Assembly: GCA_964620955.1 (NCBI GenBank) | Contig: CAZUKH010000001.1 | Coordinates: forward strand, 124,593 to 188,592 | Direction: 5' to 3' | DNA length: 64,000 nt | DNA from: an uncultured Candidatus Saccharibacteria bacterium | GTDB taxonomy: Bacteria > Patescibacteriota > Dojkabacteria > J137 | In this document: positions 1-64,000 of the stretch, one piece after another | How the letters are laid out: each line of letters opens with the position of its first letter | Position numbering within the stretch: the stretch's first letter is position 1 | Notes under the pieces: generated by a model | The model's database searches: none | What the model saw: the letters and a program-made list of their open reading frames with translations, nothing else | What the model was told of the DNA's origin: nothing | Made by a program: the position numbers and the translations under genes

Positions 1-638
1 AAGGAGCTTTCAACGTTAGAAGAATAAACTATAGGAGTAACATAAAAAACAAAAGACAAAAATACGCCAAATATTCTTGTAATATCTGGTGCAACTACAT
101 TAATTACAGAAAAGATAAGTCCAAGGCCTGCCCCAAGAAAAAATAGTGGCAAAATTACAATTGGGAAAAAAATAATCTGCCAAGGAATTACAACCCCAAA
201 TAGAATTAAAACTACAATGTTTAATACAAATGTTATTACAAAGTTTGCAAGGTGCTGCGCAACTTGTTTAACAAGTAAAACTTCATGTGGATATTTAACC
301 TGATTTATAAAACCAACCCCTGCCTCAAGAGTACCCTGAGCTGCCGTATAAAAACCCATGAATAATCCCCAAAGTGATGACCCTAGAAGAACATACGGTA
401 AATATGGTATGTCTATGTTACCCGGAGAAAGAATACCAGTAAGATTTAATAAAACCCAAGAAACTACACCTATTAGTGGAGAAATTAAAATCCAGCTAAA
501 CCCAATAAAGGATTTTTTATACGCCATTAAAAAATCACGACGAAATAGCTGCCAAATTAACTCTTTAGACTTAATAATGTTTTTGGCTATTACAACCCAG
601 GTTTTAAAAAAACCAATCTTTTGCCTTTCATTTGGCAT
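1..638 (-). CDS. ABC-2 type polysaccharide/teichoic-acid export permease (Wzm/TagG/KpsM-like), C-terminus truncated by the window edge
   Basis: Reverse-strand translation from the ATG at 636-638 gives MPNERQKIGFFKTWVVIAKNIIKSKELIWQLFRRDFLMAYKKSFIGFSWILISPLIG..., with multiple TM helices. The N-terminal ELIWQLxxRDxxxxYKxS motif is typical of ABC-2 permeases. The + strand ORF 358..642 is antisense to it. Confidence 0.7.
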   Translation of the reverse strand, partial: MPNERQKIGFFKTWVVIAKNIIKSKELIWQLFRRDFLMAYKKSFIGFSWILISPLIGVVSWVLLNLTGILSPGNIDIPYLPYVLLGSSLWGLFMGFYTAAQGTLEAGVGFINQVKYPHEVLLVKQVAQHLANFVITFVLNIVVLILFGVVIPWQIIFFPIVILPLFFLGAGLGLIFSVINVVAPDITRIFGVFLSFVFYVTPIVYSSNVESS

Positions 639-695
639 GTAGATTGTATATTCGTCCATAAATATGCTTGTTTTACAACTAAAATTATAACATCG

Positions 696-1688
696 TTAAG
701 ATTCGTTCATTTCAAACAACGTTTTTACAAGTTGGTTTCCTTTAATAGTTGCCTTCCAACCTGTCGCCTTTAAAAGTTTATCAGTTTTTATTTGTATACT
801 ACTAACATCTGATGGTCTATAAAACTCTTTTGATACCTGTACTAATTTTTTCCCATTTTTTTTATTAATGGCATTTTCGTTTACGCCTTGCTCTCTCCAT
901 TCAATATCCACCTCAACTTCGTTAAAAGCAAATTCTATAAATTTTCTTAAGCTAAAGGTAAGCCCTGTTGCAACAATGTAGTCGTCAGGTTTTTTTAGCC
1001 GCATAATTTCGTATGCTGCTTGTACAAATTCTTGGGCATATCCCCAATCTCTCTCGACATTTAGGTTTCCAACCATTAGTGGATCAATACTTTGATCTAG
1101 CGCATAAGCTTTTACGTAGTCAATGATTTTCTTTGTAATAAATTTTGAGTCACGAAGGTGAGACTCATGATTACTAAAAATTGCATTGGAAACAAATATT
1201 CCTAAAGATTGGCGAACAGCTCTGGTATACAAGTACGCAGATGTTTTTGATATAGCGTAAGGGTTTCCTGGATTTAACGGGAAACTTTCATCAATAAAAT
1301 CACCCGAACAATCCCCGTAAATTTCTACAGACGATGCTTGAAGTAACTTTATGTTTTTCCCATTGCAGAGTTGTAGCAAGTCAATAAGTTGCATTAAATT
1401 TATTTCGAATGTTTCTTTGGGTATTTCCCAGCTTTTACCAACACTTGATTGGCCTGCCAAGTTATATATTTGAAGTCCATCTTGCAATATCCTGGGCAAT
1501 TCGGCTTTAGTTACTTTAACTATTTGTGACTCATTTATACTTAGTTTTGAAAAATTATCGAAGTTATCAAATGCCGAATTGCCCACGAGCAAACCATAAA
1601 CTCTGTATCCTTTTTCCAAGAGTAGTTTAGTTAAAAAAGCTCCATCCTGACCCGTAATTCCTGTTATTAAAGCTGATTTATTTGCCAT
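696..1688 (-). CDS. GDP-mannose 4,6-dehydratase paralog (short-chain dehydrogenase/reductase, SDR, superfamily; possibly the reductase/bifunctional partner)
   Basis: N-terminus [14 protein letters not shown] (Gmd hallmark), [9 protein letters not shown], YAISK (Y-x3-K). Divergent from the adjacent Gmd. Confidence 0.75.
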   Translation of the reverse strand: [330 protein letters not shown]

Positions 1689-1702
1689 TTTTATTAAGTT
1701 AG

Positions 1703-2722
1703 CTACTTTTCTGTTTTTCTAACCAATTCTCTGTCTGCTTCAACCATTATTCTTACAAGCTCATCAATATCTGTTTTTGGCTCCCAACCTAGTTTGTTTT
1801 TAGCCTTTGCACTATTTCCTCTTAAATACTTTAAGTCTGAAGGCCTCTTAAATCTATCATCCATTTGTACATGATTTGACCAGTCTTTAATACCAATTAC
1901 CGCAAAAGCTTTTGTAAGGAAATCTTCTATGCTGTAAGTGCTCCCAGTTGCAATTACAAAATCTTCCGGATTTTCTTGCTGAAGCATAAGCCACATCATT
2001 TCAACATAGTCTTTAGCAAAACCCCAATCTCTTTTGGAGTCAAGGTTCCCAAATTTCACAATCGAATCCTTTAACAAAGGTTCTTTTTCCTCGTTACAAA
2101 CTTTTGAAGTTTTTATACCTTCGGCAATACAAGCTACAGCATAAGATATTTTTCGTGTGACAAATTCATGGCCTCTTCTTGGCGACTCATGATTAAAAAG
2201 AATGCCCGAGCAGGCAAAAGTACCAAAACTTTCACGGTAATTTTGAGTCATATGATGTGCATAAAGTTTTGCAATTGCATAAGGGCTAGTAGGAATCATC
2301 TTTGTATTTTCATCTAAAAACTCTTCTGGGTTGTTGCCATACATCTCGCTCGAAGAAGCTTGATAAAATTTCGCATCAGGCTTATGGTTTCTTACAGCCT
2401 CAAGCATTCTTACTGCACCTAGTCCTGTAACTTCTGCAGTTAATATTGGTTGAGGCCAGCTTGACTTCACGAATGATTGGGCTGCAAGGTTATATACTTC
2501 GTTTGGCTGAAAATCTATAACTGCTCTATCCAAAGAACCTTGATCCAATAAATCCCCATCGTAGATTTTTACTTTTCCCCTAATTCCTTCAATATAGTGT
2601 GTGTTGGGTACGCTAAGTCTTCTTACAATTCCTGCCACCTCATAGCCTTTTGCTATTAAAAACTCTGCAAGGTAAGATCCATCCTGCCCTGTTATACCTG
2701 TTATAAGTGCTTTTTTTGACAT
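1703..2722 (-). CDS. gmd: GDP-mannose 4,6-dehydratase
   Basis: [50 protein letters not shown]. Canonical Gmd signatures. Confidence 0.9.
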   Translation of the reverse strand: [339 protein letters not shown]

Positions 2723-2825
2723 ATAGTAAATATTTAATCTTTTGAGCTACAATTTATCATCTAAACTAATTCCGCTCAACTTTTTAAATATTGTCAAAGA
2801 TAAAATCTCCAGCTAGAATGTAGGT

Positions 2826-5471
2826 ATGTATATTCAAAGACGATTTTTGTTATTAACTGTTATTCTCCTGACTATTGCAAGCTTTGCACTTGTGATTACT
2901 GGGCCTGCATATGCTCAGGAAGAGCCAACAAGCAGCCTCGATGTGACTTCTTTTCTTACAAGCCAAGAATTTAGTGTTGACATAAACCCTGATGCTCTAG
3001 CATATGCATTTGAGTGGAATAAAGGTGGTTATTTTGAGTTTAAGACGAATGGCTCTGTGAATGAATACGAACATATCGAAGAGATGACTGATGGGCCTGA
3101 GAACTTATCAAACAAATCCATATCGGAACTTTACTATATTAATGAAAGTGAAACACAAATATTTATTAAAAACTCTTCTGCATCGGAACTTAAAATAAAA
3201 TGGGTTTGGTTAACTCAGCCCCAAAAAGACAAGGGAGATCAAAGGATATCCTCAAATAACCTAACTAACCCTACCCACGTTAACCTGGATTCAGGCGCTA
3301 ATTATTCAACACTTCCGATTGTTTCACGAAGCATGTGGGGAGCCAACGAAGAATCCTCTTCTGTTTGGCCACCAGAGTATAAAGCAGTAGAAAGATTTAT
3401 TATTCATCATACAGTCATTACCAATTCCAACTTCATGACTGCAGTTCAGCTTATTTATAACTACCATACTTATACAAATGGATGGGGTGATATAGGCTAC
3501 AATTATTTAATTGACCCTAATGGGGTAATTTATGAAGGCAGGAAAGGTGGAGATAATGCTATAGGTGCGCATGCATATATGCAAAATGGACGCTCAATGG
3601 GTATTTCGTTTATTGGAGACTTTTCTTATGTTCTTCCATCTAATACTGCACTTGCAAGTTTTAGAAGTTTTATTGCCGAAAAGTCCATTTTGCATGGTAT
3701 ACCACTTGTTTGGGGGGAAACAGTTTTTGGCCATAGAGATATGCCGGAGAATTCGACAGCATGTCCTGGGAACGCCTTTTATGCAGCACTCCCAACAATT
3801 ATTTCCGAAGCAAATTCAGTTAGAGCCAATTTATCTTCCGGAACTTTGAGTCAGGCATATGCAAGTATGATTAACAATACTAATAATTACTACGATAACA
3901 GGTTAACTATTAAATTTGTGAATTCTCAATTAACTGAGAACGAAGCTTTAGCCTTACTCCCCAAAAACAGTGGCATTACTGATGTTGATTATGCTAATGG
4001 AGAAGCATTTATTACATTTGAAAGCTTTACATGGTATGGAGGCGAATACTTTGATGATACTCTAGATAGAGTAAAATTCGCCTATTTGATTTTTCTTTTA
4101 GACCCAAACATTCAAAGTATTGAACTAGCTCCTGAAGGGCCTTATGATTATGGAGATGCACCCGAAACCTATTCAACATCTACTGCATCACATTTAAGAA
4201 CAGCACAAAGCCCTTACTTTGGAAGCGGGGTTGATGGTGAAGAGTCTGCTTTGGTAGATACAGCTGCTACAGGAGATGATAATAGAAGAACCACAGCCCT
4301 TGCAGATGATGAAGATGGCGTAAGTTACACAGAGCTTAGAGGAGGGTTTACAGGTAATATAACTCTTTCGATTGGAGCTGCTGGGTATGTAAAGCTATGG
4401 GTAGATTTTGGCAATGATGGTACTTTTGCAGAGGCTTCAGACAAAGTATACGACGGCTACCTTGAAATAGGACTTCATGAAGTTGATGTAGCTGTACCTC
4501 AAACAATAAGCCAAGGAACCACATTTGCTAGAGCGAGAATAAGCAGTCAAAATACATTTAGTTACAATGATGCAGCTATTGATGGGGAGGTTGAAGATAT
4601 TAGAGTTTGGATTCATGAATGGTCAGACCTTTTTGACTCTGTGGGAAATACAAATCAGCCTGTTGCTACTCAAAAGTTTGGAGACAAATACTTCCAGGTG
4701 CTTTCGTCTAATACTTGGCCATACGTGATTTATGTTAGAAACTCAAGTGACGGACATAACTGGACTCAGTGGAGTGCTGAGTTAAACGGCTACAGTCACA
4801 GAGAACCATCACTAGCAATATTCCAGAATAGGCTTTATTTGTCGGTTTCAGGGACTGATAATAGAATTTATACCAAATCTATGGACATGGGTGGTACATG
4901 GGATAGCAAATGGGCCGAGACTGGCGGGACAACACTTGAAGGTGTTGGAATTGGAAGTGGGAACCTAAATGGTACAGAAATGCTTTTTCAAATAGTTAAG
5001 AGTAGTAACGATACAAATATTTACGTTCGACAAACTAAAGATGGAGTTTTTGATTACAATTCACCCGAAGAAAAGTGGAAAATCTTTGGAGGATTTACTA
5101 ATAAAAAGCCATCCTTATCTTCAATTAATGGAAAGTTAATTGCCACAGTAGCAGGTACGGATAGTAGAATTTACTTACGAACATCGATAGATGGTGTTAA
5201 CTGGTCTAACTGGGCTGAAAAGGGTGGGCTTACTTTTGAGGCGCCAGTAATTAGTTTAGAAAATAATCTTCTTTACCAAACTGTTAAAAGCATTGAAGAC
5301 AATTCTTTGTATTATAGGTCTACTTCCGACCTGCAAAACTGGACACCCTGGAAACAAATAAAAATCAACGCAGATAAGGCAGGGGCAATCATAATTTCTA
5401 ATAGCGTTCTTGGCATATACGTGCCTTCGGGCAGCTTGCTAAGGTATTCTACTTCGGTAAAATCTCTTTAG
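2826..5471 (+). CDS. Secreted multidomain protein: signal peptide + N-acetylmuramoyl-L-alanine amidase (PGRP/Amidase_2) + GEVED domain + BNR/sialidase-like beta-propeller repeats
   Basis: Signal peptide MYIQRRFLLLTVILLTIASFALVITGPAYAQ. Amidase_2 signatures: IIHHT, DIGYNYLIDPNGVIYEGR, GAHA, C-terminal ACPG. GEVED signature: YDYGDAPETY ... FGNDGTF. Repeated S-x-D-G-x-x-W motifs (SSDGHNWTQW, SMDMGGTWDSKW, SIDGVNWSNW, STSDLQNWTPW). Confidence 0.8.
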   Translation: MYIQRRFLLLTVILLTIASFALVITGPAYAQEEPTSSLDVTSFLTSQEFSVDINPDALAYAFEWNKGGYFEFKTNGSVNEYEHIEEMTDGPENLSNKSISELYYINESETQIFIKNSSASELKIKWVWLTQPQKDKGDQRISSNNLTNPTHVNLDSGANYSTLPIVSRSMWGANEESSSVWPPEYKAVERFIIHHTVITNSNFMTAVQLIYNYHTYTNGWGDIGYNYLIDPNGVIYEGRKGGDNAIGAHAYMQNGRSMGISFIGDFSYVLPSNTALASFRSFIAEKSILHGIPLVWGETVFGHRDMPENSTACPGNAFYAALPTIISEANSVRANLSSGTLSQAYASMINNTNNYYDNRLTIKFVNSQLTENEALALLPKNSGITDVDYANGEAFITFESFTWYGGEYFDDTLDRVKFAYLIFLLDPNIQSIELAPEGPYDYGDAPETYSTSTASHLRTAQSPYFGSGVDGEESALVDTAATGDDNRRTTALADDEDGVSYTELRGGFTGNITLSIGAAGYVKLWVDFGNDGTFAEASDKVYDGYLEIGLHEVDVAVPQTISQGTTFARARISSQNTFSYNDAAIDGEVEDIRVWIHEWSDLFDSVGNTNQPVATQKFGDKYFQVLSSNTWPYVIYVRNSSDGHNWTQWSAELNGYSHREPSLAIFQNRLYLSVSGTDNRIYTKSMDMGGTWDSKWAETGGTTLEGVGIGSGNLNGTEMLFQIVKSSNDTNIYVRQTKDGVFDYNSPEEKWKIFGGFTNKKPSLSSINGKLIATVAGTDSRIYLRTSIDGVNWSNWAEKGGLTFEAPVISLENNLLYQTVKSIEDNSLYYRSTSDLQNWTPWKQIKINADKAGAIIISNSVLGIYVPSGSLLRYSTSVKSL

Positions 5472-5979
5472 TAAATTTTTCCATACTTATAAAATCGTAG
5501 TAAGTATCGTTGATTTTAAGCTCCTTAGATAACTGCCCACATTTGTAAAACCCAAACTTTTCGTAAATGCTAATTGCTTTTTTTTGACTTGAAGTTACTG
5601 TTAAATTAACTTTTTCAATATGGCTTTCGTTTTTAATAATTTGAAGTGCTTTTTTTAAAAGCTTTATTGACATACCTTTACCTCTACTTTTAGGTTCTAC
5701 GTAAACCCATACTATTGTTGCTACATGTTTTTGCCGTGCTTTGGCTCCAAATAAAACACCTGTCATAGCAACTGGGTTTTTATTCTTATCAATACCAAAA
5801 AGCATAATTGAGTCTTTACCGAGCAAATAGTTTTGCAGGTAGTTTTGCCACCAGTAGTCAGATGCATGAAAATACTCTTCATAGCTTACAGTAAAAGCTT
5901 CGGGGTCAGTTTTTAAAGCTTTAAGCATAAACTCTTTTAAAGCAAAAAAATGAGAGCTGTTAACTTTAACAATTTTCAT
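5449..5979 (-). CDS. GNAT family N-acetyltransferase
   Basis: Acetyl-CoA binding motif (R/Q-x-x-G-x-G/A) around VEPKSRGKGMSIKLLKKAL. About 176 aa, typical GNAT size. TAATG overlap with the upstream GT4 gene. Confidence 0.75.
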   Translation of the reverse strand: MKIVKVNSSHFFALKEFMLKALKTDPEAFTVSYEEYFHASDYWWQNYLQNYLLGKDSIMLFGIDKNKNPVAMTGVLFGAKARQKHVATIVWVYVEPKSRGKGMSIKLLKKALQIIKNESHIEKVNLTVTSSQKKAISIYEKFGFYKCGQLSKELKINDTYYDFISMEKFTKEILPK

Positions 5980-7190
5980 TAGAGCTTGTTTTTTATATGA
6001 AAGCAGTCTTTAACGAGTGCTTCGTATCGTGGAAAAACAGCTTCCCAAGTAAATCTTTTGGCAAATTGAATATTGTTCTCCCTTATTTTTTGTAAATCAT
6101 TAAAGTTTGAAACAATTTCAATAATACATTGAGAAAGGGCTTTAATATCAGCGAAATTGTATGATTTCCCTGTCTTTTCTGTAATTAGCAAATCTACTGC
6201 TTCATTTTGATTAGTTGTAATTATTGCATTACCCTTCGCCATTGCTTCAAGTAAAACAATACCTGTTGCCTCCCATTTACTTGGCAAAATATTTATTTGC
6301 GATTCCTCGTAAAAAACTCTGTCGCGCTCTTCATCGCTTGGTGAATATATAAATTTTACCTTTTCTTCAAGATTTAATTGTTCTATCAAAGATTTTAGCT
6401 TTGCTGTGTAGCCTCCCGGTCTACCCATTATGTAAAATCTCAATGATTCAAAAATCTTGACTTGCTTCCTTCGAATTATTTCTAAAGCTTGCAATACATC
6501 TTGAATACCTTTGTACCACTCCATTCTGTTCATAAATGTTATTACAACTGGCTCATGCTTTAAATGTTCGTAGGGTTTTTGGGCAATGTACTCTTCATCA
6601 ATACCATTTGGTATAGTAAAGATCTTCTTTTCATCGATACCATAGTCTTTTGTCATCCAGTCTTTTTGCTTAGGAACAACTGCTACAATAACATCATATA
6701 TTTTTGGTATTAAAAACCGAAGAATGCGCGTGTAAAAGCTTTTTGCAAAACCTCTTAACCCCTTGGAATCGCCGAGCGCCATAAATGGTCCATGTGGGGT
6801 ATTTATAAATAGAGTTTTTTTTGCAAATAGCCTTTTTATTGATAAACATATTTCTACCCAAATAAATCCAAACCCCGACACATGAATAACATCAAACTTG
6901 CTGTTTAAAAGGCGTGTGAAAAGCCTGGGATAAACTCCCAAATATAAAGCCTCGTTAAACGCCCAATGCCTAATAATTTTTATTCCATTAAAATTTGCAT
7001 AAGGAGTTAATTTTTCATTACGGAACTTTATGTTTGTTGTATAAACCGTTACATCATGCCCTTGTTTTACCATTCTTCTTGCAAGGGCTAAAAAATTACT
7101 TTCAGCTCCGCCTTTAAATGGGTGAAATCGGGGGACTATATAAAGAACTTTGAGACTTGTGTTACTCTGGTTTTGTTGTGTGTTATTCAT
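5979..7190 (-). CDS. Glycosyltransferase family 4 (GT4)
   Basis: PRFHPFKGGAESNFLALARRMVKQGHDV near the N-terminus and EATGIVLLEAMAKGNAIITT (E-x7-E) near the C-terminus. Start placed at the internal MNNTQQ (7190) because the longer ORF to 7304 overlaps tatD. Confidence 0.75.
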   Translation of the reverse strand: MNNTQQNQSNTSLKVLYIVPRFHPFKGGAESNFLALARRMVKQGHDVTVYTTNIKFRNEKLTPYANFNGIKIIRHWAFNEALYLGVYPRLFTRLLNSKFDVIHVSGFGFIWVEICLSIKRLFAKKTLFINTPHGPFMALGDSKGLRGFAKSFYTRILRFLIPKIYDVIVAVVPKQKDWMTKDYGIDEKKIFTIPNGIDEEYIAQKPYEHLKHEPVVITFMNRMEWYKGIQDVLQALEIIRRKQVKIFESLRFYIMGRPGGYTAKLKSLIEQLNLEEKVKFIYSPSDEERDRVFYEESQINILPSKWEATGIVLLEAMAKGNAIITTNQNEAVDLLITEKTGKSYNFADIKALSQCIIEIVSNFNDLQKIRENNIQFAKRFTWEAVFPRYEALVKDCFHIKNKL

Positions 7191-8025
7191 CTTTTGAATG
7201 ATACTGCAGAAAGCCCATTGATTCAAATATGTCAGACACATTTGCAGGTTCGTTTGTAGTGCCTCGTTTTCCTTCTGGGGCAAGATATGGAGAGTCTGTT
7301 TCAAAATAAATATTTGATCTGTAGTAGTCTTCTGGTGTCGATAATTTCTTGCCAGTCAAAATTTTTTTGTATGTCTGCCTTAACTCTAAAGCATTTTTAA
7401 AAGTGATTATGCCATTTATTCCCAATCCCCACCCTGCGTCAAGAATCTTTACTGCTGTATTGTAATCTCCGGTGTAAGAATGAAAAACTCCTTTTGTATT
7501 ATATTTTTTTACTACTCTTAAACACTCTTCTTCGGCACCTCTAGAATGTATAGTTAACGGCAAATTTAATTCGGATGCTAGCTCAAGCTGAATCTCAAAA
7601 AGACGTTTTTGAAGTAGTTTTGATTTATTTTTAAATTCTGAAGATAAGTCTGAGTTATTTAACCAGTAGTAATCTAAGCCAGTTTCACCAATTCCAATTA
7701 CTTTTGAGCGGTTTTGTAGAATAATTTTTTTTAGAGATTCATAAGATTGTTGTAACATTTCATCTAAATCTAAGCCCATGAATAGTTCTGACCCTGGAAT
7801 GAAAACTTCAGGATCTATACCTATAAAACTTTTTACAATTTCAGATTCTATTGACATTGATTGTGTTGAAGTTTTTAAATTCACAGAAACATTCCAAATT
7901 TGTGATATATTTTTTGCTTTTGCTTTCGCAATCTGACTTTGAAGAATTTCTGGTGACTCGAAGGGCAAATGACAATGTGAATCTATTAGTCCTACGGGAT
8001 TCTTGAGTAGTTTGTATAAATCCAT
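7183..8025 (-). CDS. tatD: TatD family metal-dependent hydrolase/DNase
   Basis: IDSHCHL, GIGETGLDYYW, HSRGAEEE, HSYTGD, ETDSPYLAP. Conserved TatD motifs. Confidence 0.85.
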   Translation of the reverse strand: MDLYKLLKNPVGLIDSHCHLPFESPEILQSQIAKAKAKNISQIWNVSVNLKTSTQSMSIESEIVKSFIGIDPEVFIPGSELFMGLDLDEMLQQSYESLKKIILQNRSKVIGIGETGLDYYWLNNSDLSSEFKNKSKLLQKRLFEIQLELASELNLPLTIHSRGAEEECLRVVKKYNTKGVFHSYTGDYNTAVKILDAGWGLGINGIITFKNALELRQTYKKILTGKKLSTPEDYYRSNIYFETDSPYLAPEGKRGTTNEPANVSDIFESMGFLQYHSKDE

Positions 8026-8103
8026 GTGTCAATTATAATTCATTGAAGCCAGTTGTGCCAAAAAACCCTCGCAGTACAAACATTTGGAGATCGAACAAAA
8101 ATC

Positions 8104-8112
8104 TGCTAAAAT
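8104..8112 (+). promoter_or_regulatory. Extended -10 element (TGcTAAAAT) upstream of rpsT
   Basis: tgctaaaat lies about 28 nt upstream of the rpsT ATG. No clear -35. Confidence 0.35.
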
Positions 8113-8139
8113 CATCGAGCTAATTTGATACAATTATTT

Positions 8140-8400
8140 ATGGCAAATACAGCTTCAGCAAAAAAAGCAATAAGAGTTTCAGCACGAAACGCTGTTGTTA
8201 ATAAGAGGACTAAAGTTTCGTATAAGCACGCAAAAAAGCAAGTGCTAAAAGCAGTCGCAGAAGGTGACAAGAAAAAGGCTTTAAAGCTTTTGCCCCAAGC
8301 CTATAAGCAAATTGACAAAGCAGCAAAGAAGATATTGCATAAAAAAACTGCTGCGCGTTATAAATCCAGGCTTGCTGCTAAAGTTAATGCTGTTAAGTAA
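8140..8400 (+). CDS. rpsT: 30S ribosomal protein S20
   Basis: MANTASAKKAIRVSARNAVVNKR...KKTAARYKSRLAAKVNAV. Typical bS20. ATG at 8140 preferred over TTG at 8125. Confidence 0.9.
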   Translation: MANTASAKKAIRVSARNAVVNKRTKVSYKHAKKQVLKAVAEGDKKKALKLLPQAYKQIDKAAKKILHKKTAARYKSRLAAKVNAVK

Positions 8401-8442
8401 AGTTGGTGTTTGCTGGCATTAAATTAGTTACTTCTTTTGTAA

Positions 8443-8994
8443 GTGTCAAAATCATTTTTAAAACTTGTTGATTACGCAATTGTACCTGCAATCGCTATCA
8501 TTTTGGGCAAAATTGTTGGTATTGCAATTGTTTCTGCTGCATTAGGCATACCTGTTTCTTTAAGAGAGTATTCTGAGAGCATATTGAATGCTGCACCTTA
8601 CGTCCCTTTGCAAGATCTTTCTGTTGTTGCCTCATTTTCTGATTTAATTATGTTTGCCTTTTCTGCTGGAGTTTTTAGTTTTTCTATTTTTCAAGCAGTT
8701 TATTTGCATGATTCGCATATAAAACCGACTTTAGCGGTACGATTAATAAATAAAGGTTTATGGAGATTAATTCAAAATTCATATGAAATTTACCACTCCT
8801 CATTTGTTGGATTAATTTTTTTATGGCTTGCAACTATAGCAATAATAATAAATGCTGCAATTGGTTTAACATATGTGTGGGTCGTGGTAATTGCTGTGGT
8901 AATTTCATCTTTACTTAGCTTGATATTATTACAAGATGTTTACCGGGAAGTAGAAAATTTGCGAAAAAGTCCTGGTCAGTACAGTTGGGAATAA
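8443..8994 (+). CDS. Hypothetical membrane protein (GTG start)
   Basis: Long ORF with several hydrophobic helices. No recognised motif. Confidence 0.45.
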   Translation: MSKSFLKLVDYAIVPAIAIILGKIVGIAIVSAALGIPVSLREYSESILNAAPYVPLQDLSVVASFSDLIMFAFSAGVFSFSIFQAVYLHDSHIKPTLAVRLINKGLWRLIQNSYEIYHSSFVGLIFLWLATIAIIINAAIGLTYVWVVVIAVVISSLLSLILLQDVYREVENLRKSPGQYSWE

Positions 8995-9296
8995 CAAGTT
9001 TTACTATCTATTATTTTAAAAGCATGGACTCATCCGATAAAAAAGAACTATTAACCTTAAGGCTAAGTAATAAAAATCTTCAATCACAAGTTGATTTTGA
9101 AAATAGGTGGGTAAAAAAAATTTCAATACTAAGCATTACGTTAGTTTCAACTTTAATAGCCGGACTTATTCTAAACCTTGAAGATGTAGGCCGTCTGGTT
9201 GTTTTTGCGCTAAGTTCTACAGCTATAATAACGCTTTTAAAAATTGTACTTTTTCGAATAATCAAGATTGTGTTTAAACGCTTGAAGTCTTATTAG
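8985..9296 (+). CDS. Hypothetical small membrane protein
   Basis: 103-aa ORF with one TM segment (ISILSITLVSTLIAGLIL) and a basic C-terminus. Confidence 0.4.
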   Translation: MGITSFTIYYFKSMDSSDKKELLTLRLSNKNLQSQVDFENRWVKKISILSITLVSTLIAGLILNLEDVGRLVVFALSSTAIITLLKIVLFRIIKIVFKRLKSY

Positions 9297-9315
9297 GAAT
9301 AAGTAAAACTGGAAT

Positions 9316-9888
9316 ATGTATATTCCAGTAAAAATATTAGCAACAGCTGTTGCTTGTTTTGCAATATTACTTCTTAGCTTAAATTTTTTAATTGGTATAG
9401 ATGCGCTTTTTAGCAGCGGATATAGTCGTATTGCGTTGAGTGACTTTGGGGTTTTAAGCCCTACCTCAATGATTTTTAATGTAGGAATGATTGTAACTGG
9501 TATTTCAACATCACTTATTGGGGTATTAAAAAATAACAGGACAGTTATAAAGAATCCTTCTGTTTATATAATTCTTGGCGGTTTTTGTATTGTCGGAATA
9601 GGTCTTGTGCCCTATTCGGTATCTGTTTTGTGGCATTGGTTTTTCGCAATTGGCGCTTTTTTAGCCTTTTTTACAGGTGGCGTTTTGTATTATTTATATT
9701 TTACAAAACGCCACCTTTCATTAAAGTTTTTTGTTGTTACTTCAATTCTCTTTGTGATACTTGTAGTTTTTGTTGGTGAATTAGTATACCTTTGGGAAAT
9801 ATTTTTAATTCTTTTAAACTTAGTTTGGATGCAGCTTTATATTTTTACCACTACTCCACATTCTAAAGGTAAAAATCTGACAGTTTAA
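9316..9888 (+). CDS. Hypothetical polytopic membrane protein
   Basis: 190 aa with 5-6 predicted TM helices. No motif recognised. Confidence 0.5.
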   Translation: MYIPVKILATAVACFAILLLSLNFLIGIDALFSSGYSRIALSDFGVLSPTSMIFNVGMIVTGISTSLIGVLKNNRTVIKNPSVYIILGGFCIVGIGLVPYSVSVLWHWFFAIGAFLAFFTGGVLYYLYFTKRHLSLKFFVVTSILFVILVVFVGELVYLWEIFLILLNLVWMQLYIFTTTPHSKGKNLTV

Positions 9889-9931
9889 TTGTCCAATGTG
9901 ATAGAATCTTTGAATCAGCACTATCTTAAAA

Positions 9932-11482
9932 ATGAATAGTAAAAATCTGGGTGATTTATCTAAAATTGTTGTTGCTCAAATAAAATCCAAGCGTAAACAC
10001 GAAAATGCCGATAGGCTGAATATAGTTGAAATTGACGCCGGGCAGTCAAACGACTCTGCTTTGCTTAATGAAAATGGGTTTATTCAAGTAGTAACAGCAG
10101 CCAACAACTTTGAGGTTAATGATCTTGTTGCATGGGCAGCTCCAGGTTGCTCTGTGCCAGGGTGGGTAGCAAAAGGAGACAATATAGTTTTAGAATCAAG
10201 AGATATGCGTGGACAAATATCACATGGGATGATATTAGCTGAAGATGAACTGGGAATAGGTAAAGATCACGAAGGTATATTTGTAATTGATAAAAAACAC
10301 ACTAATCTTATTGGAAGTTCTGTTTCTAAAGTGCAAAGTTTGCTAAGCAAACCTAACGACCAAGACATATTACAAGATCTTAAAAAAGTTACTACCGAGA
10401 TACTTGGTGCCGAAGATCTTTTGCAGCTATTGTCAACTGAATCAAAACTTAATCATTATATTGGGTTTGAAATTTCTGGTCTTGTTCATCTTGGGCAAGG
10501 ACTAATGAGTGGAATTGTAATAAGAGAGCTTCAAAAACTTGGGATTAATACAAGAATTTTCCTTGCAGACTGGCACACCTGGATTAACAATAAGCTTAAA
10601 GGAGATATGGAATTTATTCAAAAAGTTGCTTCAGAATATTTTATACCTGCAATGAAATCCGCAATAAGCATCGCAGGAGGAAATGCAGATGCTGTCGAAT
10701 TTATATTGGGTTCCAACCTGTACCATAATAATGATAAATACTGGCAAACAGTTGTAGATATAAGCAAAAATCTCACGCTTTCACGTGTACTAAAATCTAC
10801 AACCATTTTGGGACGGGAGAGTTCACAAAGTATGGAGTTTGCAATGTTAATTTACCCTTCGATGCAAGCGGCAGATATTTTTGAAATGCAAAACCATATT
10901 GCGCACGCGGGTACCGACCAAAGAAATGTACATGTCATTGCAAGAGAAGTAGCCTCGAAAATAACTGTTCAAAAACTTATGGTTAATAACAATTCTATAA
11001 AGCCTATTTCTATACATCACGAACTAGTACCAGGGTTACAAAAGCCCTCAGAATGGCCATTGCCAAAGAATATTTCAAAACATGACATGCTTACAAGTCT
11101 TAAGATGAGTAAATCTATACCCGACTCGGCAATATTTATTCAAGATGATGTGGAAGAAATTAAAAGAAAAATTAACCAGGCATTTTGTCCTGAAAAAGAA
11201 ATCGGTTACAACCCAGTTCTTTCATGGGTCAGACTTCTCATTTTCCCAATAAATAATAAATTTGAACTTAAAAGAGAAGCTCGATATGGGGGAGATAGAA
11301 TTTACAAGAATTATAGCGAGCTTGAATCTGACTATGCTAATGGTACTGTGTTCCCACTTGATTTAAAAAATAATGTGGCAGAAACACTGATTAAAATGCT
11401 ACAACCTGCACGTGATGTTTTTAATAGTGCAGAAAAGAAAATGATTATTCAGGAAATTTTAGCAGTAAGGAAAACCCGTTAA
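9932..11482 (+). CDS. Class I aminoacyl-tRNA synthetase of the Tyr/Trp subfamily (likely archaeal/eukaryotic-type tyrosyl-tRNA synthetase) with an N-terminal Myf/Trbp111-type tRNA-binding OB domain
   Basis: N-terminal ~130 aa: KIVVAQIKSKRKHENADRLNIVEIDAGQ...GMILAEDELGIG (tRNA-binding domain). Then GFEISGLVHLGQG (HIGH-equivalent, G-F/Y-E-P-S-G pattern), YPSMQAADI and KMSKS. Confidence 0.7.
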   Translation: MNSKNLGDLSKIVVAQIKSKRKHENADRLNIVEIDAGQSNDSALLNENGFIQVVTAANNFEVNDLVAWAAPGCSVPGWVAKGDNIVLESRDMRGQISHGMILAEDELGIGKDHEGIFVIDKKHTNLIGSSVSKVQSLLSKPNDQDILQDLKKVTTEILGAEDLLQLLSTESKLNHYIGFEISGLVHLGQGLMSGIVIRELQKLGINTRIFLADWHTWINNKLKGDMEFIQKVASEYFIPAMKSAISIAGGNADAVEFILGSNLYHNNDKYWQTVVDISKNLTLSRVLKSTTILGRESSQSMEFAMLIYPSMQAADIFEMQNHIAHAGTDQRNVHVIAREVASKITVQKLMVNNNSIKPISIHHELVPGLQKPSEWPLPKNISKHDMLTSLKMSKSIPDSAIFIQDDVEEIKRKINQAFCPEKEIGYNPVLSWVRLLIFPINNKFELKREARYGGDRIYKNYSELESDYANGTVFPLDLKNNVAETLIKMLQPARDVFNSAEKKMIIQEILAVRKTR

Positions 11483-11487
11483 CTTAA

Positions 11488-12051
11488 TCAGTTACTCAAT
11501 ATTGTATCTACTTTGTAAACAACTCCGTTAGAAGCTTCAACTCCAGTAGAAACAACCTTAGACACCAAGTCGTTAAGCTCTAAGTTAATTTCTCCATTTA
11601 TAATACGTACAGTAATGACATTACCATTAAGAGTAGTTATTTCCTGACCATCAGTCAAGCTTTCCGGAGGGAAAAACCCCCAAACAATATGACTTTGTAA
11701 AATACCTTGAATTTTATCCTGAGTTGAGGCTTCTCCTTGGATATTAAAAAATGCCTGGTTATCGGGAGCAAATACTGTATACATTTCAGAGTTTTCAAGG
11801 GCAGTTGAAACTCCTGATTCTGTTAGATTTTTATAAAAATTACTTAATAATGAATCTTTACTAATTATTACTAATAGATTTTGCAACCCTTCTACTGGGC
11901 GCTGCAAGTTTGTTGGTGAGTCTGCTTCATTTGCACTTTTTGGCGTATCTTGATTAGAAAGCACATAAATTGCACCTAGCGCTATGCCTGCAAATGCAAT
12001 GAGGGCAACGAAAATTGGGATGTAACTTCTCCCGTTAGTCTTATTCATCAA
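11488..12051 (-). CDS. Fasciclin (FAS1) domain protein, membrane-anchored
   Basis: N-terminal TM. TVFAPDNQAFFNI and NGVVYKVDTIL are FAS1 H1/H2 motifs. Confidence 0.8.
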   Translation of the reverse strand: MMNKTNGRSYIPIFVALIAFAGIALGAIYVLSNQDTPKSANEADSPTNLQRPVEGLQNLLVIISKDSLLSNFYKNLTESGVSTALENSEMYTVFAPDNQAFFNIQGEASTQDKIQGILQSHIVWGFFPPESLTDGQEITTLNGNVITVRIINGEINLELNDLVSKVVSTGVEASNGVVYKVDTILSN

Positions 12052-12140
12052 AAACTATTAATTTAGTCTATAAAAATATATCAGTAACAGGTTCAAATGT
12101 CACCTGGACTTATTGGTCGTTTTTTATCTATACTAGGTTT

Positions 12141-12728
12141 ATGAAGTTCAACAAAGTAATTATGCTTTTAACAACCTCAGATATTTTTACCTGGGGCTTA
12201 ATGACTGTTGTACTAAGCATTATTGGTATTTATATTTCACTTAAGCTTAATGGCGATGCAGTTGAAATTGTGGGTATTGGAACTGGAATTTATAGCCTTG
12301 CCAGGGGCCTTTTTCAAATACCTATGGGACTTCTTGTGGATAGAACAAAAAGTGACAAAGATGACATACTTATACTTTTTTTGGGTAGTGTTTGTATGGG
12401 ATTTCCTTTTTTACTTTTTAATCTTATTGAGGAGGAGGTGGCTTACTACTTTTTACAATTTGTAATAGGGTTTGGAAGCTCTATGAATATTGTTACCTGG
12501 AGAAAGCTTTTTGCAAGTAATTTAGACAAAAATCACGAAGGTCTTGAGTATGGCATTTACGATACTGTTATGAGTATTGCTATTGCGGTATTTAGCGTAA
12601 TTGCGGGAGTAGTTGCTAGTTTGAGCGAAGAGTCCTTTGATTTTGTAATTGCAATGATAGGGATACTTATGATTTCCAGCGGAGTTTGGCCATTATTAAT
12701 ATTCAAAATTAAACGCAAAAAACTGTGA
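12141..12728 (+). CDS. Hypothetical membrane protein
   Basis: 195 aa with about 5 hydrophobic helices. Confidence 0.5.
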   Translation: MKFNKVIMLLTTSDIFTWGLMTVVLSIIGIYISLKLNGDAVEIVGIGTGIYSLARGLFQIPMGLLVDRTKSDKDDILILFLGSVCMGFPFLLFNLIEEEVAYYFLQFVIGFGSSMNIVTWRKLFASNLDKNHEGLEYGIYDTVMSIAIAVFSVIAGVVASLSEESFDFVIAMIGILMISSGVWPLLIFKIKRKKL

Positions 12729-13090
12729 CTGAAAAAAATAGACAGCTTTTTTACTTGGCAGGTGGAATTTTAGCTATTCTTGCTTTTGTATTCTTTGGCA
12801 TTGGAATGAGCAATACCAATACACCTACTTTTATTGTCTCTGAGGACATGGCCCTTGATTACCTTTATGAGACGTTTCCTGAGAAACGAAAATCTGAAAC
12901 CCAACAAAAGGTTTTTATTGAAAAAGTAAGTAGCTCCTACTTTATAGCTTTAGCAATGATTGAAGAAAACAGCATTTTATTCGCTGAATGTTTTGAAGTA
13001 GGAGAAAATACAAGTATATCTAGTATTCCTTACAAGGCTAATTCTGCTTACGTCACAAAAGTTGATCCTGTTAGCTGCACAGGCCTTTAG
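12725..13090 (+). CDS. Hypothetical membrane-anchored protein
   Basis: 121 aa. N-terminal TM. 4-nt overlap with the upstream ORF. Confidence 0.45.
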   Translation: MTEKNRQLFYLAGGILAILAFVFFGIGMSNTNTPTFIVSEDMALDYLYETFPEKRKSETQQKVFIEKVSSSYFIALAMIEENSILFAECFEVGENTSISSIPYKANSAYVTKVDPVSCTGL

Positions 13091-13106
13091 TGCGGTATAA
13101 TTACCA

Positions 13107-14168
13107 ATGCAAATTCTAGGTGTATCGACAAAAGATCAAGAAGAAGCGGTAAATATTTTAGCTAAAGGAGGTCTTGTTATTTACCCAACTGAAACTGCAT
13201 ACGGCGCAGGTGTTGATGCTACAAATAAATTAGCAGTGGGTAAACTCCTCGAGTTTAAAAAACGCCCTACTGGTAAAGCAATATCAATTGCTTGTAGCTC
13301 ATATAGCATGGCCCAAAGTTATGTAATAATAAATAAAGCAGCTGACAATTTGTATAAAGAATTTCTTCCGGGGCCTCTTACTATTGTATCTTTTTCTAAA
13401 AATAAAGTAGATAAACGTCTTGAGTCTGAGGATAGCACTTTGGGTGTAAGAATCCCGAATAATGAATTTGCGCTAGGAATGATTGAGAAACTTAAAAGGC
13501 CCGTTACTGCTACATCTGCAAACTCTTTCGGTAACGCCACTCCTTACTCAATAGAATCCATACTTGAAAATTTAACTGAAAAACAAAAGTCTATTGTAGA
13601 TTTAATAATTGATGCGGGGCATCTTCCAAAAAGGTTGACTTCAACAGTTGTTGATACAACAAGAAATACATTAAGAACTTTTCGCAAAGGAGCTATTAAG
13701 TTTGGATCTAATAAACCTCAAAAAGTAATTGTTAGTAAAAATGTTGAAGAAACACTAAACCTAGCCGAAATACTCACCAAAAACTTACTAAGCGATGGTT
13801 TTAATAACATTGTTTATCTATTATCTGGGGAGCTAGGTGCGGGCAAAACACATTTTGCGAAAGGGGTGGCAAAAGCCTTAGGGGTAAACGCAGTAGTTAA
13901 ATCTCCTACTTATGGATATGTGTCTGAATATAAAATACCTTATTCAACTCAAAAGTTTATACATGTTGACGCCTGGAAAATCGTTAATAAAAGAGAACTC
14001 GAAGCGCTAGGCCTTAATAATTTGATTAAAACTTCAAAGGTTGTGGTTATCGAATGGCCTGAAGTAATTGAAAATCTTGATAAAGACTTTTTTAATAAGT
14101 TTAAACCAATTGCAGTGTATATTGACTCGATTGATGAGCAAACAAGAAAAATGAGTATTTTCCAATAA
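13107..14168 (+). CDS. Fusion protein: L-threonylcarbamoyladenylate synthase TsaC/YrdC domain + tRNA t6A biosynthesis ATPase TsaE (YjeE) domain
   Basis: N-terminal: LAKGGLVIYPTETAYGAGVDATN...LLEFKKRP (YrdC/Sua5). C-terminal: LLSGELGAGKTHFAKGVAKALGV..KSPTYGYVSEY...HVDAWKI...IEWPE (TsaE P-loop). Confidence 0.8.
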   Translation: MQILGVSTKDQEEAVNILAKGGLVIYPTETAYGAGVDATNKLAVGKLLEFKKRPTGKAISIACSSYSMAQSYVIINKAADNLYKEFLPGPLTIVSFSKNKVDKRLESEDSTLGVRIPNNEFALGMIEKLKRPVTATSANSFGNATPYSIESILENLTEKQKSIVDLIIDAGHLPKRLTSTVVDTTRNTLRTFRKGAIKFGSNKPQKVIVSKNVEETLNLAEILTKNLLSDGFNNIVYLLSGELGAGKTHFAKGVAKALGVNAVVKSPTYGYVSEYKIPYSTQKFIHVDAWKIVNKRELEALGLNNLIKTSKVVVIEWPEVIENLDKDFFNKFKPIAVYIDSIDEQTRKMSIFQ

Positions 14169-14312
14169 TCTTAATAGGTACGAACTTTATACGAAATATG
14201 TTTATGTCATCTTAAGCTTAACATCTTTTTTTCATTTTTGTTTTCTGCTATGTTGTAGTATGTGCCCTTTAGTAAGGGTCAAATAAGAAATTTTAATTTT
14301 TATTTATTTTTT

Positions 14313-14747
14313 ATGTCACTCACAGTATTAGGTGCTAGTGTCAATTTGCTTGCTGTATTTGGTGCAGCGGTCCTTTATATGGTTTTAAGTACTATTTGGT
14401 ATTCTCCTTCTGTTTTAGGTAAAAGATGGGCTAAGCTTGTTGGCTTAAAAGAAAAAGATATGAACCAATGGGATACAAAAATGATGATAACAATGCTTGT
14501 AACCTTTGTTGGCGCTGTAGTTGTTGCGTTATTTTTAGGTATGATTGTTGAATATGTTCGAATTGCAACTGGTTATGCTGAAGTATTAAACGGCATAATA
14601 ACTGGACTTATTGCATGGGTAATTTTTGCTGTGTTCAGCCTTGCAAACACCCTTTATGCAAGAGAATCGGCCGAAAGGTGGGCAATAGATGCAGCAAACG
14701 TGCTTATTTCTTTACTTGCAGCTGGCGTGATAATTGCTGTTCTTTAG
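14313..14747 (+). CDS. DUF1761-family membrane protein
   Basis: MSLTVLGASVNLLAVFGAAVLYMVLSTIWYSPSVLGKRW matches the DUF1761 N-terminal pattern. ATG at 14313 preferred over GTG at 14262. Confidence 0.55.
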   Translation: MSLTVLGASVNLLAVFGAAVLYMVLSTIWYSPSVLGKRWAKLVGLKEKDMNQWDTKMMITMLVTFVGAVVVALFLGMIVEYVRIATGYAEVLNGIITGLIAWVIFAVFSLANTLYARESAERWAIDAANVLISLLAAGVIIAVL

Positions 14748-16111
14748 TCGTTAATTACAACTGATTTAACGTTTGTAAATTCAAGTAGTCCGTATTCTGC
14801 TAGTTCTCGTCCTATTCCTGATTTTTTGCTTCCCCCAAAAGGAAGCTCAGGAGTAGAACGTACTACTTCATTAACATAAACATTCCCTACATTTAGTTTG
14901 GGTATTAGTTTTTTGGCTCTTTCAATATTCTCAGTCCATATTGACGCTCCAAGACCTAGCTTGGTTGCATTTGCGATTTCTAAAGCTTCGTCTTCCTCTT
15001 TAAAAGCAAACACAGTTGCTATTGGCGCAAAGGTTTCTTCATTAAAAATTTTCATACTTGAATTTACTTGGGTTAGTATTGTTGGCTGCATAAAAAACCC
15101 AGGCACATCTTTTTTACTCCCGCCAGTAATAAGTTTTGCCCCTTTGTTTACTGCTTCGTTTACAAGTTGAATATGTGTTTCTAAACTCTCTAGACTTGAT
15201 AGCGGTCCCATTTCGCAGGTTTCTTTAAGCGGATCTTCTACAATTACCTGCTCAAACTTTTGTTTAAGACCTTTTACAAACTCATCATACTTTGTTTCGT
15301 GTACAATAAACCTTTTTGCTGCGTTGCAGCTTTGCCCTGCATTTCGTAATCTCGACTTTGATGCATTGTCAATCACATCGTCTATGTCGGCATCTTCAAG
15401 CACAATAAATGCGTCGTTGCCTCCAAGCTCTAAAGCTACTTTCTTAATTTCCTGACCAGCTATTGAAGCAACTGAAGCTCCTGCTTTTTCGCTGCCTGTT
15501 AAAATAACTCCTTCAATAATAGGGTTTCTTATTATTCTTTCGACTTTCGATGAAGATATTAACAATGTTTGCATTACTTCACTTCCAAATTTTGCTTTAT
15601 CAAAAAGTTCTTGTATATTTAATGCTGTGCGACATACGTTTGAAGCATGTTTTAAAACTACAGTATTACCTGCAAGTATTAAAGGTATAATTGTACGTAA
15701 AGCCTGCCAGTAAGGGAAATTCCAGGGCATAATAGTAAGAATTGGCCCAAGTGGTTCGTACCTCACTTCACTATACTCATATTTAGTTTTAACTTTTTTA
15801 GCTTTTAACATTTCTTCAAAATTTTGAATGTAATAGTCAATCATTTCTACTACTTTTTGTATTTCCTGCCGCGATTGTACAATTGGCTTTCCGGTCTCAA
15901 GTGTCATTTGGCGTGAAAAAGTTTCTAAAGATTCTAAGATAATGTTTTTCAAGTTGATGACTTTTTCTTTTCTTATGTTTAATGAGGTTTTTTTCCAGGT
16001 ATTAAAAGCCTCAAGTGCAAGTTTTATCTTTGAATCTATTTCCAGTTCCTGCAGTTCTTCAAAATCTTCAATAAGAATTCCATTTGAAGGATTAATTGAC
16101 TTTAACTTCAT
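14744..16111 (-). CDS. NAD(P)+-dependent aldehyde dehydrogenase (succinate-semialdehyde dehydrogenase-like)
   Basis: LELGGNDAFIV (catalytic Glu), NAGQSCNAAKR (catalytic Cys), GSEKAG. Confidence 0.85.
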   Translation of the reverse strand: MKLKSINPSNGILIEDFEELQELEIDSKIKLALEAFNTWKKTSLNIRKEKVINLKNIILESLETFSRQMTLETGKPIVQSRQEIQKVVEMIDYYIQNFEEMLKAKKVKTKYEYSEVRYEPLGPILTIMPWNFPYWQALRTIIPLILAGNTVVLKHASNVCRTALNIQELFDKAKFGSEVMQTLLISSSKVERIIRNPIIEGVILTGSEKAGASVASIAGQEIKKVALELGGNDAFIVLEDADIDDVIDNASKSRLRNAGQSCNAAKRFIVHETKYDEFVKGLKQKFEQVIVEDPLKETCEMGPLSSLESLETHIQLVNEAVNKGAKLITGGSKKDVPGFFMQPTILTQVNSSMKIFNEETFAPIATVFAFKEEDEALEIANATKLGLGASIWTENIERAKKLIPKLNVGNVYVNEVVRSTPELPFGGSKKSGIGRELAEYGLLEFTNVKSVVIND

Positions 16112-16180
16112 AAATATTTTTTAACTAAATAAGTGTAGCACGTTGACAGAAACGGTACTTGCTGCTATAGTTCGGCAACT

Positions 16181-16663
16181 ATGAATACACATCTTGATAT
16201 GTTAAATGTAGAAGAGGGAAATGCAGAAAATACTACCCCGCACTCTCTACCTCCGGAATTTGTTTTTCCATATCCTAATCCAGGAGATCTGCGATCGGTC
16301 TTTATTAACATCTTTTCATATAGGCCCGAACAGATTATTTATCTTGGTGCTCACGAATCTCTTGTTAACCTAACAACCAAATTGCAAAATCTATATTACG
16401 AAGGGAGTCATCCATCACATGGAAGCGAAATTTACATGGGCAGCCAGGTAATCATATCACCTGCTAATGAAGTACCAACACTGTTAGGGAATATAACTAG
16501 AGGAACCCAAATTAGAAAAGTCCTTGTAATTATTGAGGGAGAGGATTCTCCTTCAAATCCTAACTACAAAGCTCTTCTTAAGCAAATTTTAAATGGTCCA
16601 ACATTACAAATGCCTTCCAGCCTTTGTATTACGGTAATGTACACAAATGCTTTTCGAGCATAA
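16181..16663 (+). CDS. Hypothetical protein
   Basis: 160-aa ORF. No recognisable motif. Confidence 0.4.
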   Translation: MNTHLDMLNVEEGNAENTTPHSLPPEFVFPYPNPGDLRSVFINIFSYRPEQIIYLGAHESLVNLTTKLQNLYYEGSHPSHGSEIYMGSQVIISPANEVPTLLGNITRGTQIRKVLVIIEGEDSPSNPNYKALLKQILNGPTLQMPSSLCITVMYTNAFRA

Positions 16664-16731
16664 AGCTTTAGGGGTTTTTATAACTTTGTTTCCCTGCTAT
16701 TATAGTTAGAATTTAATTTTAATTTCTTTCT

Positions 16732-17478
16732 ATGAAAGCAAAAACACTCAGTATTGTAATTCCTTCTTATAACGAATCAAAGACCCTCGAAGAGCTTGTA
16801 GGTAAAGTATTAGCAGTCAAACTGCCATTTGGTTTTTCTAAAGAAATAATCATTGTAAATGATGCATCTAAAGACAATTCACTAGAAATTATGAGAAAAC
16901 TCGCGGCTAAAAACAAAGAAATAATCGTATTAGATAATCCTAAAAACCTTGGTAAAACACAAACAGTAAGAAAAGGTTTTATGAAAACCTCTGGTGAAGT
17001 TGTAGTTGTACAAGATGCGGACTTAGAGTATGAGCCAGAAGAACTAAAAGAATTGTTGGAACTTATGATAAACGAAAATCTTGATGTAGTTTACGGCAAC
17101 AGATTTGGTAAAAAAAACAAAGTAATTTATTGGAAAAATTATTATGGTAATAAAGGTATTTCGTTTATTTCCAACATTTTCACTTACCCAAGAATAAGAA
17201 AATTCATTCCGGACATGGAAGTTTGCTACAAAATGGTTAAAGGTGAAATAATTAGAGATATAGCCCCAAAAATTACTGCAAAAAGCAACTTTGGTTTAGA
17301 ACCCGAGCTTACTGCACGGCTTGCAAGGTACAAAAAAGATGGTAAGAGACTAAAATTTGGGATTGTGCCAATTAGTTACTTTGCAAGAAGCATTGAAGAA
17401 GGTAAAAAAATGAAAGCGTTTAAAGATGGATTTAAGGCGCTTAAAGAAATTATTCGCTATAATTTGGGTAGACAATAG
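16732..17478 (+). CDS. Glycosyltransferase family 2 (polyprenyl-phosphate sugar transferase-like)
   Basis: LSIVIPSYNES, IIVNDASKDNS, VVVVQDADLEYEPEEL (DxD). Confidence 0.8.
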   Translation: MKAKTLSIVIPSYNESKTLEELVGKVLAVKLPFGFSKEIIIVNDASKDNSLEIMRKLAAKNKEIIVLDNPKNLGKTQTVRKGFMKTSGEVVVVQDADLEYEPEELKELLELMINENLDVVYGNRFGKKNKVIYWKNYYGNKGISFISNIFTYPRIRKFIPDMEVCYKMVKGEIIRDIAPKITAKSNFGLEPELTARLARYKKDGKRLKFGIVPISYFARSIEEGKKMKAFKDGFKALKEIIRYNLGRQ

Positions 17479-17497
17479 CACAATAAAACCCCGTAAC

Positions 17498-17962
17498 TTA
17501 CTTCTTTATATAAACAATATATTTATATATAAAGAAGTTTATAAGCATTTGTGTTCCTGCAGTAAATAAGTTTGCTATAGTTGAAAGCGCAGCTTCGGAA
17601 AGATCTATTCCTAAAATCCTTTTTAAATCATAATAAAGAGAGTAAATAAATGCGCCCACAAAAATATTCATAACAAAAACCAAGGTCATTCTTAAGGCTT
17701 GATTACGCATTTTTCCTTCGGTGGCTTTAAAACTCCACTGTCTATTTATAAAAAAGACAAATATACTTCCGAATACTCCTGAAACAATTTTGGCAGAATA
17801 AATAAGTCCAAATATTTTTATACCCTGCCCCAGCCCTAAAATTTGAACAATAAAAAGAAGTACTAAAGTATCTACAACAAAACCACCAATTCCTGTAACA
17901 AAATATTTGGCGAACTGTTTAATAATCTCTTTACTACCAAGTTTTTTAAGCTTTTGTTTCAT
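17498..17962 (-). CDS. GtrA-family membrane protein (polysaccharide synthesis / flippase accessory)
   Basis: QFAKYFVTGIGGFVVDTLVLLFIV. About 150 aa with 4 TM helices, typical GtrA. Confidence 0.7.
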   Translation of the reverse strand: MKQKLKKLGSKEIIKQFAKYFVTGIGGFVVDTLVLLFIVQILGLGQGIKIFGLIYSAKIVSGVFGSIFVFFINRQWSFKATEGKMRNQALRMTLVFVMNIFVGAFIYSLYYDLKRILGIDLSEAALSTIANLFTAGTQMLINFFIYKYIVYIKK

Positions 17963-18011
17963 AGGTAAAAATTATAACAGCGACCATTTATAAAAGAAAG
18001 CATATTTGCAC

Positions 18012-18040
18012 TTGACTACTATACCCCAGTAAGGTATAGT
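18012..18040 (+). promoter_or_regulatory. Sigma-70-like promoter (TTGACT-17-TATAGT) overlapped by a perfect 8-bp inverted repeat ACTATACC-N7-GGTATAGT (putative CsoR-family operator)
   Basis: Seen in sequence directly upstream of the CsoR-like gene. Resembles the GC-cored pseudo-palindromes bound by CsoR/RcnR regulators. Confidence 0.5.
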
Positions 18041-18046
18041 TAGTAT

Positions 18047-18304
18047 ATGGATAACAAATGCGACCAACTAGTAAATTCAGCTAAAAGAATCGAGGGGCAG
18101 CTTAGAGGCATCCAAAAGATGATTCTTGAGGGGAAAGACGGCAAATTAATTCTTACCCAAGTAACAGCAGCGCGGGCTGCGCTTTCAAGGCTAGCAATTG
18201 ATTTGCTCAAAGATGAATCCCGAGAGTGTTTAAATGCAAAGACAAAAAAAGCTAAATCTGATAAATTTGAAGAGTTGGTAAGCTCGCTTTTTAAACTTAC
18301 TTAA
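18047..18304 (+). CDS. CsoR/RcnR/FrmR-family (DUF156) transcriptional repressor, atypical ligand set
   Basis: AKRIEGQLRGIQKMI...ILTQVTAARAAL matches the CsoR core. The canonical Cys/His positions are K and R/E. Only the C-terminal Cys (RECLNAK) plus an N-terminal Cys5 are present. Confidence 0.75.
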   Translation: MDNKCDQLVNSAKRIEGQLRGIQKMILEGKDGKLILTQVTAARAALSRLAIDLLKDESRECLNAKTKKAKSDKFEELVSSLFKLT

Positions 18305-18322
18305 TTTATTATTATTTTATAA

Positions 18323-18640
18323 ATGTCAAAACCCGAAGAACTTACAGCAGAGAACTTTAATGAAAAAATCAAGCAGGGAAATGTCCTTGTAGATTTTTGG
18401 GCTCCTTGGTGCGGCCCTTGCCAAATTATTGGTCCAATAATTGAACAAGTAGCTGAAGAAATGAAAGACAAGCTAAACGTTTACAAACTCAATGTTGATG
18501 AGGCACAGCAAATAGCTATGACCTATGGAGTAATGAGCATCCCAACGATGATAATGTTTAAAGACGGTCAACCTGTAGGCAGAGAAATTGGTGCGATTCC
18601 AAAGGCCGCAGTTGTAAATTTTGTAAGTAAGCATATTTAG
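18323..18640 (+). CDS. trxA: Thioredoxin
   Basis: WAPWCGPCQ active site. 105 aa. Confidence 0.95.
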   Translation: MSKPEELTAENFNEKIKQGNVLVDFWAPWCGPCQIIGPIIEQVAEEMKDKLNVYKLNVDEAQQIAMTYGVMSIPTMIMFKDGQPVGREIGAIPKAAVVNFVSKHI

Positions 18641-18646
18641 TAGATT

Positions 18647-19579
18647 ATGGATAGTAATAAATTTGATTTGATAATTGTAGGCTCAGGACCGGCAGGTTTA
18701 ACAGCTGGTATTTATGCATCAAGAGCCAATTTAAAAGTTTTGTTACTAGCTGGCGAACAGTGGGGAGGCCAGCTAATGAAAACAACTGTTGTTGAAAACT
18801 ATCCTGGGTTTCCTGAAGGAATAAACGGTCCTGAACTTATGACAAAAATGAAGGATCAAGCAGAAAAATTTGGAACAAATATAAAATATGAAAATGTTTT
18901 AAGTGTTGATTTAAATGCACAAGAAAAGAAAGTAACTACCGCAAATGGAGATTATTTCGCTAGGGCAGTAATATTAGCTACCGGGTCGGAACCTCGTACT
19001 CTAGGTATTCCAGGTGAAGATAAGTTTTATGGTCGCGGGGTATCTACATGCGCTACGTGCGATGCTGCTTTTTTTAAAGATAAAATTGTAGCAGTAGTAG
19101 GAGGAGGAGATAGTGCAATGGAAGAATCAACATTTTTAACAAGATTTGCTTCTAAAGTTTATCTTATCCATAGACGCGATGAGTTTAGAGCAAGCCCAAT
19201 AATGCAAGAAAGGGCAAAGTCAAACAGCAAAATTGAATTTATGCTCAATTCAGAAATTAAAAAAATAATTGGAAATGAAGTAGTTGAAAAAATCTTAGTA
19301 TTAAATAATAAAGATAATAGCCAAAAAGAAATTAATGTAAACGGGGTATTTTTAGCAGTTGGACATATTCCAGTTACAGGCATATTTAAAGACCAGCTTC
19401 CTTTAAACGACACTGGCTATGTTATGCCTATAAATGCATTTTCTGTAAAAACAAATGTGAAAGGAGTTTTTATTGCAGGTGAAATACAGGACTATATTTA
19501 TAAACAGGCAATTACCACTGCGGCTGATGGCTGTAAAGCAGCACTTGAAGCACAAAAGTTTTTAGCCGAAAACGAGTAA
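18647..19579 (+). CDS. trxB: Thioredoxin-disulfide reductase
   Basis: IIVGSGPAGLTAGIYASRANL (FAD), CATCD redox-active site, VVGGGDSAMEE (NADPH). Confidence 0.95.
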   Translation: MDSNKFDLIIVGSGPAGLTAGIYASRANLKVLLLAGEQWGGQLMKTTVVENYPGFPEGINGPELMTKMKDQAEKFGTNIKYENVLSVDLNAQEKKVTTANGDYFARAVILATGSEPRTLGIPGEDKFYGRGVSTCATCDAAFFKDKIVAVVGGGDSAMEESTFLTRFASKVYLIHRRDEFRASPIMQERAKSNSKIEFMLNSEIKKIIGNEVVEKILVLNNKDNSQKEINVNGVFLAVGHIPVTGIFKDQLPLNDTGYVMPINAFSVKTNVKGVFIAGEIQDYIYKQAITTAADGCKAALEAQKFLAENE

Positions 19580-19691
19580 AATCCTTCAATCAATTTACTA
19601 GTAAAAAAATAAAAGCATCAGAACCTTACGAAGACCACTCTTTATTTCTTTTCCAAATTTAACTATATTGATTTAGTTAAAGAATAGAGGT

Positions 19692-22600
19692 TTGTTTTTG
19701 CGTTTTTTAAATAAAACAATACGGCTCAAAGAATGGCAGCTGGATATTTTTTCAGCTTTTGTTTTGCTGGGTGGTATTTTCGCTGGCGTAATTCTTGCTG
19801 TTGCAGGTTTAATTCCATTAATTAATGCTGATGTTACTAATTTAATTACGCTTACCTCAGATGCATCGTTTAACACTGGTAGTTATGCTAGTACAAATAT
19901 AACCGGAGCGGGAGATGGTGCCTCTGTACAGTTAACACCTGGCGGCGCTGGATGGCTTGACCCAGCATGGACTTACCGACGGGATATTACAATTAACAAC
20001 CCTAATACTTCTACTCTAACTGAGTACCAGGTACTTATTACTCTTAATACTAGTAACTTTAATTATGCAAATGTTCAAAATGATTGTGATGATATTCGTT
20101 TTGCCAATAATGCTGGCCAACTTTTAAGCCATTATCAGCTTGTGTGTAATACAAGCGGTGTAAGTCAATTTTGGGTTAAAGTAGATTCACTTGCAGCAAG
20201 TTCCGATACTACAATACAGGTTTATTTCGGCAATGCTTCCGCAACTAGCGGTTCAAACGAAGTGGCAACCTTTTCATACTCATCAGCTAAAACTGTTGGT
20301 TATATAATAAATGACAGGGTTAATGAAGCATCAGTAATCAGTCTTATTGCAAATAATCAAATTATTCATAATTCACAAACTTTTAATCTTAATGAATATG
20401 AAACTAATTACTTTCCTTTAGTTAACAGAAGTTTACCAATACAAGCTAAAGGATTATTTAATTTTAAAGATCCTGATACAGATAATGATACATTTGTACC
20501 GGTTTCATTTGCAGGTACAAACTTTAGATTTACAACAAGAGAAAGTGGAACAGATACCGAAGATTTTTGGATGATTAGTCCATGGGGTAGTGCTACAGTA
20601 ACAATAGCCGGTGATGGCGGGGCAGCATGCCAAACACTTACAGTTACAGGCACAGCTGCGGTTAACGGGTCTGGCTGTAATTTAGCAGCGGGTATTACTT
20701 TTAAAATAACCAGTACAATACCAATTCTTGTTTTTTACGACGGGAATGCTAATCAAATTTCTCCAATTATGCCAGTTGAAAATGGACCATGGTACGGAGT
20801 GCCAAGCAGGACTCTAATGATTTCAGCAGCCGATAGTGGAGCAAACACAACTTACTTTAGATCCGACAACGCAAATGCTTACAATAATGCAATTGCAGCA
20901 AACAGGGATTTAACCCAAGCTACAGCATACGCGTCTTATGCTTCGGGACCCGCACTAAAAATAACAGGAGATAACCCAATTTTTGCATCAGCATGGAACG
21001 ATGGTAACGGGAATGACGGCGTGTCATTTATGCCTTGGAATAAACTTGGCACGCGATTTGGAGGTGCAACTGTTGTTGACTATATAGCTATTGCCTCACC
21101 CTACCCTGCTACTTGCCGTGTTTACAATGCATTAACTCAAACTCTAGTCGCAAGTGGTACAGCATCATCATTAAATTCAGAAGTTTATATGCTTGGGTTT
21201 GGTACTGGAAATTCTAATACTTATGTTAACGGTCCGTGGTATGTTGATTGTGACAAGCCTGTGTACCTTTACGCTGAAATGTCTGCAGACGCAGAAACGC
21301 AAGTTTATACATATGAGCAAATGAGGCAGTTTGTTTACCCAACGCCTGCAATGAATTCAACACTTGGTAACGAAGAAGGCTCAATTCCTGGAAGCGGCAC
21401 ATGGGAATCAGCAGGAAATCAAAATGCAATAGATTTAAAGTGGAATGGAGGATGGGGAGATGGCACTGGAACATCAGTGGGTTTTGAAGCAAGTGTTTCT
21501 AATGTAGGAGCAAATGCAAATATTGCATTTCAAATTAGGGCAGCATCTAGCCTGGCCAACTTAACATCAACAAGCTATCAAACTTTAGGCGTAGCAAGTT
21601 CAGGTACCAGTTTTACAGTTACTAAAGATGAGCTTGACACTCTTGGCGTACCTACTGGTTTAAATGGTAGGTACATTCAAATTAAAGCAACACTCAACTC
21701 AATTGATGGTTTTATAAACCCAGTACTTGAAAGTTTTGGGGTAAGATACCAAGCTGATAACTCAGGTCCATCTGTAAACGCTTCGGGAATTCAGCTCTTT
21801 AAAAGTTCAACTGGCGGTGAAGTCACAACAGACAACTGGCTTAATAATATTGCTCCATACTTTTCATGGAGTGAAGGCTCAGATACACAATCTGAAATTG
21901 GTGGGTTTTGCTTGTACATAGGAAACGATATTAATGGTGACCCTGCAATTACTGAGGGTATTTTGGGTGATAGTGGTTTTAGCGTACCTGGTGCAGACTG
22001 CCCTTTTCAAATAGAAACACCTTATATTGATTTTGCTACAACTGCTTTTAGAGGAAGCCAATGGCTTGAATCTGACACAATAAAGTACTATATGAAGGTT
22101 AAGTCAATCGACCGGGCAGGGAACGAATATCTTGGAACTGCAGCTTCATTTAGCTTTTACTATGATGATACGCCACCTACAACTCCATTCTTCATTTCTT
22201 TACCTTCGGGATTTGTTTCTTCAAAAGAAGTTACTATAACCTGGCCAACAGTAGGAAACGAGCGGGCTAAAGATGACCATTCACAGCTTGCTGGCTTGCA
22301 GTACAGAATAGGAAATAATGGTGTGTGGTATGGAGATTTGCATAATGGAGCTGAAAATCAAACTGACTTATTAGTTAATGATGGACATTACGTTACAATT
22401 GACCCTTATGATTTTGATGCGCTAAGCCAAGAGGTTAACTTGATTTACTTTAGGAGTTGGGATAACGCTGGAAATATATCTACTGCAACAGTTAGCGGAA
22501 CAATAAAGATTAACTCTAATGCACCAAGTAGCCCACAAAATCTTACAGTCACGCCATTAACCAATACAGTAAACTCCTATGCTTTTGAATGGGACCCACC

Positions 22601-24392
22601 TAGTAGTTATACCGGCCTTTTGAGTGGAATTACTTATTGTTACACTGTTAACACATTACCTTCGGCAGGTACCTGTATTTTTACAGGGCCAGGTGTAACA
22701 AACCTTGCTGCAGATGCATATGCTAACCTTCCAACAACTAATACACTTTACCTAGTAGCTAAAGATGAAGCTGGAAACATTAATTACTCAACATATACCC
22801 AGGTAGATTTTACGTATACAGGAACCGCTCCTGGTATTCCGCGTAATATTGAAGTTACAGATATTTCAATAAAAGATACTGCAAACTGGAGACTTTCTGT
22901 AACTTGGGAAATTCCCGAAAATATTGGTGCTGGTGTGAGCTCATATAAAATTTATAGATCTACCCAAGACTTAAGCTGTACAAACGATATTGAATCTTTT
23001 AGCCTTATTGATACTATTAAGGGTTCTACCTTTTACGCAAATACTGGTTTAAGCCAACAAACTTACTATTACTGCCTTAGAGCTTGTGATTCGGCAAACA
23101 ACTGCTCTGCTCCTTCTGAAGTTGCATCTGGATTTCCTGACGGAAGATTTACTAGCCCAGCTGAATTAATTTCAGGGCCAACTATAACAAACCTTTCTAC
23201 TCGCAGAGCAACTATAAACTGGGTAACAGTTCGAGGTTCCGATTCAAAAGTAGCATATGGAATTGCTCCTGACACATATTTTGAAGAAGAGCCATCAACT
23301 TCTACCCAGGTAAACGACCACGTTATAAACCTTTCGGGCTTACAGCCAGGAACCACCTACTACTACAGAGCAAAATGGACCGATGAAGATGGTAATACAG
23401 GAATAAGCCCTGAAAAATCTTTTACTACAGACCCTGCTCCTGTAATTAGAGATGTTTCGGTGGCAAGAGTTGGATTAGACAATGCTGTAATTAGGTTTAC
23501 AGCAAGAGGTGCTTATGGAGTTCAGCTTCGTTATGGGCTTACCACAAGTTTTGGTGGAGCTATTGAAATTGACTCTTCACCTGTTGAAAGCACTTACACT
23601 GCAATAATCGAAAATTTGCAAGACGGCACAAATTACTTTTACACAATCAACCCTTTTGATGGTGAAGGATTTACATACGAAGGAACTGTTTTAAATTTTG
23701 CAACTCTTCCAAGACCTCAAATAACAAATGTAGATATTGAAGAACAAAAAGGAAATGCACAACCTACAATAAAAATTACCTGGGAAACAAATACCCCTAC
23801 AAACTCAATTGCTACTTACTTTCCTGTAACTAACCCTGCATTTACTCGAGATCAAGTAGATATTAATTTAAAAGATGGTAAACATGAAATGACTTTAGCC
23901 GGACTGGAAGCAGAAACAACTTACAACCTGATTGTGAAAGCAGTTGATGCTTTTGGTAACCAGGCACAATCAGATACTATTAGCTTTACAACTGCAACAG
24001 ACAGCAGACCACCAGAAATTTTTAATTTAAAAGTAGAAGGCACTATTACTAACTTTTCGGAAAGTAGCACTGGCTCCGACCAGCAAAAAGCACAACTTAT
24101 TGTTTCGTGGGATACTGATGAACCTGCAACAAGTCAAGTAGAGTTTGGACAAGGAAGTGCCTCAGTTTATACACAAAAAACACAACAAGATCAAAATCTT
24201 ACTTTCAACCATTTAGTTGTAATTTCAAACCTTACACCTTCGCAGGTTTATAGCCTTCGAGTGATTTCTGCTGATAGCGCTGGCAATGAGGGTTTGTCGG
24301 ACAATTCTGTTACTATAACTCCTAAGGTTGTAAGTTCAGCTTTAGACTTAGTGTTTTCAAATCTACTTGAAATATTTGGTTTTTTGCGATGA
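19692..24392 (+). CDS. Giant (1566 aa) membrane-anchored surface protein: N-terminal TM, DUF2341 domain, long array of Fn3-like / purple-acid-phosphatase-N-like beta-sandwich repeats
   Basis: TTG start. TM segment FSAFVLLGGIFAGVILAVAGLI. DUF2341 signatures: WxYRRDITINN...DCDDIRFANNAGQLLSHYQL...FWVKVDSL...IQVYFGN. Repeated TxxW..., GTTYYYR and YY-rich beta-sandwich motifs. Low-complexity S/T/G/N-rich linkers. Confidence 0.7.
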   Translation: MFLRFLNKTIRLKEWQLDIFSAFVLLGGIFAGVILAVAGLIPLINADVTNLITLTSDASFNTGSYASTNITGAGDGASVQLTPGGAGWLDPAWTYRRDITINNPNTSTLTEYQVLITLNTSNFNYANVQNDCDDIRFANNAGQLLSHYQLVCNTSGVSQFWVKVDSLAASSDTTIQVYFGNASATSGSNEVATFSYSSAKTVGYIINDRVNEASVISLIANNQIIHNSQTFNLNEYETNYFPLVNRSLPIQAKGLFNFKDPDTDNDTFVPVSFAGTNFRFTTRESGTDTEDFWMISPWGSATVTIAGDGGAACQTLTVTGTAAVNGSGCNLAAGITFKITSTIPILVFYDGNANQISPIMPVENGPWYGVPSRTLMISAADSGANTTYFRSDNANAYNNAIAANRDLTQATAYASYASGPALKITGDNPIFASAWNDGNGNDGVSFMPWNKLGTRFGGATVVDYIAIASPYPATCRVYNALTQTLVASGTASSLNSEVYMLGFGTGNSNTYVNGPWYVDCDKPVYLYAEMSADAETQVYTYEQMRQFVYPTPAMNSTLGNEEGSIPGSGTWESAGNQNAIDLKWNGGWGDGTGTSVGFEASVSNVGANANIAFQIRAASSLANLTSTSYQTLGVASSGTSFTVTKDELDTLGVPTGLNGRYIQIKATLNSIDGFINPVLESFGVRYQADNSGPSVNASGIQLFKSSTGGEVTTDNWLNNIAPYFSWSEGSDTQSEIGGFCLYIGNDINGDPAITEGILGDSGFSVPGADCPFQIETPYIDFATTAFRGSQWLESDTIKYYMKVKSIDRAGNEYLGTAASFSFYYDDTPPTTPFFISLPSGFVSSKEVTITWPTVGNERAKDDHSQLAGLQYRIGNNGVWYGDLHNGAENQTDLLVNDGHYVTIDPYDFDALSQEVNLIYFRSWDNAGNISTATVSGTIKINSNAPSSPQNLTVTPLTNTVNSYAFEWDPPSSYTGLLSGITYCYTVNTLPSAGTCIFTGPGVTNLAADAYANLPTTNTLYLVAKDEAGNINYSTYTQVDFTYTGTAPGIPRNIEVTDISIKDTANWRLSVTWEIPENIGAGVSSYKIYRSTQDLSCTNDIESFSLIDTIKGSTFYANTGLSQQTYYYCLRACDSANNCSAPSEVASGFPDGRFTSPAELISGPTITNLSTRRATINWVTVRGSDSKVAYGIAPDTYFEEEPSTSTQVNDHVINLSGLQPGTTYYYRAKWTDEDGNTGISPEKSFTTDPAPVIRDVSVARVGLDNAVIRFTARGAYGVQLRYGLTTSFGGAIEIDSSPVESTYTAIIENLQDGTNYFYTINPFDGEGFTYEGTVLNFATLPRPQITNVDIEEQKGNAQPTIKITWETNTPTNSIATYFPVTNPAFTRDQVDINLKDGKHEMTLAGLEAETTYNLIVKAVDAFGNQAQSDTISFTTATDSRPPEIFNLKVEGTITNFSESSTGSDQQKAQLIVSWDTDEPATSQVEFGQGSASVYTQKTQQDQNLTFNHLVVISNLTPSQVYSLRVISADSAGNEGLSDNSVTITPKVVSSALDLVFSNLLEIFGFLR

Positions 24393-26854
24393 ATTTGAAT
24401 TTAGATCAAGCCAAAACAGAACAACCCCCCAAAACAAGTGTTATCAGGCTAAGGAACGTAAATAAAATTTTCCAGGTAAAAAGTCAGAATATTTGGGTAC
24501 TAAAAGATATAAACCTTGAAATAGGTAGCGGAGAGTTTGTAATAATTTTTGGACCGTCTGGATCGGGAAAATCTACCATGCTTCATATTATGCTTGGACT
24601 GGAAAAACCAACTGCTGGCGAGTCTTATCTTTTTGATACACCAATAAATAATGTTACCGAAACTCAAATGTGCTTATTACGAAAACGTAGTGTAGGAATT
24701 GTTTACCAGCAACCTAACTGGATTAAATCTTTACCTGTTATTGATAATGTAGGGTTTCCTTTGTCTTTAAAAGGGGTTAATAAGGAACAGGCGAGACTTG
24801 CTGCAACCGCTAAGTTGGCAGTTGTAGGAATGGCACAATGGAGTAATTATAGGCCTACTGAACTTTCATCGGGTCAACAACAGCGTGTAGCATTAGCAAG
24901 AGCATTGGTTGCAGAACCTGACCTTATAGTTGCTGATGAACCTACAGGTAACCTAGATGTTGTTAACGGAGATAGGCTAATGGATCTTTTTAAAGCACAA
25001 CAGGAAGCTGGTAAAACTATTATAATGGTTACCCACAACGTAGATTATTTAAAATATGCTACAAAAATTGTTCAATTTAGAGATGGATTTGTATTAAATG
25101 TTATTGACCCAAGAGGTAAAGATATAAAACTATTGCAAAAAGAATTAACTTCTGACCCCGACCCTAAACTTTTCCCTGATCAAGAAAAATATTCTCCTGC
25201 TGCGCTAGAAAGGTTTGTACAAACTTATGCCAGTGAACTTAATTTAGAGCAACCTAAAGTTAAAAAAGGCTTTACAAAAATTGTTCGAATTATTAGCAGG
25301 CGAATAGTTAGATTACCTCAAAACATAATTAAAGCTGCAGCCATTTATGTAAGTAAAACATTTGTAATAATGGCAGTGCTAAGCTCGATTTTATTTTATA
25401 AAGTTGTAAACATTTTGACTTATATTCCTTTAGTTAACAGATTATTTACTAAAAAAAGCAGCGAAAAGCTGGAAATGCGTGTGCATGGTTTTGTTGCTGG
25501 TTTAAGAAAATCTTACAAAGACAGAATAAGTTTAATAGATATTGCCGACATAGCAATGCATAACATGTTTAATAAAAGGGCAAGAAGTTGGATAACAATC
25601 GGTGGGGTGTCTATAGGTATAGCTTTTATTGTGTTTTTATTATCAATTGGATATGGTATTCAAGAGCTTGTTGTATCAAGAATAGCAACGTTAGATGAGC
25701 TAAAACAACTTGAAGCAAGGCCTGCAGTAAGCACCAACATTTCAATTACAGATGAAACTGTAAGTAAGTTCAAAGAGTTTGAGGGTGTTAATGAGGTTCA
25801 GACTGTTTTAAATATCGCAGGTCAAATCAGTTTTTCAAACTCACAAACCGATGCAGTGATTTTTGGTGCTCAATCAGATTACCTAAAAGCAACTGGAATA
25901 GATATTTCGAATGGAGAGCTTTTTAATAATAATGACATAGTCTCAACTCTTATTACTAAGGAATCACAAGAAGACATTACTCTTGCATCAGCAGATAATC
26001 CTAATAATCTGGTAGTGGAAACCCCCAATAGTAATGAATCGGGAAAAAATATGCTTGAATTACCCCAAAAAGAGCGTGTTGCTGTCATTAATACCCAGCT
26101 AGCTACTTTGTTAGGGCAGGAAGCTGATCAAATAATTGGCAAAGAGGTTGAAGTATCATTCATCTTTACTGGAGATCTTACAACTTCAGGTCAAAGAATG
26201 GAATCAATTGCTGTGCCGTATGAGGTAATTGGAGTAACACAAGATGGTGATACCCCTCAAATGTATGTACCGCTAATCGACTTAAAAGAAACTGGAGTAA
26301 CAAAGTATTCATTACTTAATGTAATAATGAGTAACTCAAATGCAGTTGAAGACGTGAGAAGGAGAATTGAGTTTTCTGGTTACCAAACTACTTCGGTGCT
26401 GGATACTGTGCTTCAAGTAGAATCCTTATTTAGCAGTGTTCGACTCGCACTTGGGATCGTTGGTGGCATTGCTTTATCGGTTGCTGCACTAGGCATGTTT
26501 AACACCTTAAGCGTTTCGCTTTTGGAACGTACTAGAGAAGTTGGTTTGATGAAGGCCATTGGCATGGTACCTAAAGAAGTGCAAGATCTTTTTATTACAG
26601 AAGCAATTGCTATGGGTTTTATTGGTGGCTTTGGGGGGTTATTTGTAGGTTTTATACTAGGCAAGATTATCTCGCTGTTTCTAAGTGCTATTGCAATTTC
26701 TAGGGGGTTTGGAGTTATTGATGTCACTTTTATTCCACCAAGCTTAGCCTTGTCTATTATGCTTCTTGCCGCTTTTGTAGGTACTTTAACTGGTTACCCC
26801 CCTGCAAACCGCGCAACAAGAATCTCAGCAATTAATGCTTTGCGATACGAATAG
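24389..26854 (+). CDS. Fused ABC transporter ATP-binding domain + FtsX/MacB-type permease with a large extracytoplasmic loop
   Basis: Walker A GPSGSGKST, signature LSSGQQQRVALARAL, Walker B IVADEPTGNLD. C-terminal 4-TM FtsX-like domain with a ~260 aa loop between TM1 and TM2. ATGA overlap with the upstream giant gene. Confidence 0.85.
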   Translation: MNLNLDQAKTEQPPKTSVIRLRNVNKIFQVKSQNIWVLKDINLEIGSGEFVIIFGPSGSGKSTMLHIMLGLEKPTAGESYLFDTPINNVTETQMCLLRKRSVGIVYQQPNWIKSLPVIDNVGFPLSLKGVNKEQARLAATAKLAVVGMAQWSNYRPTELSSGQQQRVALARALVAEPDLIVADEPTGNLDVVNGDRLMDLFKAQQEAGKTIIMVTHNVDYLKYATKIVQFRDGFVLNVIDPRGKDIKLLQKELTSDPDPKLFPDQEKYSPAALERFVQTYASELNLEQPKVKKGFTKIVRIISRRIVRLPQNIIKAAAIYVSKTFVIMAVLSSILFYKVVNILTYIPLVNRLFTKKSSEKLEMRVHGFVAGLRKSYKDRISLIDIADIAMHNMFNKRARSWITIGGVSIGIAFIVFLLSIGYGIQELVVSRIATLDELKQLEARPAVSTNISITDETVSKFKEFEGVNEVQTVLNIAGQISFSNSQTDAVIFGAQSDYLKATGIDISNGELFNNNDIVSTLITKESQEDITLASADNPNNLVVETPNSNESGKNMLELPQKERVAVINTQLATLLGQEADQIIGKEVEVSFIFTGDLTTSGQRMESIAVPYEVIGVTQDGDTPQMYVPLIDLKETGVTKYSLLNVIMSNSNAVEDVRRRIEFSGYQTTSVLDTVLQVESLFSSVRLALGIVGGIALSVAALGMFNTLSVSLLERTREVGLMKAIGMVPKEVQDLFITEAIAMGFIGGFGGLFVGFILGKIISLFLSAIAISRGFGVIDVTFIPPSLALSIMLLAAFVGTLTGYPPANRATRISAINALRYE

Positions 26855-26855
26855 T

Positions 26856-27158
26856 TTACAAGCCAAGCAATTTGTTTATTCGTTCTTTTGTAGCTTCGGA
26901 TGCGTCTATTTGTCCTTGTAAATCAATAATATCATTAACACTCACATCCTGAGCCGTGTCTTCGGATTTAATATCTAACATTTCACCACCAAGTGCATTT
27001 ACAGCAATTTCCAGCTGATTTATTCTACTTGCCATTTTATAAACAAGATCTCCGTTTCTTAAAGTCATATAAAGACCTACTGCACTAGAAACTACAAGGG
27101 CTGTAACTACAGCGGCTATCATCATTATCAATGTGTTTTGTCTTGAATCTGTTGACAT
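26856..27158 (-). CDS. Hypothetical small membrane-anchored coiled-coil protein
   Basis: 100 aa. N-terminal TM (IMMIAAVVTALVVSSAVGLYM) followed by a heptad-like region. Confidence 0.45.
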   Translation of the reverse strand: MSTDSRQNTLIMMIAAVVTALVVSSAVGLYMTLRNGDLVYKMASRINQLEIAVNALGGEMLDIKSEDTAQDVSVNDIIDLQGQIDASEATKERINKLLGL

Positions 27159-27399
27159 TTTGAATAATTATAAAATTTAAATCTTACTTTATCTTATCAA
27201 AAAATGAAGTAAGTAAAAAGGATAAACGAAAAGAAGTAAAAACGATAAACTTAAAGCTAAGAAGGAAAAACGAACCAGTCTCTAATTACTAATCGCTAGC
27301 TTAATAAATACAATATATTGTGTTTTTGCTACTTGACTACCACAACATGTTGGGTATAGGATACAAATTACCGCTAAAATATATCTTAAAGTTTTTATT

Positions 27400-28038
27400 A
27401 TGATAGGAGCTGGAACTGATATTGACAACGACCTAACCCCAGCAGCTGAAATACCCTATGAGCTTGAGACTGAAAATACAATGATTCCTAGTATGGAAAA
27501 GGCTTTAGAAGTGGTTCAAATACTGCATCAAATCTTCACTTCAGATCAGATTTATTCTCTGGACGGATTTGCAGCAATAATAGCTGCAGCCGCAGGCAGA
27601 TATCCACTTGAGAGCATAGAGTTTGCCCCTTTTGCGATTGAAGTGAATTTGACCCCTGCAATCGGGTTTTTATTAATACAAAAAACACCCAAAAGAGATG
27701 ACGATATTTTTGTTGATATTCTTCAACCAAACCAGGAAAACCAATTAATATCAAGGCAAGCTCTTTTGAAAAGATATGGATTTAAAAGCTTATCTCCAAT
27801 GACCAGGCTAACTGCAATTTCACAGCTGGTTAAGAATTCGATTGCACTATTAGAAAATAGAAAACTACAAAAACAAGATTTACATAAAAAACTTAAATTG
27901 CTTAGGGATGTCATTAGTTCACATAGCGATGATTTGGAAACACTTTACTTAACTGATCCCGTTTTAACACACATTCCACATACATCTATTCGTATAGCAC
28001 TAAGTCAAATTGACGGGATACTCACCAGAGAATCCTAG
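27400..28038 (+). CDS. Hypothetical protein
   Basis: 212-aa ORF. No recognised motifs. Preceded by a TTGACT...TATAGG promoter-like sequence at 27333-27360. Confidence 0.45.
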   Translation: MIGAGTDIDNDLTPAAEIPYELETENTMIPSMEKALEVVQILHQIFTSDQIYSLDGFAAIIAAAAGRYPLESIEFAPFAIEVNLTPAIGFLLIQKTPKRDDDIFVDILQPNQENQLISRQALLKRYGFKSLSPMTRLTAISQLVKNSIALLENRKLQKQDLHKKLKLLRDVISSHSDDLETLYLTDPVLTHIPHTSIRIALSQIDGILTRES

Positions 28039-29618
28039 TACTTCTCTACTCTATAAGCAATTATAAAATCGCCGACCGCAAGGTCGGTAATTGCTGGTTC
28101 CAATAACATTCCACACTCCATTCCTTTTTTTATCTCTTTAACCTCATTTTTTCCTTGCCTTAGTTGCTTAACCTTTGAAGTGCCTCGCAACTCATCTTCA
28201 TGTCCAGATTGCAGCTTTACAGCTTTAACCTGGTAGCCTCTCAAGAATTTATTATCTAAAACTTTACAGCCCGCAACCTGGCTTCCATCTGACAATGTAA
28301 ATACCTGCAAAACCTCGGCTTTTGCCATTTCGATTTCTTCTTCAATTGGTTTATCCATACTATCTAAAACATCTGCAAGTTCATCAAGGAGTTCATAAAT
28401 AATTTCATATTTTCTAACAAGCACTTTTTCTCTTTTTGCAATTTGGGCAACAGAGTTTGGCACATCACTTTGAAAAGTTATAACAATACCTTTTGCAATT
28501 TTAGCCAACTCAATATCTTTTTCAGTTACTTCTCCTGTTCCACTATTTAAAATTGTTACTTTGGATTCTTCATTTTCTAGAGCTTCAATTTCTTTTGTAA
28601 CTGCCTCCAAGGTACCTTGAGTTGAGGTTTTTAAAATTATTTTTAATTCTTTTTGACTTGTACCACTGTCTTTTTCTTGCTTTTGCATAAGCATTTGAGC
28701 AAAAAGTGATTCTGGGTCGAGTTTTTGGAGTTCACTAGCTTCATCTTCATCAACTTCTCCTGTTTTTAACTGACTTTCTAGGTTTCTTGCTGCTTGCTCA
28801 TCTTCTACAAAGTTAATAATCTCCCCTGTTTGTAGGTCGTTTTTTAAGCCGGCAACCGTAAATGGCTGTGACTCATTGACTATTTGAAGCTGTTTTTGAT
28901 TTTCATCTAAATAGGCTCTTACCTTAAAATACCCTGACTGGGTTACTCCAAACATCCTTTGGGTTAAGTTTCCTGCTTTAAGAATTGCAAGTGCCGCGTA
29001 ACCAACGTGCTTGTTGAGGCTAGATTCCATTACAAAAGCTTCAGCCACTACACCTTCTTTTGGTTGCTTTGGCTTAAGCTCATTAACTTCAGTAAGTAGC
29101 TCAATTCCTTCCAGTAATTCTTTAAGACCTGTTTTATTTTTTGCGGAAACCTCAAAACACATTACGTCACCTCCATATTCTTCTATTACGACTTTATAAC
29201 TAGACAGCTCTTGCTTTATTTTTTCTATTTTTACGCCTTCCAAATCGATTTTATTTAATGCAACAATTATTGGAACTTTGTACTCATGAGCAAATTCTAT
29301 TGATTCTTTTGTTTGAGGTTGGACACCATCATCAGCTGCAACAACTAAAAGCACAAAATCTGTTACTCTTGCTCCCCTTTGCCGCATATTGCTGAAAGCC
29401 TCGTGGCCTGGCGTATCTATAAAAGTAATTTTAAAGCCTGTGTGTGTAACTACCTCGTGTGCTCTTGTATTTTGAGTTATTCCTCCAAATTCTTTTTCAG
29501 CAACTCTTGCTCCTCTTATTGAATCTAGCAAAGAGGTTTTACCATGGTCCACATGACCCATTACTGCGACTACAGGCTGTCTGATTGTTTGTTTTTTGGG
29601 TAATTGTTTTTTTGCCAT
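28035..29618 (-). CDS. infB: Translation initiation factor IF-2 (short form lacking N-terminal domains)
   Basis: [17 protein letters not shown] (G1), DTPGHEAF (G3), NKID (G4), C-terminal beta-barrel domains. ORF extends to 29645; the internal MAKKQL start at 29618 is more plausible. Confidence 0.9.
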
Positions 29619-29713
29619 ATACCAACGAGAGATTTTAACATACAACCTTAAGATAAAATAGATAAAAATCTTTTGATCCTATGGTCTAGTTTTTTTAACT
29701 TGTATAATACGAT

Positions 29714-31048
29714 ATGTTTGACTTTACGAAGCTAAAAAAATTAGACCCGGTACTAGTTATCCTAATTGCAATTTTTGCTTTGTTTAGTAATTTAAATGTT
29801 TTTGCAACAACTTTCTTTTTTGGAAGATCAACTTCGCCAATATTTATCTCTCACATTACTTATTGGATATTAGGTATACTACTTTTTGTTTTGATAGGCA
29901 CTTTTAACTACAAACTTTTAAGAAATAAAGTTGCAGCAATTGTAATTTTCATAGTTTGTGTGGCAATGCTGTTAACTGTTCTCATAGCAGGAGAAACGAT
30001 CCTCGGTGCAAAAAGATGGATTAACTTAGGAGGGTTTTATCTTCAGCCATCAGAATTTGCAAAGCTTTTTTTAGTTATTATTACCGCTAATCTTTGCTCC
30101 CAACTTTCAATACGAAATAGGAAGTTAAAGATTTTAAAAGTTACCCCTTACCTTGCTACCATTTTAGTAATAGGTATTTTAGCTGGACTTACATTTCTCC
30201 AAAATTCTCTTGGTAATACAGTTTTAATTTTGCTTATAGGCTTAGGGGTTCTTTTTTATGCTCATCCTTTTTCTATCAGGCAAATCTTGGTTATTGCTGT
30301 TTCACTTTCTGCCATAATTTTTGCGGTAATTCTTAAATCACCTGAACTTTCAATTAACTATGCCGCAGCAGGCACAGCTTGTGCACTGGGCCTCGCCTTT
30401 ATTGGACGCGTTAAGAAATTAAGCCGGTTGTACAACGCAGCAATTGTTTTAGTAGCCTTTGCTGTTGGGACAGCGGCTGTGCCTGCTGCGGCATACATTT
30501 ACCACAATGTAATACAAGACTATCAAAGATCTCGAATCGAGTCTTTTATAAATCCTGACCAAGATGAAGCCGGTTCCTGGAATAAAGAACAATCTGTTAT
30601 AGCTTGTGGCGCCGGCCAACTTACTGGCAAAGGTTTTTTACAAGGAACCCAGTCTGCTAACGGACTTTTGCCATTTGCATACAGCGATTTTGCATTTTGC
30701 GGTTTTGGTGAACAGTTTGGGTTTATTGGGATTCTAATTTTATTGCTGCTTTACCTAGTGTTATTTAATCGCATTGTTTCATTAACCAACACTGTTGAAG
30801 ACCCTTTTGGAAGACTGCTCCTTTTTGGCACTGCGTTAATAATTGGATTTAATACTTTGCAGCATGTTGGAATGAACTTAGGGCTATTACCTATAACAGG
30901 CGTACCTTTGCCTTTGATTAGCGCCGGTGGTAGCGCCATGCTAACAGTTATGGCCTCTTTAGGAATATGCTCTAGTATTTTAGCAACTGTTAACAAAAAC
31001 AAAGCTACTGTTACAAAAAAATATATTTATCGAAAATTATCACATTAG
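29714..31048 (+). CDS. SEDS family peptidoglycan polymerase (RodA/FtsW)
   Basis: ~10 TM helices. LQPSEFAKL, FAYSDFAFCGFGEQFGFIG, TGVPLPLISAGGSAM. Confidence 0.85.
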   Translation: MFDFTKLKKLDPVLVILIAIFALFSNLNVFATTFFFGRSTSPIFISHITYWILGILLFVLIGTFNYKLLRNKVAAIVIFIVCVAMLLTVLIAGETILGAKRWINLGGFYLQPSEFAKLFLVIITANLCSQLSIRNRKLKILKVTPYLATILVIGILAGLTFLQNSLGNTVLILLIGLGVLFYAHPFSIRQILVIAVSLSAIIFAVILKSPELSINYAAAGTACALGLAFIGRVKKLSRLYNAAIVLVAFAVGTAAVPAAAYIYHNVIQDYQRSRIESFINPDQDEAGSWNKEQSVIACGAGQLTGKGFLQGTQSANGLLPFAYSDFAFCGFGEQFGFIGILILLLLYLVLFNRIVSLTNTVEDPFGRLLLFGTALIIGFNTLQHVGMNLGLLPITGVPLPLISAGGSAMLTVMASLGICSSILATVNKNKATVTKKYIYRKLSH

Positions 31049-31100
31049 CAAGAATATTAACAAATCTGCTATACTACTTAATAATATTAAATTAATTAAA

Positions 31101-31781
31101 ATGAAAAAATTATTTTGGAAAATTGTAAAGTGGTTTTCAATAATTACTTACCCTGTTTTGCTTTCAGTATTAATTGCAGTGGGTTTTTTGCTTTGGCAAA
31201 AAGAAAGGCAAATATCTGAATCTTTAACAACTTACAAACAAATGTATTCGGAACAATCCATACCTGGTGAACCTAAAAACGATATTTCATCTGCAATAAA
31301 AGATGTTAAAGATAACATTGTTTCAAATTTATATAAAGAAATAAGCAATTTAAACTCAGAAATAGACTCTTTAAATGGAATGATCGAAAGCGCTGAAAAA
31401 GAGGGTTACGGAGAAATTAGAGGAAGCATTTTACCTTTTGTATCAAATGAGTTTGGGCTAGATCAGTACCAAAGAGTATGTGCACAAGAAGTAGATAACT
31501 TAAATAAGCAGTTTTGCGTTTCTGTTTCTGCAATTAAAAAAGACTATGCATTGGCAGTACCCGCTGGGAGTTATTACGTTTACGCTCAAATACAAAATGC
31601 CTCTGATGACACCTTTAAAGCTTACTACACTGAGTTTGTTCAGTGTTCAAGATCTGAGGCAGATAATTGCGGAGCTGCTCTTTCAGACAAAAATCTTATT
31701 GTAAATGTGGAGCCAAGTCAGGTTGTAACCCAAATCGACCCTATAGACTGGAAAGACAGCCTCAAAAGTAAGGAAAATTAA
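31101..31781 (+). CDS. Hypothetical secreted/membrane-anchored protein
   Basis: N-terminal TM/signal anchor followed by a coiled-coil segment. 2 Cys pairs in the C-terminal half. Confidence 0.45.
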   Translation: MKKLFWKIVKWFSIITYPVLLSVLIAVGFLLWQKERQISESLTTYKQMYSEQSIPGEPKNDISSAIKDVKDNIVSNLYKEISNLNSEIDSLNGMIESAEKEGYGEIRGSILPFVSNEFGLDQYQRVCAQEVDNLNKQFCVSVSAIKKDYALAVPAGSYYVYAQIQNASDDTFKAYYTEFVQCSRSEADNCGAALSDKNLIVNVEPSQVVTQIDPIDWKDSLKSKEN

Positions 31782-31999
31782 AAAAAACCAACACTTTTAA
31801 AAAAATTTTAGTATAATTGCTTTACGATTTTGATGGTATTTGCTATCATCATTTGCATGCAAAACGCAGTTGTCTATAAGCAAAACAGTCAATTATAAGT
31901 ACAGGTAACAATAATCGCACTTTGAGGCGATTTTTTGCGTTTAAATAGATTACTGTGTTGAGCAAACAAGGTATTTTACTTTTTTTACCTATATTTTTG

Positions 32000-34900
32000 A
32001 TGACCCCTCCAAAGAGAATTAATCTTACCAAAAGGCCAGTAGAGGTATTGGATATTGACTTTCTGGAATCACAAAAGCGTTTTTTCGCTGAATTTATAAC
32101 AACAGGTTTTGATGATCTGTTTGATGAAATAAACCCTATTGAGGACTATACCTCCTCGAGTTGGTCTTTAGAATTTGAAGATGTAACTTGGGAAGAACCA
32201 AAACTAGGCTTCAGAGAAGCACAAATGCTCGGCCTTTCCCATGATGCACCTGTATTTGTAAACGTAAAACTTGTTAATAAAAGATCTGGCGAAATTAAAA
32301 AACAAAAAATTTTCTTGTGCGATATGCCATTAATGAGTAACCGGGCATCTTTTATGGTAAATGGTAATGAACGAGTGGTTGTATTTCAAATTATGAGGTC
32401 AGAAGGTTTACTATTTTCTGAATCAAAAAGCTCTACTCCACTAAAGAAGATTTATTCGGTCAAATTAATGCCAAACAGAGGTAAATGGTACGAGTTTGAA
32501 ATGAACAAATACGGAGTTATGAGTGTAAAACTGTTAGAAAAAAGACCTCGAATTCTTTTAACAACACTTATAAGAGCATTTGGGTATAGCTCCAATGCTG
32601 AAATTAAAAAACTTTTAGAAAAATATGATACTGGTGAAGTAAAGTATTTAGATCAAACACTTAAAAAAGACCCTACTAAATCAACTGAAGAGGCCTTAAT
32701 AGAAATTTATAGAAAACTAAGACCTGAAGATTCAATTACACTTGAAAATGCAAGAAATTTTATTGAAAACATTTTCTTTAACAAAAGAAGGTTTTATCTT
32801 GGAAAGATCGGAAGGTACAAGCTTAATCAAAAATTAGGTATTAAAGAGGATATAACTATAAATGATTATTTACTAAAAAAGCGAGATGTGATCGAAATTA
32901 TTAGGTCACTAATACAGTTGAATAATGGTCAAATGCAGCCAGATGACATAGACAGCCTTGGAAACAGAAGAATAAGAGTTATTAACGAAATTATAGCCGA
33001 AAAAATTCGAGTAGGAATGTTAATAATGGAAAAAAATATTAGAGATAGAATGAGCACTTTTTCAACTGATGAAAAGGTTACGCCAGCTATGCTGGTGAAC
33101 ACCAAGCCAATAATAGCTGCAATAAATCAATTTTTTGGAAGTTCTGCATTACTAAGATATTTAGACCAAGAAAATATTCTTTCTGAAATAGAAGCTAAAA
33201 GAAAAGTTACAGCAGGAGGCCCAAGGGGATTGACTAAAGAAAGGGCAACATTCTCTGTAAGAGATGTTCACGAATCGCACTACTCAAGACTTTGTCCTGT
33301 AACCACGCCAGAAGGACCAAATGTTGGAATGGTTAATCAGCTTGCTGTTTACTCACGAATAAATGATTTTGGGTTTTTGGAGGCTCCTTACTTTAAAGTG
33401 AGAACCAGGTTTATTATTGGCAAAGACAAAATAGAAGACTACTCAAACAGAATATTAAGAAATGACGTCGAAGGAGTTGGAAAGAAAGGAGATAGAATTA
33501 CAAAACAGTTAGTTGACAAAGCAGAAAAGAAATCAATGGAAGAACTACCTGTAGTTCCTTTTGTAACAAGTGAAATTGTTTACATGGATTCCGATACTGA
33601 AGCAGAATACAAAATTGCACCTTTTAGCACAGCACTTGACCAAGATAACAACATTACTGTAGATAAAACTTACATTAGGTACAGTAAGGACTACATTACT
33701 GCTGATATTTCAGAAATTGAATTTATGGATTTATCACCTGCACAAATTGCAGGACTGGGACTATCATTAATTCCTTTTGCTGGAAACGATGACCCTGCAA
33801 GGACCTTTTATGGGGCAAAAACACAAAACCAAGCAGTTCCTTTAATTAAGAATGAATCACCAGTAATTGGCACTGGTTTTGAAAAACAAGCAGCAAAAGC
33901 AAGTGGACGAAGTGTACTTGCTGAAGCAGATGGCGTTGTGACATATGCAGATGCCCAAAAAGTAGAAGTTGAATACACACAAGGTAAAAATAAAAGAAAG
34001 CAGGTTTACGAAGTTGAAAAATTTATTAGAACCAACCAAAACACTTGTTTCAGCCAAAAGAACTTTCTTTCTATTGGTGAAAAGTTTAAAAAAGGAGATG
34101 TAATTATTGATGGACCTTGTATGGATGCTGGAGAGTTGGCGCTTGGGGTTAACCTAAGAGTAGCTTATATGAACTGGGATGGTTTTAACTATGAAGATGG
34201 AATAGTTATCAATGACAGACTAATTAAAGAAGATTTACTCACTTCTGTGCATATTCACGAATATACACAAGAGGTAAGAGAAACAAAATTAGGCAATGAG
34301 ATTGTAACACAAGATATACCTGGTGTTGGTGAACATGCCTTAAGGCATCTTGATCAAGATGGGGTTGTAAGAATAGGTGCAAACGTTAATGCAAACGATA
34401 TATTAGTAGGAATAATTGCGCCTAAAGGTGAAAGTGAGCTCACAGCAGAAGAAAAACTATTGAGAGCAATCTTTGGAGAATATGCTCGGGATGTGCGTGA
34501 CAACTCATTAAGAATGCCCCACGGTGAAAAGGGTGTTGTAATAGGTGTACAGGTACTTGATAGAACTGAAGGTGCAAAGCTAAACCCAGGGGTTTTAAAG
34601 CAAATTAAAGTTTGGGTAGCAAGAACACATAAAATTTCTATTGGAGATAAGCTTACTGGTTATCATGGAGAAAAAGGGCTTATTGCTAAAGTTGTTCCGG
34701 AAGCAGACATGCCTTTCACAACAGACGGACATGCTGTTGATGTTATTCTAGGTCCTGCATCTATGATTAGAAGAATGAACCTTGGACAGCTTATAGAAAC
34801 ACATATTGGTTCTCTTGCTCATAAACTAGGCGTGAAAGTTGAGGTTCAGCCTTTTTCTGAATACTCTATTGATCCTTTGTTAGAATTAGCTAAAAAACAA

Positions 34901-35413
34901 GGTATTGATTATGAAGAAAAAGTTGATTTATTTGATGGGCGAACAGGTAAGAAATATGACCAAAAAGTCACAGTTGGGACAAAGTACATTCTAAAACTTG
35001 ATCACCTTGCAGATCATAAGGTACATGCAAGATCGACTGGCCCATATACTCTTGTTACTCAGCAACCACTAAGGGGTAAAGCACAAATGGGTGGGCAAAG
35101 ACTTGGAGAAATGGAAGTATGGGCATTGCAAGCACACGCTGTTCCTAACCTATTGCATGAAATGTTAACAATCAAATCAGACGATGTAGTTGGTAGAGCC
35201 GCAGCATACAAAGCAATAATTTCAGGCCAACCTATAAAAGCACCTACAATTCCTGAGTCGTTTAATGTTTTAGACAAAGAACTTGCTGGGCTAGGTATTA
35301 AATTGGACAAGATTAATGCCGAATACGACTATGAGAGAGCCGACATGGCACTTGAAGAAATAATTGATGCTGTTGATGCTATTCCTGTAGAAGAAAAAGG
35401 GCCAGGTAATTAA
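32000..35413 (+). CDS. rpoB: DNA-directed RNA polymerase subunit beta
   Basis: Conserved blocks LGNRRIR, GGPRGLT, RDVHxSHY, NMQRQAVPL-like, GEMEVWAL. ATG at 32000 (MTPPKRINLTKRPVEVLDI) preferred over the upstream GTG at 31955. Confidence 0.95.
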   Translation: MTPPKRINLTKRPVEVLDIDFLESQKRFFAEFITTGFDDLFDEINPIEDYTSSSWSLEFEDVTWEEPKLGFREAQMLGLSHDAPVFVNVKLVNKRSGEIKKQKIFLCDMPLMSNRASFMVNGNERVVVFQIMRSEGLLFSESKSSTPLKKIYSVKLMPNRGKWYEFEMNKYGVMSVKLLEKRPRILLTTLIRAFGYSSNAEIKKLLEKYDTGEVKYLDQTLKKDPTKSTEEALIEIYRKLRPEDSITLENARNFIENIFFNKRRFYLGKIGRYKLNQKLGIKEDITINDYLLKKRDVIEIIRSLIQLNNGQMQPDDIDSLGNRRIRVINEIIAEKIRVGMLIMEKNIRDRMSTFSTDEKVTPAMLVNTKPIIAAINQFFGSSALLRYLDQENILSEIEAKRKVTAGGPRGLTKERATFSVRDVHESHYSRLCPVTTPEGPNVGMVNQLAVYSRINDFGFLEAPYFKVRTRFIIGKDKIEDYSNRILRNDVEGVGKKGDRITKQLVDKAEKKSMEELPVVPFVTSEIVYMDSDTEAEYKIAPFSTALDQDNNITVDKTYIRYSKDYITADISEIEFMDLSPAQIAGLGLSLIPFAGNDDPARTFYGAKTQNQAVPLIKNESPVIGTGFEKQAAKASGRSVLAEADGVVTYADAQKVEVEYTQGKNKRKQVYEVEKFIRTNQNTCFSQKNFLSIGEKFKKGDVIIDGPCMDAGELALGVNLRVAYMNWDGFNYEDGIVINDRLIKEDLLTSVHIHEYTQEVRETKLGNEIVTQDIPGVGEHALRHLDQDGVVRIGANVNANDILVGIIAPKGESELTAEEKLLRAIFGEYARDVRDNSLRMPHGEKGVVIGVQVLDRTEGAKLNPGVLKQIKVWVARTHKISIGDKLTGYHGEKGLIAKVVPEADMPFTTDGHAVDVILGPASMIRRMNLGQLIETHIGSLAHKLGVKVEVQPFSEYSIDPLLELAKKQGIDYEEKVDLFDGRTGKKYDQKVTVGTKYILKLDHLADHKVHARSTGPYTLVTQQPLRGKAQMGGQRLGEMEVWALQAHAVPNLLHEMLTIKSDDVVGRAAAYKAIISGQPIKAPTIPESFNVLDKELAGLGIKLDKINAEYDYERADMALEEIIDAVDAIPVEEKGPGN

Positions 35414-35453
35414 AATTTTAGTTAACTAGTAAAATAAATTTTAAACTTAATTT

Positions 35454-38400
35454 ATGTTAAAAGATTTTAATGCAGTAAGAATAACTGTTGCATCACCTCA
35501 GGATATTCTTAACTGGTCTCACGGTGAAATTACTAAGGCAGAGACAATAAACTACCGAACTTTCAGGGCCGAGCCAGGAGGGTTGATGGCCGAAGAAATC
35601 TTTGGCCCTACTAAAGACTTCGAGTGTTACTGTGGAAAGTATAAAAAGATTCGATATAAAGGAATTGTTTGTGATAGATGCGGAGTTGAGGTAACACACA
35701 AAAGAGTAAGAAGAGAAAGAATGGGGCATATTAAACTTAGTGCACCAGTTACACATGTATGGTATGCAAATGGCGTTCCTAACAGACTTGCAGTAATTTT
35801 AGATATTCCTCAAAAAAAACTTGAAACTGTAATCTATTACGCACGATATGTAGTAACAGGAGTAAATGACGATGAACAGCAAAAGGCAATTGAAAGTCTT
35901 AAAGACCTGAAAGCTAACGAAATAAAAGAAATGGATGCAGAGCTTGAAACGAAAATTGTAGAAATCAATAACGAATTTAAAGAAAAAAGATCCGATGCAG
36001 AAAAAGAAAACGCCAAGGATAAAAAGAAATTGAGCCTACAGCTTGAAAGAATAGCGCAAAATGAAAAATCGGAAGTTGCAAGAGTTAAAGCTGCATTCAA
36101 ACAAAGAATGGACAATTTGGATAAAAAGTTTGCTGATTTAAAAAATCTTATAAAAGATATCAAAGTCGGCTTTACCCTATCTGAAGAAGAACATTCGCTA
36201 ATGGAAGAGTATGATTTCTTCTTTTATGATGCTGGCATGGGTGCAGAAGCAATGAAGCAACTTTTAGAAAAACTTAATATTGAAAAAGAACTTGAAGGAC
36301 TTGAAGAAACATTAAAAGCAAGTAAGTCACAGCTAAAAAAATCAAAACTGGTTCAAAGACTGAGAGTACTAAAAGGAATTTTGAAGTCTGGGATCAGGCC
36401 TGAGTGGCTTGTTTTAGATGTTTTACCTGTAATACCACCAGATTTAAGACCAATAATCCAATTGCCTGGAGGAAGATTTGCAACTTATGACTTAAACGAT
36501 CTTTATAGAAGAGTTATTAACAGAAATAACCGATTAAGAAGACTTATTAATCTTGGAGCGCCTGAAATCATTTTGCGAAATGAAAAAAGAATGCTCCAGG
36601 AATCAGTAGATTCGCTTTTAGATAACAATCATAAACCAGGTGCTCCAGCATTAAACACAAGGGGGATGCCTTTCAAATCACTATCTGACATGCTTAGAGG
36701 CAAGCAAGGTAGATTTAGACAAAACCTTCTTGGAAAACGTGTTGACTACTCGGGAAGAGCTGTAATTGTAGCTGGTCCTGACCTTAGGTTTGATCAATGC
36801 GGCTTACCTAAAAATATTGCATTAGAGCTTTTCAGACCTTTTATTATTAGAGAATTAATTGGCAGAGGCCATGCGGCAAACCCAACAAGGGCTAAAGTGA
36901 TTTTTGAAGAAAAAGACACAATTGTATGGGATATTCTTGATGATGTAATAGTTGACAGGCCAGTACTTTTGAATAGGGCTCCATCTTTGCACAGATACTC
37001 AATACTTGCCTTCTACCCTGTTTTAATAGAAGGTAATGCTATTCGCTTACATCCGATGGTTTGCCAAGGTTTCAACGCAGACTTTGATGGAGACCAAATG
37101 GCTGTACATCTTCCATTGTCAGATGCTGCTGTAGTAGAAGTAAAAGAAAGAATGTTCGCTAAAGATAATATGTTGTCGTTAAGAGACGCAACTCCAATAG
37201 TAAACGTTTCTAAAGATATGGCTATGGGAGTTTACTTCCTAACCTTAATGCAAGGTAGTGAAAAAGAGGCGAAAAGAGCCTTTGGTTCGACTGAAGAACT
37301 TTTAACTGCATATAACATTGGAACTATAAAATTTTACGAGCCTATAAAACTGTTGAGAGATGAAAAGGTTTTAACAACCACAGTTGGTAGAGTAATTTTT
37401 AATAGCATATTGCCTGAAGGATTTGAATTTATAAACAAAGCTATGAGCAAATCCGATGTGTCAAAGCTATCCGCAAGAATTTTTAGAGACTATGGACGTG
37501 AAGATGCAATAAAATCACTTGATAGCATTAAAGACCTCGGTTTCGAATATGCTACAAAGCTTGGGTTCTCAATTTCAATGGGCGAGTTCCGATTTGGCGC
37601 AGGCGAAATCACAGGTAAAGAACTATCAGACTTTGATCAAAAAGAAAAAGAGTTGCTAAACGAATACTATGACGGAATGATTACCCGCAATGAGTTAAAA
37701 AGACTAAAACGAGATTTATGGTCAGAATTTACCGACAAAATTCAAGAAGAAGTTTGGGAAAAAGCAAGAGTGGCTGATGCATCTTGGAACCTTGTGGAGC
37801 TTAATAATTCGGGAGCAGTTCCAGTTAGCTCATGGGTTAAACAAATTTCCGGAGTTAGAGGTTCTGTATCAAATATGGATGGTGAGGTTGTAGGATTACC
37901 TTTAAGAAACAACTATGAAAAAGGTTTAAGTAACATTGAATACTTTGTAGCAGCTAAAGCTGTAAGAAAATCATTTGCTGATGTTGCGCTTAAAACAGCT
38001 GAGTCTGGTTACCTTACAAGAAGGCTGGTTGATGTTTCACAAGACTTAATTACTAAAGTAGAAGACTGTGGCACACAGGAAGGGTTAATAGTAAAAAGAG
38101 ACGCGCCAAGACAAATGGCTTTTGAGAACAGAATAAGGGGTAGATTTACTACAAAAGCTGTTAAAGATGCAAAAGGAAAAGTCTTGGTAGATAAGGGTGA
38201 ACCAATAACAGTAGACTTGGCTTCAAAAATTGCGGCAGATGAGTCAATTACTGAAGTTGAACTAAGAAGCCCTCTTAAATGTAGAGTGTCACATGGGTTG
38301 TGCCAAAAATGTTATGGATTTGATAATGGCACAGGAGAAATAGTCAAAATTGGAGAAGCCGTAGGTATTATTGCTGCCCAGGCACTTGGAGAACCAACAA

Positions 38401-39401
38401 CTCAGTTAACTCTTAAAAGTAAATCTGACGCTAGAGCATCAAAATCTGACGTTACACAAGGTTTGCCAAGAGTAGAAGAACTTTTAGAAGCAAGGACACC
38501 AAAAGCTCTGGCTCAGCTTGCTGACGCTGATGGGACAGTAAGTATAATTGAAGACAAAAAGCATATTATTATTAGGATAAATGCAAAGCAAACCTTTGAA
38601 AAAGAATATAAATTAGTTGAAACAGACACTGTAACAGTAAAATCGGGAGCTAAAGTTGAACAGGGCCAAACAATCATTGTTAAGTCCGACAAAACAGAAA
38701 TTCGTGCATCTTCAGATGGAAAGGTGAAAATTGCAGATGGTAAAGTAATAATTGAAACTGTTAAAAATGTTGAGTATGAAAGATATGCGAATGATCCATC
38801 TGACATCATTGTTAAAGATGGTGCTAAAGTCAAAAAAGGTGATGAGCTAACACATGGATCTATTGATCCTAAAGAGCTTGCACGGTTAAGAAGTATTGAT
38901 GAAGCGCAAGCATACATAATTGCTGGGGTACAGTCTGTATATGGCATTCAAGGTCTTGAAGTTGATGACAGGCACCTTGAAATAGTTGCGCGACAAATGT
39001 CACGTTATGCTTTAATTAACGATAATGGTGGCAGTCAAGAGTTCCTTCCTGGAGATTACGCTGACATTATTGATATTGAAGTTGAAAACCTTGAACTTGA
39101 AAAAGCAGGTAAATCCCTAATTAAATACGAAAGAGTGCTATTAGGTGTTACAAATTCGTCAATAAGGACAGAAAGCTTCTTATCCGCAGCTTCATTTGAA
39201 CAGCAGGTTAGAGTTTTGACAGATGCAGCCTTGATTGGCAAGGTAGATCACTTGAGAGGACTAAAAGAGAATGTTATAATCGGCAGGCCAGTTCCTTTAG
39301 GAAAAATGCTTATAGAAAAGAATCCTGAAGAAATTGAAGTGGTTGAAGAGCAAATTAAGGTAATTGAAGAATCAGAAGGTCTAGTTAAAGCAGATTTATA
39401 A
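35454..39401 (+). CDS. rpoC: DNA-directed RNA polymerase subunit beta-prime, with a lineage-specific coiled-coil insertion near the N-terminus
   Basis: Zn-binding CxxC...CxxC, catalytic NADFDGDQM, VLPVIPPDLRP, RFRQNLLGKRVDYSGR. About 100 extra charged residues between the YVVTG and GMGAEA blocks. Confidence 0.95.
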   Translation: MLKDFNAVRITVASPQDILNWSHGEITKAETINYRTFRAEPGGLMAEEIFGPTKDFECYCGKYKKIRYKGIVCDRCGVEVTHKRVRRERMGHIKLSAPVTHVWYANGVPNRLAVILDIPQKKLETVIYYARYVVTGVNDDEQQKAIESLKDLKANEIKEMDAELETKIVEINNEFKEKRSDAEKENAKDKKKLSLQLERIAQNEKSEVARVKAAFKQRMDNLDKKFADLKNLIKDIKVGFTLSEEEHSLMEEYDFFFYDAGMGAEAMKQLLEKLNIEKELEGLEETLKASKSQLKKSKLVQRLRVLKGILKSGIRPEWLVLDVLPVIPPDLRPIIQLPGGRFATYDLNDLYRRVINRNNRLRRLINLGAPEIILRNEKRMLQESVDSLLDNNHKPGAPALNTRGMPFKSLSDMLRGKQGRFRQNLLGKRVDYSGRAVIVAGPDLRFDQCGLPKNIALELFRPFIIRELIGRGHAANPTRAKVIFEEKDTIVWDILDDVIVDRPVLLNRAPSLHRYSILAFYPVLIEGNAIRLHPMVCQGFNADFDGDQMAVHLPLSDAAVVEVKERMFAKDNMLSLRDATPIVNVSKDMAMGVYFLTLMQGSEKEAKRAFGSTEELLTAYNIGTIKFYEPIKLLRDEKVLTTTVGRVIFNSILPEGFEFINKAMSKSDVSKLSARIFRDYGREDAIKSLDSIKDLGFEYATKLGFSISMGEFRFGAGEITGKELSDFDQKEKELLNEYYDGMITRNELKRLKRDLWSEFTDKIQEEVWEKARVADASWNLVELNNSGAVPVSSWVKQISGVRGSVSNMDGEVVGLPLRNNYEKGLSNIEYFVAAKAVRKSFADVALKTAESGYLTRRLVDVSQDLITKVEDCGTQEGLIVKRDAPRQMAFENRIRGRFTTKAVKDAKGKVLVDKGEPITVDLASKIAADESITEVELRSPLKCRVSHGLCQKCYGFDNGTGEIVKIGEAVGIIAAQALGEPTTQLTLKSKSDARASKSDVTQGLPRVEELLEARTPKALAQLADADGTVSIIEDKKHIIIRINAKQTFEKEYKLVETDTVTVKSGAKVEQGQTIIVKSDKTEIRASSDGKVKIADGKVIIETVKNVEYERYANDPSDIIVKDGAKVKKGDELTHGSIDPKELARLRSIDEAQAYIIAGVQSVYGIQGLEVDDRHLEIVARQMSRYALINDNGGSQEFLPGDYADIIDIEVENLELEKAGKSLIKYERVLLGVTNSSIRTESFLSAASFEQQVRVLTDAALIGKVDHLRGLKENVIIGRPVPLGKMLIEKNPEEIEVVEEQIKVIEESEGLVKADL

Positions 39402-39415
39402 CTTATAGTTAAAAA

Positions 39416-39862
39416 ATGGCAAGAATATCACAATTAGTAAGAAAAGGTAGAAATCCTAAAAAGAAAATTACAAGATTTAAAGGGCTCTTAATGCCTCAAA
39501 AATCCAAGTACAAGGCGTTTAGGTTTAACTACAATGGAGTTAACAATGCTTTTTTTGAAAAACCAAATCCTTTAAAAAGAGGGGTTTGTGTTTCGGTAAA
39601 AACAATGACTCCAAGAAAACCAAACTCTGCATTACGAAAAATTGCAAGAGTTAGGCTTTCTAACAAACAAGTAATTACAGCCTACATACCAGGCGAGGGA
39701 CATAACCTTCAAGAGCACTCTGTTGTGCTTGTGCAAGCTGGTGGCAGGCCGGACTTACCTGGAGTTAGATATAGAGTAGTTAGAGGGGTTTACGATGCTG
39801 GTCCTGTTGAAGCAAGAAGACAAGGAAGAAGCAAGTACGGAAATAAAAAGCCAAAGAAGTAA
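39416..39862 (+). CDS. rpsL: 30S ribosomal protein S12 (148 aa, with N-terminal insertion)
   Basis: [50 protein letters not shown]. About 24 aa inserted between KKK and PLKRGVC relative to typical 124-aa S12. Confidence 0.9.
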
Positions 39863-39874
39863 CAATAAAACATG

Positions 39875-39908
39875 ACAGCGCGGGACAATGGCTATTGTCC
39901 CGCGCTGG
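39875..39908 (+). other. Perfect 14-bp GC-rich inverted repeat with a 4-nt loop (CAGCGCGGGACAAT-GGCT-ATTGTCCCGCGCTG) in the rpsL-rpsG spacer
   Basis: Seen in sequence. 9 of 14 stem pairs are GC, in an otherwise AT-rich region. Not followed by a U-tract. Confidence 0.6.
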
Positions 39909-39972
39909 AGGAAGTATAAACTTCTATAAAAAAGTATCAGTGAACAAAAGTAATTGATACACTTGAGAAATT

Positions 39973-40001
39973 AAACTCAGTGTAACAACTGAGTTTTTTT
40001 A
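39973..40001 (+). terminator. Putative rho-independent terminator/attenuator-like hairpin (AAACTCAGT-gtaaca-ACTGAGTT followed by TTTTTTT)
   Basis: 8-bp stem plus T7 run between rpsL and rpsG. Stem is AT-rich, so strength is uncertain. Confidence 0.4.
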
Positions 40002-40167
40002 TTGTTCTACCGTAATACCCCTTGTGTAAGCAAGGAGGATGTAGGTGAATAAAAACAGTGCCGAAGGCATCTGATACAACAAAATACCATCCGGCGTAAG
40101 CCAGTGGTAGTTTATTTTTATTTATTAAAATGATACTAACTATTAAAAAGTAGTATCGGAAACTAAA

Positions 40168-40635
40168 ATGAGAGGAAAGCAGTCACCAAAACGAGTTATT
40201 GTAGCCGACGAAGTTTACAATAGCGTAACAGTTTCTAAATTTATAAATTATGTAATGCAAAGCGGTAAAAAAAATGCAGCAAGAAAAGCAGTTTATGGGG
40301 CAATTGAGGAATTAGGACAAAAAACTAAACTAAAGCCTGTTGAAGCTTTAGAAAAAGCAATTGAGAATGTAAAACCAAAAATTGAAGTTAGATCAAGAAG
40401 AGTTGGTGGTTCAAACTACCAGGTTCCTGTTCAAGTACCTGAAAACAGGCAAACAGCTCTTGCTTTTAGGTGGATTATTGACGCTGCAAGGTCTTCAAGA
40501 GGCTCCAGTGAGTTTTACAAAAGTCTTGCTAAAGAGCTTATAGCTGCTCTTAATAATGAAGGAAATGCAATTAAGAAGCGTGACGAGGTGAAGAGAATGG
40601 CAGATGCAAACAAAGCGTTTGCACAATTTGCCTAA
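40168..40635 (+). CDS. rpsG: 30S ribosomal protein S7
   Basis: GKKNAARKAVYGAIE, RRVGGSNYQVPVQV, ALAFRWII, typical uS7. 155 aa. Confidence 0.95.
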   Translation: MRGKQSPKRVIVADEVYNSVTVSKFINYVMQSGKKNAARKAVYGAIEELGQKTKLKPVEALEKAIENVKPKIEVRSRRVGGSNYQVPVQVPENRQTALAFRWIIDAARSSRGSSEFYKSLAKELIAALNNEGNAIKKRDEVKRMADANKAFAQFA

Positions 40636-40674
40636 AACAAATGCTACTTAAACCGGACTATATTATAATAAAGA

Positions 40675-41328
40675 ATGAGGTTTAAGCTTTATTTTGCTGG
40701 TTTCTTATTTACTGTTGTGCTCTACTCTGCTTTTGCATTGTTTTCGACTTCGGAATTTATTGAGTCAATAGTTGCAGGAATTTTTATTCTTTCTACTATT
40801 TTGTTTATTTTCACAAAAGAAGAAAAAGTAGAAAGTGAAGGTATACTTCAAAACCCTAAGGTACATTACTATCAAAATTCAAGAATAAACTATTACGGAT
40901 ACTTTATGGTAGTAGGTGCTTCTTTATGTGCTTTAACGTTTTATGTTGCCTCAACGCGGTTTGAGCTACCTATCGGCTTAGTTTCTTTGTTTTTTTGGCT
41001 CGTTATGATTTCTTTATCAATTATTGTATCTAACTATTTTAATAAAATTTATTTAAAAACTCTTTTAGTTGACTACATTTTAATGTTTTCCGGCACTAGC
41101 TTAAATTTTCGTGAAGTTGAGTTGATTATAGAGTTTTTGCTTCAAAAAGATTCATTAGATGCAAACTTATTAGTTAAGAAATGTAAGTCCAATTTTAAAA
41201 GTGTTTTAAAAGAAGATCTTCACAAAATTATTAATTTATATGTATTTTATGTTAAATCAATAACCACAGGAAACGAGTTAGTATCCGATGAGGTTGCAGT
41301 TTTGAATGAAAAATCAAGAATTAAATAA
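40675..41328 (+). CDS. Hypothetical membrane protein
   Basis: 217 aa with 4 N-terminal TM helices. C-terminal soluble region with no motif. Confidence 0.45.
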   Translation: MRFKLYFAGFLFTVVLYSAFALFSTSEFIESIVAGIFILSTILFIFTKEEKVESEGILQNPKVHYYQNSRINYYGYFMVVGASLCALTFYVASTRFELPIGLVSLFFWLVMISLSIIVSNYFNKIYLKTLLVDYILMFSGTSLNFREVELIIEFLLQKDSLDANLLVKKCKSNFKSVLKEDLHKIINLYVFYVKSITTGNELVSDEVAVLNEKSRIK

Positions 41329-41668
41329 ACAAGTTTTAATTGATCATTATAAAAGTCCTTGCAATTACGGCAAGCCTAAATGGAAACCTGACTTTATTGC
41401 TGCTAAGGAAAATACCCTATGCGGCGATGCAGTTAAAATCTTTATTAAAATTGAAAACAGTTTTATTACAAAAGTCAGTTTTACTGCAGAGGGTTGCTCT
41501 ATCTGCATCGCCGCAACATCCTTACTTCTTCAAAACATTAAAGGCAAAAGTCTTGATTTCGTTAAACAGCTTGATGCCGAGTATGTTTTGCGCCTTGTAA
41601 AAGTAGATTTAAATCCTGAAAGAAAAAAATGTGCACTTTTAGGGTTTGATGCGCTTAAGGAAATTTAA
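41306..41668 (+). CDS. SufU/IscU-like Fe-S cluster assembly scaffold (NifU N-terminal domain family)
   Basis: LIDHYKSPCNYG, three conserved Cys (LCGDAVKIF; AEGCSICIAATS; KKCALLGFDALK), typical U-type scaffold spacing. Confidence 0.7.
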   Translation: MKNQELNKQVLIDHYKSPCNYGKPKWKPDFIAAKENTLCGDAVKIFIKIENSFITKVSFTAEGCSICIAATSLLLQNIKGKSLDFVKQLDAEYVLRLVKVDLNPERKKCALLGFDALKEI

Positions 41669-42841
41669 GGCAGTATAGGTTATTATCGAAAACGGGGCTG
41701 CTATTAGCAAAAAAGCTCTTACTACTGCTTCTTCATTTCCTTCAAAAGTTACAAGTAACACAACTAAAAACATAAATCCAGTAACCCTTCCTACAAGGTA
41801 GGTGGTTTCTATTAGCACATTCATTTCTAGCCCTGACTCGGTAGAATCTTCTGCTAAAAGATTTTCCCGTATTTTGTAATCGCAATCAGCCTTAACTGTA
41901 TCTACAAGAGTTTTATTAAAAGCTAATGCTATAGACCTAGCTACTAGTAAAGGTATACTCCATACTAACGCTAAAGCTGCGGTAAGCGCTGAATATATAA
42001 TTGAAACCCAATAGCCGTTTAGCACTCTACTTTTATCTTCTAGTACTCTTTCATACAATCCTGCTGCTGCTGCAAAGAGTCCAATAAACCCTAACAAAAC
42101 CCCTACTTGAAATTCATTTTGTATTAACAAGTAAGGAATAATCAAAAATAAGGCAAAAAACAATGTAGATTCTATGCTAATTATTAAATGTAAAAACACA
42201 AATCTTTTTATATACTTTTTGCGAAGAATTTTTGAAATCTCTGAAAATCTAAGCTTTGTTCTTGGTTGTTTATTGTAGCGAAACGGAGCAAATATTAATA
42301 CAATATAAACAGCAATGCATAAAAGAGTAAGGCTTCGAAAATCGTTTGTGACCGTAAGCAATGAGCCTGCAAGTACTGGTAAGATTATGCTTAAAACCTG
42401 GTCTATGCTACCAGAAAGCAGTATAGTAGAACTTCTTTCATTACCCTGGATTTCTCTTAAACCAATTGAATGATGTGGTGCAAAAGCAAATCCTCTTGAA
42501 ATTCCTCTAATAAGCGCAATTATTGGGTAAATCACGGCTATTTCGTTTAATGATAACGTAACAAAAATAAATACTGCCGCTTGAGCAATAAAAGATATGC
42601 GGTATGTCAAAAGATAGCCAATCTTATCAACATACATAGTTGCGATTAAAAACCCTATCCAAATACCTGCAAACCACAAAACCGCATCTATCATTAACAC
42701 ATATAGTTTTCCGGTAATTTGATAAAGCGTTATGTAATAAAAAGACCAAACTAAAATTTCAGATATGAGCAATCCTGTTTTAAAAGTAATGAATTGATAA
42801 ACCAGTTGTAAATGGTTTTTTGTTTGTAAAAGCCTGTTCAT
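41639..42841 (-). CDS. MFS-type transporter (12 TM)
   Basis: 400 aa with ~12 hydrophobic helices in a 6+6 arrangement and a central cytoplasmic loop rich in R/K. Confidence 0.6.
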   Translation of the reverse strand: MNRLLQTKNHLQLVYQFITFKTGLLISEILVWSFYYITLYQITGKLYVLMIDAVLWFAGIWIGFLIATMYVDKIGYLLTYRISFIAQAAVFIFVTLSLNEIAVIYPIIALIRGISRGFAFAPHHSIGLREIQGNERSSTILLSGSIDQVLSIILPVLAGSLLTVTNDFRSLTLLCIAVYIVLIFAPFRYNKQPRTKLRFSEISKILRKKYIKRFVFLHLIISIESTLFFALFLIIPYLLIQNEFQVGVLLGFIGLFAAAAGLYERVLEDKSRVLNGYWVSIIYSALTAALALVWSIPLLVARSIALAFNKTLVDTVKADCDYKIRENLLAEDSTESGLEMNVLIETTYLVGRVTGFMFLVVLLVTFEGNEEAVVRAFLLIAAPFSIITYTALNFLKRIKP

Positions 42842-42930
42842 GTTAGTGCTTAGTATATTGATTAAATGAAAATATTACCAATTTATCTTTTAAAAACTTG
42901 TGTTAAGATATCCCTATTTAAAATCTTTTA

Positions 42931-44010
42931 ATGAAAATAATAATTTTTGCAGGAGGTACTGGCAAAAGGTTTTGGCCTGTTAGCAGAATAAAATCACCTA
43001 AACAATTTAGCCCACTTATTGCAGGAAAACCGCTTGTACGGCTACGGGTAGATGCTTTGCTTAAAGGCTTTAATGCTTCTGATATTTTTTTAAGTACAGG
43101 GAGAATTTACGAAGATGAGGTAAAAAAGATGCTACCTCAACTTCCTGCCGAAAACATCATTTTAGAGCCTGTTATGCGAGATACTGGCCCTGCCGTAACT
43201 TTGGCAGTAAACTATGTGCACAGTATTCACCCTGGTGAAGTCATTTCAATCCAGTGGTCGGATCATTTAGTTAAAGATGAAACTACATTCATTACAGCTC
43301 TTAAGGAAAGTGAGAGAGTTTTGCAAAAAGAATCAGCAAAATCTACTGTGTTTTTAACTGTTCCAGCTAGATTTGCTTCTCCGCACCGCGGTTATATTGA
43401 AATTGGAGAAAAAATTAAGCAAGTGAGTGGCAAAATTACACTTTATAATTTCGTAAGATTTAAAGAAAAGCCAAGTGAAAAAACTGCAAAAAAATACATA
43501 GATTCTGGCAATTTTGGCTGGAACCCAGGTTACTGGACTATTAAACCCGAGTATTTTCTCAAAATTGTAAATGAAAACGCACAGCTTATATCTAAGGTAT
43601 GCAAAGAAGTTGTTGAATCAAATTTTAGTAAAGATTCTCTTACAAAATTTTCACAGCTAGAAAAAGTTGCGATAGATAAGGTTTTTGCTGAAAAGGTTAA
43701 TTCCACTAATGCCTTGGCAATGTTAACAGATATTGGGTGGAGTGATATTGGAGAATGGATAGCCCTTAAGGAAGCTTTACAGTCTTCTAATACAGCGAAT
43801 GTAATTAAAGGTAACGTAGTTGATTTAGACTCAAAAGATAGTGTAATTTTTAACCTGGACAATAAAAAGCTTGTTTCAACAATTAATTTAAATGGAATGG
43901 TAGTAGTAAATACACAAGATGTTGTAGCCGTTTTTCATAAAAAAGATAACTCCAGGCTTAAAGAATACCTGGCAAATCTAGAAAACGATGGTTTAAAAGA
44001 GTATTTGTGA
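42931..44010 (+). CDS. manC: Mannose-1-phosphate guanylyltransferase (GDP-mannose pyrophosphorylase)
   Basis: IIFAGGTGKRFWPVSRIKSPKQF and EPVMRDTGPAV (nucleotidyltransferase motifs). 359 aa, no C-terminal phosphomannose isomerase (PMI) domain. Confidence 0.8.
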   Translation: MKIIIFAGGTGKRFWPVSRIKSPKQFSPLIAGKPLVRLRVDALLKGFNASDIFLSTGRIYEDEVKKMLPQLPAENIILEPVMRDTGPAVTLAVNYVHSIHPGEVISIQWSDHLVKDETTFITALKESERVLQKESAKSTVFLTVPARFASPHRGYIEIGEKIKQVSGKITLYNFVRFKEKPSEKTAKKYIDSGNFGWNPGYWTIKPEYFLKIVNENAQLISKVCKEVVESNFSKDSLTKFSQLEKVAIDKVFAEKVNSTNALAMLTDIGWSDIGEWIALKEALQSSNTANVIKGNVVDLDSKDSVIFNLDNKKLVSTINLNGMVVVNTQDVVAVFHKKDNSRLKEYLANLENDGLKEYL

Positions 44011-44110
44011 GAATTACTGCTATTGCTATGCCGATCTTACTAGCCTGCCCAAAGAAATGGTGGTAAAGTCGAATCCATGCATGGGTACCAAGTCTTTACT
44101 TAAGGGTATA

Positions 44111-44341
44111 CTATGGCTCATTTCCTTTTTTTTCTGGATAATTTACAAGAACAGCACCATTATTCATTCCAGCAAAAATTCGTTGAAAATTTATAATTTG
44201 TGTAGGCTGTTCGTATTTCTCACCCTCATAAGGGTTTCCATCCTGGATTATTGTACTATTCGGAAGCGTTAATTCTAATTTCCCAAAAAGTTTTTGAAAG
44301 TTGGGAACTGTTGGTTCTTGTTCACTGGGACCAGTTTCCAT
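44111..44341 (-). CDS. Hypothetical small protein
   Basis: 76-aa ORF. Co-oriented with the valS-side genes. Normal amino-acid composition. Overlapping + strand ORF 44057..44272 judged less likely. Confidence 0.25.
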   Translation of the reverse strand: METGPSEQEPTVPNFQKLFGKLELTLPNSTIIQDGNPYEGEKYEQPTQIINFQRIFAGMNNGAVLVNYPEKKGNEP

Positions 44342-44406
44342 ATGTCATTAATATTAAGCGTCAAAATATTACTACAGGTTTATTCAAATGTCCAGGGGGT
44401 TTCTAA

Positions 44407-44835
44407 CTAGATATTTTGTTCTGTGACTTGGAAGATATCAATATTATAAAGTCTTCTAATCATCTCACGAATAAATTCTTTCCTTGAGGGTTTTATTGAT
44501 GGTGTTTCGCCCCTTGTATAAATCTCAAACATTGTATTAGCTGCTACTCTGAGCTTATCTTGATCTTCAAAATTGCCCACAAGTTTTTTTGAAAAATCAT
44601 TCAAGGTATTTTTCAAGCTTGTAAGCAATGTATTCAAAGGCTTATCTACTATTCCAACTTTTTCAAGTAATATTTTGGCATCATTAATAATAATTTTCAC
44701 AAGCAAATTCGCACCATTTTTTAATTGCTCCAAAGAATTAATAGAAGAATACTTATTGGCGAAATCTTCTCTCACGAGTAATTCTGTTACTTGAGGATTT
44801 TTTTCATCTATTTGGGGTTCTGCAGTCATTACCAT
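44407..44835 (-). CDS. Hypothetical protein
   Basis: 142-aa ORF. 7-nt overlap with the valS stop region. Confidence 0.45.
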   Translation of the reverse strand: MVMTAEPQIDEKNPQVTELLVREDFANKYSSINSLEQLKNGANLLVKIIINDAKILLEKVGIVDKPLNTLLTSLKNTLNDFSKKLVGNFEDQDKLRVAANTMFEIYTRGETPSIKPSRKEFIREMIRRLYNIDIFQVTEQNI

Positions 44836-47618
44836 TTTGTATACATTAAAAAATTATGTTCATTTTTTGCTTTAGGTACTTCGTTCCACAACCTTTGAGT
44901 AATAAAAGGCACGAATGGATGAAGAAGTTTAAGATATTGCTTAAGTGCAAACATTAAAACATCCGCAGTTTCACGCTTTTCTTCATTAGAAGGTGATGAA
45001 ATTATGCGAGACGTCTCTTTATCTTTTTTATCATAAAGGTGAGGTTTAGAGCTTTCTAATAATACATCACAAAAAGTATGCCAAAATTCTTGGTACAACG
45101 TTTCGGTAGCATATCCAAATTCAAACTCTTGAATGTAGTCTGTGACTTTTTGGTGGACTTCGGTGATGTGGTTGAATATATTTTTCGAGTTTTCTAGCTT
45201 TAAAGCTTCAGGTTTCAGGCTCGTGGCTGCGGGGGCTTCCTGATGCCCTATCCCTATTGCCTGGTTCCCTAATACAAATCTCGATGCATTCCAAATTTTA
45301 TTCATAAACTGTTTAAAGTTTTTCAGCTTATCGTAAGTCATTGAATAGCTTGCTCCTGCGGAGTTTTGATAGTAGTAAACCATCCTAACCGCGTCTGTAC
45401 CATACTCTACCCTTACTTTATCTATGTCAATTACATTCCCTTTAGACTTGCTCATTTTTTGTCCATCAGTACCTTTTACTAACCCTGTTAAATAAAGATG
45501 TTTAAAAGGTATTTGTTTGGTTTTAAAATAACTAAACATCATCATTCGGGAGTCCCAATTTTCTAGAATATCGAATCCTGAAACCATTACGTCTGTTGGA
45601 TAAAAGGAGTCCATTAAATTGTATTTCTGTAATGTTGCAAATGGCCATTGACCCGAGCTAAACCACGTATCAAGCACAGATTCGTCTTGGAACCAACCTT
45701 CACCAGGACTTTCTTTCTGTACTCTTAGATGATTTGGATTATCATACTCAAGTTGAACCCAGTTTTCAGCCTCTACCCCTTGCTCCTTGCCTGCTGCAAG
45801 CTGAATCATTTCTTTAACTTCTCCATTTCCCCCAATTTCTTCTTTTACCTGGCCGTGATACCAAACTGGCAAACGATACCCCCACCAAAGAGATCTTGAA
45901 ATTGCCCAATCTCGTAAGTTATCCATCCAATGATTAAATTTTGCAATCATAGATTCAGGGTGAATTGTAACAGAACCGGCTTCAGGTTTCGGGACTGAGG
46001 CTTTGAGCGATGACGTTCGAACGGCTGGGGGGTCTGCCAACTGCCTGCTGCTCGCTGCCCGCTGCCCATTTTCCACCATTTCCTTAGCAGCCTCTTTAAG
46101 TCCATCGTATTTTAAATACCATTGAGATGATAATAATGGCTCAATTGGTGCCTTAGTACGCTCTGCAATTGCAACTTTATTTTTATAAAGGTTATCTACA
46201 TAAACTAAATTGCCATGCTTTTTCATATCTTCTTTCATAAGCTCTCTAGCCTCCTTTGTTTTTATACCTTTGTAGGGCCCTGTAAGCCCATTTAAGCGCA
46301 AGTCGTACCCTATTACGGTAATTGCCGGCAAGCATTCTTTAGTGTGCCTCATGGCTATTTCCCAGTCTTCTACAGCGTGCGCCGGAGTAACTTTTAGCAA
46401 ACCTGTACCAAAGTCTTTATCGACTGCATAGTCTGCAATAAAGTTTAACTTTTTCTTTTGACCTAAAAATTCAACTTCTACTTTTTTACCAACAAAGTCT
46501 TTGTATCGATCATCTTTTGGATTACAAGCAATTGCAGTATCTGCAAAAATGGTTTCGGGCCGCACAGTACCAATAATAAATCCATTTGTATAAAATTTAT
46601 CTTCAGGATATTCATCGAAAAGCATGAAATGAGATCCTGCAATAATCTTTGACTTTTCTTGAAAAACCTTGAAAACCTCCTCATTTATGTCTCCTTTAAA
46701 TTCTTTTGAAACCACTAAAATATGAATATTACCATCCATTCTCATTTCTACACCAATGGCTTTTCCTTTTATTTCTAGTCCAGTTTCAATTTTTTCATAG
46801 CCTATACCTACAACTAATTCTGAGCCATAAGTGCTTCCTACAATATATGAACTTTCTTCTTGCTCATCTTTTGCTGGGGGATATTGTCCCACATTCCATA
46901 CAACTTCTTTTCCCTCAAACTTATTTTTTAATTGTATGGCTTTTTCTTCCGGTTCAGTAAATGCATATTTAAAATAAAAAAATGGCGTTTGAGACTCTAC
47001 ATATTCAATCTGGTTATCTGCTACTGCAGTTCTTCCTTTTGGGTCCCAATTTACTATTCTTACTCCCTTATAAATACGGCCTTCTTTGTACATTTCCACA
47101 AAAGTATCTAAAACTGTTTCCACAATATCTTCGTCCAAGGTAAAAGTGTCGCGGTCAAAATCTGCTGAAAGTCCTATTTCCTGTTCATCTTTCTTGGCTT
47201 TTTTCATGTTTTCTAGGTTAAACTCCATCATCATTTTATAAAACTCTTCTCTTTTTAAATCGAACTTGTTAATCTTTTTCTTTTCTAAAACTTCTCTTAC
47301 AAAAACACCTTCTCCTTCCAACCCTGCATGATCTTTGCCAGGAATCATAAGTACTTTTTTACCCTGCATTCGTTGGAATCTTGCCATTGCATCCATATAT
47401 GCATACCCAGAAAGATTGCCTATATGCGGTCTACCGTAAGCATTTGGTGGAGGGCAGACTAATGCCCATGGAGTTCTTTTATCTTTAAGCATTTCTTCTT
47501 TAGAAACAATTTTAGAAGTGGCTGGATCAAACTCTGGTTTATAACTACCAGATTTTAACCACTCTTCAAGAATCTTTTTTTCTTCTTCGCTGTAATTGTA
47601 TGGTCCTTGAGGTAGCAT
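44829..47618 (-). CDS. valS: Valyl-tRNA synthetase
   Basis: PPPNAYGRPHIGN (HIGH region), DWAISRSLWWGYRLPVWY, KMSKSKGN. 929 aa. Contains a GC-rich low-complexity insertion (RAASSRQLADPPAVRTSSLKASVPKPEAG). Confidence 0.9.
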   Translation of the reverse strand: MLPQGPYNYSEEEKKILEEWLKSGSYKPEFDPATSKIVSKEEMLKDKRTPWALVCPPPNAYGRPHIGNLSGYAYMDAMARFQRMQGKKVLMIPGKDHAGLEGEGVFVREVLEKKKINKFDLKREEFYKMMMEFNLENMKKAKKDEQEIGLSADFDRDTFTLDEDIVETVLDTFVEMYKEGRIYKGVRIVNWDPKGRTAVADNQIEYVESQTPFFYFKYAFTEPEEKAIQLKNKFEGKEVVWNVGQYPPAKDEQEESSYIVGSTYGSELVVGIGYEKIETGLEIKGKAIGVEMRMDGNIHILVVSKEFKGDINEEVFKVFQEKSKIIAGSHFMLFDEYPEDKFYTNGFIIGTVRPETIFADTAIACNPKDDRYKDFVGKKVEVEFLGQKKKLNFIADYAVDKDFGTGLLKVTPAHAVEDWEIAMRHTKECLPAITVIGYDLRLNGLTGPYKGIKTKEARELMKEDMKKHGNLVYVDNLYKNKVAIAERTKAPIEPLLSSQWYLKYDGLKEAAKEMVENGQRAASSRQLADPPAVRTSSLKASVPKPEAGSVTIHPESMIAKFNHWMDNLRDWAISRSLWWGYRLPVWYHGQVKEEIGGNGEVKEMIQLAAGKEQGVEAENWVQLEYDNPNHLRVQKESPGEGWFQDESVLDTWFSSGQWPFATLQKYNLMDSFYPTDVMVSGFDILENWDSRMMMFSYFKTKQIPFKHLYLTGLVKGTDGQKMSKSKGNVIDIDKVRVEYGTDAVRMVYYYQNSAGASYSMTYDKLKNFKQFMNKIWNASRFVLGNQAIGIGHQEAPAATSLKPEALKLENSKNIFNHITEVHQKVTDYIQEFEFGYATETLYQEFWHTFCDVLLESSKPHLYDKKDKETSRIISSPSNEEKRETADVLMFALKQYLKLLHPFVPFITQRLWNEVPKAKNEHNFLMYTKW

Positions 47619-47737
47619 ATAAGTTTTTTTCTTTAAGGATTATATCGTAAAATTTTTATTTATTGGTTATGTTTTCTTGCCTGACTAATCCTAACCCTGT
47701 CTTTAGTGATAGTTTCTTCAATTTATGACCGATACGG

Positions 47738-48562
47738 TTAAAATTTTAATTCGGTCGAAATTTCAGCTGGTTTGGATATAAGCCACAAAAGATTAAAAAT
47801 ACTTTGCAGTGTTTTTGCTAATGAAACGCTTTGAATAAAAGCACCCCAGCTTTCGTTATTATTTGCGGTTGATATTACAACATGATCACCTAGAATGCTT
47901 ATTCTGTTATAACTTTCAAAGTTAGGGTTATCTAAAATTCGTACTTCACGTTTTAAAAGGTAGTCAGGATTAATACTCTGCTGATATTTTAAAGTTTGCA
48001 AAGACCACTCATTATTGGGGACAAGTTCTTTTGTTTCGTAGTTGGGCGGTGTATGACTTATTGTTTGCTTTTGCACTTCGGCTTTCGTAAAACTGTCAAC
48101 AGGCATAATGCCGGTTATAACATATCTTGTCGAAGGAAAATCTTCGTAATCTTCAAGAAAGAACGCTTTTTTAGCAGCTTCAATTCCTTTTTCAAAATTT
48201 AAGAACCCTTCTGAATTGTTGCTTGAAGGTGTTACAAGATTGCCTGCCTTTACATTAAGCACATCTACAAGAGCCATTTGTAAGTTGTTAAGGTTTTGTT
48301 TTCTTTCTACTATCATTTTGCTAACAGCTTCAAGGCTTTTAGGCTTAACCATTAGTTGCCCTGATGTTTCCAAACCAGAAAGCTCCAAAAAACCTTTTAA
48401 AGAAAGATCTGTGATTACATCATAAACAGTAGTCCGGGCTATTTGTGTTTTTTTTGCTATTTGATTGGGTGTCGATTGACCTAGTAGTAAACATTGCTGA
48501 TAAACACGGGCCTCATTAGCACTTAACCCTAACTTAAGAAGAATATTTTGGAGTTGATTCAT
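47738..48562 (-). CDS. TrmB-family HTH transcriptional regulator
   Basis: N-terminus LGLSANEARVYQQCLLLGQSTPNQIAKKTQIARTTVYDVITDLSLKGFLE matches the TrmB winged-helix. C-terminal domain of unknown function. Confidence 0.65.
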   Translation of the reverse strand: MNQLQNILLKLGLSANEARVYQQCLLLGQSTPNQIAKKTQIARTTVYDVITDLSLKGFLELSGLETSGQLMVKPKSLEAVSKMIVERKQNLNNLQMALVDVLNVKAGNLVTPSSNNSEGFLNFEKGIEAAKKAFFLEDYEDFPSTRYVITGIMPVDSFTKAEVQKQTISHTPPNYETKELVPNNEWSLQTLKYQQSINPDYLLKREVRILDNPNFESYNRISILGDHVVISTANNNESWGAFIQSVSLAKTLQSIFNLLWLISKPAEISTELKF

Positions 48563-48603
48563 AACTTATTCTAAACCCAGTAGTCACTGACGGTCAAGTG
48601 CAA

Positions 48604-49890
48604 CTACTTTTTAAACACTCCCACAATCCATTTATGACTTTTTTGAGTGTGGTTTAGTTTTACAAGCTTAAATCCAGCTTTTTCTGCTCTACCTACGAGC
48701 TCATCTGCTGTAAAGAAATGATAAAACCGCTCAAGCTCTCCGTAGCTTTTCTGTTCTTTTTCAACAATTTCTCCTTCTCCTTCTCTCACGATTATGTAAA
48801 AGATACCACCATCTACTAATGCTTCATATGTTTTTTTAAAAAGCTCATCTTGATATTTACCCTCAACATGGTGAAAAGAATCTCGTGCCCATATGCCTTT
48901 AAACTTCTCTTTACCAAATGGTTGCTTGACCATATCGGCATGGATTATTTGAGTGTTAGGATTTTCAAATTGTGCAATTTGTGCAAACCTTTTAGATATC
49001 TCGATTCCAGTTACAGAATACTTCTCAGACAAAAAAGCAACATCAAGACCAGGCCCGCAGCCCAAATCTAATACTTTAGCTGGTGGGTTAATCATTTTTG
49101 CAAACTCTTCTAACTGCCCTCTTGAAGGCAATAGTCTGAACTTTTTTGAGTGATAGCTTTGGGCATGTGCATCATAGCTTGTTTTCGTTTTATTGGTGCG
49201 TTCTGACAATAAAAATGCAGCTTCATCTCCATTTGTTGATTTAAGTTGGGATCTATCTAATGTGAGCTCGTGATGTTCAAGAATAGTCATGATGTCTCTT
49301 GGTGTTTCAGCAAAATACAGTACCCCAAACTCTTTTTCGTCTATAAGCATATATTTTTGCATAGAAGATACTAGCTCTTTCCAAAAGTTACCAAACAGTA
49401 TTACTGGCTTATGTGCGCCGTAATATAATTTGGCCAAGGCCCAAACTAAGCCGAATTCTGAGATTGTCCCTGTACCTCCTTTACATACAACGTAGGCATC
49501 TCCCTTTTCAATAAGCCCAAATGTTCTGTTTATGTAATTTGACTGTGCATCTGTTTCATCTGCTATGTTTGCAAGATTTTTTCCTTCAAATACTGTTGCA
49601 AGTTTTGGTTCCCAATAAACTACTGCGGTTTTACCATTTACTGATTCTGCTCCGTCTGTTGCTGCTTTCATAAGCCCAGGCCCACCCCCATTAACAATGG
49701 TATAACCATTTTGTGCCAGTAGTTTTGCTGATTCGTAAACTATTTTATAAATTTCATTTTCTGCAGAAATTGCTGAATCACCAAAAAATGTAATGTTATT
49801 TATAAGCCTTTTTGGCTTGTGGCTAATTCCTTTATTAGACTTGAGTTTAATGGTTTTTGGCTTTAACGGCAGCTTTATATTTGTTGGCAT
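48604..49890 (-). CDS. Fusion: LOG-family (TIGR00730, cytokinin riboside 5'-monophosphate phosphoribohydrolase-like) Rossmann domain + class I SAM-dependent methyltransferase
   Basis: N-terminal: IVNGGGPGLMKAATDGA...CKGGTGTISEF (LOG motifs GGGxGLM / PGGxGT). C-terminal: VLDLGCGPGLDVAFL ... IIHADM (SAM-binding motifs I and post-I). Confidence 0.65.
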   Translation of the reverse strand: MPTNIKLPLKPKTIKLKSNKGISHKPKRLINNITFFGDSAISAENEIYKIVYESAKLLAQNGYTIVNGGGPGLMKAATDGAESVNGKTAVVYWEPKLATVFEGKNLANIADETDAQSNYINRTFGLIEKGDAYVVCKGGTGTISEFGLVWALAKLYYGAHKPVILFGNFWKELVSSMQKYMLIDEKEFGVLYFAETPRDIMTILEHHELTLDRSQLKSTNGDEAAFLLSERTNKTKTSYDAHAQSYHSKKFRLLPSRGQLEEFAKMINPPAKVLDLGCGPGLDVAFLSEKYSVTGIEISKRFAQIAQFENPNTQIIHADMVKQPFGKEKFKGIWARDSFHHVEGKYQDELFKKTYEALVDGGIFYIIVREGEGEIVEKEQKSYGELERFYHFFTADELVGRAEKAGFKLVKLNHTQKSHKWIVGVFKK

Positions 49891-50027
49891 AGAGTTAGTA
49901 TAAAGCTAAAAGCTAAAAGTTAAAAGCCAAAAGTTATGCACTATGTGACTTAACTAAAGAGTAAGTGATTGGACTTAGCGGACGCGGCTACTCCAAATAA
50001 AGAAAACATGTCTGTAATAACTTTTAC

Positions 50028-50681
50028 CTATTCTAAAGCAATTTCTAAAGCTTTTTTTGCTTTTCGTATATTAGTTGCTTTTGTAAAATAAGACCCAACA
50101 CTTACCCTATCTACCTTTTTTTTACGTATTAACTCAGCTGTAGTAGGGTTTACGCCTCCGTCAATACTAATCTTACCTTCAAACCCAATTTCTTTAAGCC
50201 ACTCTACTCTATCCAGCACCCAGGGTATAAATTTATTTCCTTGGGAACCTGGTTTTACCGTCATTAGTTGAATTTCGGAAAACTTTTCGTAGTAATCCAA
50301 ACTAAGTAAATCACTTTCAGGATTGATTGCAATATTTATTTTTAGCCCTTTTTTCATTAGTTGCTCTACCTCCAGTGTATCTGGTAGATACTCTTGGTGT
50401 ATAAGAAACTTTACCTGTGCTTTTCTTTTTATCTTTTCTTCTACCCCGTGCAGGTAAAACGTTGGCAAATCCACCATCAGGTGGATATTAAACTTATTTT
50501 CGTTGAACTGGTTGATTTTTTCGATTGCATAGTCGAGTCTGATTGTTCTTTTCCCCGGGAATTCGTCGCCTGCAGCGTTTATATCAATGTCAATTGTTTT
50601 AAAATGCTTATTAAACTTAGCTAAAAGTTTGTCAAACCGCTTTTCTTTATTTTCTAAGATTGCAGGACATATTTGAATCAT
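50028..50681 (-). CDS. rpe: Ribulose-phosphate 3-epimerase-like (RPE/ALSE TIM barrel)
   Basis: ICPAILE, HLMV, LMTVKPGSQGNKFIP (cf. MSVNPGFGGQxFIP), SIDGGVN, SVGSYF. Confidence 0.7.
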   Translation of the reverse strand: MIQICPAILENKEKRFDKLLAKFNKHFKTIDIDINAAGDEFPGKRTIRLDYAIEKINQFNENKFNIHLMVDLPTFYLHGVEEKIKRKAQVKFLIHQEYLPDTLEVEQLMKKGLKINIAINPESDLLSLDYYEKFSEIQLMTVKPGSQGNKFIPWVLDRVEWLKEIGFEGKISIDGGVNPTTAELIRKKKVDRVSVGSYFTKATNIRKAKKALEIALE

Positions 50682-50747
50682 GAAAAAAGAGTGTATTGAG
50701 ATTAGTATACTGCCAAAGTCGGAGATGTGCTAGGGGCTATGCAATTA

Positions 50748-51932
50748 TCATGGGTGGCGATTACTCCCAGAAGCAGGCTTAACTGGTCCAGGTATGACAT
50801 AGTCAATATACGGTGTAACATTCTGAAGATTGTTAAGATCGAATACCCTAAGAATGGAGTTCAAATTACCCGATTCGTCTGGACTATAAAATGCAACACA
50901 GGGCAAACCGTTTGCAACAAAAAAGTTGAGTGGAACCCTATCTAATGGAATTTGTCGAAACTGCCGGCTTTCGAAATAGTATAAGCCATAATCTGCGTTT
51001 GGATAGCCTCTATTTACTAGAGCTACTTCTTCGTTATCTATTGTTCCAATGCCAAATAGTCTGGGTTCTTCCCCAAGTACAGATATAGCCTCAACCGTAT
51101 TTCCTTCGGTGTCAATCATCAAAGCAGGTCCGCTTTGATCACTTTGACCATTGGGAATCACGAAAATATTTGTTTGCCCATTCAGCCAAACTGGAACCAG
51201 CGAATAATCTCGGCTTTGTCTGGCTCTATAAAAAACTTCTCTATTGGTTTCTAACTGCGGTATAGTAGACAAGATTACACCTTCACCATTGATTAATAGT
51301 ATTTTCGACCTAATTGGAGAATCACCCTCATCTACTTGAATAATAAAACTCCCCCTCCTTCCACCTAAAAGATTCCAATTGTTATACGGAGATGTATCTA
51401 TGGTAGTTAGGGTATAGCTGGGCCATTCAATATTAAATATACCTAGCTTTTGCTCGTCATCAGGTGAGCCCTCATAATACTCAGCGACAAAAACTGCCTC
51501 TCCCACATGGTAGATGTGACCCTGGTAAATATATTCGTTGATGTGTACAGTCCAAGGCATTAAAGTTAAGGGATTAACATTTACTATGTTTGTACCGTTG
51601 TTATAACTAATTATCCAATCTCCACCTTCGCTTACTCGCGGTGCTATCCATGATTCATCACGAATTCCTGTAAGTGAAATTGAATTCATAACGGAGGGAT
51701 ACCATAAGGCCAACACGTGTGACCGTTCACTAGAGGGGCCTGCTGGTGGCTGCGGGTAAGTCACGAGAACTGGTGACTGAGACCCTCCCTGTGTTATTGC
51801 ACAAATTGTAATAGTAAATCCCCCAAACAAAGCTACTGCAACTTTGAAAAGCCTTGAGTTTCCCAGGAATGGACTCTCTTCATTTAGTGCTCTTAGTGGA
51901 TTTTCTTGAGGTGCTTGGCTGGATTGATCCAT
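50748..51932 (-). CDS. Hypothetical membrane-anchored extracytoplasmic protein
   Basis: Start set at the internal MDQSSQAP (51932), ahead of TM LFKVAVALFGGFTITICAI. A strong promoter lies inside the longer ORF version (to 52046). Confidence 0.5.
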   Translation of the reverse strand: MDQSSQAPQENPLRALNEESPFLGNSRLFKVAVALFGGFTITICAITQGGSQSPVLVTYPQPPAGPSSERSHVLALWYPSVMNSISLTGIRDESWIAPRVSEGGDWIISYNNGTNIVNVNPLTLMPWTVHINEYIYQGHIYHVGEAVFVAEYYEGSPDDEQKLGIFNIEWPSYTLTTIDTSPYNNWNLLGGRRGSFIIQVDEGDSPIRSKILLINGEGVILSTIPQLETNREVFYRARQSRDYSLVPVWLNGQTNIFVIPNGQSDQSGPALMIDTEGNTVEAISVLGEEPRLFGIGTIDNEEVALVNRGYPNADYGLYYFESRQFRQIPLDRVPLNFFVANGLPCVAFYSPDESGNLNSILRVFDLNNLQNVTPYIDYVIPGPVKPASGSNRHP

Positions 51933-52002
51933 TATCTTAGACTTGATTATTTGCCCAAAATAGCGACTACTGTTCGCCTTGAACCATTTGAATACTGTTG
52001 TA

Positions 52003-52030
52003 ATTTTAACACATCTTAACAATTTGTCAA
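52003..52030 (-). promoter_or_regulatory. Sigma-70 promoter on the minus strand: TTGACA-16-(TGt)TAAAAT, immediately downstream of the def stop
   Basis: Read on the minus strand: ttgaca aattgttaagatgtgt taaaat, with extended -10 TG. Positions the TSS about 60 nt upstream of ATG 51932. Confidence 0.5.
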
Positions 52031-52047
52031 CAGCCCTTAGCAGCACT

Positions 52048-52611
52048 CTACTCTACCTCGGGGAATTTATTATTTTTTTCTAAATACCTATCTAACTCTT
52101 CCTCATTCCAAATGTTTTTAGGATTTTGAATATAACTTAAAAAAAGAACACCATCAAGATGATCTTGTTCATGTTGTAGCAAATGAGACCCAAAGCCTTC
52201 CCATTCTAAGTATTTTTTATTGCCTTCTTTATCTTGGTACTCTACTTTAACTGACCTAGGTCGCGATACGGGCCCGAATAACCTTAGTTTACCAGCACTT
52301 ATTGACATACACCCCTCCCACTCTATTGCTGTTTCCCGTGAAACTTTTAGAATTTTAGGGTTAATTAAAGTAATCATTTTGTAAGCAGCCGATGCCGAAT
52401 CCTGTGTAAGATCTTTGACAACATAAACACGTTTTAGTACTCCTAGTTGTACTGCCGAAAGACCAGCTGCAGCCTGTTTATTAGCAACTAAAGTGTCTTC
52501 CAAGTTTTTGATCAATACTTGAATCCTTCCTGAAGAGATTTCACCCGTATCAACCTTTTCTGAGGCTTCCAGTAGCCTTTTATCTCCTATTTGAATAATA
52601 TCTTTTACCAT
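52048..52611 (-). CDS. def: Peptide deformylase
   Basis: GLSAVQLGV (motif 1), EGCMSI (motif 2), HEQDHLDG (motif 3). Confidence 0.9.
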   Translation of the reverse strand: MVKDIIQIGDKRLLEASEKVDTGEISSGRIQVLIKNLEDTLVANKQAAAGLSAVQLGVLKRVYVVKDLTQDSASAAYKMITLINPKILKVSRETAIEWEGCMSISAGKLRLFGPVSRPRSVKVEYQDKEGNKKYLEWEGFGSHLLQHEQDHLDGVLFLSYIQNPKNIWNEEELDRYLEKNNKFPEVE

Positions 52612-52653
52612 GTTTCACGTGAAAAGTTAAGAATACTCACACTTCTATTTACC

Positions 52654-52680
52654 TTGACAAGGTAACAATAATCGTAAAAT
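52654..52680 (+). promoter_or_regulatory. Candidate promoter TTGACA-15-TAAAAT in the def/hup divergent intergenic region
   Basis: Seen in sequence. Spacer suboptimal (15 nt). About 320 nt upstream of hup. Confidence 0.25.
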
Positions 52681-52996
52681 TTGTACACCTTGACGATATT
52701 ATTATAACACGTTTAAAGAGATAGTCGGTACTATAAGACTATATAAAGGATTAACATATAAATCGTCCCGCAGCTTTACCTGCTAAGGTATTTTAAACTT
52801 GCTTTACCAAAATCTGTATTCTAACTATATAAGTTAAAATGGCTGAGTTAACAGCCTTATATTTGAACATCAAACATTTTTCAAGCAGGGTAAAGTTATT
52901 GACTTATTGGTGCAATATACATAAACTAAAAGTACTTATCAATCAACTGGATCCAGATAGATAAGTATTAATTTTATTTATTACCTAAGTTTTGTT

Positions 52997-53269
52997 ATGA
53001 ATAAGTCAGACTTAGTAGACTATATTGCAAACAAGACTGGTCTTACCAAGAAAGATGCAGCTAATGCTCTAAACGCAATGGTAGACGCAGTTGTTGTTAC
53101 AGTTAAGTCAAACAAAGCAGTAACCTTAACAAACTTCGGTACCTTCCTTTCTGTAAAGAGAGCAGCAACAACCAAGAGGAATCCAAAGACTGGAGCTCCT
53201 GTACAGGTTCCTGCTAAGAATGTACCAAGATTCAGACCAGGTAAAGCATTTAAAGATGCTGTAGCTTAA
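52997..53269 (+). CDS. hup: DNA-binding protein HU
   Basis: MNKSDLVDYIANKTGLTKKDA...FGTF...RNPKTGAPVQVPAKNVPRFRPGKAFKDAV. Canonical HU. Confidence 0.95.
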   Translation: MNKSDLVDYIANKTGLTKKDAANALNAMVDAVVVTVKSNKAVTLTNFGTFLSVKRAATTKRNPKTGAPVQVPAKNVPRFRPGKAFKDAVA

Positions 53270-53284
53270 GAATTTTCAAAAAGA

Positions 53285-53316
53285 AAGTAGGGGCTTCGGC
53301 TCCTACTTTTTGTTTT
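53285..53316. terminator. Bidirectional rho-independent terminator between convergent hup and recJ
   Basis: AAGTAGGGGC-TTCG-GCTCCTACTT (10-bp stem with one G.U, UUCG tetraloop), followed by TTTTTGTTTT on the + strand and T-rich on the - strand. Confidence 0.8.
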
Positions 53317-55009
53317 AAAATTTATTGGTACCAAAATCTATAAGACGTAAAGAAATATTTTCGTATCCATTCCACTCATCAATTTCAATATTGACTGCTA
53401 TTTGTAAAGGTGAGTTTGCATCAACTTCTTCAAGCTTATGCGCCATATTAAATCCAATAACCTTTGCTATTCCTGACCCAACTTTAGCACTGGCGGAAAT
53501 GTGATTGGTCTCTTTTCCAACTTTTTTTATATTTGTAAGTTGAATATTGTCTAGTGCAAAACTAGGGGTAGCGTTCTCCAACCCAAAAGGTGCCATGCCT
53601 TGAAGTGACCTGGCTAACGATAAACTAACTTCATTAGGGTAGAGTAGAGCATCAATTCTAAGGACCTTTTCAACCATTTGCGGATTTATATTTGAATTTG
53701 CATGTGAAACAATTTGTTTTAAGAAGTTGGTTAAATGAACCTGTGAAAGAGTAAAGCCTGCAGCTTGTGCATGCCCTCCAAACCTTTGTAGATATGAAGC
53801 CCCGTGCTTTAGAGCATCCGCAATATTATATCCCCTGATGCTTCTTGCTGACCCTTTTAAAACACCATTTTTTAGTGATGCTGCTAAAACTGGTTTGTTA
53901 ATTTCCTGACAAAGCTTTCCTGCAATTAAGCCAACAACACCTTCCGGCCAATCACCCCCATAAACAAATAACAAATTATTGTTTGCTTGTTTTTCAATTT
54001 GCTTAAGGGCTTTTTCGTAGTACACCTGGGTAAGACGCTGTCTTTCTTGGTTTAGCGAATGCAGTTTAGAGGCATACTTTGTCGCCTCTTTTTCTGAATC
54101 AGTACACAATAGCCTAACAGAATCCATTGCGTGACCAAGCCTGCCCGCTGCATTTATTCTTGGACCTAATACGTATCCTAGGTGATAAGTATCAATTTTA
54201 GAAAGATTGACCTCACATATTTTGCATAGCGCTTTTAAACCCTCATTTTGTGTAGATTTAAGCCTGTTTAATCCTAGTGCTACATAAGTACGATTTTCTT
54301 CTATTAATGGCATAATGTCACAAACAGTTGCAAGAGAAACTAAGTCAAGATATTTGTTTGTATCTACACCATATTCTCCAATAATATTTATTGCACTACA
54401 TAACTTCCATGCCACCGCCGCTCCGCATATTTCACTAAAACTTTGATTATTAAGTTTTGGATGAACAACAGCTTTAGCTCCTTTAGGAACAAAATGCCCA
54501 GAAATATTAACCCCTTTTAAGTCTTGATTATTTTCACCAGCTAAGGTGACTGTATGGTGATCAGTTATTATAAAATCAACTTTTTCTTTGTAGTTGTGTA
54601 CGATTTCTAAATCTTTAATTCCGCAATCTACTGTTATTACAACTTCACCACCTTGTTTAACAATTGAGTCAAGTGATGCTTTACTTAACCCGTAACCTTC
54701 GTCAAATCTGCTTGGGATATAGGGTAGAGTAGAGTGATAGCCTAAATCATTGTAAAGAAATCTCCAAAGAATACTTGTTGCTGTTACACCGTCCACATCA
54801 AAATCACCGTGAATAAAAATCTTTTTTTTATTTTTTATGCTTTCAATAATAAACTTTGCAGCTGATTGCACGTCAAATAGTTCTAAGGGGTTTGGTAAAT
54901 GATCTTCTTTTGGTGACAAAAACCTTGATTTATCTTGTATAGATCTTGATTTAAGTATGTAGTTTATTACATCGTCACCAGAGTACTTATTGGGAATTAT
55001 CCATTTCAT
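53315..55009 (-). CDS. recJ: Single-stranded-DNA-specific exonuclease RecJ
   Basis: DHH-family motifs: HGDFDVDGVTATSIL, ITDHH, GGHAQAAG (DHHA1). Confidence 0.9.
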   Translation of the reverse strand: MKWIIPNKYSGDDVINYILKSRSIQDKSRFLSPKEDHLPNPLELFDVQSAAKFIIESIKNKKKIFIHGDFDVDGVTATSILWRFLYNDLGYHSTLPYIPSRFDEGYGLSKASLDSIVKQGGEVVITVDCGIKDLEIVHNYKEKVDFIITDHHTVTLAGENNQDLKGVNISGHFVPKGAKAVVHPKLNNQSFSEICGAAVAWKLCSAINIIGEYGVDTNKYLDLVSLATVCDIMPLIEENRTYVALGLNRLKSTQNEGLKALCKICEVNLSKIDTYHLGYVLGPRINAAGRLGHAMDSVRLLCTDSEKEATKYASKLHSLNQERQRLTQVYYEKALKQIEKQANNNLLFVYGGDWPEGVVGLIAGKLCQEINKPVLAASLKNGVLKGSARSIRGYNIADALKHGASYLQRFGGHAQAAGFTLSQVHLTNFLKQIVSHANSNINPQMVEKVLRIDALLYPNEVSLSLARSLQGMAPFGLENATPSFALDNIQLTNIKKVGKETNHISASAKVGSGIAKVIGFNMAHKLEEVDANSPLQIAVNIEIDEWNGYENISLRLIDFGTNKF

Positions 55010-55048
55010 AGAGAGATTATAGCAGATTCGCTTACCAAAGCAGTAAAA

Positions 55049-55768
55049 TTAGTCTTTTTTATACCATTTTACAAACTTACGAAATCCTATCATGGTAAGG
55101 AAAGATGCTAGCAATATTAGTGCTGCGATTTTTCCTACGTCAATTACAGTTGTAAGCGTTTTCTGTTGGTTATACTCTGGTGTTAAAGGTAGGACTTCTT
55201 GATTAATATTCGAAGCATAATTTTTTCTTACAGTTGCTATAGCGTTACTATCTACACCAAATACTTCTGCCCGCCCAAATACTTCAGTTACGCCGTAAGA
55301 CTGCCCCTCAATAGGTTTTAATGGCCTCACTTCTAAAGGAAGTACATATGTTTGACCTGCTTGAATAGAGAAAACTCTTTCCTGCTGTGATTTGTTTACG
55401 TATTCTGAATCTCCTGTTATTGTCCAGGTGGCTCTTACTCTGTCCGAATTTACGTTGGCCTGTAAAATCATTTCAAATTTAATTATTTTTGATGATGGAT
55501 CCTGGGTGTATTGTTTAAACTCTGCTCTAAGAAGCTGAGTATCGTTAATAACTGGTTCAGAATTTGTTGTTTGCAAGTTTTCAGCTGAATCTTCAACGAG
55601 AGGATCTTCTTTATCTGTGCCTTCTTGGGTAGAATCTTGCTCGCTTGGTTGGCTACCGTTTATAGTTATTTTATTTTGTGCAAAGATTTTCGAGCTTAAT
55701 GGCAAGCTAACAAAAAAAATAGCGCAACTAATACTAATGACTATTTTTATAAAGGAAATGATTTTCAT
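55049..55768 (-). CDS. Hypothetical secreted protein with C-terminal TM anchor
   Basis: N-terminal signal/TM (IISFIKIVISISCAIFFVSLPLSS), acidic/T-rich linker, C-terminal TM (IAALILLASFLTMIGF) followed by a basic tail. Confidence 0.45.
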   Translation of the reverse strand: MKIISFIKIVISISCAIFFVSLPLSSKIFAQNKITINGSQPSEQDSTQEGTDKEDPLVEDSAENLQTTNSEPVINDTQLLRAEFKQYTQDPSSKIIKFEMILQANVNSDRVRATWTITGDSEYVNKSQQERVFSIQAGQTYVLPLEVRPLKPIEGQSYGVTEVFGRAEVFGVDSNAIATVRKNYASNINQEVLPLTPEYNQQKTLTTVIDVGKIAALILLASFLTMIGFRKFVKWYKKD

Positions 55769-55900
55769 GCGTTAAATTCCGTTAGATTAATATCTTTTAA
55801 ACTATTTTACGTCCAAAATCAGCATAAAACAAACTGGCAGAGCTAGGTATTGTCTGCTAAAATATATTGTAACTTTATATTAAATATTAAGAATTAAACT

Positions 55901-56578
55901 ATGATTTTTGACCCATTATATTTAGTTTTGGCTCTTCCAGGCCTTGCAATTGGAATTGTTGCCCAGGTTTTATTATGGATATCATTTAACAGATATTCAA
56001 GAATAAGTGCCGGTTCTAATCATACAGGAATGCAGGCTGCCGAGCTAATAAATGAGAAAGAAGGCTTTGGAGTGAGTTTTATAACTACACCTGGTTCACT
56101 TAATGATTACTATAACCCGTTAACTCATCAAGTTAACGTTTCTCAAGATAATGCAGTAAATGATTCTGTCGCAAACATTGCCGTAGTCGCACACGAATTT
56201 GGCCATGTACAGCAAAAACAAACAGGTAGTACTTTGTTTAAAATAAGAACAGTTATGGTGCCTGCTGTTAATATTGGCTCAACACTGGGTTTTTTACTAA
56301 TAGTTCTTGGGCTTGCAATTGCAGCAACCGGACTTGCTTGGGCAGGTATTTTACTTTTCTCACTTACTACTGTTTTTTCTTTATTAACATTGCCTATAGA
56401 AGTTGATGCAAGTAAAAGGGGAATGGAAATTATTAAAAAATATAACTTAATTGCTGAGTCTAAGATGGGGGGAGCAAAGATTGTTTTAAGTGCAGCAGCA
56501 CTTACATACTTTGCTAGCCTTGTTGCTTCTATTGGTCAGCTATTGTACTTTGTTATGCTAGTACAAAGGAGAGATTAA
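55901..56578 (+). CDS. Membrane zinc metallopeptidase (YugP/Zn_peptidase_2 family)
   Basis: HEFGHVQQ (HExxH) between N- and C-terminal TM helices. About 225 aa, typical of the family. Confidence 0.7.
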   Translation: MIFDPLYLVLALPGLAIGIVAQVLLWISFNRYSRISAGSNHTGMQAAELINEKEGFGVSFITTPGSLNDYYNPLTHQVNVSQDNAVNDSVANIAVVAHEFGHVQQKQTGSTLFKIRTVMVPAVNIGSTLGFLLIVLGLAIAATGLAWAGILLFSLTTVFSLLTLPIEVDASKRGMEIIKKYNLIAESKMGGAKIVLSAAALTYFASLVASIGQLLYFVMLVQRRD

Positions 56579-56708
56579 ATAGGTAAAAAGTAAAAGCTAA
56601 AAGCTAAAAAGGACGAGGGAATAGGTAAAAAGGATAGATAAACGAAGAGCTAAAAAGGAAAAGCGAAAAATAAGGCAGCAGGCAGGGACCTGAAGTAATA
56701 AGATTCTT

Positions 56709-56737
56709 TAGACAACTGCTTGCCCCTTGCGTATAAT
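56709..56737 (+). promoter_or_regulatory. Sigma-70 promoter TAGACA-17-TATAAT upstream of hisS
   Basis: tagaca actgcttgccccttgcg tataat. About 30 nt upstream of the hisS ATG. Confidence 0.45.
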
Positions 56738-56766
56738 GCTTTAAGTATTCGTATCCTTGCTAAATA

Positions 56767-58050
56767 ATGAAACTACAAAACTTACCTATAAAAGGTACTT
56801 CAGATTGGATGCCAAAAGAATTCGAAAAAAGAAAATATATCTTTGATGTTTGGCGCAAAACCTGTTTACAATTTGGCTATCAAGAGTATTTAACACCTTT
56901 GCTGGAGCCTGCGGAAATCTACCGCGCAAAATCAGGGGAAGATGTAGGCGGGCAAGAACTAACAACACTTGTCGATAGAGCAGGCCATGAGCTTGCGATA
57001 AGACCAGAAATGACACCTTCTGTTACACGAATGCTAAGCCGGTTTTATGGCGAGCTGACTAAGCCTGTTAGGCTTTTTTCTATTGCTAATTTTTTTCGCA
57101 ATGAAAAACCTCAAAAAGGCCGGAATAGAGAGTTTTGGCAACTAAATTTTGATATTTTTGGAAGTAATGCGTTGTCTTCTGATCTTGAAGTTCTTCAAAT
57201 CGCTATTGAAATTATGCGATCGTTTGGCGCAACTAAAGATATGTTTAAAGTTTACTTAAATAACAGAAAATTTATAGAATTTTTTATTAAAGACTACTTA
57301 AAAGTGCCAAACGATCGCATACAAGAGGCAGCAAGAACTTTAGACCGCTTCCCAAAAATGCCTAGCATAGAATTTATATCACAACTTGAAGCTATTGGGG
57401 TGAGTTTTCCTGATGGAAAAGACTTTTTTATTGAGCTTATGAGCAGGAATGAAGAAAGCGCTAAAAAAATCTTTGAAGATGCCAAAGAAAACGATGGAGT
57501 TAAACAAATCATAAGCTTGTTAGACCAAGTTAACAAACTAGGACTCTCGGATTTCATTGACTGGAACCCTGCAGTAATTAGAGGTTTTGATTATTACGAC
57601 AGAATGGTTTTTGAAGTGTTTGATAAAAACCCGGATAACAGCCGTGCATTATTTGGGGGTGGCCGGTACAATGGACTTGCAGGTATTTTTGACAAAGAAG
57701 CTTTTCCTGCAGTGGGTTGTGCTCCCGGTGACGAAACTACTAAAATCTTTTTAGATACATGGAATTTGTGGCCTAAAAACCTATCTCCTGAGATTGTTTT
57801 TTTGCCTATACTAGATAATAACCTGGAATTAGAAAGCAGAAATCTTGCAGCAAAGCTTAGAAACATGGGGCAAAATGTGCTTTTGGGACTAGAAACTGTA
57901 AAACTCACTAAAGCCCTTGAAATTGCTAACAAAAACTCTTACTCTAAAACTGTAATATTTGGCGAGTATGAAAAAAGAGATGGGGTTTATAAAGTAAAAG
58001 ACATGTTAACAGGCGAAGAAACTTCACTTAACCTGCCTTCAAATGTTTGA
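56767..58050 (+). CDS. hisS: Histidyl-tRNA synthetase
   Basis: Class II motif 2 FRNEKPQKGRNREFWQLNFDIFG. HisRS-specific GGRYNGL-like motif. C-terminal anticodon-binding domain. Confidence 0.9.
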   Translation: MKLQNLPIKGTSDWMPKEFEKRKYIFDVWRKTCLQFGYQEYLTPLLEPAEIYRAKSGEDVGGQELTTLVDRAGHELAIRPEMTPSVTRMLSRFYGELTKPVRLFSIANFFRNEKPQKGRNREFWQLNFDIFGSNALSSDLEVLQIAIEIMRSFGATKDMFKVYLNNRKFIEFFIKDYLKVPNDRIQEAARTLDRFPKMPSIEFISQLEAIGVSFPDGKDFFIELMSRNEESAKKIFEDAKENDGVKQIISLLDQVNKLGLSDFIDWNPAVIRGFDYYDRMVFEVFDKNPDNSRALFGGGRYNGLAGIFDKEAFPAVGCAPGDETTKIFLDTWNLWPKNLSPEIVFLPILDNNLELESRNLAAKLRNMGQNVLLGLETVKLTKALEIANKNSYSKTVIFGEYEKRDGVYKVKDMLTGEETSLNLPSNV

Positions 58051-58063
58051 TAGACTGCAATAG

Positions 58064-59227
58064 ATGCAAAAAGAATCACAAAAGAAAATTAGCGGGAAAT
58101 TGGTTTTGGCATTAAGCTTGTTTGCAATAGTTGCAATAATTGGAATAGGACTATTATTTATTCAGCTTGTAGCAAGAGAAAATAATATCCAAGAAGAAAA
58201 TAGAAATTCTGTAGATAGAGTAGAAAACAATAACCAAGAGTCCAGCAACCTTGATAGCGAGGGGAACGAAATAGTTGTTGAGATTGAAGAATCAAGTCCA
58301 AAAAGATTTGCTGCTATACTTGTAAATGACACTATAAGCCTTTTTGATGAGAACAATGAAAGCATTCCACTAAACTTGCAGCAGTTAGGTTGGACAGACA
58401 TAAAGTGGAGTCCAGATGGATCGCAGATAAGCGTAAAAGGTAAAGCCGCTAACCAAAACTACGACCTTGCAATTTATACTTTTTCCAATAAAAACTGGGA
58501 ATGGATAACAAATTTTGCCTTAGAAGAGACTGGCGTAGACAATTACTTTTGGGCAGGTAATGAAATCGTTTTTATGCAAGGTGTAGGAGCTAACCGTTGG
58601 CTACACAGATTTTCACAAGGTTCTGTAAACAAGCTTATTCAAGTTGATGGCTCAATTGAAAGCGTATCTTCGGACGGTAAGTTAATTGTTTTGAGAAGGT
58701 TATATGATAATGGACTGGAGGTTTATAACCTGCAAAATGGACAGCAATGGGATTTAACAAATATGATTGATCCTGATGGGGTGGCCTTTAGTGTTAGCGC
58801 TGTCTGGTTTTTGAAAGACACTACTAAGGCTTTAATAAGAGGAGAGTCTCAAAAACTAGAATCTACTTTCCTTTATAAAGCTAATTTTGGTGAGTCAGTT
58901 GGAGTACAAGTTGTTGTAGAAGCTGATACAGTAGAAACATTACTTCCACTTTGTTTTGCAAATAGCGATGTAATATTTGGAATAGTTTCTGACCCTATCT
59001 TTGAACAAGATTATTTTATTAAATTAAATGTCAAAAATTTTGAAGAAGAGCTAATAGCCGACTTACCCTTGTTTGAAAAAGAAACTGCTGTGTGCATTAC
59101 TGCAGGAGCTATTTTAATTAAAAATAACGAGGGTCTTACAACTGTATGGACTCTTATAGACAAAGATGGTAGCCAAAAACTAAACTTTTTGACAGATGCC
59201 AAAGAGGTTGACTACTTTGAAGGCTAG
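58064..59227 (+). CDS. Hypothetical membrane-anchored extracytoplasmic protein (possible beta-propeller)
   Basis: N-terminal TM (LVLALSLFAIVAIIGIGLLFI). Repeated WSPDGS / DG motifs reminiscent of TolB-like propeller blades. Confidence 0.45.
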   Translation: MQKESQKKISGKLVLALSLFAIVAIIGIGLLFIQLVARENNIQEENRNSVDRVENNNQESSNLDSEGNEIVVEIEESSPKRFAAILVNDTISLFDENNESIPLNLQQLGWTDIKWSPDGSQISVKGKAANQNYDLAIYTFSNKNWEWITNFALEETGVDNYFWAGNEIVFMQGVGANRWLHRFSQGSVNKLIQVDGSIESVSSDGKLIVLRRLYDNGLEVYNLQNGQQWDLTNMIDPDGVAFSVSAVWFLKDTTKALIRGESQKLESTFLYKANFGESVGVQVVVEADTVETLLPLCFANSDVIFGIVSDPIFEQDYFIKLNVKNFEEELIADLPLFEKETAVCITAGAILIKNNEGLTTVWTLIDKDGSQKLNFLTDAKEVDYFEG

Positions 59228-59251
59228 GTTAAAATTGATTTGTAAAAAATT

Positions 59252-59611
59252 ATGGACGAACAGACTTTATTAAAAAACGCAAATAACATTCTCTCAATGG
59301 AAGAGGGAATAAATTCTGAAGTAGAAGTTAGCGGAAAAAGCAAATTAACTGATTTTGTTTTACCAGGAATGCTAAGCTCCAAAAACACCCTTGGTAGTCT
59401 TTATAAGTTTGAGCCAGCAAGCAAAAGGGGTGTAGTTGGCAAAATTAAACAAAAAATTCTAACAAAAATGAAAAATATTGTTTTAAATGTTGTTGAGAGA
59501 GAAAGTATGAAACAACAAAAATTTAATGAACTCACATACAACGCTATTGACTTATTGAATTCCCGGATTAACGAGTTAGATGAAAAAATTAAGTCTTTAG
59601 AACAGAAGTAA
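59252..59611 (+). CDS. Hypothetical coiled-coil protein
   Basis: 119-aa ORF. K/E-rich C-terminal heptads. Confidence 0.4.
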   Translation: MDEQTLLKNANNILSMEEGINSEVEVSGKSKLTDFVLPGMLSSKNTLGSLYKFEPASKRGVVGKIKQKILTKMKNIVLNVVERESMKQQKFNELTYNAIDLLNSRINELDEKIKSLEQK

Positions 59612-60402
59612 TGTGGGAATCTATAACTTTGTTTAAGCGTGAAAGTAAGCAGTTTATCCTTAAATACTTTGACTCTAAAGAGGAAAAAAAACCAGTACTT
59701 GTATTTTTAAGGCCTATAGCCGCTAACAACCACCAAGTAAGACTTTTGCTTAAGTTACTAAGTAAAGACTTTAGAGTAATAAGTCCATCACATCCAGGGT
59801 TTGATCGATCGACCAAACTTTTAAAACACGACTTAGACTGGTATCACATAATTTTTGATGAATTTGTGTCAGAGCTTGGTATTCAAAACTATTTTTTAGC
59901 TGGGTTTTCTTTTGGTGCCTACCAGGCTGTAAATTACTATGCTGAGTACAAAAGAAAAAGTGTAAAATCTCTTTTGCTATTTTCCCCGTTGGTAAAACAT
60001 ACCGAATCAAAGAGTTTTAAATATACTTTAAAGTTTTTACAAGATGACTTTAAAAACCTGGGAAAAGTACTTAGAAGAAAAAGCTTTTTAAATTTAAGCC
60101 TGGATATTCGTAACGCAAATCTTGAGTATGAACAAACTCAATCGCATATTAAAATGGTTATGGGCTTAGGAGACTTGTACCCATCGCTTGCTGCTGTAGA
60201 TATTCCTACTTTAATTATTTTTGGGGGCAAGGACAGGATTGTTGACTACAAAGATCTAAAAAAACATGTATCCAAAAATAAAATGCTAAAATTGCATGAA
60301 TTGATGGGGCAAGGCCATAACTCATTTGCGTTAAAACAAAATTCTTTGTTAAAAGTTATTGAAAAATTTTTAAAAGAAAATGTCCGAAAAAAAATCAATT
60401 AA
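59611..60402 (+). CDS. Alpha/beta-fold hydrolase
   Basis: Nucleophile elbow GFSFGAY (G-x-S-x-G). Downstream D and H (GGKDRIVD...GQGHNSF). Confidence 0.65.
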   Translation: MWESITLFKRESKQFILKYFDSKEEKKPVLVFLRPIAANNHQVRLLLKLLSKDFRVISPSHPGFDRSTKLLKHDLDWYHIIFDEFVSELGIQNYFLAGFSFGAYQAVNYYAEYKRKSVKSLLLFSPLVKHTESKSFKYTLKFLQDDFKNLGKVLRRKSFLNLSLDIRNANLEYEQTQSHIKMVMGLGDLYPSLAAVDIPTLIIFGGKDRIVDYKDLKKHVSKNKMLKLHELMGQGHNSFALKQNSLLKVIEKFLKENVRKKIN

Positions 60403-62647
60403 AATTATTGGGCCATTTATTACCAACTATAGCTATGCAAGGGTTAACCGAGGGCTTGCTCAAGCTTTAGATAACGTCTCGGAGGATTACGAAGTTTTCC
60501 TTTACCATTCTAAAGATAGAATTGATAAGTGGCCCGATGATAATGATTTAAGAGCTTTTCCTTTTGTAGATAAAATTTGGCTAAGAGAAGATAAAAAGAC
60601 TCATGCTGCAATATATTTTGACTTTCCAAAATCTGGTTATTCTAAACATGGTTTAGCAAGCATAAACTCAGATATAAAAATAATGTACATCGCCTGGGAA
60701 GAAAGTGTTTATCCAAAGTTTTGGGTGGACGAAATCAATAAAAACTTGCATGGCTTAATGGCTATGTCGCGGTTTGTAAGGAATATTTTAAGAAGAAGTG
60801 GGGTAAAAGTTCCAATAGAAGTTGTGCATGCCGGTGTAAACCAAAGATTGTATAGCGATAATAATAACTACAGGCTTCTTAAAACGAAAAAAAACGTAAA
60901 AATTTTTCATAACAGTACAGGCAAACTGCGAAAAGGTCCTGATGTTTTAATTAAGGCATATACTCAGGCTTTTTCAAATAAAGATGATGTGTGTCTCGTA
61001 ATTAAGGCTACACCTAATCCTGACAACATGTTCCCTGAACTGATTGAAAAGTTTAAAACTGATAATAGTCCTGAAATTGAATATCTTTCAACCAGTTCAT
61101 TTACAGATGATCAAATGAGTCAAATTCTTGAAGAATGCGACTTTGTTGTTTATCCATCTAGGGCTGAAGGCTTTGGTTTACCGATTGTTGAAGCAATGTT
61201 ACAAAAAAAGCCAGTAATAGCAACTAATTACAGTTCTTACCTGGATTTTTTGGATTTGGAAAGCGCCTGGCTTTTAGATTATAAATTAATGCCAACTTAT
61301 GATTCTGAGCTTGTAAACATAGGCGCATTGTGGGCTGAGCCGCAAATTGATGACTTAAAGAATAAGATGTCTTTGCTTTATAAAACTATCAAACTTTTAA
61401 AAGATGGCTCAGCCCACAATGAATTGTTACAACAGTACAAAATTAAAACTGAAATTGCATACAAAAATGCGATCCAGCTTACCTGGGAAAATACTGCAAA
61501 AAAAACTTTAAGCTTTTTAAATGAAATAGAAAGTTTCAAACAATTCAAGACAAAAAAAGCTGCTGTAATTTCTCCTCTAAATTCTGAAGACGGAATAGCA
61601 GAGTATACAAAGAACCTTTACTCCAAAGTAGAAAGTTCTTTCGAAAAATTTTATTATTTGGCTAATAAAGACATTGCAGATAGGGTAGAGCTAGATGCTC
61701 AAAATGTTGTACGCACTTGGGAAATGGGTGAAACAGGTTTTAATGAAACTCTTGAGTTTCTTAAAAAAGAAAAAGTTGAAATAATCCATATTCAATATCA
61801 CTCGGGTATTTACTTTGAGCCAGCACAGCTGGATGGGCTAATTGCTAATCTTAAAAGTTTAGGTCTTTCTGTTTATGTAACTTTACACTCGGTTATTGGC
61901 AAAAACTTTAACTTGCTGGAACAACTTAAAAACCTACATTTAGCAAACAAAGTTTTTATTCATAACCCCAAAGACTGCAAGCTTGCGTCACAAATCTTAA
62001 ATAATGTTGTGTTTTTTCCTCTTCCTAAGCTTGAGTATAAGTCTAGGACTAAAAATGAAGTACGAAGAAAACTGGGTTTAAACAATGAGACTTTAATTAT
62101 TGCATCTCATGGTTATATGAATAACCAAAAAACTAATATTCCAGAAATTTTAAAATCTGTGTTTGAACTAAAGAAGTCTAACTCAAACATTCTTTTTATT
62201 GGCTTGCATGCTGTGAGCGCAAACAATTTAAGTTCTCAAACAGAATACGAAAACTGTAAAAAAATTATTAAAGAACTAAATTTAGAAAAAAATGTCTTAC
62301 TGGTCACCGAGTTTTTGCCAGAAAATGCTATAGTACTGATATTGCAAGCAGCAGATGTTATAGTGCTTTCTTACAATGAAGTAGGGGAGTCATCGAGTGC
62401 TGCAATAAACAAATGCATTGGGTCTTTAAGACCTGTTATTGTGCCTGATATAAAGATGTTTGCTGAGTTTGAGAAAGAGGTTTATAAAGTAACTGAATCT
62501 AAAAGCCCTTTTATTATTAATGCAGTTGAAGAAATTGTTAGTAGCAAGGCTTTAGAACTTGATTTAGTTAATGCTGCCCAAAAATACATTTCCCAAACAA
62601 CGTATGAATTGATGTCAAGGAAAACTCTGAAGGATTACCTTAATTAA
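60380..62647 (+). CDS. Two-module glycosyltransferase (GT4-like domain plus a second GT-B-like module)
   Basis: DFVVYPSRAEGFGLPIVEAMLQKKPVIATN (E-x7-E) in the first half. Second half has Rossmann-like repeats (LLVTEFLPENAIVLILQAADVIVLSY). Confidence 0.65.
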   Translation: MSEKKSIKIIGPFITNYSYARVNRGLAQALDNVSEDYEVFLYHSKDRIDKWPDDNDLRAFPFVDKIWLREDKKTHAAIYFDFPKSGYSKHGLASINSDIKIMYIAWEESVYPKFWVDEINKNLHGLMAMSRFVRNILRRSGVKVPIEVVHAGVNQRLYSDNNNYRLLKTKKNVKIFHNSTGKLRKGPDVLIKAYTQAFSNKDDVCLVIKATPNPDNMFPELIEKFKTDNSPEIEYLSTSSFTDDQMSQILEECDFVVYPSRAEGFGLPIVEAMLQKKPVIATNYSSYLDFLDLESAWLLDYKLMPTYDSELVNIGALWAEPQIDDLKNKMSLLYKTIKLLKDGSAHNELLQQYKIKTEIAYKNAIQLTWENTAKKTLSFLNEIESFKQFKTKKAAVISPLNSEDGIAEYTKNLYSKVESSFEKFYYLANKDIADRVELDAQNVVRTWEMGETGFNETLEFLKKEKVEIIHIQYHSGIYFEPAQLDGLIANLKSLGLSVYVTLHSVIGKNFNLLEQLKNLHLANKVFIHNPKDCKLASQILNNVVFFPLPKLEYKSRTKNEVRRKLGLNNETLIIASHGYMNNQKTNIPEILKSVFELKKSNSNILFIGLHAVSANNLSSQTEYENCKKIIKELNLEKNVLLVTEFLPENAIVLILQAADVIVLSYNEVGESSSAAINKCIGSLRPVIVPDIKMFAEFEKEVYKVTESKSPFIINAVEEIVSSKALELDLVNAAQKYISQTTYELMSRKTLKDYLN

Positions 62648-62661
62648 TGCGTTAAACTGAT

Positions 62662-63690
62662 CTATTTATCATCATATCCGTTTGGATATTTTATTTTCCA
62701 GTTGTAAGCGTGTTTTACTGTTTCTGTAATTCCAAACATTGGCTCCCACCCTAAAACTGCTTTTGCCTTTTCGTTGTTTGCATAAAAAGCCACTGGATCT
62801 CCTGCTCTTCGTGGTCCAAAACTCCAATCAAATTTGCCATGCACTTTTTCAATTAATTTTAGTATTTCGAGATTTGAGTACCCTTTTCCTGTACCAATAT
62901 TAAAAAGATCAGATTTGTTATTTTGGAGGAGATAATTTAAGGCTTTTACATGTGCTTTTGCCAAGTCTTCTACATGTATGTAATCTCTTATGCAAGTTCC
63001 ATCAGGAGTTGGGTAGTCATTGCCGAAAATTTGAAATCCCTGGCGCAAACCCAGTGCAGCTTCAATAGCAGAAGTAATTAAATGCGTGGGCTTAGGATAA
63101 TCCTGTCCTATTAATAAATCTGGGTTTGCGCCAGCAGCGTTAAAGTATCTTAGTATTATGCTTTTTATTTTTTCTTCTTCTGCTGTATTAGGTTTATCTA
63201 AATCTCTTAGAATGTTTTCGACAACTAGCTTTGACATACCATAAGGATTGTCCGGGTTTAGTTGTGTGTTCTCGTTTACCTCAGCCTCCTTTGGAGTACC
63301 ATAAACAGCAGCTGTAGAAGAGAAAACCAGTCTTTGTACACCGTTTTGCTGCATAGCTTTTATTAAATTCAAACTGCCAGATACGTTATTTATATAAAAC
63401 GAAGTAGGATTAATAACTGACTTTCCTGCTTCAATAAGAGCTGCAAAATGAATTACCGCATCGGGCCTCACTCTTGACACTGTTTGTGAAATCTTATCAA
63501 AATCAAGAAGCTCACCTTGGGTAAGTTCTATCTTTTTATTTGTATGATTTTCTATTATTTCTACTGCTTTTTTATGACCATTCTTTAAATTATCAAACAC
63601 ATAAAGCTCATACTCGTTAAGTTTTGCGAGTTCCAATAGAGTATGGCTGCCAATATAACCTGCTGCGCCTGTTAATAGAATTTTCTTCAT
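62662..63690 (-). CDS. galE: UDP-glucose 4-epimerase
   Basis: KILLTGAAGYIGSH, YGMSKLVVE (Y-x3-K), FNAAGA, HVEDLAKAH. Confidence 0.9.
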   Translation of the reverse strand: MKKILLTGAAGYIGSHTLLELAKLNEYELYVFDNLKNGHKKAVEIIENHTNKKIELTQGELLDFDKISQTVSRVRPDAVIHFAALIEAGKSVINPTSFYINNVSGSLNLIKAMQQNGVQRLVFSSTAAVYGTPKEAEVNENTQLNPDNPYGMSKLVVENILRDLDKPNTAEEEKIKSIILRYFNAAGANPDLLIGQDYPKPTHLITSAIEAALGLRQGFQIFGNDYPTPDGTCIRDYIHVEDLAKAHVKALNYLLQNNKSDLFNIGTGKGYSNLEILKLIEKVHGKFDWSFGPRRAGDPVAFYANNEKAKAVLGWEPMFGITETVKHAYNWKIKYPNGYDDK

Positions 63691-63789
63691 TTTTTTATCT
63701 GTTACTCTTCATTGTAACCTGCAAAAACTATTTTGGGAATCTCTTCCAATTAATAAGTTTTTGGTATAAGCTTTAACTGATAGTTGAAT

Positions 63790-64000
63790 ATGGAAACACT
63801 TTCAATCAATAAAGTAAATAGACTCCAAGTCATTGCGGTTGTATCGCTTTTGGTTGTACTAATAGGGCTTGCAGTTTTTACTGCTATTACAATCTTCAAC
63901 AAGGAGAAAGAAACTCCCGCAAAGCAAGAGAGTGTTAGCGGCGAGGTTGTTCAAACGCTGGGCGTGACAAAAACTATTTCTAGCATAACGCAAACCGGAA
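63790..64000 (+). CDS. Hypothetical membrane-anchored protein, C-terminus beyond window
   Basis: ATG at 63790. TM IAVVSLLVVLIGLAVFTAITIF. Confidence 0.35.
   Translation, partial: METLSINKVNRLQVIAVVSLLVVLIGLAVFTAITIFNKEKETPAKQESVSGEVVQTLGVTKTISSITQTG

Follow-up and report, generated by a model that had tools for sequence, protein, structure and literature searches.

A predicted Sec-exported peptidoglycan amidase of Candidatus Dojkabacteria that combines a GEVED-type domain with a PLL/PHL-lectin-type propeller

The window analyzed here, a DNA stretch of 64,000 nucleotides, contains a gene for a modular protein that is best explained, with a probability of about 0.5, as a lectin-docked peptidoglycan hydrolase that would be exported via Sec by a tiny-genome Dojkabacteria cell and that is built like a Gram-positive autolysin. 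The enzyme chemistry is ordinary, and the domain combination is new: GEVED and Amidase_2 domains occurred together in no other protein among those retrieved. As the target, the producer's own wall (at about even odds) is favored over the wall of a host, which we regard as a possible but less probable substrate. The sequence does not show which of the two walls is cut, and we infer this assignment from the gene neighborhood and by analogy.

RpoB comparison places the window in Candidatus Dojkabacteria (CPR/Patescibacteria), the RpoB of the window being 79% identical to Dojkabacteria RpoB. The amidase gene is complete, and the preliminary description of this DNA had given its coordinates exactly (Table 1). 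The identical protein on record (P0001) forms a singleton cluster at 90% identity. When read by eye, the N terminus consists of MYIQRR, a hydrophobic core, and PAYA/QEE, with cleavage predicted after A30, in agreement with the earlier view of a single protein with a signal peptide. No lipobox cysteine was seen in the signal peptide on inspection of the sequence, and comparable hydrophobic N termini are present in other amidase family members according to the family alignment. The protein is thus probably exported via Sec, and the predicted mature form has 851 residues, a mass of ~94 kDa, and a pI of 4.6. The promoter match upstream of the gene is weak evidence, because the number of promoter-like sites (12) is not above that in shuffled sequence (11.2). 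Its -10 element stops 6 nt upstream of the ATG, and therefore the transcript may have little or no leader.

Table 1. Features of the amidase gene and its surroundings (positions in the window; residues are those of the amidase protein)
Feature	Positions	Strand	Remarks
Partial ABC-2 (Wzm/TagG-like) permease	<1..659	-	Matches ABC2_membrane genes beside amidase orthologs in L081 and L082
Gmd paralog (possible GDP-4-keto-6-deoxymannose reductase)	696..1688	-	Pfam GDP_Man_Dehyd
GDP-mannose 4,6-dehydratase (Gmd)	1703..2722	-	Pfam GDP_Man_Dehyd
Sigma-70-like promoter match, TTGTCA-17-TAGAAT	2791..2819	+	10/12 matches; top site within 2500-6100
Amidase, complete CDS	2826..5471	+	881 aa, ATG start
Sec-type signal peptide, residues 1-30	2826..2915	+	n-region QRR, hydrophobic core, AYA/Q; by inspection only
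N-terminal beta-sandwich, residues ~45-127	2958..3206	+	AF2 core model, seven strands, pLDDT ~80
Amidase_2/PGRP-type zinc N-acetylmuramoyl-L-alanine amidase, residues ~151-320	3276..3785	+	
Catalytic codons	H194, 3405-3407; Y225, 3498-3500; H303, 3732-3734; T311, 3756-3758; C313, 3762-3764	+	
Two long helices (~316-352), then ferredoxin/RRM-like alpha-beta domain (~359-434)	3771..4127	+	
GEVED-type domain, residues ~441-598	4146..4619	+	Acidic DYGDAP...DDEDGV part and Pfam GEVED, 521-591
Five PLL/PHL-lectin-type repeats (607-649, 652-693, 698-741, 755-796, 798-842)	4644..5351	+	
Degenerate C-terminal segment, residues 847-881	5364..5468	+	AF2 strands, pLDDT <50
GNAT acetyltransferase	5449..5979	-	Convergent; overlaps amidase 3' end by 23 nt
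GT4 glycosyltransferase	5979..7304	-	Convergent; listed TTG start probably too far upstream

The catalytic domain was identified on the basis of a match to Pfam Amidase_2 (PF01510) at residues 186 to 316, which covers model positions 3 to 131 of 131 and scores 57.9 bits, above the gathering cutoff of 26. It has the alpha/beta fold of PGRPs and T7 lysozyme, and among solved structures it is closest to amphioxus PGRP3 (E, 3.6e-24) and Drosophila PGRP-LB (E, 3.5e-17). All of the motifs that the preliminary description had quoted in calling this an Amidase_2/PGRP domain are present (HHT at 194, DIGYN at 222, GAH at 247, and ACPG at 312), and the His/His/Cys zinc site is retained in full. H194, H303, and C313 align with H17, H122, and C130 of T7 lysozyme, respectively, and are invariant in 15 family members. 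Y225 aligns with the catalytic Y46 of the T7 enzyme and is invariant across the family, and T311, which aligns with T7 K128, is kept in at least 90% of the members. Judged from these residues, the peptidoglycan amidase is catalytically intact and apparently active: H194, H303, and C313 would hold the zinc, Y225 and T311 would complete the active site, and cleavage would be expected at the amide bond that links the L-alanine of the stem peptide to N-acetylmuramic acid.

The catalytic PGRP/T7-lysozyme amidases (Drosophila PGRP-LB, amphioxus PGRP3, and T7 gp3.5) belong to the same Amidase_2 family. However, the amidase described here belongs to a secreted bacterial protein of 94 kDa with several domains, and the lineage-specific domains on either side of it (N-terminal and ferredoxin-like) are recognized by no library. 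The N-terminal beta-sandwich is specific to the amidase family, whose alignment shows W and S conserved in this domain, and it is followed by a disordered linker (residues 131 to 148). No Pfam family was found for it in any of 14 family members. Its weak profile likeness to the Clostridium perfringens NagH CBM32 (E, 0.09 to 0.22) provides a weak lead that it could be a CBM32/F5_F8_type_C domain. All family members retain the two helices and the ferredoxin/RRM-like domain, and the prediction places both against the amidase. The core was modeled by AF2 from alignment A2 (pLDDT, 79; pTM, 0.80), and for the propeller the single sequence was used; a composite full-length alignment of core homologs with GEVED and propeller fragments had been dropped, as it misplaced GEVED pieces over residues 213 to 833. 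The core, comprising the beta-sandwich, the amidase, and the ferredoxin-like domain, is a lineage family, and the C-terminal modules are variable, being of the PLL type, DUF5648, FG-GAP, or absent in different amidase orthologs.

A GEVED domain had also been proposed earlier, and GEVED (PF20009) indeed scored 38.3 bits (cutoff, 24.4) at residues 521 to 591, with the literal motif at 587. Proteins of KSB1 and Holophagales contain tandem copies of a GEVED unit of ~145 amino acids. CshA-type fibrillar adhesins are the proteins for which GEVED was defined, as a domain associated with the stalk (PMC10952558). As in those adhesins, the domain scores above threshold; it lies with a functional head on one side and a distal module on the other, in the position of a stalk or spacer (PMC10952558), which is its likely role here. 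Unlike the CshA-type adhesins, the amidase protein has no CshA_NR2 ligand-binding domain, repeat stalk, or wall anchor, and its GEVED domain is present in a single copy and is joined to an enzyme.

For the C terminus, the preliminary description had predicted BNR repeats forming a sialidase-like propeller. A propeller fold was confirmed: the single-sequence AF2 model (pLDDT, 67.8; pTM, 0.71) is all beta, with approximately six four-stranded blades. However, the sialidase type gave way to homology with the PLL/PHL lectins. The strict S-x-D-x-G-x-x-W motif is found at one site (SMDMGGTW at 685); SSDGHNW at 640 and SIDGVNW at 787 are one residue short, and DLQNW at 835 has no Gly. BNR models gave no match on the whole protein at an E value of ≤1 or on the C terminus at an E value of ≤10, and the sole Pfam match on the C terminus, Neuraminidase-like PF18413, scored 14.9 bits against a cutoff of 25. 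With BNR below threshold, the BNR call fails. BNR/Asp-box sialidase propellers (PF02012 and PF13088) have the fold in common with the protein, which carries an Asp-box-like motif in its strand C-D hairpin, but they typically have one Asp-box per blade, whereas only one canonical motif is present here.

When the C-terminal 285 amino acids were used in a word-indexed search for homologs, nothing was retrieved, the query included, and homologs were obtained with an exhaustive HMMER search. A single-repeat HMM recognized five repeats of ~45 amino acids (iE, 1e-6 to 4e-18), which form two alternating blade subtypes and contain Asp-box-like SxDGxxWxxW hairpins. Residues 847 to 881 were not recognized by this HMM; based on the model, they may form a sixth blade that closes the propeller. 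The repeat-family profile (A6), when compared with 177,635 PDB sequences, retrieved only PLL/PHL (E, 2.9e-60 to 3e-32; PLL, 2.9e-60; PHL, 3.1e-58) and no sialidase at an E value of ≤10. The top Foldseek matches were PLL5, PLL2, and PHL, with E values of ~1e-9 (PLL lectins, 1.4e-9), and sialidase 1eut was ~1000-fold worse (1.3e-6). BLASTP aligned the protein with PHL residues 90 to 247 with the repeats in register (E, 2e-7), and hhalign gave 98.8%. Pfam DUF346 (PF03984) had no match on the C terminus of the protein at an E value of ≤10; the PHL fragment itself scored 55.3 bits with DUF346. By these comparisons, the propeller belongs to the PLL/DUF346 lectin family and not to the sialidase family.

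The blade repeats are homologous to those of the Photorhabdus PLL, PHL, and PLL2-5 "bangle" lectins. However, the PLLs are stand-alone seven-bladed lectins of a gammaproteobacterium, whereas the module described here is C-terminal, has five repeats and one degenerate segment, and carries the Asp-box-like SxDGxxW in its C-D hairpin. The ligands of PLL/PHL lectins are fucose, rhamnose, and O-methylated sugars, which sit in aromatic pockets between the blades. The fucose-site residues of PHL are T194, W199, and W214 (PMC5584973). These align with the T, Y, and W of GTDxRIY...NWxxW in the amidase protein. In blades 2 and 4, the positions aligned with the hydrophobic pocket hold Thr, Tyr, and Trp; in blades 1 and 5, Trp is accompanied by an aromatic residue. 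Since the stacking Trp of the PHL pocket is replaced with Tyr and the polar residues of the galactose site are not conserved, sugar binding is at the level of a prediction.

The neighbors of the amidase gene are Gmd, its paralog, GNAT, GT4, TatD, and housekeeping genes. Gmd and its paralog scored 387.3 and 274.6 bits, respectively, with Pfam GDP_Man_Dehyd, and the best NCBIfam model for both was gmd (375 and 246 bits, respectively, both under the cutoff of 415). The glycan genes on the minus strand (positions 1 to 2722) are divergent from the amidase gene and represent a locus for GDP-6-deoxyhexose synthesis and glycopolymer export that may be functionally tied to the amidase. Wall-glycan synthesis or export genes lie beside the amidase gene in the window and in three of six related loci: (i) L084 has two GDP_Man_Dehyd genes, NUDIX, and GT4 upstream of the amidase ortholog and GT4 downstream, and its Gmd is 45% identical to that of the window and in the same orientation; (ii) L081 has Wzm/Wzt with Wzt_C, GtrA, and GT2; and (iii) L082 has an ABC-2 transporter and ManC. 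L083 and L085 do not have such a neighborhood. We were not able to identify any immunity-like partner or any phage, holin, or secretion-system gene among the amidase neighbors in the window, or any tRNA or Rfam element in the window that would hint at an integration site.

In the reading favored here, the acidic GEVED-type domain would space the amidase from the five-to-six-bladed propeller, which would probably dock the enzyme multivalently on a wall glycopolymer bearing 6-deoxy- or O-methyl-hexose. This glycopolymer would be the product of the adjacent Gmd/Gmd-paralog/Wzm-like/GT4 locus, and docking would concentrate the amidase at the wall, in the manner of the choline-binding or CWB2 repeats of Gram-positive autolysins. 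On the producer's own wall, the enzyme would act in septum splitting, in wall turnover, or in making room for envelope structures. Gram-positive modular autolysins share anchoring repeats, as in pneumococcal LytA and the choline-binding proteins or in the CWB2/Cwp family of Clostridioides difficile. The architecture fits LytA-like enzymes, with a secreted catalytic domain and a repeat module that is shared with other secreted enzymes. However, the anchor is a lectin beta-propeller and not a solenoid or a CWB2 trimer, and its binding to the producer's wall is hypothetical. An intact amidase, a lectin of a predictable ligand class, and an adjacent GDP-6-deoxyhexose/ABC-exporter locus together pose a concrete binding question in uncultivated Dojkabacteria.

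The preliminary description had called the protein cell-wall targeting, which is reasonable because an intact amidase is joined to a GEVED domain and a carbohydrate-binding-type propeller in one protein with a signal peptide. It had further taken the architecture to indicate a foreign wall. This does not follow, since autolysins look the same and the architecture thus does not discriminate between the two walls. The comparative evidence leans somewhat toward the producer's own wall, the amidase being a conserved chromosomal family beside wall-glycan genes. Possible, although less probable, is a lytic or scavenging enzyme directed at a host or prey, with the propeller docking on the rhamnose, fucose, or O-methyl-sugar wall polysaccharide of the host. 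Together with a propeller-tagged subtilase, the amidase would then open or digest the host envelope and feed a cell that has no amino acid or wall precursor synthesis of its own. The cultivated relatives of Dojkabacteria in the CPR are all obligate episymbionts (PMC11623550). Attachment of the saccharibacterial strain TM7x correlates with the rhamnose and fucose content of the host wall (PMC11623550), and therefore a 6-deoxyhexose lectin would fit a host wall equally well. The swapping of C-terminal modules among the orthologs is a pattern also expected for host-range adaptation, GEVED is known from fibrillar adhesins, and the PLL/PHL lectins themselves act on foreign surfaces. In addition, the amidase and a secreted subtilase with the propeller in common are encoded by adjacent divergent genes in L002 and L006, and an amidase, an S8 protease, and the propeller are fused in one chain in P0238; this linkage could represent a digestive toolkit. 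On the other hand, the wall of a monoderm producer would be exposed to the Sec-secreted amidase, yet no immunity-like gene is adjacent (the flanks are Gmd and GNAT), the family resides inside the cell's own envelope-glycan loci, and no host is known for Dojkabacteria.

The same type of propeller is apparently also carried by a subtilase of the same genome: P0147, an S8 protein with this propeller, is recorded, like P0001, from a 255,139-bp NCBI contig. HMMER retrieved 1,479 representatives of the repeat family (clustered at 50% identity) at an E value of ≤1e-3. Among 70 members scanned, fusions to M23 (10/70), S8 (9/70), CHAP (5/70), lipase, CAP, and other domains were found. The propeller marks a large family whose fusion partners are secreted enzymes, among them amidase, subtilase, M23, and CHAP. 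This branch is not covered by any Pfam model, and a PLL-homologous propeller as a docking domain of cell wall hydrolases is not described in the literature searched. A broader and more doubtful proposal is that the PLL-type propeller is an unrecognized surface-glycan-targeting module that Dojkabacteria and other bacteria join to a set of secreted hydrolases (this amidase, S8 subtilases, M23 and CHAP peptidoglycan hydrolases, and the single amidase-S8-propeller chain), that it would read 6-deoxyhexose or O-methyl-sugar polysaccharides of the host, and that the amidase-protease pair would breach and harvest the host envelope. If true, this would provide a molecular handle on host choice and exploitation by uncultivated CPR bacteria. 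The propeller could also serve as a probe for partners in enrichments.

A non-lytic amidase that trims or scavenges muropeptides, like PGRP-LB or AmiD, and acts on soluble or shed peptidoglycan from the cell itself or from necromass is unlikely. Such an enzyme would make stem peptides and amino sugars available for uptake, while the lectin and the beta-sandwich would hold it on debris or on the cell surface. The nearest solved relatives are scavenger-type catalytic PGRPs (PGRP-LB and PGRP3), and the position of T7 K128 is taken by Thr; a secreted protease accompanies the family; and amino acid biosynthesis is generally missing from CPR genomes (PMC13293708). However, the sequence does not separate fragment-specific from sacculus-active Amidase_2 enzymes, no peptide or amino sugar transporter adjoins the gene, and multivalent lectin docking suits an insoluble substrate. 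A prophage endolysin or the amidase toxin of a contact-dependent or secreted antibacterial system is very improbable, given the housekeeping and envelope genes nearby, the protein's own Sec signal peptide, a G+C content that is not atypical for the window, and the non-phage chromosomal positions of the orthologs in several genomes. It is just as improbable that the protein, like the non-catalytic animal PGRPs, which typically lose the Cys, is an adhesin that recognizes peptidoglycan without catalysis: the PGRP fold, the adhesin-type GEVED, and the lectin domain would suit this role, but the protein has all zinc ligands and the catalytic Tyr, and none of them varies within the family.

Among the 70 scanned members of the repeat family, 5 matched DUF346, and a few distant relatives scored on DUF6242 (16/70) or on BNR_2 (4/70; 73.6 bits in P0121). 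A BFVD search retrieved only generic propellers in phage tail proteins.

The ORF at positions 2826 to 5471 of the forward strand starts with ATG and encodes 881 amino acids, as the preliminary description had proposed. The signal peptide claimed there was also recognized: read by eye, MYIQRR is followed by an 18-residue hydrophobic core and by PAYA and QEE, and a Sec-type cleavage site is predicted by inspection after A30. Both domains that had been named upstream of the propeller were recovered by Pfam, Amidase_2 at residues 186 to 316 (57.9 bits; cut-off, 26) and GEVED at residues 521 to 591 (38.3 bits; cut-off, 24.4), while an NCBIfam scan of the 881-amino-acid protein gave no match. The complete GEVED unit comprises ~145 amino acids (residues ~441 to 598), with DYGDAP...DDEDGV at its start and a literal GEVED (587) at its end, and it occurs in tandem copies in KSB1 and Holophagales proteins. 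The definition of GEVED comes from CshA-type fibrillar adhesins, in which the domain is N-terminal to the stalk repeats (PMC10952558); here it may serve as a spacer or stalk. The best promoter-like site of the region (window positions 2791 to 2826) ends 6 nt 5' of the ATG, and the start lacks a well-spaced Shine-Dalgarno sequence, suggesting a leaderless or near-leaderless transcript; the number of promoter-like sites around the gene is not above that in shuffled sequence.

Features of the amidase, its gene neighbourhood, and related subtilases
Feature	Position	Location or orientation	Remark
ABC-2 permease, partial	<1 to 659	Upstream, divergent from amidase	
Gmd paralog	696 to 1688	Upstream, divergent from amidase	
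Gmd (GDP-mannose 4,6-dehydratase)	1703 to 2722	Upstream, divergent from amidase	
GNAT	5449 to 5471 (overlap)	Downstream, convergent	Overlaps amidase 3' end by 23 nt
GT4	7304 (listed start)	Downstream, convergent with amidase	TTG start
Seven-stranded beta-sandwich	Residues ~45 to 127	Amidase core	Predicted model
Disordered linker	Residues 131 to 148	Amidase core	Predicted model
Two long helices	Residues ~316 to 352	C-terminal to amidase domain	Predicted model
Ferredoxin/RRM-like domain	Residues ~359 to 434		Predicted model
Propeller repeats (n = 5)	Residues 607 to 649, 652 to 693, 698 to 741, 755 to 796, 798 to 842		Single-repeat HMM
Degenerate sixth blade	Residues 847 to 881		
S8 subtilase, locus L002	5498 to 7519	Minus strand	Propeptide-like N-terminal region; very regular 49-aa PLL-type repeats
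S8 subtilase, locus L006	4795 to 7482	Minus strand	Propeptide-like N-terminal region; very regular 49-aa PLL-type repeats

The C-terminal region had been described as a series of BNR repeats. A propeller does exist, but it is of the Photorhabdus lectin (PLL) type. The Pfam scan of the protein reported no BNR family, and the strict Asp-box S-x-D-x-G-x-x-W is found only once (residue 685), the remaining Asp-box-like sites (SSDGHNW, SIDGVNW, and DLQNW) being one residue short or without Gly. The sole C-terminal Pfam match was to a Neuraminidase-like family and was sub-threshold (14.8 bits; cut-off, 25), and no Pfam repeat model recognized the propeller. Residues 597 to 881, modelled with AF2 from the single sequence, were predicted to be all-beta with about six four-stranded blades (pLDDT, 67.8; pTM, 0.71), the last of which had a pLDDT below 50. 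The top PDB fold matches of this model obtained with Foldseek were PLL5, PLL2, PHL, and PLL (E values, 1.4e-9 to 3.5e-8; TM, about 0.65), and Kelch domains and sialidases ranked after them at about 1e-6. A profile built from 19 propeller domains, including that of the query, had eight matches among 177,635 distinct PDB sequences, all of which were PLL/PHL lectins (E values, 2.9e-60 to 3.1e-32); no sialidase was matched at E<=10. The query alone aligned with PHL residues 90 to 247 with the repeats in register (BLASTP E value, 2e-7; hhalign, 98.8%), and this PHL fragment matches Pfam DUF346 (55.3 bits). Judged by sequence, the propeller is a member of the PLL lectin family.

An exhaustive HMMER search yielded 1,479 representatives of the propeller family at E<=1e-3 and 57 at <=1e-30, with the consensus repeat FNxxLYQxxRGxDNxIYTRxSxDGxxWxxWxxxGGxTxxxP. 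Among 70 scanned relatives, DUF6242 was reported in 16, DUF346 in 5, and BNR_2 in 4; one giant relative reached 73.6 bits for BNR_2. Since some relatives score on BNR_2, "Asp-box-like" is a fair term for the hairpin motif. The fucose site of PHL includes Thr194, Trp199, and Trp214 (PMC5584973). The T, the Y, and the second W of the query motif GTDxRIY ... NWxxW align with these residues and may form a sugar pocket. The Glu of the PHL galactose site is not conserved.

The core of the amidase (the beta-sandwich, amidase, and ferredoxin-like domains) is common to proteins of 500 to 870 amino acids with 31% to 43% identity, and those with a source name are from Dojkabacteria or Patescibacteria. 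The RpoB of the window is 79% identical to RpoB proteins named Candidatus Dojkabacteria, and nearly all named matches are from that group. The rest of the window contains ordinary chromosomal genes (rpoBC, IF-2, S7, RodA/FtsW, several aminoacyl-tRNA synthetases, deformylase, and RecJ). Scans of the 64 kb (1 to 64000) gave neither tRNA nor tmRNA, and no Rfam family reached the gathering threshold, despite the rpoBC and ribosomal-protein S7 region. C-terminal to the core, some relatives end, and others carry an Ig-like domain followed by DUF5648 repeats, FG-GAP repeats, or, in protein P0002, a PLL-type propeller. The query is a singleton cluster and the only protein among those retrieved with GEVED and Amidase_2 on one chain.

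The domains fused to the propeller family include Peptidase_M23 (10/70), S8 (9/70), and CHAP (5/70), as well as PA14, lipases, CAP, and others. In L002 (a metagenome-assembled genome [MAG] labelled Saccharibacteria) and L006 (a Dojkabacteria MAG), an S8 subtilase ending in a PLL-type propeller divergently adjoins a short core amidase; masked residues (X) run within the repeats of the L002 subtilase. Amidase_2, Peptidase_S8, and a PLL-type propeller occur in a single polypeptide (protein P0238; locus L087, 102 to 3638; 1,178 amino acids; Logan SRR29333043 contig of 10.9 kb). The L087 fusion gene is followed on the same strand by five uncharacterised genes (226 to 402 amino acids) and a sixth that is incomplete at the locus end. 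P0147 is an S8 subtilase with a PLL-type propeller and is recorded from an NCBI contig of 255,139 bp, a length shared by the contig of the amidase and of the window's RpoB. The genome encoding the amidase thus very probably marks at least two secreted enzymes with this module, the amidase and P0147.

The partial ABC-2 permease of the window matches ABC2_membrane genes beside the orthologs in loci L081 and L082. ManC, GT2, and GtrA genes are located elsewhere in the window. From its listed start, the GT4 gene shares 122 nt with TatD (7183 to 8025), probably because the ORF is over-extended. In L084, the ortholog with FG-GAP repeats lies on a 1.13-Mb contig. Directly upstream of it are two GDP_Man_Dehyd-family genes, a NUDIX gene, and a GT4 gene, and another GT4 gene lies downstream. 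The Gmd of L084 shares 45% identity with that of the window and has the same orientation. Wzm, two Wzt proteins with Wzt_C domains, GtrA, and GT2 are encoded downstream of the P0002 ortholog in L081, and an ABC-2 transporter and ManC near that in L082, while no wall-glycan synthesis or export neighbours were found at the ortholog locus in L083 or L085. The combination of gmd, an rmd-like paralog, wzm/wzt, and GT4 is presumably that of D-rhamnan (Pseudomonas aeruginosa CPA-type) loci, which we take as a lead.

We propose that the protein is a zinc amidase docked by a lectin, laid out like Gram-positive autolysins. The propeller would hold the amidase on a wall glycopolymer bearing 6-deoxy- or O-methyl-hexose, most likely the producer's own and the product of the adjacent locus, and the amidase would act in wall remodelling or daughter-cell separation. 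We give this reading as a whole a probability of about 0.5, the architecture-level part being far more secure than the own-wall part. The main alternative, an enzyme directed at a host wall as proposed in the preliminary description, is possible but rather unlikely. It is consistent with the lifestyle of the candidate phyla radiation (CPR), with the swapping of C-terminal modules among orthologs, with the amidase-subtilase link, and with the attachment of TM7x, which tracks the rhamnose/fucose content of the host wall (PMC11623550). However, the architecture does not discriminate between the two. No immunity-like gene lies nearby, although a Sec-secreted amidase would have access to the producer's own wall, and the gene is conserved within envelope loci. 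An amidase scavenging muropeptides, with which the PGRP-LB-like active site is compatible, is improbable. An endolysin or toxin, disfavoured by the gene context, and a non-catalytic adhesin, disfavoured by the intact active site, are both highly improbable.

The amidase chemistry and the general design are already known, and a specialist in cell-wall hydrolases would not be surprised by the amidase. Within the literature searched, the set of family-specific core, GEVED, and PLL-type propeller is new, as is the PLL-type lectin propeller as a common targeting module of peptidoglycan hydrolases and proteases. The amidase is a good experimental entry into the surface biology of Dojkabacteria.

Near the amidase, a small fasciclin-domain protein (11488 to 12051, minus strand), secreted or membrane-anchored, is a candidate for a further surface or adhesion protein. 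Another gene (19692 to 24392, plus strand) encodes 1,566 amino acids that include DUF2341, Pur_ac_phosph_N, and fibronectin-III domains, and it overlaps by 4 nt the following gene for a single-chain MacB-type transporter (ABC ATPase, MacB_PCD, and FtsX permease; 24389 to 26854, plus strand); the two products may be a giant surface protein and its dedicated exporter. A tyrosyl/tryptophanyl-type class I tRNA synthetase (tRNA-synt_1b; 9932 to 11482, plus strand) has an N-terminal tRNA_bind (EMAP/Trbp111-like) domain; archaeal-type TyrRS/TrpRS identities are reported for some CPR bacteria (PMC5370408). Two t6A tRNA modification components, Sua5/YrdC (TsaC) and TsaE, are joined on one chain (13107 to 14168, plus strand), and the same fusion is present in L081 (70 to 1146; 46% identity). 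Finally, a SLOG/LOG-like (LDcluster4, Lysine_decarbox) domain is fused to a SAM methyltransferase (48604 to 49890, minus strand), and the counterpart of this fusion in a further MAG from Dojkabacteria (L061) is 58% identical.

Follow-up and report, generated by a model that had tools for sequence, protein, structure and literature searches.

A PheRS-beta B2-type domain fused to the N-terminus of an archaeal-type tyrosyl-tRNA synthetase in Candidatus Dojkabacteria, and its association with differing catalytic cores at one locus

Background

The recognition of tRNA-Tyr by tyrosyl-tRNA synthetase (TyrRS) is a standard example of an identity barrier between the domains of life. The bacterial side is characterised by a G1-C72 pair, a long variable arm, and an S4-like domain, the archaeal and eukaryal side by a C1-G72 pair and no arm. 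The tRNA_bind superfamily, including Trbp111, the C-terminal domain of MetRS (MetRS-C), EMAPII, and Arc1p, binds tRNA, and the EMAPII-like domain at the C-terminus of eukaryotic TyrRS raises tRNA binding.

A fusion termed B2-TyrRS was described from WS6 and sludge bacteria of the CPR by Mukai, Reynolds, Crnkovic and Soll (2017, Life 7:8; PMC5370408), the carriers being WS6 bacterium GW2011_GWA2_37_6 and two contigs from Klosterneuburg activated sludge. The two domains of the published fusion are joined via a long alpha-helix, one of the cores is Pandoravirus-like, and the swapping of cores behind B2 in TyrRS was already proposed at that time (PMC5370408). The same study reported that many CPR PheRS-beta proteins are without B2 and that the tRNA-Tyr of CPR/WS6 bacteria has C1-G72 and often retains the long bacterial variable arm (V-arm) (PMC5370408).

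A gene of this kind was analysed in a 64-kb stretch of DNA, referred to here as the window. Placement by RpoB assigns the uncultured source of the window to the phylum Candidatus Dojkabacteria (WS6; Patescibacteria/CPR), nearly all named matches of its RpoB at 58-79% identity being Dojkabacteria. Judged by the published description rather than by sequence identity, the window protein is like the B2-TyrRS of Mukai et al. in having a PheRS-beta B2 N-terminal to an archaea/eukarya-type TyrRS within one ORF of a CPR bacterium, in its phylum (WS6 being Dojkabacteria), in the occurrence of differing TyrRS cores behind one B2 module, and in the presence of that module on LysRS too. It may differ from it in the connection between the domains, a long alpha-helix in the published fusion and a 28-aa linker with short, low-confidence predicted helices in the window protein, and it has a Thermococcales/DPANN-like core where one of the published cores is Pandoravirus-like. 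Because Mukai et al. described B2-TyrRS in WS6 in 2017, the architecture in the window is a known one and the fusion is a fresh example of it, not a discovery (PMC5370408).

Results and Discussion

The complete B2-TyrRS gene is at 9932..11482 on the forward strand. It is a single unbroken frame of 516 aa and a stop codon, with an ATG start, and its product matches PF01588, PF00579, and NF006330. The sequence-only reading of this DNA had described a synthetase of the Tyr/Trp family preceded by a tRNA-binding domain, and all of the strings that it quoted (KIVVAQIKS, ADRLNIVEID, HGMILAEDELGIG, GFEISGLVHLGQG, and KMSKS) are present in the 516-aa translation. It had also considered that the N-terminal segment might be a separate ORF; the translation of 9932..11482 contains no stop or frameshift between the N-terminal domain and the TyrRS core, and there is only one ORF. 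Seven independently assembled fused homologues, 517-528 aa in length, are co-linear with the window protein from residue 1, and a further 12 fused genes are found among the GTDB species genomes. Both the choice of start codon and the reading as one ORF are therefore supported. Upstream of the ATG there is no evident Shine-Dalgarno sequence and no strong promoter. The AF2 model of the whole protein has a pLDDT of 90.2 and a pTM of 0.75.

A fusion of this sort could in principle be produced by assembly or gene calling, with a sequencing error merging a free-standing tRNA-binding gene and an unfused TyrRS gene. Both of the components exist, as separate proteins of some 142-155 aa containing a B2-type domain (P0127, P0131, and P0134) and as close unfused TyrRS relatives (P0010 and others). 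The continuous frame, the seven other independently assembled proteins that are alike and have a conserved junction region, the 12 GTDB species genomes with the same architecture, and the independent publication (PMC5370408) leave this explanation next to no chance, and on the sequences it may be regarded as effectively refuted. We are highly confident in the identity and architecture of the B2-TyrRS as read here.

The core of the protein is, on its sequence, an archaeal-type TyrRS of the Thermococcales/DPANN kind. The Pfam family tRNA-synt_1b (PF00579) matches aa 171-491 with an E value of 1.3e-36, well beyond chance. NF006330, the model for archaeal/eukaryal-type TyrRS of class Ic, scores 380.9 bits against a curated equivalog cutoff of 220, the match spanning aa 145-504 and model positions 5-335 of 342. 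The bacterial-type model TIGR00234 reaches 69.6 bits against its cutoff of 113.8 and covers only aa 145-343. The archaeal/eukaryal rather than bacterial signatures noted in the first reading are borne out, the enzyme being of class Ic. That reading had left room for a TrpRS. The best TrpRS model, TIGR00233, scores 83 bits against 176.75, and the remaining ones (NF0089xx) score 50 bits or less against cutoffs of 320-644. Since no TrpRS model comes anywhere near its own cutoff, the core is not a TrpRS, and the HMM comparison identifies it as a TyrRS.

The nearest solved relatives of the window core are the TyrRS of P. horikoshii (2cyc), which is the best PDB match at 6e-115, and that of N. equitans (7fg6), at 1.4e-80. 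The AF2 core superimposes on 2cyc_A with a TM of 0.92 (target-normalised), an rmsd of 2.5 A, and 48% identity; the AF2 model gives a TM of 0.91 against 7fg6. Both relatives are like the window protein in their HLGx and KMSKS motifs and in the inserted segment ahead of KMSKS, but neither has an appended N-terminal domain and their start aligns at window residue ~149.

On the forward strand, the catalytic (Rossmann-fold) domain occupies aa 151-399 (10382..11128), based upon PF00579 and alignment to residues 10-363 of 2cyc_A. The translation has the HIGH-class signature, here HLGQ, at aa 186-189 (10487..10498) and the KMSKS loop at aa 391-395 (11102..11116). The C-terminal anticodon-binding domain, of the archaeal TyrRS type, is at aa 400-516 (11129..11479), as aligned to the ends of 2cyc and 7fg6, and no S4-like or other C-terminal Pfam domain matches the window protein.

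The catalytic and anticodon residues are intact. H186 and G188 of HLGQ are invariant, the counterpart of this signature being HLGT in P. horikoshii and HLGH in M. jannaschii TyrRS, and across 76 homologues K391, M392, K394, and S395 of the KMSKS loop never vary, with S393 reaching at least 90% conservation. The tyrosine-binding residues of the M. jannaschii enzyme, Y32, Q155, D158, and Q173, have Y176, Q312, D315, and Q330 as their counterparts, and D477 aligns with D286, by which G34 of the anticodon is recognised; all of these are invariant in the alignment of the 76 homologues. The M. jannaschii reference sequence used for this comparison agrees with the PDB match 1j1u.

It has to be considered whether such an enzyme might be something other than the housekeeping TyrRS, either a TrpRS or a class Ic paralogue that is specialised or arose by duplication, with a role in, for example, resistance or regulation. 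The part of the genome that is visible amounts to 64 kb, the TyrRS and TrpRS of class Ic are homologous, and TrpS models do match weakly, as seen for TIGR00233. However, TrpRS models are far below their cutoffs where NF006330 is far above its own, the residues that bind tyrosine and the Asp that recognises G34 do not vary, and related genomes have their TyrRS gene at the equivalent syntenic position. In addition, CPR genomes are small, and duplicate synthetases are rare in them. A non-housekeeping role is thus highly improbable, and the B2-TyrRS is most likely the housekeeping TyrRS of its host.

Neither a second TyrRS nor a TrpRS was found within the 64-kb window. The B2-TyrRS would probably be the sole TyrRS of the genome, and it would be expected to aminoacylate a C1-G72 tRNA-Tyr. 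A tRNA scan of the 64-kb window found no tRNA genes and an Rfam search of it gave no match. At 16 related loci that were scanned there was no tRNA-Tyr, a single tRNA-Pro being the only tRNA.

The N-terminal domain, aa 1-122 (9932..10297, forward strand), is by sequence and predicted fold the B2 of bacterial PheRS-beta. In agreement with the sequence-only reading, it is an OB-fold of the tRNA-binding type in the same ORF as the synthetase: tRNA_bind (PF01588) matches aa 12-122 in Pfam, with the frame continuous, at an E value of 1.6e-10 and 41.3 bits against a gathering cutoff of 27, again far from a chance match. The reading had called it a Myf/Trbp111-type domain, which applies at the level of the superfamily only, because both TIGR00472 and Foldseek favour PheRS-beta B2 as the subtype. 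Positions 43-143 of TIGR00472 (pheT_bact) match the domain with 74.7 bits, versus 14.2 bits for NF007492 and 13.9 bits for TIGR00399, the models for CsaA/Trbp111 and MetRS-C. In the AF2 model the domain is beta-rich with a pLDDT of about 85-95, and the Foldseek ranks 1 to 11 for it are all PheRS-beta chains (E 3.5e-8 to 4.6e-7, TM 0.67-0.70). The top matches are the B2 domains of P. aeruginosa, E. coli, M. tuberculosis, and T. thermophilus PheRS-beta, with an rmsd of 1.5-2.7 A. Trbp111, EMAPII, MetRS-C, and Arc1p come no higher than rank 23, with E values of 3.8e-4 or weaker and a TM of 0.42-0.51. The domain is therefore not of the Trbp111/Myf/EMAPII subtype, which PheRS B2 outscores in both sequence and predicted fold.

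The same relationship was found in searches for homologues. An exhaustive profile search returned PheT (~800 aa), at positions 45-150, as its non-fused matches, and a word-index search with the N-terminal domain alone returned one PheT fragment. A profile of the family scores fused members at >130 bits and the best PheT at ~111 bits. The B2 of PheT (PDB 4p71_A, 6oz5_B, 1pys_B, and 7k9m_B) is thus the best relative of the domain in sequence and in structure, although in PheT it lies within the ~800-aa subunit, between B1 and B3/4, whereas the window protein carries it on its own, N-terminal to a different synthetase. Across eight fused homologues, B2 has 26 invariant columns, including H23, A26, D27, R93, G94, S97, and M100, a pattern that marks it as a domain under constraint. 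The signature motifs of tRNA_bind, xHxNADxL and RGxxSxGMxL, are kept. The window B2 has a pI of 5.1; B2 and linker are acidic in 22 of 22 fused proteins, with a B2 pI of 4.6-5.6 and one of 6.7. Such uniform acidity is atypical of a general RNA-binding handle.

Human YARS1 (PDB 1n3l for the core and 1ntg for the C-domain) also combines an archaeal/eukaryal-type core with an OB-fold of the tRNA_bind superfamily. In YARS1, however, the OB-fold belongs to the EMAPII subtype and lies at the C-terminus, where the window protein has one of the PheRS-B2 subtype at its N-terminus, and 1ntg is found at Foldseek rank 45 with a TM of 0.41, compared with 0.70 for PheRS-beta. The YARS1-type and B2-TyrRS fusions are independent events. 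The N-terminal placement had been noted as unusual, and across life it is; in the WS6/CPR bacteria it has been published (PMC5370408), and it occurs repeatedly in the phylum of the window.

YtpR (NF045760; PDB 3bu2) and TapR (NF045867) are free-standing bacterial proteins in which the C-terminal half is a B2-like OB-fold as in the window protein, but they have an extra N-terminal half. The N-terminal domain matches both models in their C-terminal halves only, and with 47.9 bits against a cutoff of 100 for YtpR and 28.5 bits against 120 for TapR it belongs to neither. TapR stands for "TyrS-associated PheT N-terminal domain-related protein", a name indicating that such a protein, encoded beside tyrS, was seen by NCBI curators. 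It is possible that TapR is an in-trans counterpart of the B2-TyrRS fusion; a literature search on TapR returned unrelated papers only.

The two domains are connected by a linker at aa 123-150 (10298..10381, forward strand), which is the part of the AF2 model with the lowest confidence. Its pLDDT is 68-82 and it contains short helices only, at 135-138, 143-146, and 148-152. At 28 aa it is the shortest among the 22 fused proteins, the others having 32-56, and it is gapped relative to the homologues in the alignment. Up to about residue 125, identity does not differ among the other fused clades, and from about residue 150 it separates by clade. The linker region is presumed from this also to hold the module boundary, or recombination junction.

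B2-TyrRS fusions are present in at least 12 species-level genomes in GTDB. One syntenic locus carries the same B2 module in front of three unrelated types of TyrRS core, which are Thermococcales/DPANN-like, opisthokont-like, and plant/protist-like and have as their best PDB relatives the enzymes of P. horikoshii, of yeast or human, and of plants or Plasmodium, respectively. The genes around the TyrRS gene are shared, in the arrangement TatD-S20-mem183 / mem195-p121-Sua5-TsaE. B2 is about 37-54% identical to that of the window in all of the fused clades, with 42-54% as the range by alignment; the cores of the other fused clades are 27-30% or 37-39% identical. RpoB identity to the window is 78% and 75% for the two related contigs in which it could be checked (L004 and L012). 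In neighbour-joining trees with Kimura distances, which are simple distances and not maximum likelihood, the monophyly of all fused cores was recovered in 0 of 100 bootstraps and each of the three fused core clades in 95-100 of 100. The histories of B2 and of the core are discordant. The finding of several core types at a syntenic locus generalises the published idea of core swapping, and what is newly added here is the distribution over at least 12 genomes and the three core types behind B2 at that locus.

Some of the fused proteins at the GTDB loci are only ~490 aa and do not have the literal motif strings of the window TyrRS, for which reason they were first suspected to be TrpRS. NCBIfam identifies them as TyrRS, with an opisthokont-like core, and they are not TrpRS fusions.

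In one syntenic relative (L002) the core is 65% identical to that of the window yet is without any B2, so some lineages at least can do without the domain. The same B2 module is found on LysRS with an HD domain (L010), at the C-terminus of MetRS (P0126 and L075), and on a Nudix protein (P0128).

The explanation that we favour overall, and consider probable, is that of a housekeeping archaeal-type TyrRS with a B2 tRNA handle, the core having been swapped behind B2. The PheRS-beta B2-type OB-fold is joined to the TyrRS N-terminus via a short flexible linker, and the core would activate tyrosine and charge tRNA-Tyr like other archaeal-type TyrRS homodimers. B2 may be a handle acting in cis on the elbow or the variable arm of the tRNA, which would raise the affinity for tRNA as the EMAPII-like C-terminal domain does in eukaryotic TyrRS, and it may substitute for the S4-like arm-binding domain of bacterial TyrRS, which this enzyme lacks. 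The substrate would be a tRNA-Tyr with the archaeal C1-G72 pair, often with the bacterial long variable arm (PMC5370408). For the handle itself, in which tRNA binding is suggested by analogy, we put the likelihood a little short of even. In evolutionary terms, B2 would be a lineage-specific accessory that has been kept ahead of TyrRS at a single place in the chromosome, where horizontal acquisition would have put a new catalytic core behind it on two or more occasions.

A role for B2 in docking or assembly through protein-protein contacts, either tethering TyrRS to a B2-less PheRS or another synthetase or stabilising the dimer, has several observations in its favour. B2 and linker are uniformly acidic, the module is on partners as unrelated as LysRS with HD, the MetRS C-terminus, and a Nudix protein, and the B2 of T. 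thermophilus PheRS is not known to make contact with tRNA in the crystal complex of PheRS and tRNA. B2 is also missing from many CPR PheRS-beta proteins (PMC5370408). However, no candidate protein partner was found in the conserved neighbourhood, and nearly all B2 partners handle tRNA, so that a role with tRNA fits equally well. With B2 keeping the signature motifs of a superfamily that binds tRNA, a docking domain seems unlikely, and the tRNA handle is retained as the preferred reading of B2.

It may further be asked whether B2 and linker together form a portable adaptor cassette of the Dojkabacteria and related Patescibacteria, which would be fixed 5' at tyrS, with entire cores of archaeal or eukaryote-like origin swapped behind it, and would be carried also by LysRS, MetRS, and a Nudix protein. 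This is a more doubtful proposal and is offered tentatively.

Conclusions

The B2-TyrRS of the window does not represent a new class of system, both the architecture and the idea of swapping having been published since 2017. CPR bacteria with an archaeal-type TyrRS break the bacterial/archaeal rule of tRNA-Tyr identity, and the B2 fusion is a candidate means of coping with a tRNA-Tyr that often bears the bacterial arm. At the shared locus, it is the accessory B2 that has been more stable than the catalytic core. Comparison of B2-TyrRS neighbourhoods is useful for the study of modular synthetase evolution and possibly for the engineering of orthogonal TyrRS/tRNA pairs. If B2 does bind the retained V-arm or the elbow of tRNA-Tyr, it would be the element that permits the serial uptake of foreign TyrRS cores. 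Such a modular arrangement would, if real, offer a way across the tRNA-identity barrier between bacteria and archaea.

Gene structure and synthetase identity

The B2-TyrRS gene occupies positions 9932..11482 (+) of the window as one uninterrupted ORF of 516 codons with an ATG start; the frame is the same throughout, and the N-terminal segment is therefore not a separate ORF. All of the peptide strings quoted in the sequence-only reading are present in the translation, which, as proposed there, joins a tRNA-binding domain (Pfam PF01588, residues 12-122; E 1.6e-10, 41.3 bits against a gathering cutoff of 27) and a class I W/Y synthetase domain (PF00579, residues 171-491; E 1.3e-36) in one protein. 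The same architecture recurs in seven more proteins (517-528 aa) from independent assemblies; being co-linear with it from the first residues, they support the fusion as well as the start codon.

The core had been described as archaeal/eukaryotic in type rather than bacterial, and this is borne out by a score of 380.9 bits against NF006330, the NCBIfam equivalog for archaeal-type TyrRS (cutoff 220). The bacterial tyrS model is below its cutoff (69.6 against 113.8 bits). Checked by HMM, the specificity is for Tyr rather than Trp, all TrpRS models being far under cutoff (best TIGR00233, 83 against 176.75). Among solved structures, Pyrococcus horikoshii TyrRS (2cyc, 6e-115) is closest, followed by that of Nanoarchaeum equitans (7fg6, 1.4e-80). 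In an AlphaFold2 model built from 76 homologues (mean pLDDT 90.2), the core matches 2cyc with a target-normalised TM of 0.92. In M. jannaschii TyrRS, Y32, Q155, D158 and Q173 bind tyrosine and D286 binds G34; against its sequence, which agrees with the 1j1u match, these residues align to Y176, Q312, D315, Q330 and D477, all five invariant in the 76-sequence alignment. Also invariant there are H186 and G188 of the HIGH-class motif and K391, M392, K394 and S395 of KMSKS, with S393 conserved at >=90%. No bacterial S4-like C-terminal domain was found in the protein by Pfam or structure-sequence alignments. The enzyme looks catalytically competent and tyrosine-specific; its sequence speaks for an active TyrRS of the archaeal type.

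The N-terminal domain

The N-terminal domain had been read as an OB-fold of the Myf/Trbp111 type; the OB-fold stands, and the subtype does not. Among the family models, the domain fits bacterial PheT (74.7 bits, at positions 43-143) and YtpR best. The Trbp111/Myf/EMAPII subtype is rejected, with only ~14 bits from the CsaA/Trbp111 and MetRS-C models. A profile of eight fused N-domains, run against 1.84 billion representative proteins, gave only 12 clusters at E <=1e-30: fused TyrRSs, two MetRS C-termini, a Nudix fusion, a PheT N-terminal fragment and several proteins of ~140-180 aa. Behind these came many ~800-aa proteins whose match covers positions 45-150, where PheRS-beta has its B2 domain. 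When residues 1-149 were modelled alone (AlphaFold2, pLDDT 81), structure matches 1-11 were all PheRS-beta chains (TM 0.67-0.70, rmsd 1.6-2.7 Å), followed by YtpR; Trbp111, EMAPII, MetRS-C and Arc1p appeared only from rank 23 onward (TM 0.42-0.51). Judged by profile scores and predicted fold, the OB-fold is of the PheRS-B2 subtype.

Precedent and distribution

An archaea/eukarya-type TyrRS together with a C1-G72 tRNA-Tyr, which often keeps the bacterial V-arm, has been described in CPR bacteria including WS6 (Mukai, Reynolds, Crnkovic, Soll, Life 2017, PMC5370408). The same study found B2 to be absent from many CPR PheRS-beta proteins and present at the C-terminus of a few Microgenomates LysRS proteins, and suggested core replacement from two near-identical contigs that differ in the TyrRS part only. 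Because B2-TyrRS was reported there, the window architecture is of a known kind, in the phylum of its description. Literature searches found no later work on B2-TyrRS. GTDB species genomes scanned with one conserved B2 peptide pattern added another 12 B2-TyrRS genes, from MAGs of Dojkabacteria and other Patescibacteria; the pattern also matched a LysRS-B2-HD protein and a MetRS whose C-terminus is B2-like. The N-terminal placement, which had been called unusual, is thus rare across life but documented and recurrent in Dojkabacteria (PMC5370408; GTDB scan). Apart from this point and the OB-fold subtype, the original reading is right in its essentials, and the finding is genuine.

Among the other B2 carriers, the LysRS protein (L010 4414-7053, 879 aa) has a B2-like module after LysRS and then the HD domain. 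The MetRS C-terminus (locus L075 1576-3819, 747 aa; library protein P0126) scores 89 bits with the pheT model against 36 with the canonical metG C-terminal model. The 318-aa protein P0128 joins a B2-like module to a Nudix/IPP-isomerase-like domain.

In an NJ tree of the cores the fused genes split into several lineages, with bootstrap support of 95/100 for the window's own clade and 100/100 for each of the ~490-aa and 520-611-aa fused clades; monophyly of all fused genes was recovered in 0/100 replicates. The nearest solved relative is P. horikoshii TyrRS for the window's core, yeast/human cytoplasmic TyrRS for the 490 clade, and plant, Plasmodium and Leishmania TyrRS for the 520/610 clade. 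The B2-fused P0019 pairs (90/100) with a TyrRS carrying an N-terminal PheRS-beta B3_4 domain (PF03483, the PheRS editing-domain fold; P0039/P0121, 594/618 aa), and since these are sister cores, this TyrRS family has acquired two distinct N-terminal modules of PheT by fusion.

Four proteins of ~540 aa (P0035, P0036, P0048, P0051), with cores 52-56% identical to the window TyrRS, have an N-terminal YbaK/ProX-type domain (PF04073) in place of B2. This is an aminoacyl-tRNA editing domain, and we know of no description of a TyrRS with an editing-type domain in cis. The B2-TyrRSs of 608-611 aa (L012 5983-7812, L035 5968-7794, P0125) contain an insertion of ~90-100 aa within the catalytic core; their Pfam/NCBIfam matches are split, or spread over ~430 residues for a 342-position model.

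Organism and window content

The window carries rpoB, rpoC, infB, rpsT, ftsW, recJ, ileS and hisS at a GC of ~35%, and of the named RpoB sequences 58-79% identical to its own, nearly all are from Candidatus Dojkabacteria (WS6). MAGs labelled 'uncultured Candidatus Saccharibacteria' (L004, CAYTGI010000005.1; L012, CAYMSO010000008.1; and similar loci) have RpoB 75-78% identical to the window's and share local synteny with it, and every other named close relative of the window belongs to Dojkabacteria. For such binned MAGs the NCBI organism label seems mistaken or very coarse. A second Tyr/Trp synthetase was sought within the 64-kb window and none was found. There are zero matches to tRNA genes or Rfam families across the 64 kb, despite three synthetase genes (tyrS; ileS, 44829-47618; hisS, 56767-58050). 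No Pfam family matches the ORFs at 50748-52046 (432 aa) and 58064-59227 (387 aa), the second of which lies immediately behind hisS. Terminator-like hairpins are enriched at 9200-12200 (7 against 1.8 +/- 1.2 in shuffles), several of them inside coding sequence, including the opposite strand of the TyrRS gene; this is probably a compositional effect.

Sua5/TsaC and TsaE are normally separate enzymes of the t6A tRNA-modification pathway. A single 353-aa ORF at 13107-14168 (+) combines Sua5/TsaC (PF01300, aa 17-195) and TsaE (PF02367, aa 211-341), and this fusion gene is kept 3' of the TyrRS locus in L004, L005 and L035.

Probable core replacement at one locus

The fused genes have a common neighbourhood, with TatD-S20-membrane protein upstream and membrane protein-p121-Sua5/TsaE downstream. 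RpoB is 78% identical to the window's on the L004 contig, which has an opisthokont-like TyrRS, and 75% on the L012 contig, which has a plant-like one. Across all fused clades, B2 identity to the window's is about even at 37-54% (42-54% by an alignment-based measure); core identity is 27-30% and 37-39% in the other fused clades. In a 25-residue sliding comparison the break falls in the linker: identity is even up to ~residue 125, and from ~residue 150 it depends on the clade, being 47-98% in the window's own, 14-39% with the 490 clade and 26-47% with the 520/610 clade. The simplest reading of these comparisons is that the catalytic core was replaced in situ behind a retained B2 module.

A syntenic relative (L002 8001-9125; GCA_034680565.1, JAXOUH010045271.1), with GT4-TatD-S20-mem183 upstream, has a TyrRS with no B2 domain, and no B2 remnant was detectable upstream; a 336-aa ORF without a Pfam match precedes the gene. 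As this unfused core is 65% identical to the window's, B2 was lost, or never gained, within the window's core clade.

Role of B2

A natural hypothesis is that B2 would act in cis as a tRNA handle, like the C-terminal EMAPII-like domain of eukaryotic TyrRS, and it might compensate for the absent S4-like V-arm binder. A serious rival is that B2 is a protein-docking domain, because B2 and linker are acidic in 22/22 fused proteins (B2 pI 4.6-5.6, one 6.7), the parental B2 of Thermus PheRS is not known to contact tRNA, L002 does without B2, and the module is also found on a Nudix protein. At 28 aa, the window linker is shorter than any other in the family (32-56) and is modelled by AlphaFold2 with short, low-confidence helices only, so the 'long alpha-helix' of the published fusion is not evident here.

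We would argue that B2 matters to TyrRS function in the Dojkabacteria lineage, because it has been kept through core replacements and has 26 invariant columns among eight fused homologues. The reading as in-situ replacement generalises the published two-contig case (PMC5370408). To that case the present comparison makes a modest addition, evidence that at least three types of TyrRS core, each acquired horizontally, have stood behind one B2 module at a single locus.

Follow-up and report, generated by a model that had tools for sequence, protein, structure and literature searches.

In the t6A tRNA-modification pathway of E. coli and T. maritima, TsaC or TsaC2 works together with the TsaB, TsaD and TsaE proteins: the first makes threonylcarbamoyl-AMP (TC-AMP), TsaD carries out the transfer, and the TsaE ATPase resets TsaD. 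TC-AMP is a labile intermediate, formed from threonine, bicarbonate and ATP. In the bacteria that have been studied, TsaE binds TsaD at the entrance to the active site, keeps tRNA out and, by hydrolyzing ATP, resets TsaD for the next round; its ATPase activity is stimulated by TsaBD and is needed for multi-turnover t6A synthesis. To our knowledge, isolation of a stable TsaC-TsaBDE complex has not been achieved. Two aspects of bacterial t6A synthesis are unsettled: the route by which the very unstable TC-AMP passes from TsaC to TsaD, and the step at which the TsaE ATPase acts. In model bacteria TsaC and TsaE are separate proteins, and only a transient complex of the four proteins was seen (PMC6009658). 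Missoury et al. (2018; PMC6009658) proposed that TsaE opens TsaBD for TC-AMP coming from TsaC and that this complex is transient. TsaC has also been thought to work spatially near TsaD, overcoming diffusion of the intermediate (Jin et al., 2023; PMC10484737).

Covalent joining of related activities is known from several systems. TobZ and HypF tie an adenylate-forming YrdC-like module to a carbamoyl-transfer machine and so solve the problem of a labile adenylate; in these proteins the synthase is joined to the transferase and the two are connected by a closed tunnel. The archaeal Kae1-Bud32 proteins (MJ1130, HVO_1895) tie a regulatory ATPase/kinase-like subunit to a core component. The Kae1-Bud32 fusion is lineage-wide and is taken as evidence of functional coupling. 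The fusion partner of Bud32 is there the transferase Kae1 rather than the TC-AMP synthase, and the folds of Bud32 and TsaE are unrelated. The fusions TsaC/HemK (Mycoplasma genitalium), yeaZ::rimI::ygjD and alr::yjeE indicate that t6A genes have fused repeatedly in reduced or Gram-positive genomes, but none of these joins TsaC with TsaE. Pandoravirus TsaN (TsaD-TsaC-SUA5-TcdA) is a natural multi-domain t6A fusion that includes a TsaC domain; it lacks TsaE, has no channel, and acts on nucleotides rather than tRNA (PMC10484737). We found no description of a TsaC-TsaE fusion in the open-access literature, including PMC4615747, PMC3571937, PMC9654439 and PMC10321239, and no CPR-specific t6A work in that literature. 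We rate the TsaC-TsaE architecture as new and the t6A pathway to which it belongs as known.

The gene analysed here lies in a 64-kb stretch of DNA, referred to below as the window. Its features are as follows (positions in the window; aa, residues of the product).

13107..14168, + strand: tsaC::tsaE fusion gene, complete, 353 codons plus stop; from the open reading frame (ORF) list and from Pfam and NCBIfam matches to both families
13107..13691, + strand: putative TsaC-type threonylcarbamoyl-AMP synthase domain, aa 1-195; from PF01300, TIGR00057, solved relatives and a YrdC/Sua5 fold by Foldseek
13257..13265, + strand: K51-K52-R53, the "KxR" half of the KRSN catalytic tetrad; read from the sequence
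13515..13523, + strand: S137-A138-N139, the "SxN" half of the KRSN tetrad; read from the sequence
13692..13721, + strand: inter-domain tether, about aa 196-205; sequence-variable, with a drop in AlphaFold2 pLDDT and poorly conserved alignment columns
13722..14165, + strand: TsaE ATPase domain, aa 206-353; from PF02367, TIGR00150, alignment to solved TsaE and Foldseek
13827..13850, + strand: Walker A motif or P-loop, G241-E-L-G-A-G-K-T248; read from the sequence
13902..13913, + strand: S266-P-T-Y269, the TsaE "SPT(F/Y)" switch I motif; aligned with SPTY/SPTF of solved TsaE
13962..13976, + strand: H286-V-D288-A-W290, counterpart of the TsaE "HxDxYR" motif; aligned with HFDLY/HMDVY of solved TsaE
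14052..14057, + strand: E316-W317, the TsaE "EW" motif; aligned with IEW of HI0065 and YdiB

The ORF list and the DNA of the window give a reading frame that opens with ATG and runs for 353 aa without a stop or a frame break. A Pfam scan matched both expected families above their curated cut-offs: Sua5_yciO_yrdC (PF01300) at aa 17-195 (152.2 bits against a cut-off of 25.1, E 1.4e-44) and TsaE (PF02367) at aa 211-341 (96.6 bits against 26.6, E 1.4e-27). The corresponding NCBIfam models agree (TIGR00057, L-threonylcarbamoyladenylate synthase, 163.4 bits against 123.2; TIGR00150, TsaE, 80.9 bits against 60.1), and the scores of both halves are far above chance level. The analysis confirms that the product of 13107..14168 is one polypeptide, with a TsaC-type domain followed by a TsaE domain. 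A sequence-only reading had called the gene a TsaC(YrdC)-TsaE fusion of the t6A pathway; this is borne out by the domain models, the catalytic motifs, the predicted fold, the conservation, and the presence of tsaD directly downstream in relatives. A scan for sigma-70 promoters and terminators around the gene yielded no usable signal, and promoter-like sites were less frequent than in shuffled sequence.

The N-terminal domain has the features of a single-domain TsaC-type enzyme, and its motifs suggest that it is active as a TC-AMP synthase. Among solved proteins it comes closest to T. maritima TsaC2 (9d3h), MTH1692 and P. abyssi Sua5, and Foldseek retrieved 1hru, 1k7j, 6f87 and 9d3h with the predicted model (TM-target about 0.8 for the single-domain entries). 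In an alignment of 88 homologs, K51 is invariant and R53 is at least 90% conserved; S137-A138-N139, at least 90% conserved in homologs, aligns with the S-A-N of TmTsaC2 and PaSua5. The domain invites comparison with Sua5/TsaC2, in which another alpha/beta domain, about 130-150 aa long, likewise comes after a TsaC domain, and whose catalytic domains (TmTsaC2, PaSua5) are the closest to the N-terminal half. The second domain there is SUA5 (PF03481), reached through a conserved linker motif, whereas the fusion has TsaE (PF02367) after a short variable tether. PF03481 had no match in the fusion protein at E<=1, and the Sua5-type linker motif is absent.

The position of the TsaE domain, where Sua5/TsaC2 has its SUA5 domain, could be read to mean that the TsaE half is a degenerate lid replacing SUA5. 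Alternatively, the N-terminal half could be a YciO-like paralog with another RNA-related role, given that it scores higher with E. coli YciO (85 bits) than with E. coli TsaC (53 bits). We regard this pair of readings as very improbable. The KRSN tetrad, reported to be missing in YciO, a non-orthologous TsaC paralog (PMC4615747), is intact in the fusion; E. coli YciO has R-Q-L and S-L-M at the tetrad positions and differs at R53 and N139. The best matches of the domain are genuine TC-AMP synthases, it is fused to TsaE, and the neighbors of the gene in relatives are t6A genes such as tsaD and not rnm, the gene with which yciO clusters (PMC12506659). The degenerate-lid version is further opposed by the TsaE ATPase motifs, all of which are invariant.

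The C-terminal half aligns with HI0065/YjeE, B. subtilis YdiB and T. maritima TsaE, and its predicted structure retrieved 5np9, 1htw, 6n9a_E and 6s84 in Foldseek (TM-target 0.69-0.78, rmsd 2.2-3.2 A). The motifs GAGKT, SPTYGYV and IEWPE, quoted when the gene was first read, are located at aa 244-248, 266-272 and 315-319. Among the 88 homologs, G244, G246, K247 and T248 of the Walker A motif are invariant, as are S266 and P267 of switch I, H286, D288 and W290 (W instead of Y, followed by K/R), and E316-W317. The Walker A motif is found in 130 of 132 representatives of the fusion, and the SPT(F/Y) motif in 129 of the 132. The intact motifs suggest that the domain is an active ATPase. That this half might belong to another P-loop family was considered at the outset; it is TsaE, and the models of other P-loop families (AAA, KAP, Zeta-toxin and similar) all scored under their cut-offs with the fusion protein.

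The AlphaFold2 model of the fusion has a mean pLDDT of 91.7, with both domains above 90, the TsaC domain being predicted as an alpha/beta fold of the YrdC type. pLDDT drops to 52-73 at aa ~181-200, and the pTM is 0.58. The predicted model shows two well-folded domains joined by a short flexible tether, with no rigid tunnel and no fixed interface between the domains. Because such an interface is lacking in the model, there is no sign of a tunnel like that of TobZ/HypF. The fusion also differs from these proteins in what it joins, which is the synthase and a regulatory ATPase. It contains no PF00814/Kae1-like domain, and it scores 15.8 bits with the HypF model, against a cut-off of 466. The fusion was at first taken to imply either channeling or a reduced pathway. 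Proximity hand-off of TC-AMP is plausible and fits the published model, while the predicted flexible tether speaks against a fixed channel; with TsaD present in the lineage, the pathway is not reduced for TsaD.

The fusion is widespread in a lineage centred on Dojkabacteria/WS6. All 120 best homologs have the TsaC-TsaE architecture, at 45-56% identity, and those that are named are Candidatus Dojkabacteria/WS6. Among the best 150 representatives at 50% identity, at least 132 clusters have this architecture, down to about 31% identity. These clusters were assembled independently and come from NCBI, JGI, ENA and Logan. Their distribution bears on whether two genes were misjoined by an indel in a metagenome-assembled contig. 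The exact protein is known from one contig only, of an uncultured organism, and in a related locus (L046) the fusion is divided between frames. An assembly or sequencing artefact nevertheless can scarcely be credited, as the continuous architecture recurs in more than 130 divergent, independently assembled clusters and the alignment of homologs crosses the junction between the halves without a change of frame. The frameshift or stop between the halves that the sequence-only reading had envisaged is not there.

The gene neighborhoods of relatives connect the fusion with tsaD. tsaD is the next gene downstream in about 27 of the 34 informative relatives, with overlaps of 4-8 nt in four loci (L084, L085, L089, L090), and the TsaD proteins encoded next to the fusion score above the TsaD equivalog cut-off. 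When all ORFs lying up to 3 kb from the fusion/tsaD pair were clustered, tsaD emerged as the sole gene that consistently accompanies the fusion. Most relatives thus have a tsaCE-tsaD operon. This adjacency of tsaD is lacking in the window and in the relatives closest to it (L001, L005, L006, L091). The initial observation that neither tsaD nor tsaB lies in the window has held: neither was found there by tblastn with E. coli TsaD and TsaB or by Pfam scans of 40 window ORFs, and TsaB was found neither with an HMM of 19 TsaB sequences nor with one of 23 mini-TsaB sequences. Synteny of an MFS gene upstream of the fusion, shared between the window and L084, was considered and rejected, the MFS proteins being dissimilar.

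TsaB was also sought around the other fusions. E. coli TsaB in tblastn, the TsaB HMM, the mini-TsaB HMM and precomputed Pfam matches revealed no TsaB, full-length or mini, in about 45 loci of the forward fusion, searched to ~10 kb on either side; inspection of the genes that separate the fusion from tsaD in two loci (L019, L039) revealed none either. In a sister lineage, TsaB is shortened to about 103 aa, and a protein search with this mini-TsaB as query retrieved that sister lineage only. These results could mean that the t6A system of the fusion-bearing organisms consists of two polypeptides, the TsaC-TsaE fusion and TsaD, and that TsaB has been lost and the TsaE domain docks on a Qri7-like TsaD homodimer. 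The consistent association of the fusion with tsaD alone, and a TsaB already cut down in a related lineage, are in keeping with this proposal. We consider it doubtful, however. TsaB in bacteria is often unlinked to tsaD, and the search extended over ~10 kb on each side of a locus. TsaE touches both TsaB and TsaD in the solved complexes (PMC6009658), and bacteria that have TsaE but lack TsaB have not been described (PMC4615747). Should TsaB truly be missing, the lineage would define a new minimal bacterial t6A system. If the system does consist of two polypeptides, it would be intermediate between the bacterial TsaBDE and the mitochondrial Qri7-only systems, and the sister lineage, with its mini-TsaB, would show TsaB in the course of being lost.

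The two domains have also been joined in the opposite order. Three other clusters at 50% identity are TsaE-TsaC fusions. The sister lineage has a tsaE-tsaC-mini-tsaB operon, in which separate tsaE and tsaC genes overlap by 4 nt (L087, L088); in L086, within the same lineage, tsaE and tsaC are joined. Since the reverse fusions derive from this operon of another lineage, the fusion arose twice. The TsaC/TsaE fusion thus has two independent origins, with opposite domain orders.

How these fusions arose is relevant to whether joining matters for function. Each domain may act as the separate proteins do, the join being a by-product of genome compaction in which a stop codon was lost between adjacent or overlapping genes; at most, co-expression and a fixed stoichiometry would be expected, with no kinetic hand-off. 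Where a CPR genome is compact and its genes overlap, a fusion that brings no selective advantage can still appear and be kept. In the sister lineage the overlapping tsaE and tsaC are simply joined in one locus, and an unrelated organism (L043) has sua5 (Sua5 of 374 aa), tsaE and tsaB as separate neighboring genes. The flexible tether and the lack of a predicted interface also agree with a neutral join. We take this explanation to be possible, if somewhat unlikely. It must be set against the retention of the forward fusion, which makes up at least 132 clusters formed at 50% identity and reaches down to about 31% identity, and against the independent origin in the opposite order. Moreover, both lineages keep tsaC and tsaE together, whereas most bacteria do not have tsaC in a cluster with the other t6A genes (PMC3571937).

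We think it fairly probable that the gene product is a bifunctional t6A37 protein, through which TC-AMP synthesis is carried to TsaD each time TsaE docks. The chemistry is presumed to be that of the canonical machinery, with which the fusion has its families and catalytic motifs in common and whose tsaD adjoins it in most relatives; it differs in being one polypeptide, and in that no TsaB was found near the forward fusions. The TsaC domain would make TC-AMP, the TsaE domain would dock on TsaD, and the short flexible tether would link both. With TsaE docked, covalent linkage would keep the TC-AMP synthase no more than a few nanometres away from the empty pocket of TsaD, so TC-AMP may be made and passed on locally, during the step in which TsaD is reset and loaded. 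The fusion would set the ratio of TsaC to TsaE at 1:1, and in most relatives it would be co-translated with TsaD from the overlapping two-gene operon. Docking of the TsaE domain on TsaD and hand-off by proximity are both plausible. If it were placed as in TobZ, TsaC would sit on the face of TsaD opposite TsaE (Missoury et al., PMC6009658), and a short tether from TsaE might fall short of that position.

A natural fusion that is conserved in a lineage and evolved twice can be read as "Rosetta-stone" evidence: it suggests that TC-AMP is synthesized in the very step of the cycle in which TsaE docks, in agreement with the 2018 proposal of Missoury et al. The fusion may also be a practical reagent: as a single polypeptide, it should give a trappable TsaC-TsaE-TsaD complex for structural work.

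Homologous fusion proteins are currently annotated only as "L-threonylcarbamoyladenylate synthase", and one as "TsaE". As these names give one domain only, pathway reconstructions may wrongly count TsaE or TsaC as missing in genomes that carry the fusion. A search of genome contigs with the fusion protein as single query retrieved at least one locus (L003) that is labelled Saccharibacteria.

The sequence-only reading had proposed that one gene joins TsaC (YrdC), which makes the intermediate TC-AMP, to TsaE, which acts with TsaB and TsaD in the transfer step of t6A synthesis. The gene, read directly from the DNA, is as follows:

13107..14168, + strand: tsaC::tsaE fusion ORF, ATG start, 353 codons, unbroken

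The proposal is borne out, since both Pfam and NCBIfam recognize the two halves within this single ORF. In Pfam, residues 17-195 match Sua5_yciO_yrdC at 152.2 bits (gathering score 25.1) and residues 211-341 match TsaE at 96.6 bits (gathering score 26.6); the NCBIfam scores are 163.4 bits for TIGR00057 (L-threonylcarbamoyladenylate synthase; cut-off 123.2) and 80.9 bits for TIGR00150 (TsaE; cut-off 60.1). No stop or frameshift separates the halves in the assembled sequence, and a different P-loop family for the C-terminal half is ruled out, as all Pfam P-loop families besides TsaE remain under their cut-offs.

The N-terminal half scores higher with E. coli YciO (85 bits) than with E. coli TsaC (53 bits), which is why the catalytic KRSN tetrad (K-x-R and S-x-N) matters; the tetrad is absent from YciO, a non-orthologous paralog of TsaC (Thiaville et al., PMC4615747). 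In the fusion protein the tetrad consists of K51, R53, S137 and N139; across two family alignments, with 26 and 88 sequences, K51 is invariant and the others are invariant or at least 90% conserved. Residue alignments place R-Q-L and S-L-M of YciO where the fusion protein has K-K-R and S-A-N, and T. maritima TsaC2, P. abyssi Sua5 and MTH1692 agree with the latter at both sites. The tetrad, together with a neighbourhood that is wrong for YciO, speaks against YciO; lack of a SUA5 domain rules out Sua5/TsaC2, and lack of a Kae1-like domain TobZ/HypF. The TsaE motifs quoted in the sequence-only reading are present in the C-terminal half, where Walker A (G241-x-x-G-x-G-K-T248), S266-P-T-Y, H286-x-D288-x-W290 and E316-W317 are invariant in the 88-member alignment and match HI0065, B. 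subtilis YdiB and T. maritima TsaE one for one. The sole systematic change from classical TsaE is W for Y in the HxDxYR motif.

From the 88-sequence alignment, AlphaFold2 gives a model with a mean pLDDT of 91.7 and a pTM of only 0.58, in which pLDDT drops to 52-73 near residues 181-200. These values point to two clearly defined domains joined by a flexible tether of about 10-20 residues, with no fixed interface predicted. Foldseek matches the N-terminal half to Sua5/TsaC2/YrdC structures and the C-terminal half to TsaE structures (TM-target 0.69-0.78, rmsd 2.2-3.2 A). All sequence-level and fold-level criteria for TsaC and for TsaE being satisfied, it is close to certain that this is a bifunctional TsaC-TsaE t6A protein.

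The forward (TsaC-TsaE) fusion is neither an artefact nor a singleton. A search of a 5.8-billion-protein collection returned 3133 homologs; the 120 best all carry PF01300 and PF02367, are 45-56% identical and mostly 350-380 aa long, and every source-named member among them is 'Candidatus Dojkabacteria'. Among 1.84 billion representatives clustered at 50% identity, an exhaustive HMMER search gave 213 proteins at E<=1e-30, the best 150 of which comprise 132 in the TsaC-TsaE order (hence at least 132 representatives, with identity down to about 31%), three in the reverse order and 15 of TsaC alone. The fusion, whose phylogenetic distribution the sequence-only reading had left to be checked, is conserved in a lineage centred on Dojkabacteria/WS6. 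A GTDB species-representative contig (L003, CAYTHH010000004.1) encodes a forward fusion 44% identical to ours and is labelled 'uncultured Candidatus Saccharibacteria bacterium'; either the fusion is not confined to Dojkabacteria or the contig is mislabelled. At another locus (L046, 10001-10910) the homolog seems split across frames, with the TsaE part a separate 161-aa ORF followed by tsaD; a frameshift, an error in sequencing or a pseudogene might account for the split.

Homolog searches of all 64 kb found neither TsaD nor TsaB, in agreement with the sequence-only reading. We therefore turn to loci of relatives, 80 of them metagenomic and obtained by alignment query, and several more by exact look-up. 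A tsaD homolog directly follows the forward fusion in about 27 of the 34 loci with sufficient downstream sequence, and in four of them (L084, L085, L089, L090) the genes overlap by 4-8 nt, which suggests translational coupling. The TsaDs beside the fusion score 356 and 338 bits (NCBI TsaD equivalog cut-off 296); the match lists of fusion and TsaD share six apparent contigs, one a named Dojkabacteria contig, and one TsaD match is 'candidate division WS6 bacterium OLB20'. Exceptions are the window and the loci closest to it (L001/L002, L005, L006, L091), which lack an adjacent tsaD; there tsaD must lie elsewhere. When all ORFs up to 3 kb from the fusion/tsaD pair were clustered, no further consistent companion gene emerged.

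The reverse (TsaE-TsaC) fusions, P0380, P0396 and P0398, are 335-340 aa long, and each half exceeds its NCBIfam cut-off. The relevant genes are these:

L086 10001-11008: reverse fusion P0396, TsaE first, TsaC second
L086 11005-11310; L087 10001-10312; L088 5698-6009: mini-TsaB genes (family of proteins P0403-P0425)
L043 1878-4353: unfused miaA-sua5 (374 aa)-tsaE (146 aa)-tsaB (254 aa)-valS, an unrelated locus on a low-GC contig

L086 shares synteny with L087 and L088, where tsaE (143 aa) and tsaC (192 aa) form two genes with a 4-nt overlap; the reverse fusion is therefore a joined tsaE-tsaC pair. Proteins of this lineage share just 31% (TsaC) and 38% (TsaE) identity with the halves of our protein, so TsaC and TsaE have been fused at least twice, independently and in opposite orders. 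The L043 cluster, probably not from CPR, shows that tsaE directly 3' of a TC-AMP synthase gene also exists unfused, an order from which the forward fusion could arise.

In all three of L086, L087 and L088 the gene invariably found right behind tsaE-tsaC encodes a protein of 101-103 aa with GPGSFTG(L/V)(K/R)(I/V)G, the hallmark of TsaB. It matches PF00814 and positions 3-88 of the 212 in TIGR03725, at 52-61 bits, under the cut-off of 69.3 because the protein is truncated. The family (23 clusters, nearly all 101-107 aa) looks like TsaB cut down to its N-terminal subdomain; we found no mention of such a protein in the t6A literature surveyed.

TC-AMP, the product of TsaC, is very unstable, and its threonylcarbamoyl group is moved to A37 by TsaD. 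TsaE binds where the TsaD active site opens, touches both TsaB and TsaD, and keeps tRNA out; multiple turnovers depend on its hydrolysis of ATP (PMC6009658, PMC6614819). According to a proposal of Missoury et al., TsaBD is opened by TsaE so that it can take up TC-AMP from TsaC; these authors noted a four-protein complex that was only transient (PMC6009658). It has also been suggested that TsaC must work near TsaD against diffusion of the intermediate (PMC10484737). In the fusion, docking of the TsaE domain on TsaD would hold the TsaC synthase beside the empty TsaD pocket, and the covalent link would be an advantage that the model of Missoury et al. predicts. The modelled flexible tether argues for proximity rather than a sealed tunnel of the TobZ/HypF type. 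We consider such a tethered hand-off of TC-AMP the probable role of the fusion, as the fusion arose twice, once in each order, tsaC and tsaE remain adjacent in both lineages, and the forward fusion seems usually to be translationally coupled to tsaD. The geometry is in question, because a TobZ-like placement puts TsaC on the face of TsaD opposite TsaE (Missoury et al., PMC6009658). The main rival, that fusion is a neutral outcome of gene overlap in compact genomes, strikes us as possible but less likely. The fusion in any case bears directly on an open mechanistic question of t6A synthesis and offers an experimental handle.

Across the window and about 45 forward-fusion loci, with about 10 kb on each side, TsaB was found neither with a full-length TsaB HMM nor with a mini-TsaB HMM, and none occurs among the precomputed Pfam calls of these loci or the inserted genes inspected; the sole hits were weak cross-hits to the N-terminal domain of TsaD. 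As coverage is about 10 kb either side per locus, these genomes may still encode TsaB. Some symbionts can lose TsaE, and neither TsaB nor TsaE is present in two Mycoplasma species, but TsaE without TsaB has not been described (Thiaville et al., PMC4615747). The TsaB status of the forward-fusion lineage leaves room for a more unusual minimal t6A system.

Fusions reported in the t6A literature surveyed include TsaC/HemK, Kae1-Bud32, TobZ, HypF, TsaN, yeaZ::rimI::ygjD, alr::yjeE and hydrolase::yeaZ, and none joins TsaC to TsaE; a CPR-specific t6A study was not found in the searchable literature. The architecture is known to databases, because precomputed annotation already displays both domains (under protein names of TC-AMP synthase only, and once TsaE), yet as far as the searchable literature shows it has not been analysed. 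What is new is the domain architecture; the system is a known one, and the biology is of a familiar kind.

The window (GC about 35%) carries TrxB, IF-2, FtsW, ManC, TrmB, HisRS, Rpe and a SLOG-methyltransferase, a neighbourhood that agrees with the fusion-bearing loci L001 and L091. The host is accordingly a low-GC bacterium akin to Dojkabacteria/WS6. The close neighbours of the fusion are all unrelated: a fasciclin-domain protein, a half-length MFS protein and a hypothetical protein, and downstream a DUF1761 protein and an aldehyde dehydrogenase. Features of the window are:

9932-11482, +: class I aminoacyl-tRNA synthetase, Trp/Tyr type, 516 aa, tRNA-synt_1b with N-terminal tRNA_bind (PF01588)
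12141-12728, +: half-length MFS_1 protein, 195 aa, just upstream of the fusion
12725-13090, +: 121-aa ORF, no family match, 4-nt overlap with the MFS_1 ORF, just upstream of the fusion
19692-24392, +: 1566-aa protein with DUF2341, purple-acid-phosphatase N-terminal domain and fibronectin type III repeats
48604-49890, -: SLOG/LDcluster4 (Lysine_decarbox-like) plus class I SAM methyltransferase protein, 427 aa; also at L091 4664-5962

Shared MFS synteny with L084 was rejected, the 195-aa and 121-aa products being dissimilar to the full-length MFS protein encoded upstream of the fusion there. A gap of 16 nt, with no obvious Shine-Dalgarno sequence, separates the 121-aa ORF from the fusion gene. 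A perfect TATAAT hexamer (13096-13101), not called by the promoter scan, finishes 5 nt ahead of the start codon; the fusion gene may be leaderless or may share a transcript with its upstream neighbours. The N-terminal position of the tRNA_bind domain appended to the synthetase seems unusual. The 1566-aa protein is probably a large surface protein, and GC around it is slightly raised (0.39). The SLOG/LDcluster4-methyltransferase gene is kept beside ribulose-phosphate 3-epimerase in a related 1.11-Mb genome.
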